Part shown: positions 1-64,000 of the stretch, in pieces
How positions within the stretch are numbered: the first letter of the stretch is position 1
Layout of the letters: every line of letters begins with the position of its first letter
Source: Antedon mediterranea
Lineage: Eukaryota > Animalia > Echinodermata
Reading direction: 5' to 3'
DNA length: 64,000 nt
Assembly: GCF_964355755.1 (NCBI RefSeq)
Contig: NC_092672.1
Location: forward strand, 30,510,437 to 30,574,436
Notes under the pieces: model-generated
Database searches by the model: none
Told to the model about the DNA's origin: nothing
Seen by the model: the letters and a program-made list of their open reading frames with translations, nothing else
Translations under genes and position numbers: made by a program

Positions 1-180
1 GTTATTAAAAATGGCCGCCATTTTTAATTATGCAAATTAGGCTACTTCCCGTTGTCGAAAAATGTCCTAACGTTGATAAATGTCTTCAGTAGGGTCTAAA
101 GAACACATTTCATCAAAAAAACCTTTTCTTGCAATTTGTGTGAGAAAAGGGTCATTTTTTAGCTAAATCCCATGGACTAT

Positions 181-522
181 AAAGGTTCCGCTCCAAGTTA
201 CCTGAGAGATATTCTTACTGTGCGGAATATTTCTCGCAGGCAGTACTCGTTCAAGCACCAGCAATTATAACCTGACAATCCCACGAACTAAACGAAAGAC
301 ATTTGCTGACCGTTCGTTCGCCGTAGCAGGACCCAAAATTTGGAACAGATTACCAAGTCACATTAAACACTTAGACGACTATAATCAGTTTAAAAAACAT
401 TTAAAAGCACTATATTTCAAACAATGTTACGATACTAATTGATGTGAAGCGCCGCTGATTATAACTAAATGTTGTATAAATGTGCGCTATACAAGTAATA
501 ATAATAATAATAATAATAATAA
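181..522 (+). mobile_element. 3' end of an L2/CR1-group LINE
   Basis: Translates, with one frameshift, to KGSAPSYLRDIL...LTIPRTKRKTFADRSFAVAGPKIWNRLPSHIKHLDDYNQFKKHLK, a typical LINE ORF2 C-terminus. A short 3' UTR and an (AAT)n tail follow. Confidence 0.8.
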
Positions 523-959
523 CGTGGGGAATAATGTTAACAACTATACTTTCCATAAAGTTATTGATAACATCTACCTAACTTTATAAGAAAGTTCTGA
601 AAAATATTCAAAAATTTTATTTACATAACGTTTTTGATGCCATTTTCCTAACGTTGTAAGAACATACAAGATAACGTTTACAATTACCACAGTAATTACA
701 ATTAACACAGCCAAAGAAATAGGATTTCTACGGTAGTTCTTTTATCAGACAAATTGCTTACACAAACACGTTTCTGGAAGGTAGGTTATTTTATATCTAT
801 GAATACGTCATTAATTGTAAAATAGTAAATTAAAGACGTAAATGACGACGGTATATATACTAGAGCACACATTAGGCTAGTACAGGTTTGTTATACAGAA
901 ACGTATTATGATGAGCATATGTTTTGGGAGTTAGGAATCCTTTCTTAACAACAACATTA

Positions 960-1713
960 GGCGATACTGCAGTTTCGCACCACACCGTTATATCTTCGAT
1001 TTCTGACCTAAATTTTTCTTTTTCACACTCAATACCTAATATTATGTAACATGTTTATACGATTCGACCACTTACGAAGTAATTTTTTTTAAATAACAAT
1101 ACTTTTCAAAACATTTTAAACAATACTGAACTCGATGTCAACACACTACGAAATGTTCGCCATCTTATATTTATCACTTAATTGCCAGAATGTATGCTTC
1201 ATTTTCCCAAAAAAATGTAGAAACAATAGAGGCCAGTGTTATAGAATCCGATTACACATATATAGGCCTAGGCCTATTTAGATTTGAAAGGCAAGAAATA
1301 TTTTCAGCTGGCGAAAGAGAGGTTTAATTAATATTTCATTATTAATATTAGTATTATTATTCATATTAATAGGTCCTATCAATGTTTTATGTACAGACTC
1401 ATATCGTCGCAGTTTTGATATGTACAGCTAGCTGGTTCTTTATAAAAACCACTCTTTGCAATTTAAAAATAAAAACAGAAAATAAAACATACATTGATTT
1501 CTGGCAATTTTCTGATTCTAAAATGGCCACAGTTCGATCAAGGTATTCGCGGAAATGGAGCTGTTTTGAAAGGCATTTTTTATTGTGATAAAGCTAAATA
1601 TAACGGTGGCTAAATCATGGAAACATGTTACATTTAAATGGCCCAAAATTGTATGATGTGGGTGTGAGAAAAATCGAAGATTTAACAGTGTAGTGCGAAA
1701 CTGCAGTAGCGCC
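960..1713. mobile_element. MITE / non-autonomous DNA transposon
   Basis: About 43-bp imperfect TIRs (GGCGATACTGCAGTTTCGCAC... / ...GTGCGAAACTGCAGTAGCGCC) with CAACATT on both flanks. A partial inverted copy lies at about 12020-12610. Confidence 0.7.
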
Positions 1714-1873
1714 CAACATTTTTGTGTATTTTTAAATCTTCAAAAAGAGTTCACAATTGTCTAGACGTATTATTATAGTGACGTCTATACGTATTATTGA
1801 CGTCTATACGTATTATTATATTGACGTCTATACGTATTATTATAGTGACGTCTATACGTATTATTATAGTGAC

Positions 1874-4800
1874 TGTAAAGAAGACCCGTGTCACACGTTA
1901 ACGTTTCCAAACAACTTTAATTCAACAATGATCAGATGTTCGAAATCTGCAACAACAATAACAAATTACATAAACACATGCATAAAGCTAGGCCTAGACC
2001 ACTGTATAAAGCTCCCAAAAGCAAACTAGACAAAAAACTCATTAGAGCTACAGTATATAATAATATCAAAGTACAATACAGTGAATGCACTACTCAAAGA
2101 ACTTACACTATTACGTCTACATTAAGGTTATATTTCACGGGAATTCTCATAAGATGTGCGTATCAATCACCAATTCAAAGATTCACATGGTCAACATGAC
2201 CTCTGACCCACTCTTATTATCTAGAACTAGAGAGGGCGCTAAACCATTAAACAAGATATAAAGTCAAACTTTACATTCCGCCCCACGAAACAAACTATTC
2301 ATTAATGCCGTCTACTGCCACTAGAACGATCAATCGTTGCACTGCACGAGTTACAGTCTGCTTCGCATTTCTATCTTCATTTCTTAATTCAACTTGCACC
2401 GTTCTCACTTTTCCGTTTATGTCTGGATACACACTGGAACCCAATCCCATCCTCCATTTCCCACGGGCGGTGTTGCTATCCTGCACCAACACGACATCTC
2501 CGATCTGCATATTTCTCTTCTCATGATGCCATTTTTGTCTAACTATTAATGATGGGAAGTAATCTCTGTTCCATTTACCCCAGAAAGACTTTATTAAGCT
2601 TTGTACAAATTCGATACGGTTTCTAATGTTATTGGTAGCTCTCCATGGTCCACTCGGTACTCTGGTTGTAGCACGTCCCAATAAAATCGTATTTGGACAT
2701 AAGTATGCCCCATCTTCGGGATCGGTTGGATGTCTCCCAATTGGCCTTTCGTTAACCAAGTTGGCTACCTCAAATAGCACGGTTTGTAATTCGTTAAATG
2801 GAAGAACTTGTCCACCAATGGCATGATGTATACCTTTCTTTATACCTTTGTTCAGTATCTCTGTTACTCCATTTTGCCAGGGAGAATCCGCGGCTGAAAA
2901 CTTCCAAGTAGTACCTTTGGTGATGCCGAAATCATGAAGATCACTCTCCTGCCATCCGTCAATTACCCCTTTTAACTCCTTCGAAGCAGAAACTAATTGA
3001 TTGTATATCTCAGTGGGGTATCCTCTTATGGACACAAATCTACGAAATGCTTGTAGAAATCCAGTTGTGCTGTAGTCCGTGGCGAGGTCTAGATATACGG
3101 CTTGAGTAACAAAACAGGTGAATATGATTCCATAAGCTTTTCCTCTTGCTCTCTTGTTTACTTCGCCACGAGTTATAAATGGACCAAACAAGTCAACACC
3201 GATGAATGACCATGGTGGAGAGGGCTTCAATCGCTCAATAGGTAATTGTCCCATCTGTTGTCCGGACATGTCTTTCTCTCTCTTCCTACAAGGAACACAA
3301 TGGTGTCTGATGCTTTTGGCTAATCTCTGTAAATTCAGAATCCAATACCTCAAACGAACAAGGGATACGGTAGACTGTACACCACAATGACTCCTATTAT
3401 GTGCATGTGTAACATATAGTTTCGAAAATCGATGGTTTGCTGTCAATAGCGGTACTTCTTGGTTGTTGTAGCTAAAGTTAATATGCCTCTGCGCACGAGC
3501 TCCTACTACAATCACACCATCATCTTGTACTCTAGGTGATAGCTTAGCATACTGGTCATCGAATCGTTTTTCATTGTTTATGAGCATGTCCATTATTGGT
3601 TTTTGGCACTCGATAATCCACAAGAGTTCGGCTTCATTGATGTCATTTGCTGTTAGAACATTTAAAGCGCCGGCAATTTTTTTCATTTTATACATGTTTT
3701 TCATTTTCGTGTTGTATGCAACAGCCTTCTCTGGATCCTTTTTTAACCTATTCTCAAGAGATTTTAGAGCGAAAAGTGCGGCGTTTCGATTATTTGGCAA
3801 TTCAGCTGGGTCTTTAATCCAGGGATATTCTGCAATCCAATGAGAACCACAAAATTTGAGATTTTTCTCGATCAACGCCAATTCCCTTTCTTCCTTCAGT
3901 GTGTATTCCTTTGCGCCAACGGGACATCTCCCACAACGACAGCTACCACATTGAGGGTTGCACTGAACACCCATTCCTGCCATCTTAATAAATGAATCCA
4001 AACTGCAAGTTGTAACATGATGTATTAATGCTGCAGTCTTTACAAGCGTTGTTGTATTTTCTTTTAGGGTTGGATGTGAACCGCCCAAGCATTTTCCAAA
4101 TCGGTTCTCGAGCAAAAGTAGATGTTCCGCAGCTTCCATTCTTATTGGGTGATAACCTGCGTACTCGTATCCTACAAGCAAGTCAACTTGGCCAGTTGGT
4201 CGCTTGATCTCTTCAAATCGGACTTTACTGAATAGTCCCACTACATGCTGCACTGCTATGCATTCTATATTTGACGTAATCTGGTCAATACCGTATGCAG
4301 ATATGTTGATCACGGATCCCTGTTTGTCGATTAGAGGTACAATATAATGGAAACTGTCTATTTCCTCTGTTAGTCCTCCAATCTTCGTAATGGCAATTTT
4401 CAGAGGCTGACCCTTAAGCTTGGCTGCCCTTGCCGATTTGTTTGTTACGAGAGATGCCGTTGCACAGCCATCAAACAAGACATTCATATGCCCAGCTCCC
4501 ACCTTTATGCTCATCAACTGCAAAAGGCAGGCTCCAGTTTGTTTAGAAGTGGCGACCCCCGTGTGGTGATTTAATGTTGTTTTGGGTTGACTATTGTCTC
4601 CAACAGTATCGTCATGTAGGCTTGAGTGGTGTAAGCGTGAACATTCAGATACACCACATTGTCGTTTGTTTTTGCATTCAGCTATACGATGCCCTCTTAC
4701 TAGGCAGCCAAAACATGCACCCTTGGCCCTAACAAGTTGTGTTTTGTCAGATAGGTTCATTGCAATGTAAGCCCGGCATTCAGGCGTGGTATGCTGGCCC

Positions 4801-6731
4801 ATGTCATGGACTAAGCAGTTCTTGTTGTTTTCAGATTTGGGTGCGTCGTTTCTCTCTTCAATGTTTGTGGTGTTAATGGTAAAGCGCGAAGACGGCTTCG
4901 ATCTCACTCCCGACACTTCGTATTCTACACTTTTCTTTTCCCTCACTAAAAATTTAAGAAGCGCAGGAAATCTGTCAGTTCTATCAATTACTGCTTTTTC
5001 ATCATATAATGACCGTGACCATTCTCTTCGAATAGCAGGTGGCAATCTCCTCTCAATGTCACTAACCACTCTGGTGTTGGACATTTCCTTCTCCATTCCT
5101 AATTTCCGTAGGTCATTATGACCTCTCTCGATGATGTCGACAAACTCAACAAATCTTTTGTCGTCTCCGTCTTTGAGTGAGTCGATACTTTCAAAGTCAT
5201 GCATAACGGCATCTGCTAATTTTATTGGGTCGCCATACCGCTCATCCAATCGCTTCCATATTTCGTTGATATCATCATCTACGGCGCCTACAACTTGTAG
5301 AGGTTTTTCTCCAAGAGATTTCCGCAAAACGAATGCTGCTTGATCCCTTGTGGTCTCAGGCAAAATGAATTTTAGAAAGTCTGTTTTGAATCTAGGGTAG
5401 GCCCTTACATCTCCGTCAAAGGTTGGCAATCGCATTTTTTCCAATTGTATACCGCCTTTTCTCTTTTCATCTACTGTCTTCTGAGTTTTGCTTTTGTCGA
5501 GGTGCTCCAAAAATATAGCAACAGCACTACTGGTCTCGCCGTACTTATCACGTACTGACTGGAGCCACAGATTTTCATTTATTGCCTCTTCATTGGGAAG
5601 CATGGAAACGTATTGCATATGTGCAGTTTTTACGTCTTCCATCAATTTTACAAGGTCAGCCCTTGCAGCTTTAACACCCTCAACAGAATTCTTGTTAATC
5701 AATTGGATTATCTGATCGCAAAGTTGTTGAAAATCATCATGTTGTATGCTACGAACGTTTTTCGCTCTCATTGCTGATATTTGGACTTCTTCCTCCTGCA
5801 GATGCCTTCTGTCAATTGCCTCAGAATCTATGTGCTGTTCATTAATGCGTGTTTTGTGTCTAAGTATCATTTCTCTTACTTCATCATATGTCTTCCCTAG
5901 TTGGCCAATCCAATTCTCATTCTCCTCTTCGTCCTTTGCAGACTGTAAAACTACTGATTCATGTCGATCGTTTACTGATTTCCAGGCTTCCTTCAAGTCA
6001 GCATTCAGCATATGTACATATTCTATTGTTTTATTCTGGTCAATTGCGGCGACGATAGAATTACAAATTCTTGTAAAACGTCCCTTGGCAATACGTCTCA
6101 ATTTCTTATAATCGGGGTCAGCCATGTTTTATAGAATAAAATTAAAGTCGGTGATTCAAGTGAATACAGTTCTGTGTATACAGTAATACAAGGATGTAGC
6201 TCCTGGCGCAGTCAAATATTGGTATCACACCGAAAGAACGGTAACTTGAGTGCGTGATGAGCAGGTTCATAAACAGGTCAGCAGAGTGCTGTCACTTCTC
6301 ACTGTGCACGTAGAACACAGTATTTCGAATGTAAAGAAGACCCGTGTCACACGTTAACGTTTCCAAACAACTTTAATTCAACAATGATCAGATGTTCGAA
6401 ATCTGCAACAACAATAACAAATTACATAAACACATGCATAAAGCTAGGCCTAGACCACTGTATAAAGCTCCCAAAAGCAAACTAGACAAAAAACTCATTA
6501 GAGCTACAGTATATAATAATATCAAAGTACAATACAGTGAATGCACTACTCAAAGAACTTACACTATTACGTCTACATTAAGGTTATATTTCACGGGAAT
6601 TCTCATAAGATGTGCGTATCAATCACCAATTCAAAGATTCACATGGTCAACATGACCTCTGACCCACTCTTATTATCTAGAACTAGAGAGGGCGCTAAAC
6701 CATTAAACAAGATATAAAGTCAAACTTTACA
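1874..6731 (-). mobile_element. BEL/Pao LTR retrotransposon, internally deleted
   Basis: 402-bp LTRs (1874-2275 and 6330-6731, TGT...ACA, no difference found by eye), 5-bp TSD GTGAC (1869-1873 / 6732-6736), and a purine tract (minus strand GTGGGGCGGAA) next to the 3' LTR. Confidence 0.95.
2295..6125 (-). CDS. BEL/Pao Gag-protease-integrase polyprotein without RT/RNase H
   Basis: 1276-aa ORF with BEL gag (LPTFDG; knuckles CFGCLVRGHRIAEC and CGVSECSRLHHSSLH), protease-like VLFDGCATAS, and integrase HHCC, GVDLFGP, WQNGVTE and C-terminal GDVVLV. No RT or RNase H motifs are present. Confidence 0.9.
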   Translation of the reverse strand: MADPDYKKLRRIAKGRFTRICNSIVAAIDQNKTIEYVHMLNADLKEAWKSVNDRHESVVLQSAKDEEENENWIGQLGKTYDEVREMILRHKTRINEQHIDSEAIDRRHLQEEEVQISAMRAKNVRSIQHDDFQQLCDQIIQLINKNSVEGVKAARADLVKLMEDVKTAHMQYVSMLPNEEAINENLWLQSVRDKYGETSSAVAIFLEHLDKSKTQKTVDEKRKGGIQLEKMRLPTFDGDVRAYPRFKTDFLKFILPETTRDQAAFVLRKSLGEKPLQVVGAVDDDINEIWKRLDERYGDPIKLADAVMHDFESIDSLKDGDDKRFVEFVDIIERGHNDLRKLGMEKEMSNTRVVSDIERRLPPAIRREWSRSLYDEKAVIDRTDRFPALLKFLVREKKSVEYEVSGVRSKPSSRFTINTTNIEERNDAPKSENNKNCLVHDMGQHTTPECRAYIAMNLSDKTQLVRAKGACFGCLVRGHRIAECKNKRQCGVSECSRLHHSSLHDDTVGDNSQPKTTLNHHTGVATSKQTGACLLQLMSIKVGAGHMNVLFDGCATASLVTNKSARAAKLKGQPLKIAITKIGGLTEEIDSFHYIVPLIDKQGSVINISAYGIDQITSNIECIAVQHVVGLFSKVRFEEIKRPTGQVDLLVGYEYAGYHPIRMEAAEHLLLLENRFGKCLGGSHPTLKENTTTLVKTAALIHHVTTCSLDSFIKMAGMGVQCNPQCGSCRCGRCPVGAKEYTLKEERELALIEKNLKFCGSHWIAEYPWIKDPAELPNNRNAALFALKSLENRLKKDPEKAVAYNTKMKNMYKMKKIAGALNVLTANDINEAELLWIIECQKPIMDMLINNEKRFDDQYAKLSPRVQDDGVIVVGARAQRHINFSYNNQEVPLLTANHRFSKLYVTHAHNRSHCGVQSTVSLVRLRYWILNLQRLAKSIRHHCVPCRKREKDMSGQQMGQLPIERLKPSPPWSFIGVDLFGPFITRGEVNKRARGKAYGIIFTCFVTQAVYLDLATDYSTTGFLQAFRRFVSIRGYPTEIYNQLVSASKELKGVIDGWQESDLHDFGITKGTTWKFSAADSPWQNGVTEILNKGIKKGIHHAIGGQVLPFNELQTVLFEVANLVNERPIGRHPTDPEDGAYLCPNTILLGRATTRVPSGPWRATNNIRNRIEFVQSLIKSFWGKWNRDYFPSLIVRQKWHHEKRNMQIGDVVLVQDSNTARGKWRMGLGSSVYPDINGKVRTVQVELRNEDRNAKQTVTRAVQRLIVLVAVDGINE

Positions 6732-9700
6732 GTGACGTCTAGACGTATTATTATAGTGACGTCTAGACGTATTATTATAGTGAGGTCTAGACGTATTATT
6801 ATAGTGACGTCTAGACATATTATTATATTGACGCCGAGACGTACTGTTATAGTGACAACTAGACGTACTGTTAGTGACGTCTAGACGTGACTGTTATAGT
6901 GACGTCTAGACGTACTGTTATAGTGACGTCTAGACGTACTGTTATAGTGACGACTAGACGTACTGTTCAGTGACGTCGAGACGTACTGTTATAGTGACGT
7001 CTAGATGTACTGTTATAGTGACGTCTAGACGTACTGTTATAGTGACGTCTAGACGTAATTATTATAGTGACGTCTAGACGTAATTATTATAGTGACGTCT
7101 AGACGTAATTATTATATTGACGTCTAGACGTAATTATTATAGTGACGTCTAGACGTAATTATTATAGTGACGTCTAGACGTATTATTATAGTGACCTCTA
7201 GACGTAATTATTATTGTGACCTGTAGACGTAATTATTATAGTGACGTCTAGACGTATTATTATAGTGACGTCTAGACGTATTATTATAGTGACCTCTAGA
7301 CGTATTATTATAGTGACGTCTAGACGCATTATTATAGTGGCGTCTAGACGTACTGTTATAGTGACGTCTAGACGTATTATTATAGTGACGTCTATACGTA
7401 TTATTATATTGACGTCTATATGTATTATTATTGACGTCTATACATATTATTATATTGACGTCTATACGTATTATTGTGACGTCTAGAAGTATTATTATAG
7501 TGACGTCTAGACGTATTATTATAGTGACATCTATACGTATTATTTTAGTGACGTCTAGACGTATTATTATAGTGACGTCTAGACGTATTGTTATAGTGAC
7601 GTCTAGACGTACTGTTATAGTGACGTCTAGACGTACTGTTATGGTGACGTCTAGACGTACTGTTATAGTGACGTCTAGACGTACTGTTATAGTGACGTCT
7701 AGACGTAATGTAATAGTGACGTCTAGACGTACTGTTATAGTGACGTCTAGACGTACTGTTATAGTGACGTCTAGACGTACTGTTATAGTGACGTCTAGAC
7801 GTACTGTTATAGGTGACGTCTAGACGTACTGTTATAGTGACGTCTAGACGTACTGTTATAGTGACGTCTAGACGTACTGTTATAGTGACGTCTAGACGTA
7901 CTGTTATAGTGACGTCTAGACGTACTGTTATAGTGACGTATATACGTATTATTATATTGATGTCTATACGTATTATTATAGTGACGTCTAGAGGTATTAT
8001 TATAGTGACGTCTAGACGGATTATTATAGTGAAGTCTAGACGTATTATTATAGTGACGTCTATACGTATTATTTTAGTGACGTCTAGACGTATTATTATA
8101 GTGACGTCTAGACGTATTATTATAGTGACGTCTATACGTATTATTATAGTGACGTTTATACGTATTATTATAGTGACGTCTAGACGTATTATTATAGTGA
8201 CGTCTAGACGTATTATTATAGTGACGTCTAGACGTATTGTTATAGTGACGTCTAGACGTATTGTTATAGTAACGTCTAGATGTACTGCTATAGTGACGTA
8301 TAGACGTACTGTTATAGTGACACCTAGACGTACTGTTATAGTGACGTCTAGACGTAATGTAATAGTGACGTCTAGACGTACTGTTATAGTGACGTCTAGA
8401 CGTACTGTTATAGTGACGTCTAGACGTACTGTTATAGGTGACGTCTAGACGTACTGTTATAGTTACGTCTAGACGTACTGTTATAGTGACGTCTAGACAT
8501 ACTGTTATAGTGACGTCTAGACGTACTGTTATAGTGACGTCTAGACGTACTGTTATAGGTGACGTCTAGACGTACTGTTATAGTGACGTCTAGACGTACT
8601 GTTATAGTGACGTCTAGACGTACTGTTATAGTGACGTCTAGAGGTATTATTATAGTGACGTCTAGACGGATTAATATAGTGAAGTCTAGACGTATTATTA
8701 TAGTGACGTCTATACGTATTATTATAGTGACGTCTAGACGTATTATTATAGTGACGTCTAGACGTATTATTATAGTGACGTCTATACGTATTATTATAGT
8801 GACGTCTATACGTATTATTATAGTGACGTCTAGACAAATTATTATAGTGACGTCTAGACGTATTATTATAGTGACGTCTAGACGTATTGTTATAGTGACG
8901 TCTAGACGTATTGTTATAGTGACGTCTAGATGTACTCTTATAGTGACGTCTAGACGTACTGTTATAGTGACACCTAGACGTACTGTTATAGTGACGTCTA
9001 GACGTAATGTAATAGTGACGTCTAGACGTACTGTTATAGTGACGTCTAGACGTACTGTTATAGTGACGTCTAGACGTACTGTTATAGTGACGTCTAGACG
9101 TACTGTTATAGTGACGTCTAGACGTACTGTTATAGGTGACGTCTAGAGGTACTGTTATAGTGACGTCTAGACGTACTGTTATAGTGACATCTAGACATAC
9201 TGTTATAGTGACGTCTAGACGTACTGTTATAGTGACGTCTATACGTATTATTATATTGACGTCTAGACGTATTATTATAGTGACGTCTAGAGGTATTATT
9301 ATAGTGACGTCTAGACGGATTACTATAGTGACGTCTAGACGTATTATTATTGTGACGTCTAGACGTATTATTATAGTGACGTCTAGACGTATTATTATAG
9401 TGACGTCTAGACGTATTATTATAGTGACGTCTATACGTATTATTATAGTGACGTCTATACGTATTATTATAGTGACGTCTATACGTATTATTATAGTGAC
9501 GTCTAGACGTATTATTATAGTGACGTCTAGACGTATTATTATACTGACGTCTATACGTATTATTATAGTGACGTCTATACGTATTATTTTAGTGACGTCT
9601 AGACGTATTATTATAGTGACGTCTAGACGTATTATTATAGTGACGTCTAGACGTATTGTTATAGTGACGTCTAGACGTATTGTTATAGTGACGTCTAGAT

Positions 9701-12019
9701 GTACTGTTATAGTGACGTCTAGACGTACTGTTATAGTGACACCTAGACGTACTGTTATAGTGACGTCTAGACGTAATGTAATAGTGACGTCTAGACGTAC
9801 TGTTATAGTGACGTCTAGACGTACTGTTATAGTGACGTCTAGACGTACTGTTATAGGTGACGTCTAGACGTACTGTTATAGTGACGTCTAGACGTACTGT
9901 TATAGTGACGTCTAGACATACTGTTATAGTGACGTCTAGACGTACGGTTATAGTGACGTCTAGACGTACTGTTATAGGTGACGTCTAGACGTACTGTTAT
10001 AGTGACGTCTAGAAGTACTGTTATAGTGACGTCTAGACGTACTGTTATAGTGACGTCTATACGTATTATTATATTTACGTCTAGACGTATTATTATAGTG
10101 ACGTCTAGAGGTATTATTATAGTGACGTCTAGACGGATTATTATAGTGAAGTCTAGACGTATTATTATAGTGACGTCTATACGTATTATTATAGTGACGT
10201 CTAGACGTATTATTATAGTGACGTCTAGACGTATTATTATAGTGACGTCTATACGTATTATTATAGTGACGTCTATACGTATTATTATAGTGACGTCTAG
10301 ACGAATTATTATAGTGACGTCTAGACGTATTATTATAGTGACGTCTAGACGTATTGTTATAGTGACGTCTAGACGTATTGTTATAGTGACGTCTAGATGT
10401 ACTGTTATAGTGACGTCTAGACGTACTGTTATAGTGACACCTAGACGTACTGTTATAGTGACGTCTAGACGTAATGTAATAGTGACGTCTAGACGTACTG
10501 TTATAGTGACGTCTAGACGTACTGTTATAGTGACGTCTAGACGTACTGTTATAGTGACGTCTATACGTACTGTTATAGTGACGTCTAGACGTACTGTTAT
10601 AGTGACGTCTAGAGGTATTATTATAGTGACGTCTAGACGTATTATTATAGTGATGTCTAGACGTAATTATTATAGTGACGTCTAGACGTAATTATTATAG
10701 TGACGTCTAGACGTAATTATTATAGTGACGTCTAGACGTAATTATTATAGTGACGTCTAGATGTATTATTATAGTGACGTCTAGACGTATTATTATAGTG
10801 ACGTCTAGACGTATTATTATAGTGACATCTAGACGTAATATTATAGTGACGTCTAGACGTATTATTATAGTGACGTCTAGACGTATTATTATGATACTAC
10901 TACTACTATATAGGACTATATATAATATTATATTTTATTATTAGTATTAGCTGCTAAATTAAAAACTAAGGTTTTGTGTACAGTACTAGTAGGCCTTATG
11001 GGATATCTGTAGTTCAATAAGTAACATATTGACACCCGGAGATTGACTACGCCTTTGCTGTTTTAATTTATCTGTATTTATTTTTTTGATGTATAGGCAT
11101 AAGAAAATGAAATGTATTCTAAAATGTTTTATTTGTTAATATAAAAATTAAACATTTCATTCATCTATGTTTCAGGATAGGTTTATATTTTTAGGATGCA
11201 TGGATTCTTTTTTCTATTTTGGGGAATAAATTAAAATTCATAAGAACACCTGTCAGAATAATGAATCTTTTGAATTGAATTGGTGAATTCTCTAGCATTA
11301 ATGTGTCATTTACATTTTTACCTGCACAGGTGCTTCGGATGCACCAAACATCAAACAAAAGAAACAAGTGGATCAAAATGGAAGGTACGTTTACTAGGAT
11401 GTGCATCTTGATGCAAACAAATAAATTAGAATGAAATATAACTGAGCTGTTGGTGCAATATTGAATCCAATAGATTTTGTATAATTGTATCTCCACAGAA
11501 TTCAGTCTCTATGATTCGACCACGCAAGAGGGTAGACAGAAGACGGATGGATCATATAGAAATTTCTTTTTTATTATATGAATCTCTTGAGCAACGAAAT
11601 AGCTAAATTGCATCAACACACTCCACTGGGACATGAATACCACTGATTTCGCACCGTGATATTCTACAAAACACTTGATTTTCATGTTCCCACCTAAATA
11701 TCTCGGCTATTAAAAATCAGATTTTTTTGGTTAGTAGCTCAAAATAAACAGTAGACAATACTGAACATTATGATATATGTTTGAATTTGTAAATTTAAAA
11801 AAAGTATGTGTCATTTTACCTTTTAAAACTCACCATCCACAGTGCCCGCTGACAATTTTTTACCTATTTTCTAAGGGCCTGTTTCTGCTGCATAAAAATA
11901 ACCGGTTAAAATCAGTGTGAATAAATTAAAATCGGTGTGAATAAATGAACTCCATTTTCTTGGCAGCAGAAACAGGACAAATTTGTGGTAACCTGTTAAA
12001 AGACAGCGCAAAATCGCTT

Positions 12020-12610
12020 TTTTTTTTCACACCCACATCATACAATTTTGGGCCATTATGTAACATGTTTCCATGATTTAGCCACCGTTATATTTACCTT
12101 TACAATAAAAAATGCCTTTCAAAACAGCTCCATTTCCGCGAATACCTTGATCGAACTGTGGCCATTTTAGAATCAGAAAATTGCCAGAAATCAATGTATG
12201 TTTTATTTTCTGTTTTTATTTTTAAATTGCGGAGAGTGGTTTTTATAAAGAACCAGCTAGCTGTACATATCAAAACGGCGACGATATGAGTCTGTACATA
12301 AAACATTAATTAAAATTCCAGTATATCACCGGGCGGTTTAGAACTAATGTTCTTTGCCTGTCGTGTTTATATATTATATTCATGAAATGTATTATTTGAA
12401 ACTCGTACTTACTTTTTTTAATACCTTATTCATTTGTTTTATTATTGATTGAAGGAAAGAAAATAAATGTTTACATTGAATTGAATTGAAAATTGATAGG
12501 ACCTATTAATATGAATAATAATAATATTAATAATGAAATATTAATTAAACCTCTCTTTCGCCATCTGAAAATTTGTCTTGCCTTTCAAAACTAAATAGGC
12601 CTAGGCCTAA
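12020..12610 (-). mobile_element. Partial inverted copy of the 960-1713 MITE, interrupted by a short insertion at about 12307-12492
   Basis: The spurious ORFs 1382-1588 (+) and 12100-12306 (-) are nearly identical. The insertion ends in (ATTGA)n, like a LINE tail. Confidence 0.7.
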
Positions 12611-13449
12611 AATAGACTGTGTCAAAATAGCAAAATCTATTTTGAAAAAATCTAAAAAATCCTCAAAATCGCGGCAAAATTCAATAGGGTTTGCCTGTGT
12701 TATCAAGCCTTTACTTGACAGACCGTTGGATTGCAGCTAAGTTTGAGGTTAATTTTTCATTATATAATTTGTAAGTAACATTTTAATTTTTATATCATTC
12801 TTATGTTTGATATATAAGGAACAATTATTAGGTGTTATTTAGTTCTATATGTCGTTTTTTATATTCACAATTGCAAAATTAAGATACCAATGTTTGAATG
12901 CAAGCAAGCTGGGATCTACCATTTATCACTCGGGTAATGGTTAAGTTTATCTTTCTGTGACCTGTTTAATTAATAGATGGTAATTATTACGAAGTCTGGA
13001 AATGTTCATACTATACTAGTTTATGTCATTTTAATTTCTTTGGTTAAAACATGTAATCAATAATTTTGTAAATTAGTTGTAGTCAAAATGGTTGACCTCC
13101 CCTCCTATATAATGGACGATGACAAGACTTGGGTTGCAAGAACTTGGTATGAACCTATAAGTAGATAAACAGCTCAATAGGTACATATTAAAAATCACTG
13201 TTTGGTTTCAAAATTTACACCAAGAGATTCATATTGAATCATTTAGGCCTATACTTTAATTGTTTTTGTATGATATATTCAATTAATACTTTATAAATAA
13301 ATAATTTCTTTTAATTAATACAGGTTGAGTATTTTTTATTCTTATTGTTTAATGATTTTGTTATGGTGACCGTGAGATGCGAGATTGGTTCCGAAATTAC
13401 TACATCGAAACAGCTGTTTGGCAATGGCCACATTAGCAGACAAATTCAT

Positions 13450-14202
13450 CAACGTTGAGTGTCTTCAATAACGTCAGTGAACGTTACTTCAAGGTTAAAC
13501 CCAACGTTAACAATAACGTTTAACGGACGTCAAAAAAGGGTTCACGTTATTTGAATGTTATTTCTAAACATTCAAAATACGTAATGGTAATATTCAGCCA
13601 ACATTTTGGTGAACGTTGGACTCAACGTTCTGTGAACGTTGTTCGAGGGTTAAAACTACGTTAGTCATAACGTTCAGCTGACGTCAAAAAGGGTCCACAA
13701 CTTAATGTTATTTGAACGTTATTTCAAAACATTCAAAAAACATAAACGGTAACATTCAACTAACGTTCGCTGAACGTTGACTGAACATTAAACTAACGTC
13801 AGTTTTGACGTTCTCCGGACGTCACAAAGGGTCCACATCTGAATGTTATTTGAACGTTATTTCAAAACATTAAAAAAACATAAACTGTAACATTCAACTA
13901 ACGTTCGATGAACGTTGTGTAAAAGTTAAACTAACGTTAGTTATAACTTTCTCCATCACAAAGGGTCCACATCTGAATGTTATTTGAACGTTATTTCAAA
14001 ACATTAAAAAAACATAAACTGTAACATTCAACTAACGTTCGCTGAACGTTGTTTAAAAGTTAAACTAACGTCAGTTATAACGTTCTCCGGACGTCACAAA
14101 GGGTCCACATCTGAATGTTATTTGAACGTTATTTCAAAACATTCAAAAAACGTAACCGTAACATTTAGCTAACGTCATTTCAACGTTAAATTGTTAGCTG
14201 GG
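13450..14202. repeat. About 120-bp AACGTT-rich tandem repeat, probably internal to a MITE ending GTTAGCTGGG
   Basis: GGGTCCACATCTGAATGTTATTTGAACGTTATTTCAAAAC or close variants recur at about 13690, 13830, 13960 and 14100. Confidence 0.7.
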
Positions 14203-15166
14203 ATGTAGACCCCTTGGCTCAAAATACGAACTAATTATCAAATTAAATCTTACAACATTTTAAGACTTTTCTACTCGATGCGATATCATTTTATTTTAAT
14301 TTGAATCTCCATTGGTCCTATTGGAAATATCTTATTTTTATTTAATTAGGCTAATCGAAAATATTTTAATTTCAACAAGGTCCGTACCTATTTTGTTAGA
14401 TAGAATTCAATCAGTTTTGTTTTAATATCAATACCCAACACAGAATTTCAAGATGATTGAAGTGAGATCGGTTTAGATTGTTTGACAATATAAATGAATA
14501 AGAAATTGACACAGGTACTGATATTTTGCAAAATCTGAACTTACTATAATTATGTTTATAGGCATGTACCTTGATTTGTGGGACGGGTGAAAAGTTTTAC
14601 TAATGACGTTATCTAACCAATGAAATACATTTGATTTGTAATTGATAAATCGATAAAATATTGTTCTATTGCCTCTTTGCTTGACGTTGGCTATCTTAAT
14701 CATCCTTTTCTTTTTTTTTTTTCTTTTTTTTAGCATGCTCCAAAAAGTATAATTAATAATTGATAATTTGCATACAATATAGGCAGTACAAATACAACAA
14801 TGATTTACTCGTGATTGCAACGTTCAAAGGTTGACATTGTTTTTGTCTCTCTGACTTTCATGAAGTTCGATTAGTTGTCGCTCGAAGTCCGTGCTTTAAG
14901 TTAGTCTTCATCATCAATTTTCACTGAACATAATACTATATTAATGTAAGTTACTTGATTTATACTATTTTTTAACACATAGTAGACCTAGGCCTAACTA
15001 GACATGTAACTAAAATTAGATTGACCGACAAATTAAATCAAAATGCGGTTTTAGCCTTGTCTACGTACACTGTCACTATGGGATGGAGAGGATAGTGAAT
15101 CCCCTTGTTGAACTCATTAATCTCCTGCAACTCATTTCATCTTTTCTTCATTCTTTGATTTTTAAG

Positions 15167-16347
15167 ATGATGTCAAGTAAATCTGATGCACCAGCCTATT
15201 CTGGTTATCCACCACCAACTACTGGAGTGTGGTCGAATAATCAAGGTCAAACTATATTCAACTCTACAAAAAGTCACACTGACAATGTGTAGCTTTTCCA
15301 AATCGACAAGTTTAAAGAAACACCAAGAAATTATCAGCCAACGGATAATATCTGGAATTCAAGAAATGAGGTTATACATGCAATGGATTATCAACAGGTG
15401 TGTGGTAATAGCATTAGTATTGCATCACAGCACTTACGCGCGCGTAAATTATAAAGTTTGAACGCACATGTAAAAGTATGTCTGTGTAGTTCATGAAGTT
15501 AAGGCATCATGTCTGTTTATTTGGTTTTTTTAGGTTCAATTTGAAGATGTCATGAAACAACCAAATTCTCCACTCAGAATTCCAGGATTAAATACATTCT
15601 TTTCTCTAGCCTTTACTTATACTCAGGTAAGAGAAAACGCCATTAATATCGTGGGCTTCCATAGATTTCAATTAAGAAAACTTTCGCAAACATCATATGT
15701 TATCATTTTAGGCCTATCGATATCAATGCAATTTTCAAAAGAAAACAGATTTTTCGTAAAATATGACAATAATGGTCGAATAGTCAAAACATGAACAACA
15801 GAACCCAAGTATCTACGCCTGGATAATCCCTAAAATTTTGAGAATATCAACTTGTTTCCAACGGGGTTCAAATAGATAACTGGGAGTCAAAGATTAACGC
15901 TGACGGTGGCAAACACAATTATTAGAAGGGCATTTTTGTTTATGTAGAACCAGTGGGAACCAAGCTTTACATAAAATGATAATGCAAATCATTTCATTCT
16001 TAGGCCTACACATACTTTGCTCTTGATTTAATAAACAATATTTTTATTTTTAGGCTGCTATATACACAATACTAACTCTGATAACTGGAATCATCTTCAC
16101 GGTAGTCTGGGGCATAGTCTTCGCCGTCACCTCTTACGTCACTATTTGGGTATTAAAACCTGTACTACGACTCATTTTAGATCTTGTAACTCCAATTGGT
16201 GCGATTAACCGATTTTTTGTGCGCACGTTCCTAGATCCAATGTTCGGGTCAATTGGCCAGATGTTTGCCTACTTACGTGGTCAATTTGGTTTGAACGTTA
16301 GTGGCATTTCACGAGAACAAACTAGGGCGTCTGTTCAGAATGTTTAA
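15167..16347 (+). CDS. Caveolin-like protein, 3 coding exons, with an in-frame TAG at 15290-15292
   Basis: Exons 15167-15397, 15534-15626 and 16054-16347 (GT-AG, phase 0) give ...MDYQQ|VQFEDVMKQP...FFSLAFTYTQ|AAIYTILTLITGIIFTVVWGIVFAVTSYVTIWVLKP...FLDPMFGSIGQMF. This matches the caveolin FEDVIAEP signature, the hydrophobic hairpin and the DPLFEAVGKIF region. Confidence 0.85.
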
Positions 16348-16761
16348 GTAAGCCAATCAAACATCTTGTCTTGGTTTAAGAAACCAATTGAAATTTTGCG
16401 TGAATCCGCCTTAACTATCCAATGTATAACTATGTAATATTTAATGAACCAGCCTGGATGAGCAAAAACCAAACAGTTTTGAACTCTCAGTAAAACGTAT
16501 GGCCAACAAATTAATTACCAACATGCCGAATTGTTATATCATATATAAATTAATATTATTAATACAAATATCATCTTTATTGTTCTAAATTTGGGAAAAT
16601 CAATCAATTTATTTGTACAATTTACTTGACATGAAATTTGGTATTAAAACAGTAAGACGTAAAAAATACAATACAAAATAAAAATTAATGTTGATCTTTG
16701 ATGTGTTTGTTTTGCTTTAATTCCTTAAGAAGGAAACAAATTGTAAATTATGGGAAGTGTT

Positions 16762-16922
16762 AAGCCTTGTCTACATTATCAATATGGACATGATGATGTC
16801 ATATCACTATCATGTTTGGGCATATCAATAACCGTATTTGGGCACATCACTACCGTATTTGGGCACATCACTACCGTATTTGGGCATATCAATAACCGTA
16901 TTTAGGCACATCACTACCATAT
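16762..16922. repeat. 21-bp tandem repeat (TTTGGGCACATCACTACCGTA); related MITE at about 25036-25183
   Basis: Visible tandem units. The same motifs occur inverted at about 25070-25150, between GTCTACACT / AGTGTAGAC ends. Confidence 0.55.
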
Positions 16923-17639
16923 TTGAAAGAAAGGAAAATAATTCAGTCCTCCCAAAATCTCCCAATTTGTTCTTCAGATATTTATCGTGAGAAAAAGAGA
17001 ATAGAAAAATTATTTCAAAAGTGAAATAATGAGTTGGCATCGTATTTTCTACCCATGTTTACTACAATGCAATTTAGGCCCATTTATAGGGCGATAATGA
17101 TCAACGATAAATAGATACATATTTTTCATACTTGAAACAAAATCAATTATTTATTATTTATTTTATTCATCTATGCTGCCTTTGATGAAAATAATAATTT
17201 CACACGTCCAATCAAATGACGTCATCTTTAGTAAGAGCAATAATCGTGACAATATACAACGATATAATTGTTTTTACTGATCAAGACGTCATTTAATTGA
17301 ATTTTTTTTTTAAATTTCAATTTTATCAAAGACAGCTTTCTTTTGTTTTATGCAAGGAAAACGTATGTTTATTTATTTATCGTCATCGCTATTGCTCTAG
17401 TGTAAATAGGCCTTTAGTTTTATGTATTTTTTTCTAGCGTCCTCTATAGTTTTGAGTTTTTCGAATACGCTAGTTCAAATGCTAATAGTTATAACACAGT
17501 AACAGTAGCTGGAACCATTCATATGCAAAAATATTATTTAGTAATTAGCCTTAGCCAGAATTTAAGTAATTAAATTAGGTGCGGCATGGTTGTTTTTAGA
17601 GGCCTCATGTGTGCGTGTGACGTGTCTGTGTGATGGAAA

Positions 17640-17785
17640 ATCTAGAAACTTCTCCCCCCCCCGCCCCCCCCCCCAATCATATAATATTATGCGTACTACT
17701 GCGCATGTGCATGTGTTTTGCGTGAGTTTTTTTTCACGAAGTTGCGGCGTTTGATTTTTTAGACTGATTAAAATAGTTGGTAAGA
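17640..17785 (+). promoter_or_regulatory. Probable FKBP12 promoter and first non-coding exon
   Basis: C-tract, an NRF1-like TGCGCATGTGCA motif, and a GTAAG donor at about 17780 upstream of the ATG exon. This is inference only. Confidence 0.35.
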
Positions 17786-18123
17786 ATTGTTGGAAACAAA
17801 TAAATTTGTTCTTCCTGACGTAATTAATGTAAACTATAATATTTTTGTATTATAATCATGCTATTTTTGGCTTTTAATAATAAGGGTAGTCATTTTAAAA
17901 TCAGCTGTCTGGTGTCATGAATGAAGGCTTACCTGCTCTATAATAATAATATGTTTCTCTAGTCTATGCATGACCGCGGGAGGCTTTACCTATTTTCAGT
18001 GGTCGTTTCGCCCCGTTTATTTTGTTATCACTTGTAGCCGACGGTTCTGTAGCTATGCCTAATGGAAAATAATTAAACCTTTACGTTTTTTTGTTGTAGT
18101 AACCTTCGTAATTTACAAGCAAT

Positions 18124-21100
18124 ATGGGAGTAACAGTGGAAACAATCAAACCTGGTGATGGTAAGTATTTCACAAATTAGTGAAAGATTCAAACTAGCCT
18201 AGTTTTAGGCCTATTCTATTTAATTACATTTTCGTTCGAAGTAAATTCAAATCTTCTATAATAATAGACAGTATATATAAAAGTAATTAAGCTGCTTTGT
18301 CCAGAAACTTAATGTTTTATTTTTTTTTTGTATTCTTTGTGGTTCACCACCACCTTTATTCATTCAATGTTTCATTACATATTTTAATTTTTAAACATTT
18401 TCTATCTTTTTTCATTATTTTATGTTTTCCCTCATTGATATATCACAATTTTAACCTTTACTTTTGTACCATAGTAAACATTAGCATTCATTTTTAGTAT
18501 TTTTGTTTTCTAAATTTACTAAACATTAATAGTAATACAAAGTATACTTTTTTTAATTGTTAAATCCTCTATTTACAATAACCAATTGTAGATTAAGTAA
18601 AATACTTATATAACTATCTACATACATTAAATGCATTGTTTAAAGATGTATTGTCCCTTGAAACACAAAAAATGAAGGTCAAAATATTCTAAATTTAAAT
18701 TGGCGATATCAAAGTACCGTATATTTCGGTGTATAAGACGCACTTTTGACACGCAAATTTGACCTCTAAATTTTGGGTGCGTCTTATACACCGGTAACTT
18801 CCTCACGCACCCTTAAAAAGCTAGTTAACAGTGTACAGTAGCTAGCTAGGAGGCCTACCTACCTAACCTAGCCTATTAAAAATAGTGTACTACTCTGCAA
18901 TGTAGGCCTAGCTAGTTACTCCTGTCGAATCACGGTTGATCACCACATTGTGGTAACAAGTTTATTGAATTTTTAATTAAGGTATAAATTGTCATCCCCG
19001 ACTGTAATAATTAATATTTACAGTACTTGCATGAGATATTCTATCCAGGCCAAGTACTCTCTGAACTCGCAGGTGTGTATTCATCACACAGCACAACATA
19101 TTTATGGAAGAGTCCATTAATTATGGTGGTGTCAAATTTTAATTACACAAAAACTATTTCCCTTGATCAAGGTGGTTTATTTTATTACATCTCTATGTCA
19201 ACAATCCAATAAATTTAAAATCATGTAGGCGATAGTTCGTAGGTCAAGCGATATCTAAAAGAGCGTGTTGTTATTGTGTTAAGTAGCTTCCCCTAATCTC
19301 ATAATGTATATGGCCAACAGTGCTGGGCCAGGCAAGGAGGAGCACATGGTTAGTGCTCTCCTTACTGTAAATGCATGCATGCATAGGAAAGATTTTCATA
19401 TACTGTACATGATATTCCTGCTTCATTTTCAGCCCAAAAACTGAACATCGTTTAGATTGATTTTATATAATGGTCATACACACAATAAGAAGGTATATAT
19501 TTAAATAATATGAAATTAAAGTTACTTAAATAGACATAGGCTAGCCCTACCCACACAGTGCATCGTAACTGAACAAATATGGGGATTTCTCTTTTCACTG
19601 AACGTTCAGTTGAGACTGATTACGATGTAATATTAAGGCAATCAAACAAAATTATATCATTTGATTCAATAAATATGTCTCAAATTTCATTGTTTTATAT
19701 GTAAAATACCATTGTTTTGATTGTAAAATGTTAAAATTTCGGCCTAGAAATAAGTGCGTCTTATACATTGACTACATAAAAAATACTAATATTTCAGTCT
19801 CCGTTATGGGTGCGTCTTATACACAGGTGCGACTTATACACCAAAATATACGGTAATATTAAAGTTTTTTACTTTAATTCGAAAATTTGACCCAAAAACA
19901 ACAATTTTACGTAATTAACAGCTAAATTAATTTGATTACATTTCGTCTGGAAAATCGTCGCGAGCGAAAGTAAACAAAGATTTCAAACCATGAGTATACA
20001 TTATGCATGATGTTAATTAGGATTGTTTACAACTCCTCACAGTTGAGAAGGTGTTTTCACACAGATCGCGAGGAAGTTTTATGATTATGCGTACAGAGTA
20101 GCAAAATAAGCGCGTTGCATTATGAGATATGTTTTGATCGAAAACTTTGACTGGAAGTCAAAGTTATTTTTTGAACAAAAAAAACAGTCTCTATTTCAGT
20201 TAAATGATTTTTTTTTCGACTAATTTTTTGTGAAAGTTAATAACTATTATAATGCTTCAAAATGACCCACTTTTTTTCGAAATATTTTTATTTTTATTTT
20301 TTTTGGGAATTTGACAAAGGGACAATACATCTTTAATGTACACTGATAATGTAATGTTTAAGTGTGTATTCTATTGAAGCATAGGAATGAATTAACCTAG
20401 GTTAAAGTCTAACAATAACACCCAAGTTTTTTAAATGAACTTCATTTTGTACTTATATTTTCAGTATTCATTAAGTGTGTGTGTTTTTATTTGTAGGAAA
20501 ATCATTTCCCAAAGTAGGACAGAAGGTGTCTGTACATTATGTAGGTGAGTCTGGACCACCTTTGAATCATTTATTTTTTGCCGAACGGATTTTACCCACA
20601 ACATTCCTACAGTAAAGGCAATGTAATGCAATGCGACATTTATTTAGCACTATTTCATGAAGATCAGAGTGCTGTGGAATTAGATGTTACACCTTTTCAA
20701 CAACATTCTTCTTCCCTAAGGGTTACATCGTGTTATCGGCAGCCAACTACGGCGCCATTACGGCTGTCCACGACAGTCTGCGTGTGTACTAGTAGTAGTA
20801 CACTGGGATTACCCCCTACTCGTCTCAAAAGATGTACTGTACTAAGTGTGTACGAGCAGTGTGCATACACTGGACCTACGGTTTATAGTCCTGTTAATGT
20901 TATGGCTATGGATTACGGTTCCACTGTCTTAACTGTTTGGCAGTTTGATACAGTTGAGTGATCTGGACACCCATAAGTCTTTTCTTATACCCCTTTCACA
21001 CCAAAACTCCGGAGTGATCTCCGGAGACACCCCAGGGTTTATGACCATTCAAAACGTCGAGAAATTGCGGAGATACCCCTTTCACACCAACCAACCAACA

Positions 21101-24100
21101 CCGGGGTTTATAAAATAAAATTGTATATGTCGCCCTCTATTTTGTTTGTTTACATAGCGACGATCATTAGAATCATTTAAATTAATAATATTTTTAATTT
21201 AATAATTACTTTCAAAAGTCTCAGAAGTAATATGATATTTTATTGATACTACTTATATTTTTTAAACCTGCTATATATTTTGTAAAGATATTTAAAGTAT
21301 TTTGAAATAAAACTAAAGCAATGAGTGATCGTGTGATGAGGATGACCTTTTGACCTTAAACTCCGGAGTTTTGATGTTTGTACCTTTTCACACCAAAACA
21401 CTGGGGTGTCCCCGCAGTTCGCTCTCCGGAGAATGTTCAGCTGTTCAACCCAGCAGTTTTAAACTCCGGAGTTGCTTGATTTTACCTTTCGCACCAAAAC
21501 AGCGGGGCGTCAACTCCGGAGTGTCTCCGGAGTTTTGCACTTGCTTTTGGTGTGAAAGGGGTATTGCTAAATACTAGGCTATCGCAGTCAATATTCATAC
21601 GCAAATGGTTCCAGCACATATCCATTAACATTTTAGACTGTCTTTAGTGGAAGTGGAAGTTTTTATTAATATTTTTACAAAAATGTAATGTGCTGGATTG
21701 TTTGTTTTATCTTTATACTGGGTGACCTCTTCAGTCAAAGACTGATCTCCCAGAGGGCCCAGTTGGTCATCAGTGGCTGTGATGTATTAATACACCGGGG
21801 TAACCCCCTACTCGTCTCGAAAGATGTACTAGGTTCTTTAAAGTGGACACGAGCAAGTTGTGTACACTGGACCTACGGTTTATAGTCCTTATCCGAGAAG
21901 ACTCGTTCTACCACCAGAACCATGGAGTGAGTGAGCCTCGAACCCCTGCCGATTTTATGGCTACGTGATTACGGTTCCACTGTCTTAACCGCTCGGCCAC
22001 TCACTCACTCACTTACAGTAAGGCAACTGTAAAACATGTTTGTTTTTTCATAGGTACATTAACTAACGGCAACAAATTTGACTCTTCTCGTGATCGTGGC
22101 AAACCTTTTCAATTCAATCTTGGTCAAGGTCAGGTCATCAAAGGATGGGACGAGGGCGTTGCTCAGGTATGTACTATCGTATACTGTCATGTTTAAGCAG
22201 CTATTTTCAGTTTTGATAAGTTTAAAAATATGGACTATTTTCACACTTTTATGAGAAAGCAACACACTTTATACTTCCATAAATGTAATGATTTTAGTTA
22301 TGGTCTAAGTGAAAACTCAACTATTGATATATGAAAGAAAGTTATATTTATTGTATATATAAGAGATTCTTAAATTTCAAATGTGTCGACACAGGTGAAA
22401 TAAAGAAATAAATATTTTGCCTTTGTTTTGATTTCAGATGAGCATAGGACAGAGGGCCAAGTTAACCTGTTCACCAGACTATGCATATGGATCTCAGGGA
22501 TTCCACGATGTATATCCTTTTCTAATAACTAAACCTTGAGACAACAAGTCTGGTATTTCTGAGAGGGTGCTGTAACAAAAAAATGCCATTCTGGACCGGA
22601 TTTAATATATAGTTTTGCTTGGGGGAAAAAAGGACTCTTGGGTTAGGCTAGGTCTTAGACTCTTGGCAAGCCTAGGTCTTAGAATGCAAGTAGCAGTGGT
22701 CTTAGACTCTTGGCAGGCCTAGGTCTTAGACTCCTGGCAGGCCTAGGTATTTGACTGCAAGTAGCAGTGATCTTAGCTTAGACTCTTGCTAGGCCTAAGT
22801 CTTAGAATGCAAGTAGCAGTGGTCTTAGACTCTTGGCAGGCCTAGGTCGTAGACAGCAAGTAGCAGTGGTCATAAATTCTTGGTAAGCATATTTCTTAGA
22901 CTGCATGTACTGTAGCAGTGGTCTTAGACTCGTGGCAGGCCTAGGTCTATGACTGCAAGTAGGAGTGGTCTTAGACTCTTGGCAGGCCTAGGTCTTAGAC
23001 TCTTGGTAAGCCTAAATCCTAAGCCTAGTTTTTATATTGCAATCCCCACATCATTTTGTTTATAGCACCCTTTAGAGATGTCAAACTTGTTTTTATCTTG
23101 ATGCGATTTTAATACAGGACATACTACTATCATCATACTATTCAGTTACTGTCTAAAGCCTGTTTTCCTTTCGACGTTGTTCGACGCTATCGTTAACAAT
23201 AATCGGTGATCTTCTACATAAACATTGAAATTTTAACGATTTACAGGAAAGGTACTATCGTTATCATTTCAACTTGATCGTTTTCAAAAGATCGTCGTTG
23301 AACTTTTAACGATCAACGACGATATCGTCGAATAACGTCGACAGGAAAACAGGCTTAAGTGATAAGGTGGGGATGGTTGACATTAAAGAGATATTGATAA
23401 TTTCCATAAAGTAAATGTTTGTCTCTTAACGTCAACCACACTTACACCATAGTATTATGATTAGTAGTAATATATATTAATGTATTTCTGGGCCCAACTT
23501 AAGTAATGTCTGTTTCCTGCGCTACCAACTCATAAACATCAACATCAAAGTAATGAATGAAGTTTAAATTAACTCTAAACAGAGAGGCAATATTTTTAAT
23601 GATTTTGCCCCAGTCAATTAGTATGTACTTGATTTATCATTCCCACTCAATGTGTCTATCGTTAAAAACAAAAATTAAAGATAAAAAAATTAAAGCAGCT
23701 ACCAAAAACTTTTTTTGCATTTAATAATTGGTACGATCATAAATCATTCACTTATTCACAGTAGATTCCCTTCTTTGGGATGACCTATTCGGAAGAAACC
23801 CCTTTAAGGGGACACTTTCCTGTGAAACAAACGAGGGGCAATTTATGTTCTAACACAACAGCCAACACCTATTAGGGGGATTCTTTGTTGGTTGGGTCTC
23901 AAAGATATCCCTATTAGTTAGTTGACAGTTTTATTTTAGATTATTCGTTCTTTAGCAGTCCAATGCTAATTTGCTGCAATTTAATTAGCATAACTATATC
24001 TAATAAAACCGCCCATTGATAAAGATTTTAAAAATTATATTTACATTTAGTGTAAAAAAAATGACGACAAACTTTCCTTAACTTTTCACACTATACCACC

Positions 24101-24146
24101 AAATTCTACACTCATCTTCGAAGTGGAACTCCTCTCTTTTCAATAA
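18124..24146 (+). CDS. FKBP1A: FK506-binding protein FKBP12 (peptidyl-prolyl isomerase), 108 aa, 5 coding exons
   Basis: Exons 18124-18160, 20497-20544, 22054-22166, 22438-22511 and 24092-24146 total 327 nt: [114 protein letters not shown] lies at 24235. Confidence 0.96.
18644..20332. mobile_element. Kolobok-like MITE with TTAA TSD
   Basis: TTAA|AGATGTATTGTCCC ... GGGACAATACATCT|TTAA. The same family occurs at about 37735-38280. Confidence 0.7.
18717..19853. mobile_element. Tc1/pogo-like MITE with TA TSD, nested in the Kolobok-like MITE
   Basis: TA|CCGTATATTTCGGTGTATAAG ... CTTATACACCAAAATATACGG|TA. Confidence 0.75.
20988..21563. mobile_element. MITE (PIF/Harbinger-like)
   Basis: TIRs TACCCCTTTCACACCAAAA / TTTTGGTGTGAAAGGGGTA with repeated internal CTCCGGAG palindromes. 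Confidence 0.7.
21670..22010 (-). mobile_element. tRNA-derived SINE; degraded second copy at about 20640-20945
   Basis: The minus strand has an A box TGGCCGAGCGG and a B box GGTTCGAGGC, followed by a body (GGACTATAAACCGTAGGTCC) shared with the second copy. Confidence 0.7.
22640..23030. repeat. Composite minisatellite (GGTCTTAGACTCTTGGCAGGCCTA / GCAAGTAGCAGT) in the U12 intron
   Basis: Visible alternating subunits of about 22-24 bp. Confidence 0.8.
23157..23355. mobile_element. Short Harbinger-like MITE with TAA TSD
   Basis: TAA|AGCCTGTTTTCCT..TCGACG ... CGTCGACAGGAAAACAGGCT|TAA. Confidence 0.7.
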
Positions 24147-26119
24147 GCTGTATTTTGTGGAATTGTCCGTACACGTCATTTTGATAACCTCGTACATTAA
24201 TATTATAATCATTGTTATCAATTAGATTGTTAGTAATAAAATTTGGAATTTACTGTAACTTTCTGTTGTGTTTGTTAGATGTTTGAACAGCTATGAATTT
24301 GTTTTCTACAAATTCGACATGGTCTGCACTGCTTTAAAATACACATACAGTTTTTACTTCAAATTTATTATGGTTTAGACGAACCAAACAAGTTACCTTT
24401 ATTACGCTTGGTTCTTACTTAGACGCAATGCTACAACGTAAGCGCAATACAAAGGAGATCTTTAAAAATAGCACCAAAAAAAAACCAGAAAAGCAAAAGA
24501 CAGGACAAGCAAAAGCAATCGAAATATTGCTTCTACCCTAACCTTCGCCTTGTACAGTAGGTCTATAACATCTTCTCAGCTTCAGAAACGCCTATCAAAT
24601 CCTGTTCTGTTATGTACAGAAATTTATGAACATTGCTTCATTATTACCTCAGTAGCTATTTAGTTATTCCAGGCCTGTAGCCAGGGGGTTTAGTAGGTTT
24701 CAAAAGAACCCCCTTCTTCCCTGAAGTGCCCTTTTCAAGGTAGAGACCAGTTACTTGCGCTACATATTTGTAGTGCTTGTATTCGTATTATAGCCCAGGT
24801 ATGTCGGTAATGCTTTAAATAATAACAAACTATACATAACATTAATATAGAAAACCATAAACAAAGCATTCGAAATAAAAAAACAATAGAATTTATTTGC
24901 GGAAAAATTAGGTCTACAAAATAATGGAAAAAAAGTCACTCGAGGAAACATCTAAGCTTAAGTTTATTTTACAAACAGCTGAGGAATGTAGTGAAACGAG
25001 TAAAAAGTACTGTATAACAGGAAAAGCGTTCCTTTAGCTCTGTCTACACTACCAAACTTGTTTGATGTGTGATGTACCCAAATATGGTAGTGATATCTCC
25101 GAATATGGTATTGATATGCTGTCATCGTGTCCATATATGGTTACATCACATTTACATCAAACCACTAGTTTGATAGTGTAGACAAACAGCAGCTTGAACC
25201 TATCAATTAGTCGAGTTTACAAAATATTAAAAATTTCAGCCTTACATAAATAGATTTCGCATTGATACAGTTTCTTATTGAGTATGTCCTCTGGGGTTTT
25301 AGCTGAAAAGTGGATGACAATTATCTTCAACAGGAATTATTCAGTGTATCATAATGCGTTCAGGACGTAATTACCTTTGAGTAAATTGTTATTAGTGTTT
25401 GTCGACATTTTAAATAACAGTTATAAACAATGTTTATCTCTAGTATTTTAAAAGTAATCAATTGTCGGAAAATAGGCTTATGTTATGTATGTATGTACTA
25501 ACACTACGGATCTGTATTAATAATATTAATAATAATAATAATATTTATTCGGTCATCAATGTACAAAATAACCAGGAATGAGAATAGGCTAAAGTCCAAA
25601 CAGATTCTGCACTCACTCCATAAATGAATGTGACAATGAAGGTGATTTAGTCGTGATTGTATTGTATCAACACTGTTGTGAACGATTATGTGTAAGCATA
25701 CACATTGTATTTGTTAGCAAGCTCCACAAAGAACCTGTTAGCAAGATCACTGTTTCTTTTTAAATAACGACAATATCCTGTATTGACTATGCCTACGCAG
25801 TTTCAAAATATATATATATATATAATTTCGATTTTGAAAAATAATCTTAATACGAGTCAGTAGGCCTATATTCTATTTTTGTTGTAATCAGATTAATAGG
25901 TTTAGCACATCTGGGTTTAGAACGGCACTTAACGGGTCGAATAAAATGCTCGTAATCTATATTATAATTTGAGTAAGGAAAAATGGTTTGTTATTGTAAA
26001 ACTCGTTAGTGGGTGAACGGATGACGCCCCAATAAATATCCCTGTTATGTATATTATATGTAGTAATAAATTAATATTTTTGATTTAGATTTTACAGACG
26101 TTTCAATGTTTCGATAAAA

Positions 26120-27260
26120 TAAATACTTACCTGAATTATAATCATGATTGTACGAATCCTCTAGAGGTGAGAATCAATTGCGTATCTAATCTGTTGCATA
26201 GGCAATATACCGGTTTTTAAAGAACTCTGGTTCAAACCCCTGATCTACGACCGCTTCCAAAACTCATTAGGCTTTACCAGGGTGGGTCACTTCCACCCTG
26301 CATTACTATATATACAACATAACTTTAAGTAAACCTGACAAAAACAGTGTAAGGGTGGGTAAAACAGTAAACAGAAAAAAACGACTGCAACCCCTAATCA
26401 TGAATAAATTACGTCTACGTGTAAAATCAACACTCTGCAGAACAACGCAGAAAATAAACTGAAGTACTTCGAACAGTATACATATTTAAAACCACTAAAA
26501 CATGAGAATCAAAGGAGGGCTATTTTGTCATAAATCTTCGTGGGCGGGAATTGATTCTCACCTTGAGAGGATTCGTATAATCATGATTATACTTCAGGTA
26601 AGTACCCTTGCATAATCATTAATTATACTTCACCTTCTCTCGGCTCGAATTAATTGGCGACTTTGAAGCTCCTCCACCAAGAACTGTTTCTGTCACTGAA
26701 GAAACCGACTAAACGTTGAAGAGGCCCATCCTGCTGCCTCTAAAATATTATTCAATGAAACTCCCATCCTGTGGGCCAGAGCAGGAAGCCGCTGCTCCTC
26801 GAGTTGAATGAGTCCTAAATTGGTCAGTATTAACTCCTGCCAAACCCAGAATGTCAACCATTTAACGATTTATTGTAGCCGTGACTACTTTCTTGTATGG
26901 TTTAGAATGGCTAATACACATTTGGGTCTTTGACCCTCTGATTGTACTGGTGTGATTCACATATTATTAGAAATAGCTTGCACCGGACAAATACAACACG
27001 TGCAATCTTTAAAGGCATCAATAGATAATCCGTCTATGTTGCTTATACAATCTAGACGGTACAAAAACCACATGATTATGTGATATTGTCATGTTCTTAA
27101 TATCCATAGATATTAAGGAAGATACTCTGCCCAGTGTAACTAAGGCCACCAACAATACCGTTTTTAATGTTATCATTTTGTTGTTTAGATTTAATTTAGT
27201 TGGTGTACGTAGTTGCCACGGTTTGTGAATAAATTCTATATAATAACCCAATATCGTTTG
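26120..27260 (-). mobile_element. DIRS1-like tyrosine-recombinase retrotransposon, 3' relic
   Basis: Minus-strand YR motifs TLKTVLLVALVTLGRVSSL, LAGVNTDQFRTHSTRGAA and GVSLNNILEAAGWASSTF (frameshifted). The inverted repeat 26123-26180 vs 26549-26605 fits the terminal repeat / ICR arrangement. Confidence 0.8.
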
Positions 27261-27289
27261 GAGAATCCATGTATCGTTTGTTAATTTCT

Positions 27290-30200
27290 CCCATTGATTT
27301 ATAAAAAATCGGATCGAGAAAAACCTCGCTACAAAAAATCAATTCGACCTTATGTTATGCCAAATCGCAAACTTTTGCTCAGTTATATCCAGGAATTCTA
27401 TTATAAAGCAATCAACATCACGCTCTGACAAATGGCAGAAAATACGACAACATTTTAGGTTCCAGTTTTCGGGAGCGCACTTATTGGATCTCTCAAAAAT
27501 CAAACTGCCAACCGACGAAAAACCTCATGACCTCTATCAACGATTTGTAGCCTTTTCGAGGACAATCTTTTAAAAAAGACGGCGGTATCACGCATCATGG
27601 TGAGGAGGTGTCCGTATGAAGACTTATCGCCGTCACTGGAAAACACAATTATTGTCATGTGGCTCCAACTTGTAAATCCGGGCTTGCCACAACTCGTCAA
27701 ACAAAAGTATGGAGCAGAGCTACGTAATAAATCACTCACTTCTCTTAAACCAGGAATTTCGCAAGCACTTTCATCTGGACGAACTTCGCAATATCGACCA
27801 CTCCAAAGCATGTCGCACTGCTATTTTCAACAGACCGCACAGGCCACAGTATAACAACTTGTCTAAACAAAAGCTACGAAACAAAACTTTCAATAAATCT
27901 TGCATTTTGTGCCAATCTTCTGGACGACCAACGAACTTTATTTTTTCCACCGACCTCAATCAAGCAACTCCATGAGATATTGTGGAGTCACTACACCATT
28001 CAAAGGTATTATAGTTTATACACGCTCAGCAATGGGCATGCCTGGTTCGGAGACATACCTCGAAGAACTTATGTGCCGAGTACTGGGTTATTTAATTCAA
28101 GAAGAATGTGTCTCAAAAATCGCAGATGACTTATAGACATTGGAGGCAATACACCCCGAGATATTCTCCGCAATTGGCAACGAATACTATCTGCCTTATC
28201 TAAAAATAAGCACGAATGTGCGATACTCGGGGTACAGAAAAAGAAGCTGTAATGACGTCATAAGACGGGTATGTAACGTCACATACACATCAATAACCTC
28301 GTTACCAAATAAAATATTTTTTGCTATTTCCGGGAGCAGAAGTGACGTCATAATATCATAAATATGTTTTGCTGTATATATTCTTATTCTCCAAGTCAGG
28401 ACCTTTGAAATTACACCAAACACGGCTATATTACGACGAAAATCGTTTGGCACCAAGGTACCATCTTCGAGACGTCATATGGCTGCATCCGGCTTGAAAT
28501 TAAAAAATCCGGCTCTATAGCTTTGAGGACATGTCCCTGTAGTATATGCATGCCAAATCCCAGCTCAATACTTCAACGAATAAGGGAGAAGTAGTACATT
28601 ATAAATCGCACTTTTTTCGATTGGTACCATTTTTAGGACGTCATAATTCTGTATCCGGTTGAAGTACGAACATTTTCTCTCTATAGCTTTGTTCACCTAT
28701 TTACCCTAGTATATGCATGCCATGTTTCAGAGCCGTCAGATTACGCGTAAAGAACTAGTAGGACTTGAACGTTGGCTCAATAGTGTCCAGATGGAAGAGG
28801 AAGAGGAGAAGATGAGCGAGTCCTAGACTCGGGTACCCCGAGTAATAACCTACGCCTTTCGGCACGAAAGACACATGTCTGCCCTAAAACTACTATATAT
28901 TAGGGTGGATATGGTCAAATGGAACAATTACGAGCCAGTCCACATAAGATTACAGCACTTACTTCAGTTAAACCTCCAGCAACTATTACAGAATTACGAT
29001 GATTCGTCGGGGCCTGTAAGGTTCGCAGCCGAGTCCTTAAATGATATGCTGCTCTCATGGATCCACTTGACAAAGTCACAGCTGGTCAACAATCAATCAC
29101 CAAAATTAACTGGACTGAAAATCTGTTACAGTCATTCAACACAGCTCAAAGTGCCCTTAGAGACAATAAAACCATTTTTTTTCTCTTTTGTGGCGTTAAC
29201 CAGTATTTATTCATTTCATCTTCAACAGATTAATACAATTATTTCTAATAATAATAATAACTGTTTCATTGTTGTTCTTACTAAAAAACTTCTCAATAAA
29301 ACCATTACCATTCCTAAAGCCCAGGACCAATTATGGATTGTCACTGATGGCTCAGTGAGAGAGAGGGGGTAATGGCAAAGATTTCTTTACGTTTTTTTCA
29401 ATGCAAAACTTCGAAAATACCAGGTCACATGGTTACCATATGAGATTGAAGCATTTTGTATTGGATCATCTGTCCAACATTTTGCACCCTATATCATACA
29501 GTCTATGCACACCACTCAAGTACTCACCGATAGTCGTCCTTGCGTCCAAGCCTATAACAAGCTTCGGCGTGGTGAATACTCTACAAGCTCTAGAGTCACT
29601 ACCTTCTTATCATTAATTAGTCGCTACATGGTAGATGTTCAACACATATCCGAAATTGCTGACGCAACCCACCTGAATGTTCGAACCACTCATGCCAAAT
29701 CAATCTGCAAATTTTTTGCAGAGATTGAAGACTCCGTGGTACGGGCATTTACAGTCTCAGACATGACTGAAGGAACTTAAAAAATGCCATTTACTAACCG
29801 TGCAGCCACTTAGATTTTTAGCCAATTAGAATGTCCTGATCTTAGACGCACTCATTCATACCTGACACAAGGAACCTGCCCATCTAAGAAAATGGTTAAG
29901 ATTCCCGATGTTAAGCGGTACCTAAGATCAGCCACGGTTGCTAGCGACGGTCTTCGCACTTCCAACATACTAGAGACAGTATTGTATAGTTCCCCGTAAT
30001 TTTCTCGATTGCCTTCTTACCGTGTTCATCTTCGTTTTCATCATCCATCCACAAACATCACTTTTCTTTATTGAAAAGCATTCCATATAGTCTTAAACCT
30101 CAGTCAACATCACCTCCGTCACATCGTATTGCTCAATCATTTGCAGCAGACGTTATGCGCCGATATCGGCAATTCCTGTTCGTTATCCGTGAAACCGTAT

Positions 30201-31190
30201 CATCATATACTCTTTACTCTCTCATGACTTCGGAAACTCGCGATCAACTACGTACAGCCATTGTTACTCTTTGCGCTGAGGCCACTTGGAGATGATAATC
30301 TCAATCTATTCGTGTTGACAACGCACCAGGTTTCCTTGGATTGGATCAAGATTCCACCTTGGTATTAATATTGAATTTGGTAGGGTTAAAAACATTATTA
30401 TTATTATTATTATTATTATTGTAACACAATTTATAAAGCGTCAATTCAAAGACCGAGGTACAAAATCAATGGCGCTATGCATGTTAGTGGTCGAAAAAAT
30501 GAGCAATTGTTTAAAAAAGGCAACAGAAGACCAGTGTTTAATTAACAAGAATACAGTCGCAGAAAACGCAATCAAAGAACTCGGTCTTGTCGAATGTCCT
30601 AATGTTAATTCTGAAGGAGACTCTTTAACACCCGTTACTCTCGCGACCGCAACTGCTAATTTGAATTCCAGAATTAGACAGGGTGGCCTATCTACACAAG
30701 AAATCTAGACTCGGCGGGACCAAATTACTGGACAACAATTACCTATCGAAGATCGACAGCTCATCCAAGAAAGACTTTTTTCTCCGTTCAAAATCATGCT
30801 TCTAGCTCCAAGTCCAATGCCCATGGTTCATATCCACCCCTACTTCTACAAATGGGTCTATCAATCTTGGTGATTTGGCATTCTTGTGTGGAGACCGAGA
30901 CAAAACCAAACCTCGTGATAAGTATATGGTGGTAGAAATCTGGGACGACCACTGTCAACTTCGTAAATTTACTAATTAGTCACAGTTCCGTTCCAAGTTA
31001 TACGATGTCCGATTCTCAGATTGCTATTGTGTACAACCAACATCATTGTTGCATTCACCAAAAGATCCGACACGTTGACAACACCACTCCACCGGTTGCT
31101 ATAAATACACTGCCTGTCTACTGAAACTTCCACTTTTAATGGCAATCCTCAACGTCGTTCTACTAGAAACAAACAGCCGCCTAGATGACA
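27290..31190 (+). mobile_element. Degenerate Gypsy/Ty3-type LTR retrotransposon internal region
   Basis: Fragmented gag (QIANFCSVISRNSIIKQST), RT ([14 protein letters not shown]...KIADDL), RNase H (LWIVTDGSV) and integrase (FAADVMRR..RETVSSY, RVDNAPGF). It is interrupted at about 28210-28843 and by a minus-strand LINE tail at about 30398-30540. Confidence 0.8.
28210..28843 (-). mobile_element. Helentron/HINE-like non-autonomous element inserted in the Gypsy RT
   Basis: Sub-terminal IR TACTCGGGGTAC / GTACCCCGAGTA, terminal palindrome ACTCGGGTACCCCGAGT and small hairpin GCACGAATGTGC. The Gypsy frame resumes (NLRLSARKT) after it. Confidence 0.55.
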
Positions 31191-32832
31191 AAACACTGGA
31201 GAATGGGTATTAAACCCTTAGACTTTGCATTGTTTTTTTCCATTGGACTTTTATTTTTGTTTTTACTTCACAGCTGTTTCAACCAATGTAAAATAAATAG
31301 AAAAAGTCAAGCGCCCTCAATATTGTCAGACGGCGATATGTGCCTGAGCGTGACGCCGCGCGAGTGGTTGAATCTCGTTCAACTTTCGCGACATTTGCAA
31401 CTTTTATAACTACACTTTAAATTAATTTAATCAATTTCGTCATAAATATTATAAAACCATTTTTATACTATTTGTTAGAAAATAAGATTCTTAATTACCG
31501 ATTTTTTGGAAATAGTAAGTAATTAAGCATAACAACAAGTTTACGAAATTATTTACACCCGGAAGTTTTAAAAATTAACATCGATCGGCCTAGCAAATGT
31601 AAACAATGGAAAGTTTGAAAAAATGCTTGTCAAATTGTACACTTTTTGTTTTTATTCGTAATTTTCATAAATACTTGGAAAATCTAGGTAAAAGTTTGAT
31701 TATATATGCTTACATGAGACATTGAATTGTTAGGAGGTGACGGTGAAAATCTCAAGAAATTTTCATTTAAAAACTCGACTGTTTTGTTAAATGCGAAACA
31801 GCGTATTTGGCGAGAGGTCGATGAACGCGGCTGATAACCGCTCGCTAGGCTGTACGCAACTAGGCCTAGGTTGTAGCTAGGCCTAGTTGGTACGTATAAG
31901 TAGTGTAATCATACTATACATCATTTTAATTTACAATAGAATAAATAATAAGCTTAATTATTATCATTGTATTTATTTCAACTGAATATAATTCATCATA
32001 AATGTAAAAATTTAGTAAAACTACTAACTACCAGGCCTAGCTAGGCCCTTAAAATTAAAGCCTATACAAAAATACTCAAACTACTGTATGATTATTATAA
32101 CATTAAAGGTTGGTAAAATTAAAATTTCTTTTCTTTTTTGTAGGCAACACAGTTTCACGAAAAGGCTTTACGTTCTACTTGCTTCTGTTGTGGAACAAAA
32201 TTTTAAGAAAAGGATAAAAAATACAACTTAAAAAATATGAAAACCATCACAAATTTGCACTAAATCTAACAAATGTAAAATTACAACCTATATACATTTA
32301 TACAACCTGCCATTCGCGAATTTTCAATGGATACTGTATACTACCACGCTAACATTTAAATTAACAGGGCATGGACCAAATTGCTTGGCATGCTACACTT
32401 CAACAACAACTATGACCTGGGCCAAAACTACATTCACAAGTGAAAGAACACACTGGCGTTTAAGGGAACAGTTTTTTGTCTGGTACAGCTGCTCCATAAT
32501 CTGCTTTTCTTCTTTATATCTTCACTCTTTTTGAAAGTTTATACTAACAAATTTAATTAAATGAACATACCTCATAATCAAATAACTGTTTTCTCATCCT
32601 AATTTATATACATAGTTTAAAAAGCGCCAATTTTCAATTAAGATTACATCATACATTGTATATTTCTATTCAACAAAATTGTCAGAACTTTCTTTTATTT
32701 AAATGTCTAAGATAGTCAGATCTCGGGTCCATTCTACAGTCACCACAGATTGACTTTTTCATCACAAAATTTCTGAAATTATAAAATGTATTAATGTGTA
32801 AATTAAGTATTTTTTAATTCCATAAAAATATC

Positions 32833-33101
32833 ATACAAGTATTTTTAGCAGAATACAGGCATATTGCACCAGGTGTAATACAGCCTAAGCTACATATGCT
32901 TGAGCACCATGCTATTGCATTCATGAGAGAATGGAAGGGGGTCTCTGAGCAAGGCGGGGAGCTAATACATGCCAAACTCAACCGTCACAAAACAGCAGTG
33001 TGGATTAGAGTCAAACTTAGACTCATCTGATTTTCACATCTCCAATGATACAAAATGAAATAATAAAACCCAACAAATGCAAGAAAGCCAACAAAGAATG
33101 A
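32833..33101 (+). pseudogene. DDE transposase C-terminal fragment (Chapaev/Transib/RAG1-type)
   Basis: IQVFLAEYRHIAPGVIQPKLHMLEHHAIAFMREWKGVSEQGGELIHAKLN has the HxxxxH zinc ligands and the EQGxE catalytic-Glu motif, analogous to RAG1 HKTLAH...SEGNES. Confidence 0.75.
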
Positions 33102-33291
33102 TTCATTAACATTAATGATCATAAAATATTGTACATTTTTAAATGTTAAAGGAATATTGCATTGTATTGATTTCCTTTTAACAATGCCTAATGATAATGA
33201 ATATGTAAAAGTAATACTATAGTATGTCTATATTTCAATTACTAACTAATTACTATTGATTGATAGTACTACTGCTGTACTGTACATGTGT

Positions 33292-35920
33292 TAGTGATTG
33301 ATTGTTAAAGTTACAAATTCATAGCATGGTAAACACAATTTAAAATTTACTAGTTCTTGAACAGTAAAATAAACTTACCTATATAGATGGTAGGTATAGG
33401 TATTGGTCCAAATCTGTTTAAAATGTTTTAGCCATTTTGGGTTGCCGCTATATATGTACCTAAAAAATAGTAATAGTAATAGTATAACATTATAATAAGA
33501 ATTAATTAAAATTAACTTATTAAATTTACTATGGTTGCATACATACTAATTTGAATATGCAGTGATGAGCAAAAACAAATGTTAAAATTCATTATTTATA
33601 ATAATTGTAATTATTACATACAGGGTAGGCATATATGCCTTATGTCATTGCATAGGGTATATATAACCAGGTATCCTCATAATAAACATTATTTGTAATA
33701 AATACTGTAAATATATTAAAAATAAAAATTAATAATAATTAAATAATAATATATAGGCATAGAGCCTCTAGGCCTAATTAGGTAGCCTACTAATACCTAG
33801 CCTATTGCTCTAGGCTAGGCTAAATAAGCTGGAAAGCTGCTTCTCTGTAGGCTGCTAGTGCAAGAGAGCACAGGTCTAGCTAGTATATTAAAATAAAAAT
33901 AGGGCCTATAATATAGGCCTAGCCTACCCAGCCAGTGGTAGTGATTGGTTGTTAATATTGAAAATTAATAGCATGGTAAACACAATTTAAAATTTACTAG
34001 TTCTTGAACAGTAAAATAAACTTACCTATAATATAGATGGTAGGTATAGGTATAGGTATTGGTCAAAATCTGTTTAAAATGATTTTTCCACTTCGGGTTG
34101 CCGCTATGTACCTAAAAAATAGTAAAACATTACTATAAGAATTAATTAAAATTAGCTTATTAAATTTAATATGGTTGCATACATACTAATTTGAATATGC
34201 AGTGATAAGCAAAAACGAATGTTTAAATTCATTATTTATAATACTGTAATTGTAATTATTACATACAGGGTAGGCATATATGCCTTATGTCATTGCATAG
34301 GGTATATATAACCAGGTATTCTCATAATAAACATTATTTAAATAAAATACTGTAAATATATTAAAACTAAAAATAATAATAATTAAATAATAATATATAG
34401 GCGTAGAGCCTAGACCTAATTAGGTAGTCTACTTATACCTAGCCTATTGCTCTAGGCTAGGCTAAATAAGCTGGAAAGCTGCTTCTCTGTAGGCTGCTAG
34501 TGTTAGAGAGCACAGGTCTAGCTAGTATATTAAAATAAAAATAGGGCCTATAATATAGGCCTAGCCTACCCAGCCAGTGGTAGTGATTGATTGTTAATAT
34601 TGAAAATTAATAGCATGGTAAACACAATTTAAAATGTACTAGTTCTTGAGCAATAAAATAAACTTACCTACTGTATATAGATGGTAGGCTGCTAGGTATT
34701 GGTCCAAATCTGTTTAAAATGTTTTTGCCACTTCGGGTTGCCGCTATGTACCTAAAAAATAGTAAAACATTATTATAAGAATTACTTAAAATTAGCTTAT
34801 TAAATTTAATATGGTTGCATACATACTAATTTGAATATGCAGTGATGAGCAAAAACGAATGTTAAAATTCATTATTTATAATAATTGTAATTATTACATA
34901 CAGGGTAGGCATATATGCCTTATGTCATTGCATAGGGTATATATAACCAGGTATTCTCATAAGAAACATTATTTAAATAAATACTGTAAATATATTATTA
35001 ATTAATTAAAATTAATAATAATTAAATAATAATAGGCCTAGGCCTATATAGGCGTAGAGCCTAGCCTAATTAGGTAGCCTACTTATACCTAGCCTAATTG
35101 CTCTAGGCTAGGCTAAATAAGCTGGAAAGCTGCTTCTCTGTAGGCTGCTGCTAGTGATAGAGAGCACAGGTCTAGCTAGTATATTAAAATAAAAATAGGG
35201 CCTATGATATAGGCCTAGCCTACCCAGCCAGTGGTAGTGATTGATTGTTAATATTACAAATTAATAGCATGGTACACAATTTAATATTTGCTACTTCTTG
35301 AACAGCAAAATAATCTTACCTATATAGATGGTAGGTATGGTCCAAATCTGCTTAGCCACTTCAGGTTACTGCTCTATATATGTATCTACAATAGTATAAC
35401 ATTAATAATTATTATAACAATTTTATAAAATTAACTTAACTTATTAAATTTAATATGATTGCATACTAATTTGAATATGCAGTGATGAGCAAAACCGAAT
35501 GTTAATATGATGCTTGTCATTATTTATATTGTAATTATTACATACATATAGGCCTATAATATTCCCTATTGCATACATGTTACATAGGGTATATATATAA
35601 TCCTCATAATATTAAATTTACAGTTTTTGTAATGAATACTGTAAATTTAATAAAACTAAAATTAATTATAATGATTAAATAATATTAAAAATATATAGGC
35701 CTAGGCGTAGATCCTGGGCCTAATTTTAATTAGGTAGCCTACTAATACCTATAAAGGCTAGTAGGCTAGCCTACTCAAGGTCAAGGCCAGGCTAACTAAG
35801 CCGGAAAGCTGCTTCTCTGTAGTAGGCTGCTAGAGAACACAGGTCTAGCAAGGGCCTAGGCCTAGTATTAAAATAAAAATAGGGCCTATAATATTGGTAT
35901 ATGCCTACCCTACCCAGCCA
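33292..35920. repeat. Four tandem copies of an approximately 650-bp unit inside the Chapaev-type element
   Basis: Units start TAGTGATTG at about 33292, 33939, 34581 and 35235. Confidence 0.9.
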
Positions 35921-36919
35921 GGCATAAATAATTAAAATAATGTAACATTTCCAAACTCATTTGGGTCAGCTGTCACATGAAAGGCAGTGTTGCAACTAGA
36001 GTAGACATAAGCCTAAGCCTAAAAATGACACAATTTGAAACGGCCATAGCTCAAAAATTCAACCATCACCTCTCGACCATTACTATGTTATAACATTCAC
36101 AGATAACTAAATTATCATGCAGTACCAAAGAATTAGAGTGAAAATTACATTTTTTAAAGATACGGACAAACAAACATGTACCTAATTTGGAAATGTCACT
36201 CACGTGCGTCAATTGGTCTATGCTTGTAATTTATGGTCCACCCTCCCATTAATTTTCAGCGTTACATTCCTTCTTCTTAAAAACAAAACGACAACGTGCT
36301 TGTTTCATCCCAGGGACTCTTTAATGAATATTCATATTTTTAGCGACCCTTTATTTTTTTATCTCATTCTCATTGGCTGTTTAAAACATGTCTTTAAATG
36401 ACGTTTGACTCCACTCTGCACACGTGGATTTGTAAGTAATTGTTTATGTATTGTTACTCCAGCGATACGACTTGTAACGTCGAGGGCGCATGACTTAATT
36501 CGTATGTTTGAAACAGCTGTGACTTTATTCTGTTTTTGAAAGAAATGTGGAAGGAAGAGGCGTTGCGCCATCACACGTTATCGTGTATTATTGTTGTTAC
36601 TGTGCGCCACCTAGTGGCATTGTTTTCGCTGTTAGTTGGTTCGTGTTCATATTATAGTGTCGGTTGATTTAAGTTAATATAAAAAAGTGTTTATATCTAT
36701 ACATAAAGTTGATGAGTCTTTATTGCCATTCCCTTAAATCGACGATAGTATGCACTTGATCATCATCGATCTTAGTCTTACTTTATCTTCTTTTATTTAT
36801 CAGAAGCCATGAAATCGCTATTATACAAATGGACAAGGATATACGTACCGCCGTTGAACGTATAACGTGTTTTTTTCTTATACGTACCGAAGTTGGCCGC
36901 CGCTGGACATACAAGGTTT

Positions 36920-37095
36920 AAAACTCGTCCTAAATAGTAAAACTCGCTCTAAATAATGAAACTCGTCCTAAATATTAAAACTCGTCCTAAATATTAAAAC
37001 ACGTCCTAAATATTAAAATACCTCCTAAATATTAAAACTCGTCCTAAATAGTAAAACTCGTCCTAAATAATTTTAAAAAAAAGCTAGTCCTAAAT
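36920..37095. repeat. 19-bp minisatellite (AAAACTCGTCCTAAATATT)
   Basis: About 8 visible copies. Confidence 0.85.
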
Positions 37096-37659
37096 CCGAA
37101 TGCTCTATAACTGTTTGCCTTTCGTACCGTCGCTGTACGTATAACCAGTCCCTATAGAATTAAGCTTACTTACAAGTTCTATTCTTCTTGTAATAATACC
37201 AAGTTTCAAATTGGCTATCGCCATTCAGTTTTGAGAAGTGGTCGTAGGTTAGGGGGTTGAACCGGATGTAGTTCTTTAAAACTGGTATATTGTCTATGCA
37301 GATGAGCTTTGTGCAATATTATTTGTGTTATTGATAGATGAACAGACAGATTTGTTGTATAGTCGATGAACAGGGGAATCGGATTGGCGGAAATTTGCTC
37401 AGAATGGCTTGGTCTAGGTTAAATGTGAGAATGTTATTCATGTTTGTCCTCATCTGTGCCGGATTTATGTTGATTTTTGATATTACTTATGTATTTGGAA
37501 GTAATTCCCAGGGTGCTAAATTTAGTTGAGTACATAAATCAGTGTCTATTACTTATGTTTATGGTATGTGGTATTATTTACAGGCAATTAGGCCTAATAA
37601 CAACATGATTTAAAATGCTAATACACTTGAGGAAACCGTACATTATTGCTAGACATTGT

Positions 37660-38280
37660 GATAGGAACAAAACGTGAAAATGTCAATGAATTAATATCAT
37701 TGTTCACCGGTTGTATCTATAAAATAAATTTTATTAAAGATGTATTGTCCCCCTGAAAAAAAATGTTCTTAACAAAATTTGTGTTTAATATGTCATTTCA
37801 ATGTATAATAGGAATCCACTTTGACCAAAAAATTGATCGAAAAAAAATGTATTGTAATAGGTACAAAACGTGAAATATCAATGAATTAATATCATTGTTC
37901 ACCGTTTGTATCTATAAAATAAATTTTATTAAAGATGTATTGTCCCCCTGAAAAAATTATTCTTAACAAAATTTTTGTTAATATGTCATTTCAATGTATA
38001 ATAGGAATCCACTTTGACCAAAAATTTGATCGAAAAAAAATGTATTTACCTGAAAAAATTGTAATCTAAAAACAAAAAGCGGTCAAATTGGCTGCCAGCC
38101 AGTGTGTTTTTAGTTGAATTTAACCATTTATTTTGTCAATTTATCAGTGAAAACATTATTTTTTTTAATTTTTTTTTCTATGGAAGTGATTAACTTTATT
38201 AAAACTACAAAATAACATATTCAAAGTCTGATTTAACTAATCTTCATTTTTCATGTTTTTGGGGGACAATACATCTTTAA
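37660..38280. mobile_element. Kolobok-like MITE with an approximately 195-bp tandem duplication of its left end
   Basis: TTAAAGATGTATTGTCCCC occurs at about 37735 and 37929; GGGGACAATACATCTTTAA ends at 38280. Confidence 0.7.
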
Positions 38281-38474
38281 ATCATTAGAAAAATGTTCAC
38301 AAATAAAATCAACAGTAGGCCTAGATGTGAACTTGAAAATGTCACTAGAGAATCAATTATGCTTGTAACATAAACAAGACTGAAAAGAAATTAGGTAACG
38401 TGAAAGAAAAAAATATTAATGTGTATTTCTAAAAACCACATCCTATTCATTTTGTGTGTTTTTTTTGTCCAGTA

Positions 38475-41400
38475 TCTATATATAAATTTACGTAAGGGCA
38501 AAATTCGGTAAATCGCGCGTTATTTCTAGAATGTTTACTCGATGGTATATAAAGTTGCGATGCGATGAATGGAACATTCCAATCTCTGTTCCACAAGTGT
38601 CTATTCCCTCAGGCGTCGTAAAGGCAAGTACTGTATACTCATAACAGAAATTCGATCCATTTTTTTTTTCAACCAACCCCACCATTTCAATCTGTGCTGC
38701 AGAGGTTGGATATACATTTTTTTTAAACGGATAATGAGCTAGCGTTTTCACTCGCCGTATATTATGTACACATCTTTATTATTGCAGTTAGACCACCCAC
38801 ATCACCACCCTTTCCTCACTGGCATGAGTAGCGTTGGTGGGTAGGGTATGAATTAAGTATGAATTGGCTCTAAGAAAAAATTGAAAACCATTATGCCTAC
38901 TAATTAAGTTGAGTTAGATAATTTAATATTTATTGACGATTAAATCGAATTTATGATTTTCGCCGAATAGAGGTGGTTTTCACAAATTGTGTTATATTAT
39001 ATAAACATAATACACGTCGTAGTGATGTATCGTTACATGTACTTTTCTATTTCAATCGACTATGACGGTGATAGTTTCAACAAAGTATTAAATCGCAATG
39101 TTTTACTGTGTGTAGTGGAATATTATTTGTAAAACATGAAAACAATTAATATTTCGTTACTAAATGGATAAAGAATATATTTAAAAATTGTTCCTCTTTG
39201 CACCCATCCTCTTCCCCATCCCTCAACCCTAATGTTACATACAAAACACAAATTAAGTTTGTTTAAATTTAAACAATTGGTCTCATTTTGTGACAAGTTT
39301 CTCTTTTGGAAGTAATTCCCAGGGTGCTAAATTTAGTTGAGTACATAAATCAGTGTCTATTTATTCGTTCCTGTAAACGACATGTATTATTGTCCTGCGG
39401 TACGTACATTTGAAATCGCCAGTTTTTTAACTCTGAAATTATTATGTATTCGAGAACCATCTGTGGGCACGACCTAGATGGTACGCGAGCGAAGCGAGCG
39501 TACCATCTAGTCTATATATAAATTTACGTAAGGGCAAAATTCGGTATATAAAGTTGGTTCGTACTTTCGGTACTGATTTTAACCACCTGGTGTAACCCTG
39601 TTTACTAATTAAATTGAGTCAGATAATTAGTTATTGACAATTAAAACGAATTTAGGTTCAACGATTTGCCCCAAATAGGGGTGTTTTCCGATCGTGGTGT
39701 ACACTGTCTAATGCATGTCCATCGTGAAAAATACCCGCATACAATAATACGAGGATGCTTCGCATTTTCCTATCTCCTCCTACGATAATTGTTTTTAATG
39801 GCTGAAAACCGGTTGAACAGCTCGAGTACAGCATCATAATGTTGAAGACAGGCCGATTTTCTTTAAAAAATACTATTTTCATAGATTTAATATACGTTTA
39901 TACAAATGTATTGATTTGCAATGAATGGAACATTCCAAATTATTTGGTTTAACCATACTTGCATACCTCCATGGTTTAACACAAGTAGGTAAATTTATAG
40001 ACCCTTGGAGAATAAACAGAAATAGTATTGTAATGCTATACAATACTGCAAATAGGTATTAACCACGTTTGATCGCCATTTGAATCAAAAGTGTGTTGGT
40101 ACTGTTAGATATAATATAAACAAATATACTAATAAACTTTATCACTGTGAGTGTGGGTAGCCCCTACTTTTAGATTATAAACACATAATAATATAATACT
40201 TTAATACTGTCAGTTGTTTCTCAACATTTGTATTAATTAATAATTAAAATATAAACATATTAGTGGTCTTTAAAGGTACTTTACTATTTCAATCGACCAT
40301 GAGACAGTGACAGTTTTAATAAAGTATTAAATCGGAAATGTTTTACTCTATTTAGTGGTATATTATTTATTGGCCTATAAAAAAAATTTCGTTACTGAGT
40401 GGATAATAAAGAAATATAAAGAATAATTTAATATAAAGAATATATTAAAAAATGTTTCCTCTTTGTACCTATCCTCATCCCCACCGCTCAACTCTAATGT
40501 TAGATACAAAACCCTGAACTCTAATAGATACAAAATTGGGTTTGTTTAAATGAGTCCAAATAACAAATTTGAACTCATTTTGTGACAAGTTTCTAGGTGC
40601 TAATTGTGGTTGACTACATAAATCATTGTGTCTATTTGTTTCTGTAAACGACAATGTTTTATAGTCCTGCCGTACGTACATTTGAAATCGCCATTTTTTT
40701 TACGCTGAAATTACTATGTATTCGAGAACCATCTGTGGGCACGAACTAGATGGTACGCGAGCGAAGCGAGCGTACCATCTAGTCTATATATAAATTTACG
40801 TAAGGGCAAAATTCGGTAAATCGCGCCTTACTTTTAGAATTTTTACTCGATGGTATATAAAGTTGGTTCGTACTTTCGGTACTGATTTTAACCACCTGAT
40901 GTAATCCTGTTTACTAATTAAATTGAGTTCGATAATTAGTTATTGACAATTAAAACGAATTTAGGTTCAACTATTTGCCCCAAATAGGGGTGTTTTCCGA
41001 TCGTGGTATACACTGTCTAATGGATGTCCGTCTTAAAAATACCCGCAGACAATAATACGAGGATGCTTCGCATTTTTCTATCTCCTCCTACGATAGTTGT
41101 TTTTAGTGGCTGAAAACCGGTTGAACAGCTCGAGTACAGCATCATAATGTTGAAGACAGGCCGATTTTCTTTAAAAAATTTTATTTTGATAGATTTAATA
41201 TACGTTTATACAAATGTATTGATTTGCGATGAATGGAACATTCCAATCTCTGTTCCACAAGTGTCTATTCCATCAGGCGTCGTAAAAGCAAGTACTGTAT
41301 ACTCATAACAGAAATTCGATCCATTTTTTTTTCAATCTGTGCTGCAGAGGTTGGATATAATTTTTTTTTAACGGATAATGAGCTAGCGTTTTCAGTCGCC

Positions 41401-42640
41401 GTATATTATGTACAACTCTTTATTATTGCAGTTAAACCACCCACTCACTGGCATGAGTAGCGTTGTAAAGCCAGTAGAGGATAGGCATACGGTGCATCAC
41501 ATGCCCTAAACGCAGAACAACTTTGGTGGGTAGGGTAGGAACCAACTTAAGTATGAATTGGCTCTAAAAAACAATTGAAAACCATTAGGCCTACTAATTA
41601 AGTTGAGTTAGATAATTTAATATTTATTGAAGATTAAATCGAATTTATGATTTGCCCCGAATAGAGGTGGTTTTCACAAATTGTTATACATTATATAAAC
41701 ATATACACGTCGTAGTGATGTGTCGTTACACGTACTGTACTTTTCAATCGACTAGGACGGTGATAGTTTCAGAAAAAGTATTACATCGCAATGTTTTACT
41801 GTTCTTCTTTGCACCATCCTCTTCCCCATCCCTCAACCCTAATGTTACATATAAAACACAAATTAAGTTTGTTTAAACAATTGGTCTCATTTTGTGACAA
41901 GTTTCTTTTTCGGAAGTAATTCCCAGGGTGCTAATTTTAGTTGAGTACATAAATCACAGTGTCTGTTTATTCGTTCCTGTAAACGACATGTATTATTGTC
42001 CTGCGGTACGTACATTTGAAATCGCCATTTTTTTAACGCTGACATTATTAGTATTCGAGAACCATCTGTGGGCACGACCTAGATGGTACGCGAGCGAAGC
42101 GAGCGTACCATCTAGTCTATATATAAATTTACGTAAGGGCAAAATTCGGTAAATCGCGTGTTATTTCTAGAATGTTTACTCGATGGTATATAAAGTTGGT
42201 TAGAATCTGGGTACTGATTTTAACCACCTGATGTAACCCTGTTTACTAATTAAATTGAGTTAGATAATTAGTTATTGACAATTAAAACGAATTTAGGTTC
42301 AACGATTTGCCCCAAATAGGGGTGTTTTCCGATCGTGGTATACACTGTCTAATGGATGTGCTCATGAAAAAATACCTGCACACAATAATACGAGGATACT
42401 TCGCATTTTCCTATCTCCTCCTACGATAATTGTTGTTAATAGCTGAAAACCGGTTGAACAGCTCGACAACAGTATCATAATGTTGAAGACAGGCCGATTT
42501 TCTTTAAAAAATACTATTTTGATAGATTTAATATACGTTTATGCAAATGTATTGATTTGCGATGAATGGAACATTCCAATCTCCCAGTTTGTAGGTAAAT
42601 TTATGAGCCCTTGGTTTAATACAAGTTGATAAATTGATGG
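38475..42640 (+). mobile_element. Head-to-tail array of non-autonomous Helitrons
   Basis: Units 38475-39510, 39511-40782, 40783-42115 and a truncated unit from 42116. Each starts TCTATATATAAA; the three complete units end with the hairpin CTAGATGGTACGC...GCGTACCATCTAG. The first unit is preceded by A. Confidence 0.85.
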
Positions 42641-43312
42641 GCCTTGGAGAATAACAAACATCGTTATAACACATTTACTTTCATTATACATGATTAACAT
42701 TATCATCTATCTCGTTTTGAAATATTTTACACAGAACAATTTTGTGAGTTTTTCATTTAATTTTTTCCATATCTACCTAATTCCTCTATGATTAAGTTCA
42801 TCCATGAGGCAAAAATATAATTGCAAAGTAATCATAAAAACAATTGTACTGTTTTTATAGATTGGGCGATTACCAGGAAAACGAAGCTCAAACACGTACA
42901 CTTAAGTAACAACACTCATCTAGTGGTAAGTTAACAATTAAACTAACAATTATTGGATTCAACTATTTACAGACATATTAAAATAGGCCTACTATATAGG
43001 CCTAATCATCGATTCAAGATATATCTTTATGTTTTGTTCTCCGTAACCAGAATATTGCACTAACATCGCAAACCGCACGTTAGGTAAGCTTGGTCCTTTC
43101 TTGCATTGCGTACGTACCCAATGCAAGAAAGGACGTGTGGCTGCAACGCAAGCGGATACCAATCACAATGGTATGGATGGACAATCCATCGCTTTTATTG
43201 GTCAATTCGCTTATTTACGTACGGCTTATGTCCATTCGCTGCGTCCTAGTAGAGACCAAGCTGGGTTGGTACGTGGTTCTTACCACCAAATCAACTTACG
43301 TTTACCGTTCGC

Positions 43313-44554
43313 GGGTGGCGATATTTTTTACGCTCAACGAAACTGCCAGCTAGCCAGAATACTATTTTCTGATTGGATGTTGATGTCACGTGAGATGTTC
43401 AAATCACTCACGCATGCAGTTCGCCTCAGTAGGTAATTCCTTCTCGCACTCTCCGACCGGTTGCGACTCGCACTGCACTTTAGGCTAGCAATTTACGTGT
43501 TGTAGGAATCCATTTCAACTACTAGCTCCTTGCACAACAGACACAGGCTTACAATTTTTATCGTGTCGCCATCGTTGAAATGTTTTTTCGTAACATGTAT
43601 TGCTCTTTTCTATGTACAATGTTTGAGATAAAATAATTATAAATAAGAGCGATTATCGTTGTGGATAATACCGTAACGTGGATAATAAAGAAATCACGCA
43701 TTGGCGATAAAACGTTTGTCTGGATGGTGTCAATTTGTTTTTGTTTATGATCCAACATCATTTGTTGAAAATTTTCAAAAAATGATAATAAATAATCACA
43801 AAAACTATTTCCCTGTGAATTATAAATATATATTTAGATGAGTTGTTGCTTGTAATTCTGCCAAAGGAATAGAGCCTTTTTTTGTCAGTATATAAAAGGA
43901 TGACGATGACAAAAGTGTATTTTGACCGTGCCAACCCGATGTTGCCGTCATGAAGGCCCTAAAAAGATTACCGCGGTGCGACTTGCTTATCGCTTCGCAT
44001 AAATCATGGTTTTCCACGTGAAATTTGAAATTAATGCATGAAACGTACGCGGAACGTAAATAAACATTGAGAGAGGCGAATTCCTCCATGGAAATTTAAT
44101 TAATTAATTAGATTACTCCATGGCGAGGGAAAGTAAATACTTCCAAGAAACCCTTCACAAGTTTCCGCTTTTTGGGTTTAGCCGCTCTTATTTATAGTTA
44201 TTTTATCTCAAACATTGTACATATAGAAAAGAGCAATAAATGTTACGAAAAAACATTTCAACGATGGCGACACGATAAAAATGCGGGAAATTGTAAGCCT
44301 CTGTCTGTTGTTTCAGGCAGCGTGCTGCTCTCAGGCAGCGAGCCATTGAAATGTACGATTCCTACAACACGTGAATTGCTAGACTAGAGCAGTGCGAGTC
44401 GCAACCGGTCGGAGAGTGCGAGGGGGAATTACCTACTACTGAGGCAAACTGCATGCGTGAGTGATTTGAACATCTCACGTGACATCAACATCCAATCAGA
44501 AAACAGTATTCTGGCTAGCTGGCAGTTTCGTTGAGCAAAAAAAAAATCGCACCC
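43313..44554. mobile_element. Foldback-like MITE with TIRs of about 340 bp
   Basis: 43313-43655 is an imperfect inverted repeat of about 44180-44554, with GGGTG...CACCC termini. No clear TSD. Confidence 0.75.
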
Positions 44555-44842
44555 AGGTGCCTTATTTTTCTTCCCATATTAAGTTATGGCAGAAACTATA
44601 GAGGGCGTGTATATGTATCTCAAAACAGAAATTTTGTGATCTTTTCTTTTCTGAATTATGTTATCCTTCCTAAATATGTTTAATAAAATAAAATAAAATA
44701 ATGAATGTTCATAATGCCTGCCTGAGCTCATGACGTCATACTTAACAAACACACTTCCCTGATGCACGTTCGCAGATCAGAATTACTGACAGTAACTTAC
44801 TGTACTCTTTTTCTCTTGATGTTGTTAAAGACACTAGTAGTA

Positions 44843-47800
44843 GAGGCTATATATGGTTTGACCTTGAAAAAATTCTAATAAAAGGTCTTTTGGTATTTTC
44901 TTGTAGCTTTAGGTGTCAATAATTACCAAAAAAATTTTGCAGCCTTCTGGTTGCTGCGTTAGTGAGATATTGAGGGTCAAAGGTCAGTGACCTTTTTGTG
45001 GCATTTGATGGCTCATAACTCCTCAACTCTTGGGTTTAAAAAGACTAATGTGGTTTCTACATCTATGTTTTAGTGGTCAAACAACAAAATAAAGTTTTTG
45101 CAAATTTCGGGTTACTTGTGCCATTGGTCAGATAGTCGGGTCAAAGGTCATTGACCTTTATTCATTAATAACTACTGCTAGTGTAGGACCTGAGTAAGAT
45201 TTGTATGCATTCAATTTAGGAGAGAATATCTCAACTGTTATAGGATAATTTGACCCCAAGGAACAATATGGGATATGTGTCAAATTCGTTATCTGGGGCG
45301 AACATGCCCAAATCGGGGTCAAAGGTTAGAAATGTGTGGTTCTTATATCTCGACAACCACTTGTCATACAGATTTGCTTTTGGTGTCAAATTGTTCAGAA
45401 TATACATATTTATATTCAGTCTAACACAACTTTTACCCCAAAAAATGATCGGAAATGCTTTTACTGACCTTTTACCAAAACATGACCAAAAAAACACATT
45501 TTCGGGTTAAATTATTCCATAAAATGTCAATGGACACACTGTATGGTATAAAATGAAAGCATATACAATATGCTACCCATTGCTACCCAGCTTGTATTGA
45601 ACATTTTTTAATTAGGAATCTAATCTTATGGAAAATGTGCCTAATTTGATTACTTTTATACAAAAAATGAATATTTAGTAGTGTAATTGTTGTGCTTATT
45701 TATATAATGTTAAATAATTTTAAATAAGTGTTTGGAAGAACTATTTGGTATCAAATAAAAGCCCATACAATATTCTATCCATTGCTATCCAACTTGTAAT
45801 ACAAATCTGTAATTATGATGCTACTTTGGTGAAAAATGTGCATATTTTATTGCTTTTTGACAAAAATGGGTATACATTACCAGATAATTTATTTTGGTTT
45901 ATTTATGATATTAAATAATTCAAATGTTTGAAAAGACATATTTGGTATCAAAGGAAAGCACATACAATATGCTACCTAACTTGTATTTAATTATGTGATG
46001 TTATTTTTGGAAAATATGCATATATTTTTATTAAATTTAGACAAAAATGAGTATAAATTAATGTAAGTTTATTTTGGGTGAAATAATTCTAGCGTTGTAA
46101 TGAAATATTTGGTATAAAAAAGAAAAGAATTAGTTGTAGTTTATTAAGTTCTTTATTTGGTAGACCAAACAAAATGGCATTGCAGTAGTCTAACCGTGAT
46201 GTTATTAGTGCATGGACAAGTTTAATAAGCGAGGAGTGGGTTAAGGATTTGCGAATTGATCTTATGTTACGAAGGTGGTAGGTATCAGATTTACTAATGT
46301 TGTTGATATGTCTGGACATAATCATTGCTGAGTCAAATACAACTCCGATATATCTAACCTCCAACGATGATGTGATTGATGTTTCTAGCAATGGCCAATT
46401 TCTTGAAGTGTTTTGAATGAATAAATAAGATTTCTGTTTTACCAGGGTTAAAAAGAGCATGTTTTTAGTTAGCCAATCCTGAACATCAACAACACAAGCT
46501 TCGATAACCGACTTCGCCTCATTAAACTCTGCTGAATTAAAGCTGATGTATCATCTGCGTACACATGATATTGGACACAATGTCTCTTAATGATATCACT
46601 CATGGGCGAGGTGTAAACTAAAAACAATACTGGACCCAGTATTGATCCTTGAGGAACACCGCATTTCAGGTTGATAGAGGTGGATTTGACACTACCAATC
46701 TGGACCTGCTGCTTCCTAGAAGACAAATATGACTTGAACTAATTTAGAGCAGATCCACGGATACCAATAGACGAGAGTCTTGCAATAATAATGGAATAGT
46801 CCATGGTATCAGAAGCTGCCGACAGGTCGAGGTACACAGAAAAAAGACAATTACCTTTATCCAGAGCTAAAATAATATCATTATGCACCTTGAGAATGGC
46901 TGACTCTGTACTGTGGCGCTTTCTATATGCTGATTGAAGAGGGTCGAACAGATTATTGTCGTCAAGAAAATGTATGAGATCTAAAGCAACGCATTTCTCA
47001 AGGATCTTAGATAAGAAAGCGACATTAGAAATAGATCGAAAATTTGCCATGCAAGTATGTGAAGGCGTCTTTAAAATAAGTGTAACTAGACCCAACTTCA
47101 AATCATCAGGAAAGGTCGTACCAGTTGATAAAGATAAATTAATAATAATTCTAAATACTGAAGTCAATTATGCACATTTTCCATAAAGTTATATTCCTAA
47201 TTAAAAGTGTTTAATACAAGTTGGGTAGCAATGGGTAGTATATTGTATATGCTTTCATTTTATACCATACAGTGTGTCCATTGACATTTTATGGAATAAT
47301 TTAACCCGAAAATGTGTTTTTTTGGTCATTTTTTGGTCAAAGGTCAGTAAAAGCATTTCCGGTCATTTTTTGGGGTAAAAGTTGTGTTAGACTGAATATA
47401 AATATGTATATTCTGAACAATTTGACACCAAAAGCAAATCTGTATGACAAGTGGTTGTCGAGATATAAGAACCACACATTTCTAACCTTTGACCCCGATT
47501 TTGGGCATGTTCGCCCCAGATAACGAATTTGACACATATCCCATATTGTTCCTTGGGGTCAAATTATCCTATAACAGTTGAGATATACTCTCCTAAATTG
47601 AATGCATACAAATCTTACTCAGGTCCTACACTAGCAGTAGTTATTAATGAATAAAGGTCAATGACCTTTGACCCGACTATCTGACCAATGGCACAAGTAA
47701 CCCGAAATTTGCAAAAACTTTATTTTGTTGTTTGACCACTAAAACATAGATGTAGGCACAACATTTGTCTTTTTAAACCCAGGAGTTGAGGAGTTATGAG

Positions 47801-47980
47801 CCATCAAATGCCACAAAAAGGTCACTGACCTTTGACCATCAATATCTCACTAACGCAGCAACTAGAAGGCTGCAAAAATGTTATGGTATTTATTCACACC
47901 TAAAGCTACAAGAAAATACCAAAAGACCTTTTATTAGAATTTTTTCAAGGTTACATAGGATAAATGTCACATATAGCCTG
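44843..47980. mobile_element. Non-autonomous DNA transposon with TIRs of about 780 bp, enclosing a LINE RT fragment
   Basis: About 44860-45640 is a near-perfect inverted repeat of about 47170-47950. Outer termini AGGCTATAT / ATATAGCCT, with TA one base further out on each side. Confidence 0.8.
46130..47165 (-). pseudogene. CR1/L2-like LINE reverse transcriptase fragment
   Basis: NFRSISNVAFLSKILEK, QSAYRKRHSTESA, YLDLSAA, GVPQGSILGPVLF, YADDT, YIGVVFD and SRLDYCNAIL, with frameshifts. Confidence 0.9.
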
Positions 47981-49723
47981 TACTATAGGCATATACCTGC
48001 ATTTATTTACGTTTCGTAAAAATAATACATAAAATATAACTTTAAAAACATTAAACCAGGTCATTTCTTGTCTTAAATGTGCGTTCTATTAAGATTAATT
48101 ATGATAAAAAGTGAAAAACAATGGACTACCTAAGTAGCTCGCGTCGAAAGTTCTCTCGTAGACGTTTCTAGGCCTAGCTTAGTTGGGCTTAGTTGTGTAG
48201 GCCTAATAGCTTGTAAAGAGTGGTAGCGTACGGAGGTTGTCAGTCGATCGAGACCACGGACGGAATGTGTGGTCGCGATCGTCTTCATCGTTGGGCCCGA
48301 TCGTCTTAGCGCAGGGCCCGATAGTCTTGTGTTCAATATGGTAAAATCGATCATCGCGTTTTATTTTGGTCCCAATCAAAAGCAGTATTCGGTATGGAGC
48401 GTTGCTGATACGCTTGCAGTTGCGTTCGTACTATAAGGAATGAATGTTTGTGAAAGTCCTCTTTGAAATCATTGTAAACATGTTGTTTCTGAAAAGAAAT
48501 AAGAAATTAGTTTAGATAGTTTATAATTAGTTAATAGAGTATTTGTTACCAATAGGCATAATGCGTTCTAATTTCTATGAATACAAGTGGATATAGCAGT
48601 ACGTGTTTTAGGGTATTATATACAATAATAGATTATTGAGAAGAGATGAAATATACCCTAGCGTCTTGACAAGACACTATAGATATAAAAGGTGGGCGAT
48701 TTAACCACAAAAGAGTATATTAAAACATTTAGCCAGATGTTAATTACAAACGGCATTACCATTATGTATTAGAAAGATCGACGCAGACTTTTTTGTATGT
48801 GTGTTTTTTACTGTAATGATAATGACAAAGAACCTAATCAAAAATATCATAAATTGTGTTGTAAAATGTTATGTAAAAGTGTTACGGTACCGCTTTTATG
48901 TTTCGTAATAAAATATATAATTATCATAATAAATATTCATCGTCTAAAAATATATATAATTATTATAACGTTTTTATTTATTTTGTTTTTGCATTAGAAG
49001 TTCCAAAGATTTTTCCCATGTATATATAGGAAATAATTCATGATATGTCTGAAAGTACAATGTTAGACTAACATGAGACATGTACGTCATTTTAGTGTCA
49101 AATTCTTAATCAATTTCATTTACACTCAATTGTTAATACTATACGTACGTAGGTGCGGCTACATGGTTGGTGAGTGTTTTGGCAGCATGCAGCTACCCTA
49201 GCAGCACGACGAAAGATCATTTTCGGTTACCGCGTGAAAACTATTTCCAGTGTTTGCCTGTGTCACCTCATGAATATTCATGTGAAGATTCAGGCCCTTT
49301 ATAGTTTCTGCCTTAACCTAATGGGAAAAAAAATAATGCTACCCGGGTAAAACTTAAGACTGATGATACTGTAGGCGGGACTGCATGCCTATCTTACCGT
49401 ACCACCGCACCAGGAACGCGTCCATACGCAACACAAGGTCCTAAGAGCATGAACGCCAGTAAATTGACAAATAATGAGTCGATTGTTGTGAATCATCCAT
49501 GTCGTGATTGGTCAAATTTCTTGCGTTGCGCGTATATACGGACTTGTGTTGCGCTGTAAATACTATATAGGCACCAAGCTTAAACCTTTATTTTAACGTA
49601 AATTTTATTTTGATCATCAGGCTAATTCAACAGAACAACTAGAAAGTATTGAGGAGTTCATGAAGAGATATTCGTTAATTCATGTAAAACGAACGAAGCA
49701 TACTAACGAAATGTGTTTACGGC

Positions 49724-50473
49724 ATGGAAAACGTCTGGCTGGAAAACCTCTTAGTAAATGAGAAACACAAGATTGTCTTCTGTCAAACTCCGAAAGTCGG
49801 AAGTGTAAGTTGGTGTCGAATAATGTTGGTACTATCGGAATATATGAACTACACACAAGTGATGAAACTTACCGCATACCAGGTTAGCCGTGCGTGGAAG
49901 AAACATGTACCCCGTCTAGGTGCATTCCCATTGAGTAAACAGAAATACATTTTGGCTAACTACACTAAATTTATGTTCGTTAGACACCCGTTCACACGAC
50001 TTTTATCAGCATTTATTGACAAAATGAAGAAGAAAGATGGAAAATACCAACGACGAGGTACTGAGAAATATGTAAACAAAATTAAGGGTCACTATAGATG
50101 GGATAGAAATGCAACTGAAGACGTGGAATTTGTTGATTTTATTAATATGGTAGTCTCTAACGTAGGCAACATTCATTGGAGTGAGATGTATAAGGTCTGC
50201 GGTTCGTGCGATATCCACTATGACGTCATTGGACATTTTGAGGATATGACAAACGATGCTAAATATATTTTAACACTTTCAAATGTGACAAGTGTAGGTT
50301 TTCCAGAACCTTCCAAATCACATGCTACGTATAGCTCAGATAATGATAAGATATTTAAAGCCTTTTCCACTTTACCGGTATCAATGTTAGCTGATTTATA
50401 TTACAAATTCAAATATGATTTTGCACTTTTTGACTATAAAATACCATTTAACATAAATCAAAATAGAAAATAA
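49724..50473 (+). CDS. Sulfotransferase catalytic domain (Sulfotransfer_2 family)
   Basis: 5'-PSB FCQTPKVGSVSW, 3'-PB FMFVRHPFTRLLSAFIDK, HW...CGSCDIHYDVIGHFE, and C-terminal YKFKYDFALFDY. Confidence 0.88.
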   Translation: MENVWLENLLVNEKHKIVFCQTPKVGSVSWCRIMLVLSEYMNYTQVMKLTAYQVSRAWKKHVPRLGAFPLSKQKYILANYTKFMFVRHPFTRLLSAFIDKMKKKDGKYQRRGTEKYVNKIKGHYRWDRNATEDVEFVDFINMVVSNVGNIHWSEMYKVCGSCDIHYDVIGHFEDMTNDAKYILTLSNVTSVGFPEPSKSHATYSSDNDKIFKAFSTLPVSMLADLYYKFKYDFALFDYKIPFNINQNRK

Positions 50474-50549
50474 GTCAAGTTTTCTTGATTTTTTCTAACG
50501 ATTATATGATAATAACACATTATTTATCACTACAATGCAACGCGATATA

Positions 50550-51949
50550 CTAGAAATGGGAGAGCGATAGCCTATTGTTATTGTCAAAGATTTCATTTTT
50601 TCTCCTCATTTTTTGTCCGCAACAGATCTAAAAAAACGGTGGTTTTCACGGACACAAAATTAAACAGCTTAGAAATGCTCCGTTAAGTATAACCGTTTTA
50701 TTCAATGATTGAATATGTGTGTATGGTACGTATGATAACTGAAAATAACAGAAAGTATAATTCCTTCAAATCGATATTCAAATACAGTAGTACATATGAA
50801 ATACTTTAAACCTTGCTATCATATGAATATGATTATATATGCTATATTATTGTTTAAATTGTTCATAGTTTGTTGTTTACATACATTATCTTTTATATTA
50901 TGACATAAACTTACAGAGCTGTGAGCCTATGGATGCAGCACAATGAGAAACATCTGTGAATTTCTACTGTTAAACTTTAATACCTATGAAGGAAAAAACT
51001 ATAACTGACAATCTACGAAATCTATAAAACTATTAAAAAGTACAAAATACAACTAATGTAAGCATTAAGGGATCACCCTAAACATAACCATCAGAAAGGT
51101 ACATCCAGTCGCCTTTTCAACACTATCCCTGTTGCCATAGCAACTAAGAAGAAACCATCCCGCAGACCTAGCCTTGCATTAAAAACAAATTGCGTTGCGC
51201 CCGCGCTTTTGCCAACTTAGCCCTTATGCAGCCTAGAAAGCACGTTTTTGCGCTTGATTAATGTTCTAAGTATTTTTGTGGTATATTTCTTTCATATTTG
51301 ATGAATTATGAATGTAAAATAATGACACACGTGCACGTCAAACTTTAAAAATCGTGCGCCTGAAAATGGATAATTTTATGCAAATTTGTGTAAAAATATA
51401 CCTATTTTGAATCGATTATAGCTCTTCAGGATGGCTGGTGACCCCCTATTTTTTAACTTATTATAAAGCGCAATGAGTTGTAGATATGAATTCATGTGAA
51501 ATTTAGATCATAAATATGTTATGACGTCATCATATGGCCAGCTGAATTTAAAAAATTGGATTTTTATCTCTTTCGACACAGTTCGTCACATTCAATAGAG
51601 CGCATATCGCGTAAACGTTATCAATTTTATTCCAATTTTCAATAATGTTATTACTTAAAACATTCTCCTTCAGACACATGAACTTTATTTTTAATTTGAA
51701 AATGTCATCATATTCAAACAATTACATAAACGTGAGTGGTTTAAAATAAAAACTAACCGTCAACTAAACCGTTTTGCCAATACAGTCAACTGTTGACGCT
51801 TGTTGAACGATTTTAATCGATGCTATGCTGTTTGTGCAATAGTTGTGGTGCAGCTTACTGTAGGCTAAGCCTAATAAATAGCATAATGTATTATTACGAT
51901 GCGTTGCGCGATAGCCTAACTCGTCATCGTGACGAGTTCAAATCTAGTT
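50550..51949 (+). mobile_element. Helentron/Helitron-like non-autonomous element
   Basis: The 3' end GCGATAGCCT-AACTCGTCATCGTGACGAGTT-CAAATCTAGTT has the same architecture as 58348-58389. Internal blocks resemble 57500-58100. Confidence 0.5.
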
Positions 51950-52695
51950 TATATTAAATACATTGAGACATTTTACTATTCTTACACACAATTATTTTGG
52001 ATTTATTTTCAATCTTAATTTCATTATGTTGTTAACTTCAGATATATATTTGCGTCGTGGTATTTTAGTAAATCGCGGACAGGCGGAGCCGAAATTCGTA
52101 AGTAAACATTTGTGAACAAAATTTACTACCAAACCGTGCCCATGAATACACAATTTCTGACGTGCTTGAAACGCCTTTTTGAAATGTAAAGTGGATTCAC
52201 TATGGTGTAAAACTACTCTTTGGAAAAGTTAAACTTATTGATAAGCATTGTCTGTATAGAATTGCGTGACTTGTGTACAAATAGTTATATAATGTTTTTT
52301 TTTATAGGCTTAGGAGTCTTGTATTGTCACAATGCATAGTAAAAGCTAGTCTGGGCTCCAGACTGAGTTTTGTAAAAATATAAATATTTTTGCACATATG
52401 GAGTTTCATACGTGTATTACTTTAGTTTGGATACTCCGTCTGGGGAAACACGCATAAGTCACGTGGTTTGACTCCAAGAATACTTGGTGCATAAGTTAGG
52501 CCAAAAAAAAAAAATAGTTTGTTTGCTGTCATCCGCCGCCCCTAATTTCGCCAAAAATTTGGGGCGGAAATAAGAAAAAGTTTTTTTTTTACGTTGAGGG
52601 CGCTTTTTAAAAAAAAGTTTTTTTAATGATTTTTTTTGGCCGAAAAGGTGTAAAAATCGAGTGTGCGAGAATGAAACAATAAAAATAATAACGTA

Positions 52696-53487
52696 GCGTA
52701 TATTTCGGTGTATAATCGCACTTTTGACACGCAAATTTAACCTCTAAATTAAGGGTGCGTCTTATACACCGAACATAAATGCCTCAACACACAGATATCG
52801 CCACCTCGTTGGCTAGGCCTGGGCTTTTTAAGGTAAGGCCTACTGTAGGCCTATTAGTATTACTAAAGTCTAAAGAGTAGGCCTAGCCTAGCTACAGTGT
52901 ACTAGCGTAACAGCAACCTGCTAGTTTTCAAGGCATTTTAGCGTGATTTTGTACTAAATATGATGAAAAGGTTTGTTTATTATGGAGCTGTTTTAGGCGC
53001 TCCGATAAAATTTCATTTGAAAACGTTTACGATTGGAATAGTATTATAGTTATACGCACGACCGTCGTACCCCCAGCGCGAGCGAGCCCTCCTTTTGGCA
53101 ACCACATTGTGTACACAGTATTCGACTAGTATATTCTCCAGTTGATTATAGCATAGACCTACCGTACACACTTCTAGGATACATACCCGGATACATAGAT
53201 ACTAATCGAATACGATTGTCCGTGAAAACGTGCGCCTCTCGATAAAAGGATCGAGCGAGGCTAGCCCACACACACGTGCGGTCATGCACTCGATGTTGCG
53301 GGTGCGAAACTCATTCATAACAAGTTAGAAAGAACTGACGGAATGGGGGACTTCCCTTCTTGTTGAGGCTGGGCGCGGCCGTCTTATACATCGACGATAT
53401 ACAAAATACCGATATTTTACTCTCAGTTAGGGGTCGGGTGCGTCTTATTATACACAGGTGCGACTTTATATACACCGAAATATACGG
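52696..53487. mobile_element. Tc1/pogo-like MITE, same family as 18717-19853
   Basis: CGTATATTTCGGTGTATA ... TATACACCGAAATATACGG|TA. Confidence 0.7.
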
Positions 53488-53705
53488 TACACTAACTTCT
53501 AAAAATAAAAATATTTAATTAGGCCTGCTAACAACGACCTACTGTGTAGTAGGCCTAGCCTATAGGCTAGTTTAGACACGGGGCCTAACGCGCCCAAAAC
53601 AGAATTAAAGTGTGAAACAAATTATGAATAGATGTTTGAGCTCGTTGTTTTATTCAGTGTGTTTTGTTACTCTCAAATTCGCGAGCAATTAACAGAGAAA
53701 TTAAC

Positions 53706-53737
<32 letters not shown>

Positions 53738-55029
53738 TTTTTTCCACCCGCCCTCTCCCTACCAAAAAAAAAAAACTTGACAGCAAACTTATCCAGTTGA
53801 CTAGTTTCAGCCGCATGCCATTGGCGACTCACTCGTACGTCGTTTTAATATTCATATTTCAGAATTTCAAAGACTCAACATCTAAGACGATGCGCATGCG
53901 CTATGTTACGTTTAGACAATGTGTACTTGGGTACATTGATGAAAGTTTCTGAGGGCTAAACATGATTTTATATGCCTAGTAGTCTGGTAAACATTTGATG
54001 AGATTTTTCCCAAGAACATGAAAACTCGTCTTGATATGATAGGCTAGCTTCTCCGCCAAATTAAACATTGAATGGATCATTTATTATGCAGATAAAATTT
54101 TATTTAATTCCCACCCAGACCCTGTCCTGTTCTGTGTGGTGGTGTAGCCCAGTTATATGTGTGCCGGTCGGTGGTGGTATGTACCTAAATATTGGCGTTT
54201 TATTTGGAAGGTAATACGTACGAGTTGAGTAGCCCTAAGGAGGCCTAGGCCAGGACTAAACAATTAATAAACAAAACAACTTGGCAACACGATTTTATAT
54301 TTCAACAGTTGTTCAGTCTCGATCTTTTTCATTTTGAAATGATCATTGGTTGATTCGAAATCCATATTTACATACCGCCCGCCCCATATAGCCAAATACG
54401 GTATGATAACCTACGTCATTCTTATCGGATGTTTGCGGTTTGCAAATCGATTTCTATACGTGTTTCACAAGTCTGTATTTTCAGACAAAAATCGCAGTCG
54501 AAATAAAAACAAATAAATAAAAAAAAAGACAATAAATACAGACTTGGGGCAAGTCTAAGTAAAAGCCCCCTTGTACAAATTCCTTTTAATGATTGGTACT
54601 CAATAAAAATTGTTGATATAGTAGTTTTGTCATACGTATTAAAATAATAATTAACGAATAAGATATGCCTAGATTAACCTTACTTTGGAGTCAATTTACA
54701 TTTGCAGGAGCAAATTTAATTTGATAATCAGATTTAAAATATAGAAAATTCCAAAAGTTAACTTATCCAAGATAAACTAATTATACCATCTTTCTTCTTT
54801 TACTTTTGCAGTTTTCAGTGAATATTTTAACTATCAAGAATCTTTATTTGCCTATTATTTTATTAATATAATAATTTCTAATTCAGTACGTAATACTACT
54901 AATTTCAACTGCAACCTATAAATTCTCCTAACGCATCTCACATAACACTCAATCGCCTTACCGCAATAAAACAGTTTACATTATTAAAACAGTATACAGT
55001 CAATGCCATGGATAATAAAAAGTACGACA

Positions 55030-55880
55030 CAACCTATAACGCCTGAACGGTTTTTCATGTTTTGTGATTTTGTAATCTGTGCAAGGGCGAGACCCAAGGG
55101 TGTTGCCCTAGTGACCCGGGCAACACACTATTTAATACTAAATGTTGTTTCTGCCACTAAATTAAAATTGAGTCCCATTTCATCGTATGCAATATCCGTA
55201 TTTATACGTTATAGAAGTCCATTTTGGAAGAGAATATTTGTACATTGGCAGAATGCACAGCTGTTACCAATATTTTTGTATTACATATATTTACACCCAA
55301 GTTCTTACATTTAATCATTTTTATACAGTTCGTTAATGAATATTGAAAACAATAAGGGTGATAGTACATCCTTGCTTTACACCTTCGTCAATACCAAAAT
55401 AATCTGTAACAGTGTCTCCAAATGCTACTTTACATTGTACATTCAGATAAAGATTCTTAATTATATTAAGTAAACTTCCTTTGATACCTATATTGTTGAT
55501 AGCCTGAATAAGGCCATCTCTCCAAACAGTGACAAATGCTTTTTTGAAGTCTATGAAAGCAAAGTAAGTTTTTTTACCTTCAGCTTTTCTGGTTGTGATT
55601 ATGCTTTTAAGGGTAAAGACATGGTCTTTCACAACGCCTATTCTTACGAAAACCTCCTTGTACTTCATCTAATAAATCATATTCCTCAATAAAACTTGAC
55701 ACTGTTTGGGCGATTATCCTATTGTAGACTTTCGATACACAAGAGTTTAATGTTATGCCTCTATAGTTGTTTAGATTTTTTACATCCCCTTTTTTAAACA
55801 ATGGTATTATTGTACCTTTATTCCACTCATTAGGTATACATTGCAATTCTTTCAATCTATTAAACATTTTAAACAAGGAC
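55030..55880 (-). pseudogene. LINE reverse transcriptase fragment
   Basis: WNKGTIIPLFKKGD..NYRGITL, QGGFRKNR, FIDFKKAF and GVKQGC, frameshifted. Confidence 0.85.
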
Positions 55881-55952
55881 TCAGTTTACATATTATTGTA
55901 AATATGTAAATGTTAAAGAATGGAGGTAATCAGTCAACAGTTTTTTTCTGTA

Positions 55953-58389
55953 TTATTAGTTATCCGCTTGGTATACCAAGCGGATAACTCCTTGTTATTG
56001 TATGAGATCAACAGTTTTTTTCTGTATTATTAGTTATCCGCTTGGTATACCAAGCGGATAACTCCTTGTTATTGTATGAGATCAACAGTTTTTTTTCTGT
56101 ATTATTCTTCTTTCCATCCTTCCTTTTTGGGGATCGTGTTTCTCTAAAATGGGTAAACATAACATTTCATAACTTTGACATATGGGCATTTACGTGAAGT
56201 TGTGCACCTCCTATTTTTGAATGACGTCATAGTTGCGCAACGTGACTTACGCGCAATTTTATGAATTTCAATGATTGATCATAGATTAAAAACCAAAAGT
56301 CATTTAGTATTGACACTTTGACAAAATTTAAGTCATATCAGGGGTAAACTTTCTACGGATTAAAAATGGCATGTTTCACAAGAAGTTACGCGCGCACGCG
56401 CATTTAAAATTTCAAAATTAATTTCTAATCAACTTTTTATGCGTTTCTTGTCATTTTGAGCATGTCAATAATTCCCACGGGCGCGCATTTTTTTACGCAC
56501 GCGGTGCGCACGTAGCATATTTTTTTCTCTTGAATTATATTTTTCAAGCCTTTCCTAGTAATTTTGAAAACAATTTAGACCTTTTCCAATTTAAATAACG
56601 CCATACGAACACGTTGAATTAAACATTTCATGCGCGTTTTTTATGAACAAGGCCAACAGCCATTAAGTCGCGTGCTACAATGCATAGTGATACCGGACCG
56701 ACAGACAGACAGACAGACAGAGAGACCGACCGACCGACATAGTGAACTATACTGACCGAAATTACTGAACATGTTTAAAAATGTTGAAATGTTTAAAAAC
56801 ATTGATTTTTTTAAATTTACACGTGCGTAGCCCGTCACTTTCGACGTGCTCGTATAACGTAATTTCGAGTTGAAAAGTAAATCAAGAAAACAGAAATCGG
56901 GCAAAAAGAGTGTGCAATAACATTTAACGCGCAGTGCGCGCGCAAAAATATACGCACTCATGGCAATTTTGTAAACGCTTAAAATTGCCTGAAATGTACT
57001 TTTTATTCATCGAAAATAAATTTTGAGAATGTTAAGCGCGCGTACGCATGCGTTACATGCGCTACGCACGTAATTGTTTTGCCATATGATGATTTATGCC
57101 CAGAAATTTATGAGTACCAAATTTTATTTAATTGTGATTCATGGTTGTGAAGATATGATTACAAACGTGATTTCGTTAAATCGTGCGTAGACCGCGTACC
57201 TTTTTATTGCGCACCGTGAAAACATAACCACATTGATTCCTGGCCATAAGGAATATACTGTGAAAAATTGACCTAGCTAGATTAAACTGATATAAAGATA
57301 AGGTCAGAAAGCGATAAAACGCATAGTGATACCGGACCGACAGACAGACAGACAGACCGACAGACAGACAGACAGACCGACCGACCGACATAGTGAACTA
57401 TAGAGTCGCTTCCACGCGACTAAAAAGCTTAAAAAATCGTCAAAATTTTGTCTTTTTTTAAACAGTCATAGTTTCTAAAGTAAACCGTAAACCGTTTATT
57501 TTTATTACAAAATCTAGAAGTTGATGAGTTGTAGATAACGGATCATGCATCGATAAAGCTAAAAAAACATTGCGACGTCATCGTATGGCCACACGAATGT
57601 AAAATATAGGATTTTTGTCTCTTTCGTTATTGCTCATCACATTCAATGGAGCGCATCACGCTTATCTGTATTCCTTTTTCTCCTACATTTATATATTGTG
57701 TAGGTCAATCAACTTTCTTTAGCATGAGATAAAAATATTTTAATTTTTATGACGTCATCATGCTTAAAAATTTCAATTACGTGGGTCATTAATTTCATCT
57801 TTACAGTAAATTTTATTCTGTAATAGCTCGTAAGAATAAAATGTGATAATCACGATTAAAACGTTTTCTGGAAGCTATTGGATTTTAGATACGAATTCAT
57901 GTAAACATTTTGCCAATCGGATGTTGTGACGTCATCATATGGCCAGTTGAATAAAAAAAGTTCTATTTTCATATTTTGCGTAATAGTTCATCACATTTAA
58001 AAGGGTGCGCATCTATATTTTACGTATTCAAATTTCTTCTACACGTTAATGTGTTGTTCCTAAGATAATTTCCTTCTGAAATTGCTATCTAAGTGTTTCA
58101 TTTTGATACCGTTGCCATGTTAAAAATTGGAATAAATGGCGGGTCCCGTAATTTCACCTATTCTACACTGTATGTAATATGTATACAGATTATACTGTAG
58201 TGTTTGCATGTATATACTATATGACACAAAATTGACAGAATTCAGCACTAACAGCATATCATATTCTTCAGTTCTTGTCATAATGCCATAATCTTTATCT
58301 GTGTGCAATATTCCAACGTATGACGTGCACGTGGCGTTTGTCGTGGTGCGGATAACTAACTCGTCAAAGTGACGAGTTTCATGTCTAGT
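55953..58389 (+). mobile_element. Helentron/HINE-like element with a duplicated 5' end and a nested (GACA)n-bearing element at about 56646-57426
   Basis: 5' palindrome AGTTATCCGCTTGGTATACCAAGCGGATAACT (twice); 3' GCGGATAACT plus hairpin AACTCGTC...GACGAGTT and CTAG. The nested element has the AGTCGCGTG / CACGCGACT IR and ends AGTCGCTTCCACGCGACTAAAAA. Confidence 0.6.
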
Positions 58390-58669
58390 TACTCTTGGGA
58401 TATACGAAAATACCATTGAGCCATTTTCCCACCAGACAGTAGGCCTAACCCAACCATTTTACTATAACACATTAAAGCGCGTGAAGGGACAACAAATTCC
58501 ACTTTATACAAAACGAAAACACTGCAACAGCAACTTCAATCTCTAAGTTGGCCCAGGCAGTAGCTCATATTTTATCATGTGAATGGCTAACATGGCTAAT
58601 TCTTTTTTATTTTAACTGTACACATTCGGATACACTCATGACAGCTACTACTTTATCCTGTTAGCTTCT

Positions 58670-60574
58670 GAGTGTTGACAAAGTGCGAGGCAGCGAGGCA
58701 CGCGAGGCATGCCAAATATTTGTGCGAGGCATCATTTTATCATTTCCAAAAGTGCGAGGCATGCGAGGGGTGTCACGAAAGCTCAGACCACGAAAGCGAA
58801 GACCCCCTAAGACCTAAGATCACGAAAGCTAAGACCCAAGACCTAAGATTACAAATATTTATCTTTCGCACCTGCCTTGTATTTTAACTCCCAACATTTA
58901 TTCTGAATACCACACCTTAGAATTGGCACTTTCATGAAAAAGAATCACATAAAAAGTAACAAATACATTTTTAAATTGATGATTTTACAGACGTTTTTCT
59001 CGCACACAAAATGACTAGCCTACAGTACAGTAGGCCTACCCCATGGGCCATGTTCAATGTTTTTGTTTCTATGGAACGTCAAAAGAGCAAAAATTATATA
59101 GAGGGCTGAAAACTCTGTGGAGTCCATCTAGAGTGTGGATGGAACAATGTAAAATTAAAATTGTAATGATAATAGTATAATCATGCAAGTACGAAGAAAT
59201 AAATACTGGCAAATAAATTTTAATTTAAAAATCATGATAAATTTTTTTGTTTCGTTTTCTTTCTGTTTTTATACTTGTACTATTATTGTTGCTCTTTTGG
59301 CGCTCCATAGAAACAAAAACATTGAGCATGGGGGGAGCTCGAGGAGTTACATTGTCATTACAGTAATCAGTATACAGTACAAAGAAACACATCTGTAAAA
59401 TCATCAATTTAAAGGATTTATTTATTTGTTATTATGTGTTTCTCCTTCTGAAAGTACTTATAAGTCCTAATTTTAAAGTGTGGTGTTCAGGATAAAGTTA
59501 GTCAACAAATTTGGAGTCAAAATACAAGAAAGGCAGGTGCGTAAGAAAAACATCCTCTAAACCAACACAATGGAGTAAATATATACCAACAAACAACCCG
59601 TCAAGTTTGTTGTAAAGAAAAAATATACATTTACTCAACGGGCGAAAATAATGTGAGTTTATCTATGTTTTGCGGTAGTATTAAATTATATTTATGGTAA
59701 TAAATGAAACCTACTGTGTTTAAAATTATGTATGGATAAACAAGTATTGTTTTTAAGCTGTAGTATATCTTAGTATTTGTAATCTTAGGTGTTGGGTCTT
59801 TGCTTTCGTGATCTTAGGTCTTAGGGGGTCTGAGCTTTCGTGGTCTGAGCTTTCGTGACACCCTTTTATTTCAATATATTTGTTAATTTGTCAATAAAAA
59901 TGCTGTAATATGTTACTGCTGATACTGTTCTATTTTCAAAGAATAATAATCGATCCTAAATCAACATCACTACCTAGTCTAGACATAGGACATCCTACTA
60001 AGGATATTATGATGAATTTTTCTATTTTATTCTTTAAAAGGTTACCGAAACCGTGTACATTATCAACAGTACACCGGTGAACAGTAACATTTTTCCTTAC
60101 TGACAGTGACAAAATCTATTGAAATTGTACTTGATTTTCACCAAATAATGCGTTAAATATAAATGGATTCCACAGAGTTTTTAGCCCTCTAATTAATTTT
60201 GCTCTTTTGGCGTTCCATAGAAACCAAAATATTGAACATTGAGTGTGCGAAATGCGAGAAAAACAACGTCTGTAAAATCACCAATTTAATGGATTTATTG
60301 TTACTTTTATGTGATTTTTCTTCATTAAAGTAGGCCTACTAATTCTGCTGTGGTATTCAGGATAAAGTTGGTTAAAATACAAGGCAGGTGCAAAAGGAAA
60401 CTGGCCTAGCGGGCCTAGGCCTAGGCTACTTCAATTTCGGTGATTTCCTGCCTTGCAATTTTGAGAAATGATAAAATGATGCCTCGCATTTTTTGATGAT
60501 GGTAAAACGATGCCTCGCATAAATTTCTGACTTGCCTCGCATGCCTTCCCTGCCTCGCACTTTGTTACTACCCC
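58670..60574. mobile_element. Nested MITEs
   Basis: Outer IR ACAAAGTGCGAGGCA / TGCCTCGCACTTTGT. Inner element at about 58768-59863 with IR GGGTGTCACGAAAGCTCAGACCACGAAAGC. Confidence 0.7.
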
Positions 60575-61625
60575 TATACCCAGACCGGTTACAATAATGG
60601 TCTATTCATTCTGTTTATACTGTAGCTTTATTGATAGCTGGGTTGGGGCGGCTTTTTCTCATTCTAAAACAGATTTCCTTATCATAATAAAATAATATAT
60701 GAATTTAAATGTAGTATTGTATACATAATATTAGTAATTGCCATTGCATTATTATATATTATACGGTTACCCCTTAATTATACTATAGTATAATTTTCTT
60801 GTTATATTTTACAATATTTTCTTCATAGTTCAACAATTTTTTCTTTCACAGGAGAAATTATCATACTGAATCATCACACACCAAGTCTCATAAATCTCTA
60901 CTGTATTTCTCCAAGGTACTCCAGCTACATGGTATTGCCTTGAGGCTAAACTACAGTAAACGATATACTGGCACTACCATCATTCCTGGCCCGTCAACCT
61001 GGGCCACATTACAGTATGGTCCAACACATAAGTACAGTAAATCGTTTTATGCCTATTGTTGCATAAAGTATCAAATTTAGACTGTAAATACTGGGATGAT
61101 CACCCTAAATTTTCTTTTTCAATTAACAATTTTATATTTCACAGCTGAAAAATGCACTAAAGCATCATATAGAGATTTTTTATTCATAACTGTTAAATTG
61201 CATCCCAATACATGGTACCTATATAAAAATACAAAGGCGGCCAACACAGATAGTTTGATATATACAGTACTCTCTTATAAATAGATGTATCTCTCCAAAC
61301 TACTCCAACTACCTAATTAGCATACTACTGTACACTTTGTAGACAAGAAATAAATTGTATCCACCTAGAGGACTTATGGTAGTACAGTCGATCGTCCTGT
61401 CACTGGCCCGGTCAACATAATCTACGCCTAGATTATTACAGTAATTAAAGTACATTATTACAGAGATTTTTTTTTTTTTTTGCAGAAATCAAAGTTATGT
61501 GTATAGAAAGCAGTACTCGTATTAAAAACTAAGCAGGTTATATTCTTGTACGCAAACTGGCAGGATATTTTGAATATTTTTTGTTGTTGAAATGATGGAA
61601 TCCTAACTTCATTTTCCACGAGCTG

Positions 61626-64000
61626 CACGTATGTTCGCCGCAATGCAAAAATAGGAAGTTTACTGGCAAAGCCAAACTATAGAGGGCGTCGGAATCAACC
61701 AAGCGTGAGATTTGAAAGTTTTCGCACGAAAGTTTTTACGTCGACGCGGCAAGAGAATGATCGTTCTAAACACAAAAAGACGTTAAAAATTGTGACAAAT
61801 ATTCATTCAGAATTTTGAGTAAAGTAGTATTTTAATTTTTTACATTATATTCTACAAGAATTTTTAAGTTTAAACATTTTTGACACAATATTTAAAATAT
61901 TACAGCATTTCAAAGATAGCAATACAAATGACAACAAATAGACCTTTTTACTACGGGAATTTCTGAAGTAAAATGAGTCAACTAAAATGTTAAATTGTAA
62001 TTAATCTGAAGTTTTCCCAGATATGGCGAGTATCATATCATCTTATTTAGATATCAATGCATTTAATTTTAATTAAAACTAGAGAGCAACAATTATTTTA
62101 CTAGAGTAATATTTGCCTGAATTTGGGCTATTTTTGCACAGTAGAATAGACGTGCCTATGTTAAAGCATAGGCGCGCGCCTGACAAGGCTATAAACAGGC
62201 TTAAATACAGTATATAGTACACTTAAATACTAGATTATGGTAAACCAGAGATACAATAACAGTTGATATTAGTTATTACTTAGGCATTATATTATTTTTA
62301 TTTTATAATATCTGTATTAATATTTGTTATAGGGCAGTCTATAATAGCCAACCAGCAGTATTTATGAAAAACACTTTCATAATGAAAGACACGTGCTATT
62401 GTAATAACTTATACTGTATTTAAGTCAGAAATTATATTTCTATTTTTATTATACAGTATTAATAAATATAATATATTATATAGGCCTACTAGACAATTAA
62501 AAAAATTGCATTTAATATAATCATGACACTTTATTTATTTCAGAATGGATGACCATCTTAAAATCCTGGATTCTCTTTGCAGAATATGTGGCCAGCGCTT
62601 AAAATCATATAATGATTACAAAAGGGGTAATATTCCCAAGCGCAAAGAAGTTACAATGCACACAGATTTAATTGCACAGCTAGGCTTTGACCCAAATACA
62701 GATGAAGCCGCAGTGCATCCTAGATATTTGTGTCATCTGTGTTACACTGCATTAAAATCTCCAAGATCAAACCCAAACCCAGTAGTGTGGAAGCCGCACA
62801 CAAGATTAGGACCCTGCACCACATGTCAAAGGCATACAATCCAATCAAAGGGAGGAAGACCAAGAAAAAGGAAATGCGGTTTAGGTGCAGAAACGTATAA
62901 CCAAAATAAAATCACCAAAAACAACATTGTCGACCACTTTTCTTCCATTATGTGTCAACAATTAATTAAAATACCAAGCAGTTTCAGTTTGGTTACAATT
63001 GGATCATTGGATGCATTTACATGTTGTTTTTGTCAAAGTGTGTGTATCAGTCCTGTTGCCTTACCATGCAATCATGTCTCATGTAAAGCATGTATCCAGT
63101 CATGTTTTGTTGATGTTGATAAAACTGTTTGTCCTAAATGCAATTTTGATGTTCATTTTTCGTCTGTCACTTCTGTACCAGCATTGTTCATTGAATGTTA
63201 TCTGTCATGTAAAGTTGTTTGTAAATCGTGTCGTTGTGTAATTCAGTGTAGAGAATGTAATGTCCATGTTTGTGTTCGTGACCATGATTATTACTGTGCA
63301 TCACCAAATCAAATGGATCCAATTGCCGAAATGTTGACAAGGCCCTTAGATGCACCATTAACACCAAATATGGAGAAAATAGGCAGACATATCATAAAAT
63401 CCAAGTTGAACCAATCAAAAGATGGAACTACAACATTTTATGATAATGGAAAGGTGAGAATTAAAATAATGTAACAGCAATACATTTATGAACATACATT
63501 TGAGAAAACCAATAAAGTTCATAATTAAGTCAATAAAATATAAATTGGTTACAATTTTTTTTTTTTAGTAATAATAAAAACAAAACATAATATATTAGTG
63601 AACATTAACGTTTATTAACACTTCAAATTCAAAAACAACAACAAACTTAAACAAAGGCTTCTTGTTTTAGATTCTTAAATCAGTTGCCATACCGGTATTT
63701 CGTAAACCGTCGTCATCTGTGTGCCATAAAACTCTTCAGAACAGAACTAAGTTTTTGACCAAGGTAAGAGATTTGGTCAGTGGTGGAGACGGCGTGGTAC
63801 AGCAAAAAAACGAAGTCCGGAGTATGCCATCTGAACTGCAAACTATTTTGGCTCAACCCATCAAGATGCCATTTGGTGATTTGTTATCCCTGAAAACAAA
63901 TCTGGGCCTCACCTGGAAGAGAAACAGGGAATTAAAACAGTAAGTATAATTATCCTAAAGTACACCTGATTTTGGATAAATCTTGTGAAATAACAATCTA
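61626..64000 (+). mobile_element. Left part of a putative autonomous Chapaev/N-RAG-type transposon, continuing beyond the window
   Basis: Candidate terminus CACGTATGTTCGCCGCAATGCAAAAATAGGAAGT resembles the left end at 31269 and lies about 0.9 kb upstream of the transposase ATG. The right end is not visible. Confidence 0.5.
62545..63939 (+). CDS. RAG1-N-terminus-like (Chapaev-type) transposase, first two coding exons, partial
   Basis: Exon 62545-63453: H-x7-CRICG...D..VHPRYLCHLC...WKPH...CTTC...GGRPRKRK, a C3HC4 RING (CCFC...PCNHVSCKAC...CPKC) and a further Cys/His cluster. GT-AG intron. In-frame exon 63671-63939 (ILKSVAIPVFRKPSS...LLSLKTNLGLTWKRNRELK), then GTAAGT. Confidence 0.85.

Follow-up and report, generated by a model that had tools for sequence, protein, structure and literature searches.

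A non-autonomous Chapaev-type transposon with ends one helical turn apart, and a possible pairing of long with short ends

In this work, we have analysed an element at 31269-36521 of the window, by which we mean the whole 64-kb stretch of DNA under study. Our results show that this element is a non-autonomous Chapaev-type DNA transposon and one copy of a young, multi-copy, cut-and-paste family, and that it carries near each end an inner box that lies 10 bases deeper from the tip at the left (5') end than at the right end. We lean, with slightly better than even confidence, towards the reading that in this recently amplified element the offset reflects a transposase that forms an asymmetric complex with a long and a short end. 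The features on which the argument rests are the following.

31265..31268, + strand: left copy of the target site duplication (TSD) ACTT, read from the sequence
31269..31282, + strand: left (5') terminal inverted repeat (TIR), 14 bp, CAC-tipped, CACAGCTGTTTCAA; placed by a depth step and by unrelated flanks elsewhere
31283..31303, + strand: long spacer, 21 nt, spanned gap-free by contigs
31304..31324, + strand: left inner box, putative transposase-binding site, with a 15-bp core AAGTCAAGCGCCCTC at 31304-31318, from the sequence
32821..33098, + strand: transposase relic, C-terminal ~90 codons, Chapaev-type, from its match to P0001
33288..35921, no strand: tandem array inside the element, with about 4 copies, about 80% alike, of a unit of about 640-680 bp, from the sequence
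36476..36496, - strand: right inner box, with a 15-bp core AAGTCATGCGCCCTC at 36496-36482, from the sequence
36497..36507, - strand: short spacer, 11 nt, for which runs X8, X9, X1 and X4 list no indel
36508..36521, - strand: right (3') TIR, 14 bp, the same 14-mer as on the left; placed by differing flanks elsewhere
36522..36525, + strand: right copy of the TSD ACTT, from the sequence and contigs

The end layout that an earlier note had drawn, with its 21- and 11-nt spacers and ACTT on both sides, is exact to the base, and both boundaries are supported by other copies. At the left boundary a contig depth of 68-122 gives way to one of about 1000, and other contigs carry unrelated flanks; at the right, contigs from X9, X1 (organism A) and X4 diverge from the window at 36521/36522 and run into other flanks. 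Contigs that fuse left-flank-like sequence to 36522, with loose ends before 36522/36523, hold a single ACTT and represent empty paralogous sites. The element thus has the 5'-CAC...GTG-3' termini of Chapaev and a TSD within its 3- to 4-bp range (4 bp outside Chapaev3), and the Chapaev-type identity given to it in the earlier note holds. No second copy of the ends was found within the window, pattern scans for the ends of this family gave 0 matches in metagenome contigs and 0 in viral contigs, and there is no Rfam match at 31000-37000.

The transposase relic bearing an EQGxE motif, reported in that note, is real. The relic, whose EQGGE-bearing part lies at 32821-33003, is 74% identical to P0001, a protein of the crinoid Anneissia japonica (E 6.5e-16), and from the C(2)C, LH, H(4)H set it retains only H(4)H, together with the catalytic E; a 4-codon deletion and a frameshift damage it near 33003-33024. 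When 154 relatives were compared with the element by tblastn, nothing besides 32821..33098 was matched, the remaining gene being absent, including the region of the N-terminal Chapa zinc finger, which is deleted from the window copy. Two D motifs and a CxxC motif are visible in full-length relatives. Neither the relic nor P0001 has a Pfam match, and a broken frame at 32279-32560, with stops read as X, gave no matches. An intact transposase encoded elsewhere in the genome would supply the enzyme. About half of the element is filled by the tandem array (~645 bp x ~4), which the earlier note does not mention.

At the ends themselves, the AGT of the left inner box occupies element positions 37-39, and that of the right box positions 27-29 counted from the right tip. 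The spacers between tip and box are, as had been noted, largely unrelated in sequence, with 5/11 identical bases in the best ungapped match. The box match at +10 was reached by 0/5000 shuffles, and its score of 26.5 stands above the maximum of 22 obtained in 20000 draws from unrelated real DNA (matched null), so a chance inverted match is excluded as the source of the boxes. Base 36481 is a private substitution of the window copy that differs from all other aligned contigs, and the common inner box is therefore two bases longer in those contigs. The inner boxes are likely to be the second transposase-binding site of the element. A CTCF site was also considered for the inner box and rejected, the CTCF motif matching over GCGCCCTC only.

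Is the spacing fixed among copies? Family copies were studied through contigs from sequencing runs rather than in a whole genome. A contig of depth 963 spans the 21-nt spacer (31275-31463) with 0 differences, and a diverged left copy (31270-31326) has 4 differences, 0 gaps and the same spacing. The 11-nt spacer lies in a main contig (36462-36521) of depth 1257 in X8 and 1303 in X9, and a right end with equal spacing is kept in a second organism (organism A) and in run X4. Spacer lengths are therefore constant across copies of the family, as the earlier note had asked to see, and spacer sequence is identical among its main contigs. One X4 contig, of depth 2, appears by eye to have lost most of the left inner box. 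For the left end, X2 (organism B) yielded nothing and X1 stops short of the left tip, neither of which indicates absence. Since gap-free, high-depth contigs cover both spacers and organism A has a matching right end, the 10-bp asymmetry is not private to this copy.

The same offset was found in distant relatives. We collected 28 metagenome loci and scanned 26 of them for end pairs (L002 and L017 come without flanks); clear pairs were seen in two only, L012 and L024, each with an offset of +10 and with the 5' end long. Both scores were reached by 0/5000 shuffles and the L012 score by 3/20000 draws of the matched null, in which 26/1311 offsets equalled +10; in an unanchored search, the inner match of L012 (13.5) does not exceed the shuffle maximum (14). 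No TSD was seen in L012, and L024 has a 5-bp, not a 4-bp, duplication. In the C-terminal segment, their transposases share 30-43% identity with the relic and 32% with one another, and the three fall in separate clades of a tree built from search hits alone. Recurrence of the one-turn asymmetry in such distant families likewise argues against a private indel, the objection foreseen in the earlier note, and copies and relatives together exclude it.

Across families, left and right ends match best at +10 (a peak reached at any offset by 15/3000 shuffles). All 7 ends have a single AGT within their first 50 nt, and it lies at 36-37 in 3/3 left ends and at 26-27 in 4/4 right ends; for L019/L021 and L020/L024, the right end is confirmed by homology that stops at the tip. 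Ends of two types, differing by one helical turn, are thus fixed across copies and families. The conserved quantity is the distance of the AGT core from the tip (26-27 on the right, 36-37 on the left) and not 11/21: of the 11/21 arrangement proposed earlier, the 10-bp offset survives, but the spacer lengths belong to this family, the other two reading about 5/15 and 4/14. In L001 (47..5552) an imperfect TIR was observed, with TTAG 10 bp deeper on the left and no TSD; L001 and the right end of L022 had been chosen by their likeness to known ends, and both were left out of the evidence. Near an intact Chapaev gene at 62545+ of the same window, no CAC with AGT at 36/37 was found within 54000-62545, and transposase scans of viral contigs and prokaryote genomes gave no confirmed relative.

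The offset might have nothing to do with synapsis: the 5' end would owe its extra length to something else, e.g. a promoter, a host-factor site or accidents of history, and the boxes would be remnants of TIRs that were formerly longer. In every case the long end is 5', on the promoter side, and TIR decay can leave short bipartite matches, but three families whose transposases are about 30-40% identical have an offset of exactly +10, and their core is fixed in position amid otherwise unrelated flanking sequence, which makes this explanation very improbable.

Which part of the enzyme could read the boxes? Relatives served for this comparison, since no autonomous partner of the family was found. 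The predicted model of the relative P0039 matches RAG1 (Foldseek E 2.8e-16), and its core superposes on that of RAG1 (VIA: Z 27.5, rmsd 3.7 over 458 residues), HzTransib sharing the same core fold (VIA: Z 26.4, rmsd 3.3 over 405); no PDB chain was reached by sequence profile alone at E 0.01. With the nonamer-binding-domain (NBD) included, P0039 residues 350-412 overlie RAG1 390-458 (VIA: Z 27.5, rmsd 9.6 over 525). The L012 segment folded alone ranked the RAG1 NBD (3gnb) 2nd of 48161, with a weak Z of 4.0 (rmsd 4.8 over 59) that is at noise level, and Foldseek with the NBD-like segment alone gave no match. As in RAG1, the segment is flanked by the RING region and the core, and a GGQP/GGRP-type motif precedes it in many relatives, L012 and L024 among them. 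Relatives also have DUF1280, a RING and a RAG1-like N-terminal zinc finger, with RAG1_imp_bd and RING matches in P0005, P0038, P0039 and L024. For a RAG2-like gene, neither the 4 spare ORFs of L012 and L024 nor P0155 had a Pfam match.

These proteins bear on a different explanation, in which the asymmetry is of the piggyBac kind: another domain (e.g. the N-terminal Chapa zinc finger) or unequal protomers would read the ends, independently of the RAG nonamer system, and unequal ends would be required or would serve as a brake. According to the accessible text of 10.1101/2022.09.26.509586, piggyBac needs asymmetric ends, which restrain it; some relatives carry additional N-terminal zinc fingers, the inner box is unlike the RSS nonamer, and the polarity is unlike that of Transib. 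However, the AGT core lies about as far from the tip as the nonamer ends of the 12RSS and 23RSS (28 or 39), and the NBD-like segment occupies the RAG1 position, so we regard this explanation as improbable.

We propose instead that the CAC tips would be cut by the RAG1-like catalytic core and that the NBD-like segment, as a dimer, would bind the inner boxes of both ends. The extra helical turn would leave the helical face of the box unchanged yet allow the dimer to tilt, so that long/short pairs would be preferred, and selection on transposition would hold the offset at 10 bp. There are precedents, since the RAG1 NBD dimer pivots to accommodate 12/23 (PMC10629977) and ProtoRAG favours its asymmetric pair (PMC8289069), as far as the accessible parts of these papers go. 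That two very different relatives share the same one-turn offset suggests that the enzyme probably brings a long end together with a short one; we would expect this to be a preference and not a strict requirement, since no RAG2 partner is evident.

The most serious alternative is that helical phasing alone matters and that no pairing rule exists. Each end would then act independently, provided that its inner box and its tip point to one side of the helix; an inherited, ancestral 10-bp difference would be tolerated and other shifts purged, and symmetric pairs would work equally well. In the accessible text of PMC4840297, RAG1 without RAG2 no longer requires asymmetric substrates and 12/23 is lost, which counts against a strict rule, and Transib families are mostly symmetric, five being listed as asymmetric in the available part of PMC1131882. 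The printed termini of Chapaev3 Merrow (PMC4079192, Fig. S6, by eye) have a short inner motif at about +9/+10 in dragonfly and tuna and at 0/+1 in two lamprey consensuses, which look symmetric and represent about 250 copies each (PMC4079192, Table 1); the left ends thus appear to alternate between about 0 and about 10 from host to host. A symmetric-looking lamprey consensus speaks against a strict pairing rule. Free switching should nevertheless give some symmetric or reversed families, and in our sample, which is small, +10 was found in 3/3 both-ended families and 4/4 right-end families were short. We consider phasing unlikely, if far from negligible.

What would long/short pairing mean for the 12/23 rule? 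Its origin has been tied to RAG2 (PMC4840297, accessible text), to a RAGL ancestor that was asymmetric (PMC10629977, accessible text) and to a Transib 'seed' (PMC8355894), in a paper that says 12/23 asymmetry to be known otherwise from some Transibs only. Chapaev is described as a distant branch with the N-terminal domains of RAG1 (PMC4411706, accessible text), and a one-turn offset fixed across distant Chapaev families would deepen the age of the geometry or indicate convergence. If the enzyme does pair a long with a short end, the design would predate the 12/23 rule of antibody genes. Tentatively, and with more doubt than confidence, we raise the further possibility that a Chapaev pairing rule operates through a pivoting NBD-like dimer without RAG2, and that asymmetric ends and the domain reading them were already present in the ancestor of Chapaev, Transib and RAG1; if so, the 12/23 geometry would be inherited and the symmetric ends of Transib and RAGL-B derived. 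With such a fixed offset, Chapaev transposases would also offer single-protein enzymes with natural long/short substrates, and so a view of the NBD role without RAG2.

Among known systems, the element is closest to Chapaev (CMC/CMCT clade; Pfam DUF1280, PF06918), with which it shares, on the accessible text of PMC4079192, PMC4411706 and PMC12730594, the CAC...GTG termini, the 4-bp TSD and, in the relic, the H(4)H motif and catalytic E, whereas in the window copy almost the whole gene is missing and a tandem array is present. The accessible text of those papers mentions no fixed 10-bp offset between bipartite ends of Chapaev, and we found no one-turn asymmetry described for Chapaev in the available literature, in line with the earlier note. 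Such asymmetry is already published for Transib (PMC1131882) and RAGL-A (PMC10629977). The asymmetric Transib families (Transib5, Transib2_AG and TransibN1-N3_AG in the available part of PMC1131882) share the CAC tip, a second conserved block and ends about one helical turn apart. They differ from our element in their 5-bp TSD, their CACAATG heptamer and A-rich nonamer (here 4 bp, a CACAGCT tip and an inner box, AAGTCAWGCGCCCTC, that is not A-rich and departs from the published consensus), and in polarity, their 5' end being short and their 3' end long, the reverse of the arrangement here. PflRAGL-A and ProtoRAG also have bipartite TIRs; a 10-bp asymmetry is reported for PflRAGL-A (PMC10629977), and measurements on ProtoRAG showed that its asymmetric pair (27/31) is preferred (PMC8289069). 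By the accessible text, both encode RAG1L and RAG2L and make 5-bp TSDs, in contrast to the 4 bp of the window copy, in which, with its interior deleted, no RAG2-like gene was found. TSD and termini rule out membership in Transib and in RAGL. As for the V(D)J RSS, in which heptamer (7), spacer (12 or 23) and nonamer (9) add up to 28 or 39 (PMC1131882, accessible text), the likeness claimed for our ends is only partly borne out: the offset is 10 rather than 11, the tip is CACAGCT and not CACAGTG (5/7 heptamer bases match), the inner box bears no resemblance to the A-rich nonamer, and it is the 5' end that is long. The geometry is shared, with a tip motif and, further in, a second motif whose end lies about 28 or 38-39 bp from the cut, a difference of one turn, and so is the RAG1-like fold of the enzyme.

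Our results show that the element at 31269-36521 (5253 bp) is a real non-autonomous Chapaev-type transposon, and that the 10-bp asymmetry of its ends is fixed in its family and common to distant Chapaev families. The end layout described in the earlier note proved exact: both terminal inverted repeats (TIRs), the inner boxes, the 21- and 11-nt spacers and the ACTT flanks were found again in the sequence. The inner boxes, identical at 14 of 15 positions, lie 21 nt past the left TIR and 11 nt past the right one, and the two spacers match at best in 5 of 11 bases. None of 5000 shuffles attained the inner-box match, and the combined score of 26.5 lies above anything seen in a matched null of 20000 draws from unrelated real DNA, where the highest value was 22.

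Features of the element and of the window
31269-31282 and 36508-36521: TIRs, 14 bp, CAC-tipped (sequence)
Either side of the element: target site duplication (TSD), ACTT (sequence)
32821-33098: transposase relic, last ~90 codons only; H(4)H and EQGGE retained, 4 codons deleted, one frameshift
33288-35921: tandem array inside the element, ~2.6 kb, ~4 units of ~645 bp
6727-10892: satellite-like array, 24 bp x 173
13624-14175: satellite-like array, 138 bp x 4
36918-37069: satellite-like array, 19 bp x 8

The relic is 74% identical to P0001, a protein of 201 aa from Anneissia japonica, which makes an echinoderm host probable, perhaps a crinoid. No other transposase remains were detected in the element using 154 relatives as queries. 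The P0001 family comprises 947 cluster representatives at E 0.001, and its full-length members combine DUF1280, a RAG1-like N-terminal zinc finger and a RING domain, a layout that is the Chapaev architecture (available text of PMC4411706). CAC...GTG termini and TSDs of 3-4 bp are Chapaev hallmarks (available text of PMC4079192).

The tandem array inside the element is rich in TAGGCCTA-like palindromes. A broken reading frame at 32279-32560 (+), with the protein-like stretch WTKLLGMLHFNNN, had no match in Pfam and homolog searches and is possibly a captured piece of another element. The insertion site is itself another multi-copy repeat (about 31200-31268 and 36522-36612), of which empty copies are present in contigs, and the right flank bears at about 36603-36619 what we take to be a CTCF-like motif. 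A frame at about 2328-3431 (-), seen in weak tblastn alignments, presumably resembles an LTR-retrotransposon integrase region. A second Chapaev transposase gene, apparently intact, occupies 62545-64000 (+) and continues past the window end; candidate left tips of its element lie at 61140 and 61626. It corresponds, with 99.7% identity in the first exon, to the 951-aa protein P0038, which has the RAG1-like zinc finger, RING and DUF1280, shares about 38% identity with the relic across the relic's 56 residues, and is a good candidate enzyme for assays.

Copies of the family were examined as sequencing-run contigs, which omit rare variants and in which the left-right pairing of ends within a copy is invisible. 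Eleven runs contain part of the window; left-end contigs came from X8, X1, X2 and X4, and right-end contigs from X8, X9, X1 and X4, the runs X8-X11 being one sample, probably the source genome, and hence other copies in the same genome rather than independent support. One left-end contig over 31275-31463 (depth 963) has no differences and no gaps, and a second insertion over 31270-31326 has 4 differences and no gaps. The sole indel among the left-end contig pieces listed (13 of 32) is at 31408, and the last 200 bp of the right end are free of indels among those listed (20 of 50). With gap-free contigs over the left spacer, the spacer lengths are fixed across copies, a check that the earlier note had proposed. 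At 36462-36521 contig depth reaches 1257 and 1303 vs 32-40 for the locus-specific flank; this depth, a rough guide, suggests tens of copies. In organism A, the source of X1, a right-end contig of about 370 bp differs by 10 substitutions and 5 gap entries, stops exactly at 36521 and has its terminal 40 bp unchanged; X4 is similar. Several contigs run from left-flank-like sequence straight into 36522 with a single ACTT; these are empty sites in the host repeat and set the TSD at 4 bp. One X4 contig of depth 2 seemingly lacks most of the left inner box. Contigs of X8 and X4 have only ~35 bp in common around this box (31298-31332) and then diverge, which suggests related families with the same box.

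A metagenome scan for transposases, from 35 of 64 parts, gave at least 28 loci, five of which extend to the gene's 5' end (L001, L012, L013, L018 and L024). Clear end pairs were found in L012 and L024; L001 has a tentative pair, L018 belongs to the L024 family as a truncated copy, and L013 gave no end pair. No long symmetric TIR was found in any of these five loci. In both L012 (8-bp TIR, spacers of about 15 nt left and 5 nt right) and L024 (12-bp TIR, 14 and 4 nt) the offset of the inner box is exactly +10 and the long end is the 5' one; this speaks against the private indel that the earlier note had considered. The L012 score was attained in 3 of 20000 null draws, and 26 of the 1311 offsets in the null were +10. 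A TSD is missing at L012, whose inner match loses significance when unanchored. At L024, 35-6200 is a full-length Chapaev-type element with a 5-bp duplication, AGTTG, a single case near a contig end; Transib and RAG make TSDs of this length, unlike the 4 bp here. Over the C-terminal segment the transposases of this family, L012 and L024 share 30-43% identity, and a tree of 41 rows, where the relic covers only 28% of the columns, places them in three clades. L019 and L021 are homologous only as far as the CAC tip, as are L020 and L024, which confirms these right ends independently. L024 has a sister family, L026 (decayed tip, about 70% similarity), in which 2 of the 4 spacer bases differ and the length stays at 4 nt. 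AGT occurs once in the first 50 nt of all seven ends, at 36-37 in three left and 26-27 in four right ends, and cross-family left-versus-right matches are best at +10, a value attained at any offset by 15 of 3000 shuffles. The conserved feature is thus the core-to-tip distance. Selection very probably maintains the asymmetry.

The earlier note had proposed a pairing rule of one 11- with one 21-nt end. In RAG, the dimer of the RAG1 nonamer-binding domain (NBD) pivots so that one 12RSS and one 23RSS are held (available text of PMC10629977), and we infer the same arrangement here: the transposase core would sit on the CAC tips, a predicted NBD-like dimer would bind both inner boxes, and together they would favour one long and one short end. 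On balance we lean towards such a RAG-like preference as the best mechanism. Two relatives, P0039 and L012, stood in for the family's own transposase, of which no full-length version was found. The AlphaFold2 model of P0039 (mean pLDDT 88) matches RAG1, BbRAGL and HzTransib; its core aligns with RAG1 (VIA Z 27.5, rmsd 3.7, 458 residues), and against NBD-containing chains its residues 350-412 fall on RAG1 390-458 (Z 27.5, rmsd 9.6, 525 residues). For the L012 segment folded alone (pLDDT 93), the RAG1 NBD ranks second of 48161 chains at noise level (Z 4.0, rmsd 4.8 over 59), and Foldseek gave no match. A GGQP/GGRP-type motif precedes the NBD-like segment in many relatives, L012 and L024 included.

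The main rival, phasing without any pairing rule, we consider rather unlikely, and several observations argue against strict pairing. RAG1 without RAG2 no longer needs asymmetric substrates (available text of PMC4840297), and no RAG2-like gene was seen in a Pfam search of four spare ORFs of L012/L024 and P0155. Upstream of the intact gene at 62545 no rule-obeying end was found (54000-62545). In the Chapaev3 family Merrow, whose termini, printed in the available part of the PMC4079192 supplement, were counted by eye, the distance from the tip to the end of the short, T-rich motif TTTGTTC is 24 nt on the right; on the left it is 33 nt in dragonfly, 34 in tuna, and 24 and 25 in lampreys, whose genomes carry about 250 copies of the family. 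These spacings fit a one-turn step and suggest that symmetric ends can spread in the Chapaev3 subgroup. As piggyBac shows, machinery of an unrelated kind can also give rise to unequal ends (available text of 10.1101/2022.09.26.509586).

A full-text search, covering text other than the Repbase Reports defining Chapaev, subscription papers and figures, found no description of unequal Chapaev ends, nor did the available text of PMC4411706 (main article), PMC7204232, PMC3014272, PMC12730594, PMC8355894, 10.64898/2026.08.26.747230 and 10.64898/2026.01.24.700457 (both bioRxiv main articles) contain one. As far as the available text of each source goes, asymmetry of one turn is published for PflRAGL-A (PMC10629977), the ProtoRAG ends are asymmetric at 27/31, and their asymmetric pair was preferred when measured (PMC8289069), and one-turn asymmetry is likewise published for five Transib families (PMC1131882), whose end polarity is opposite to that of the present element, where the 5' end is the long one.
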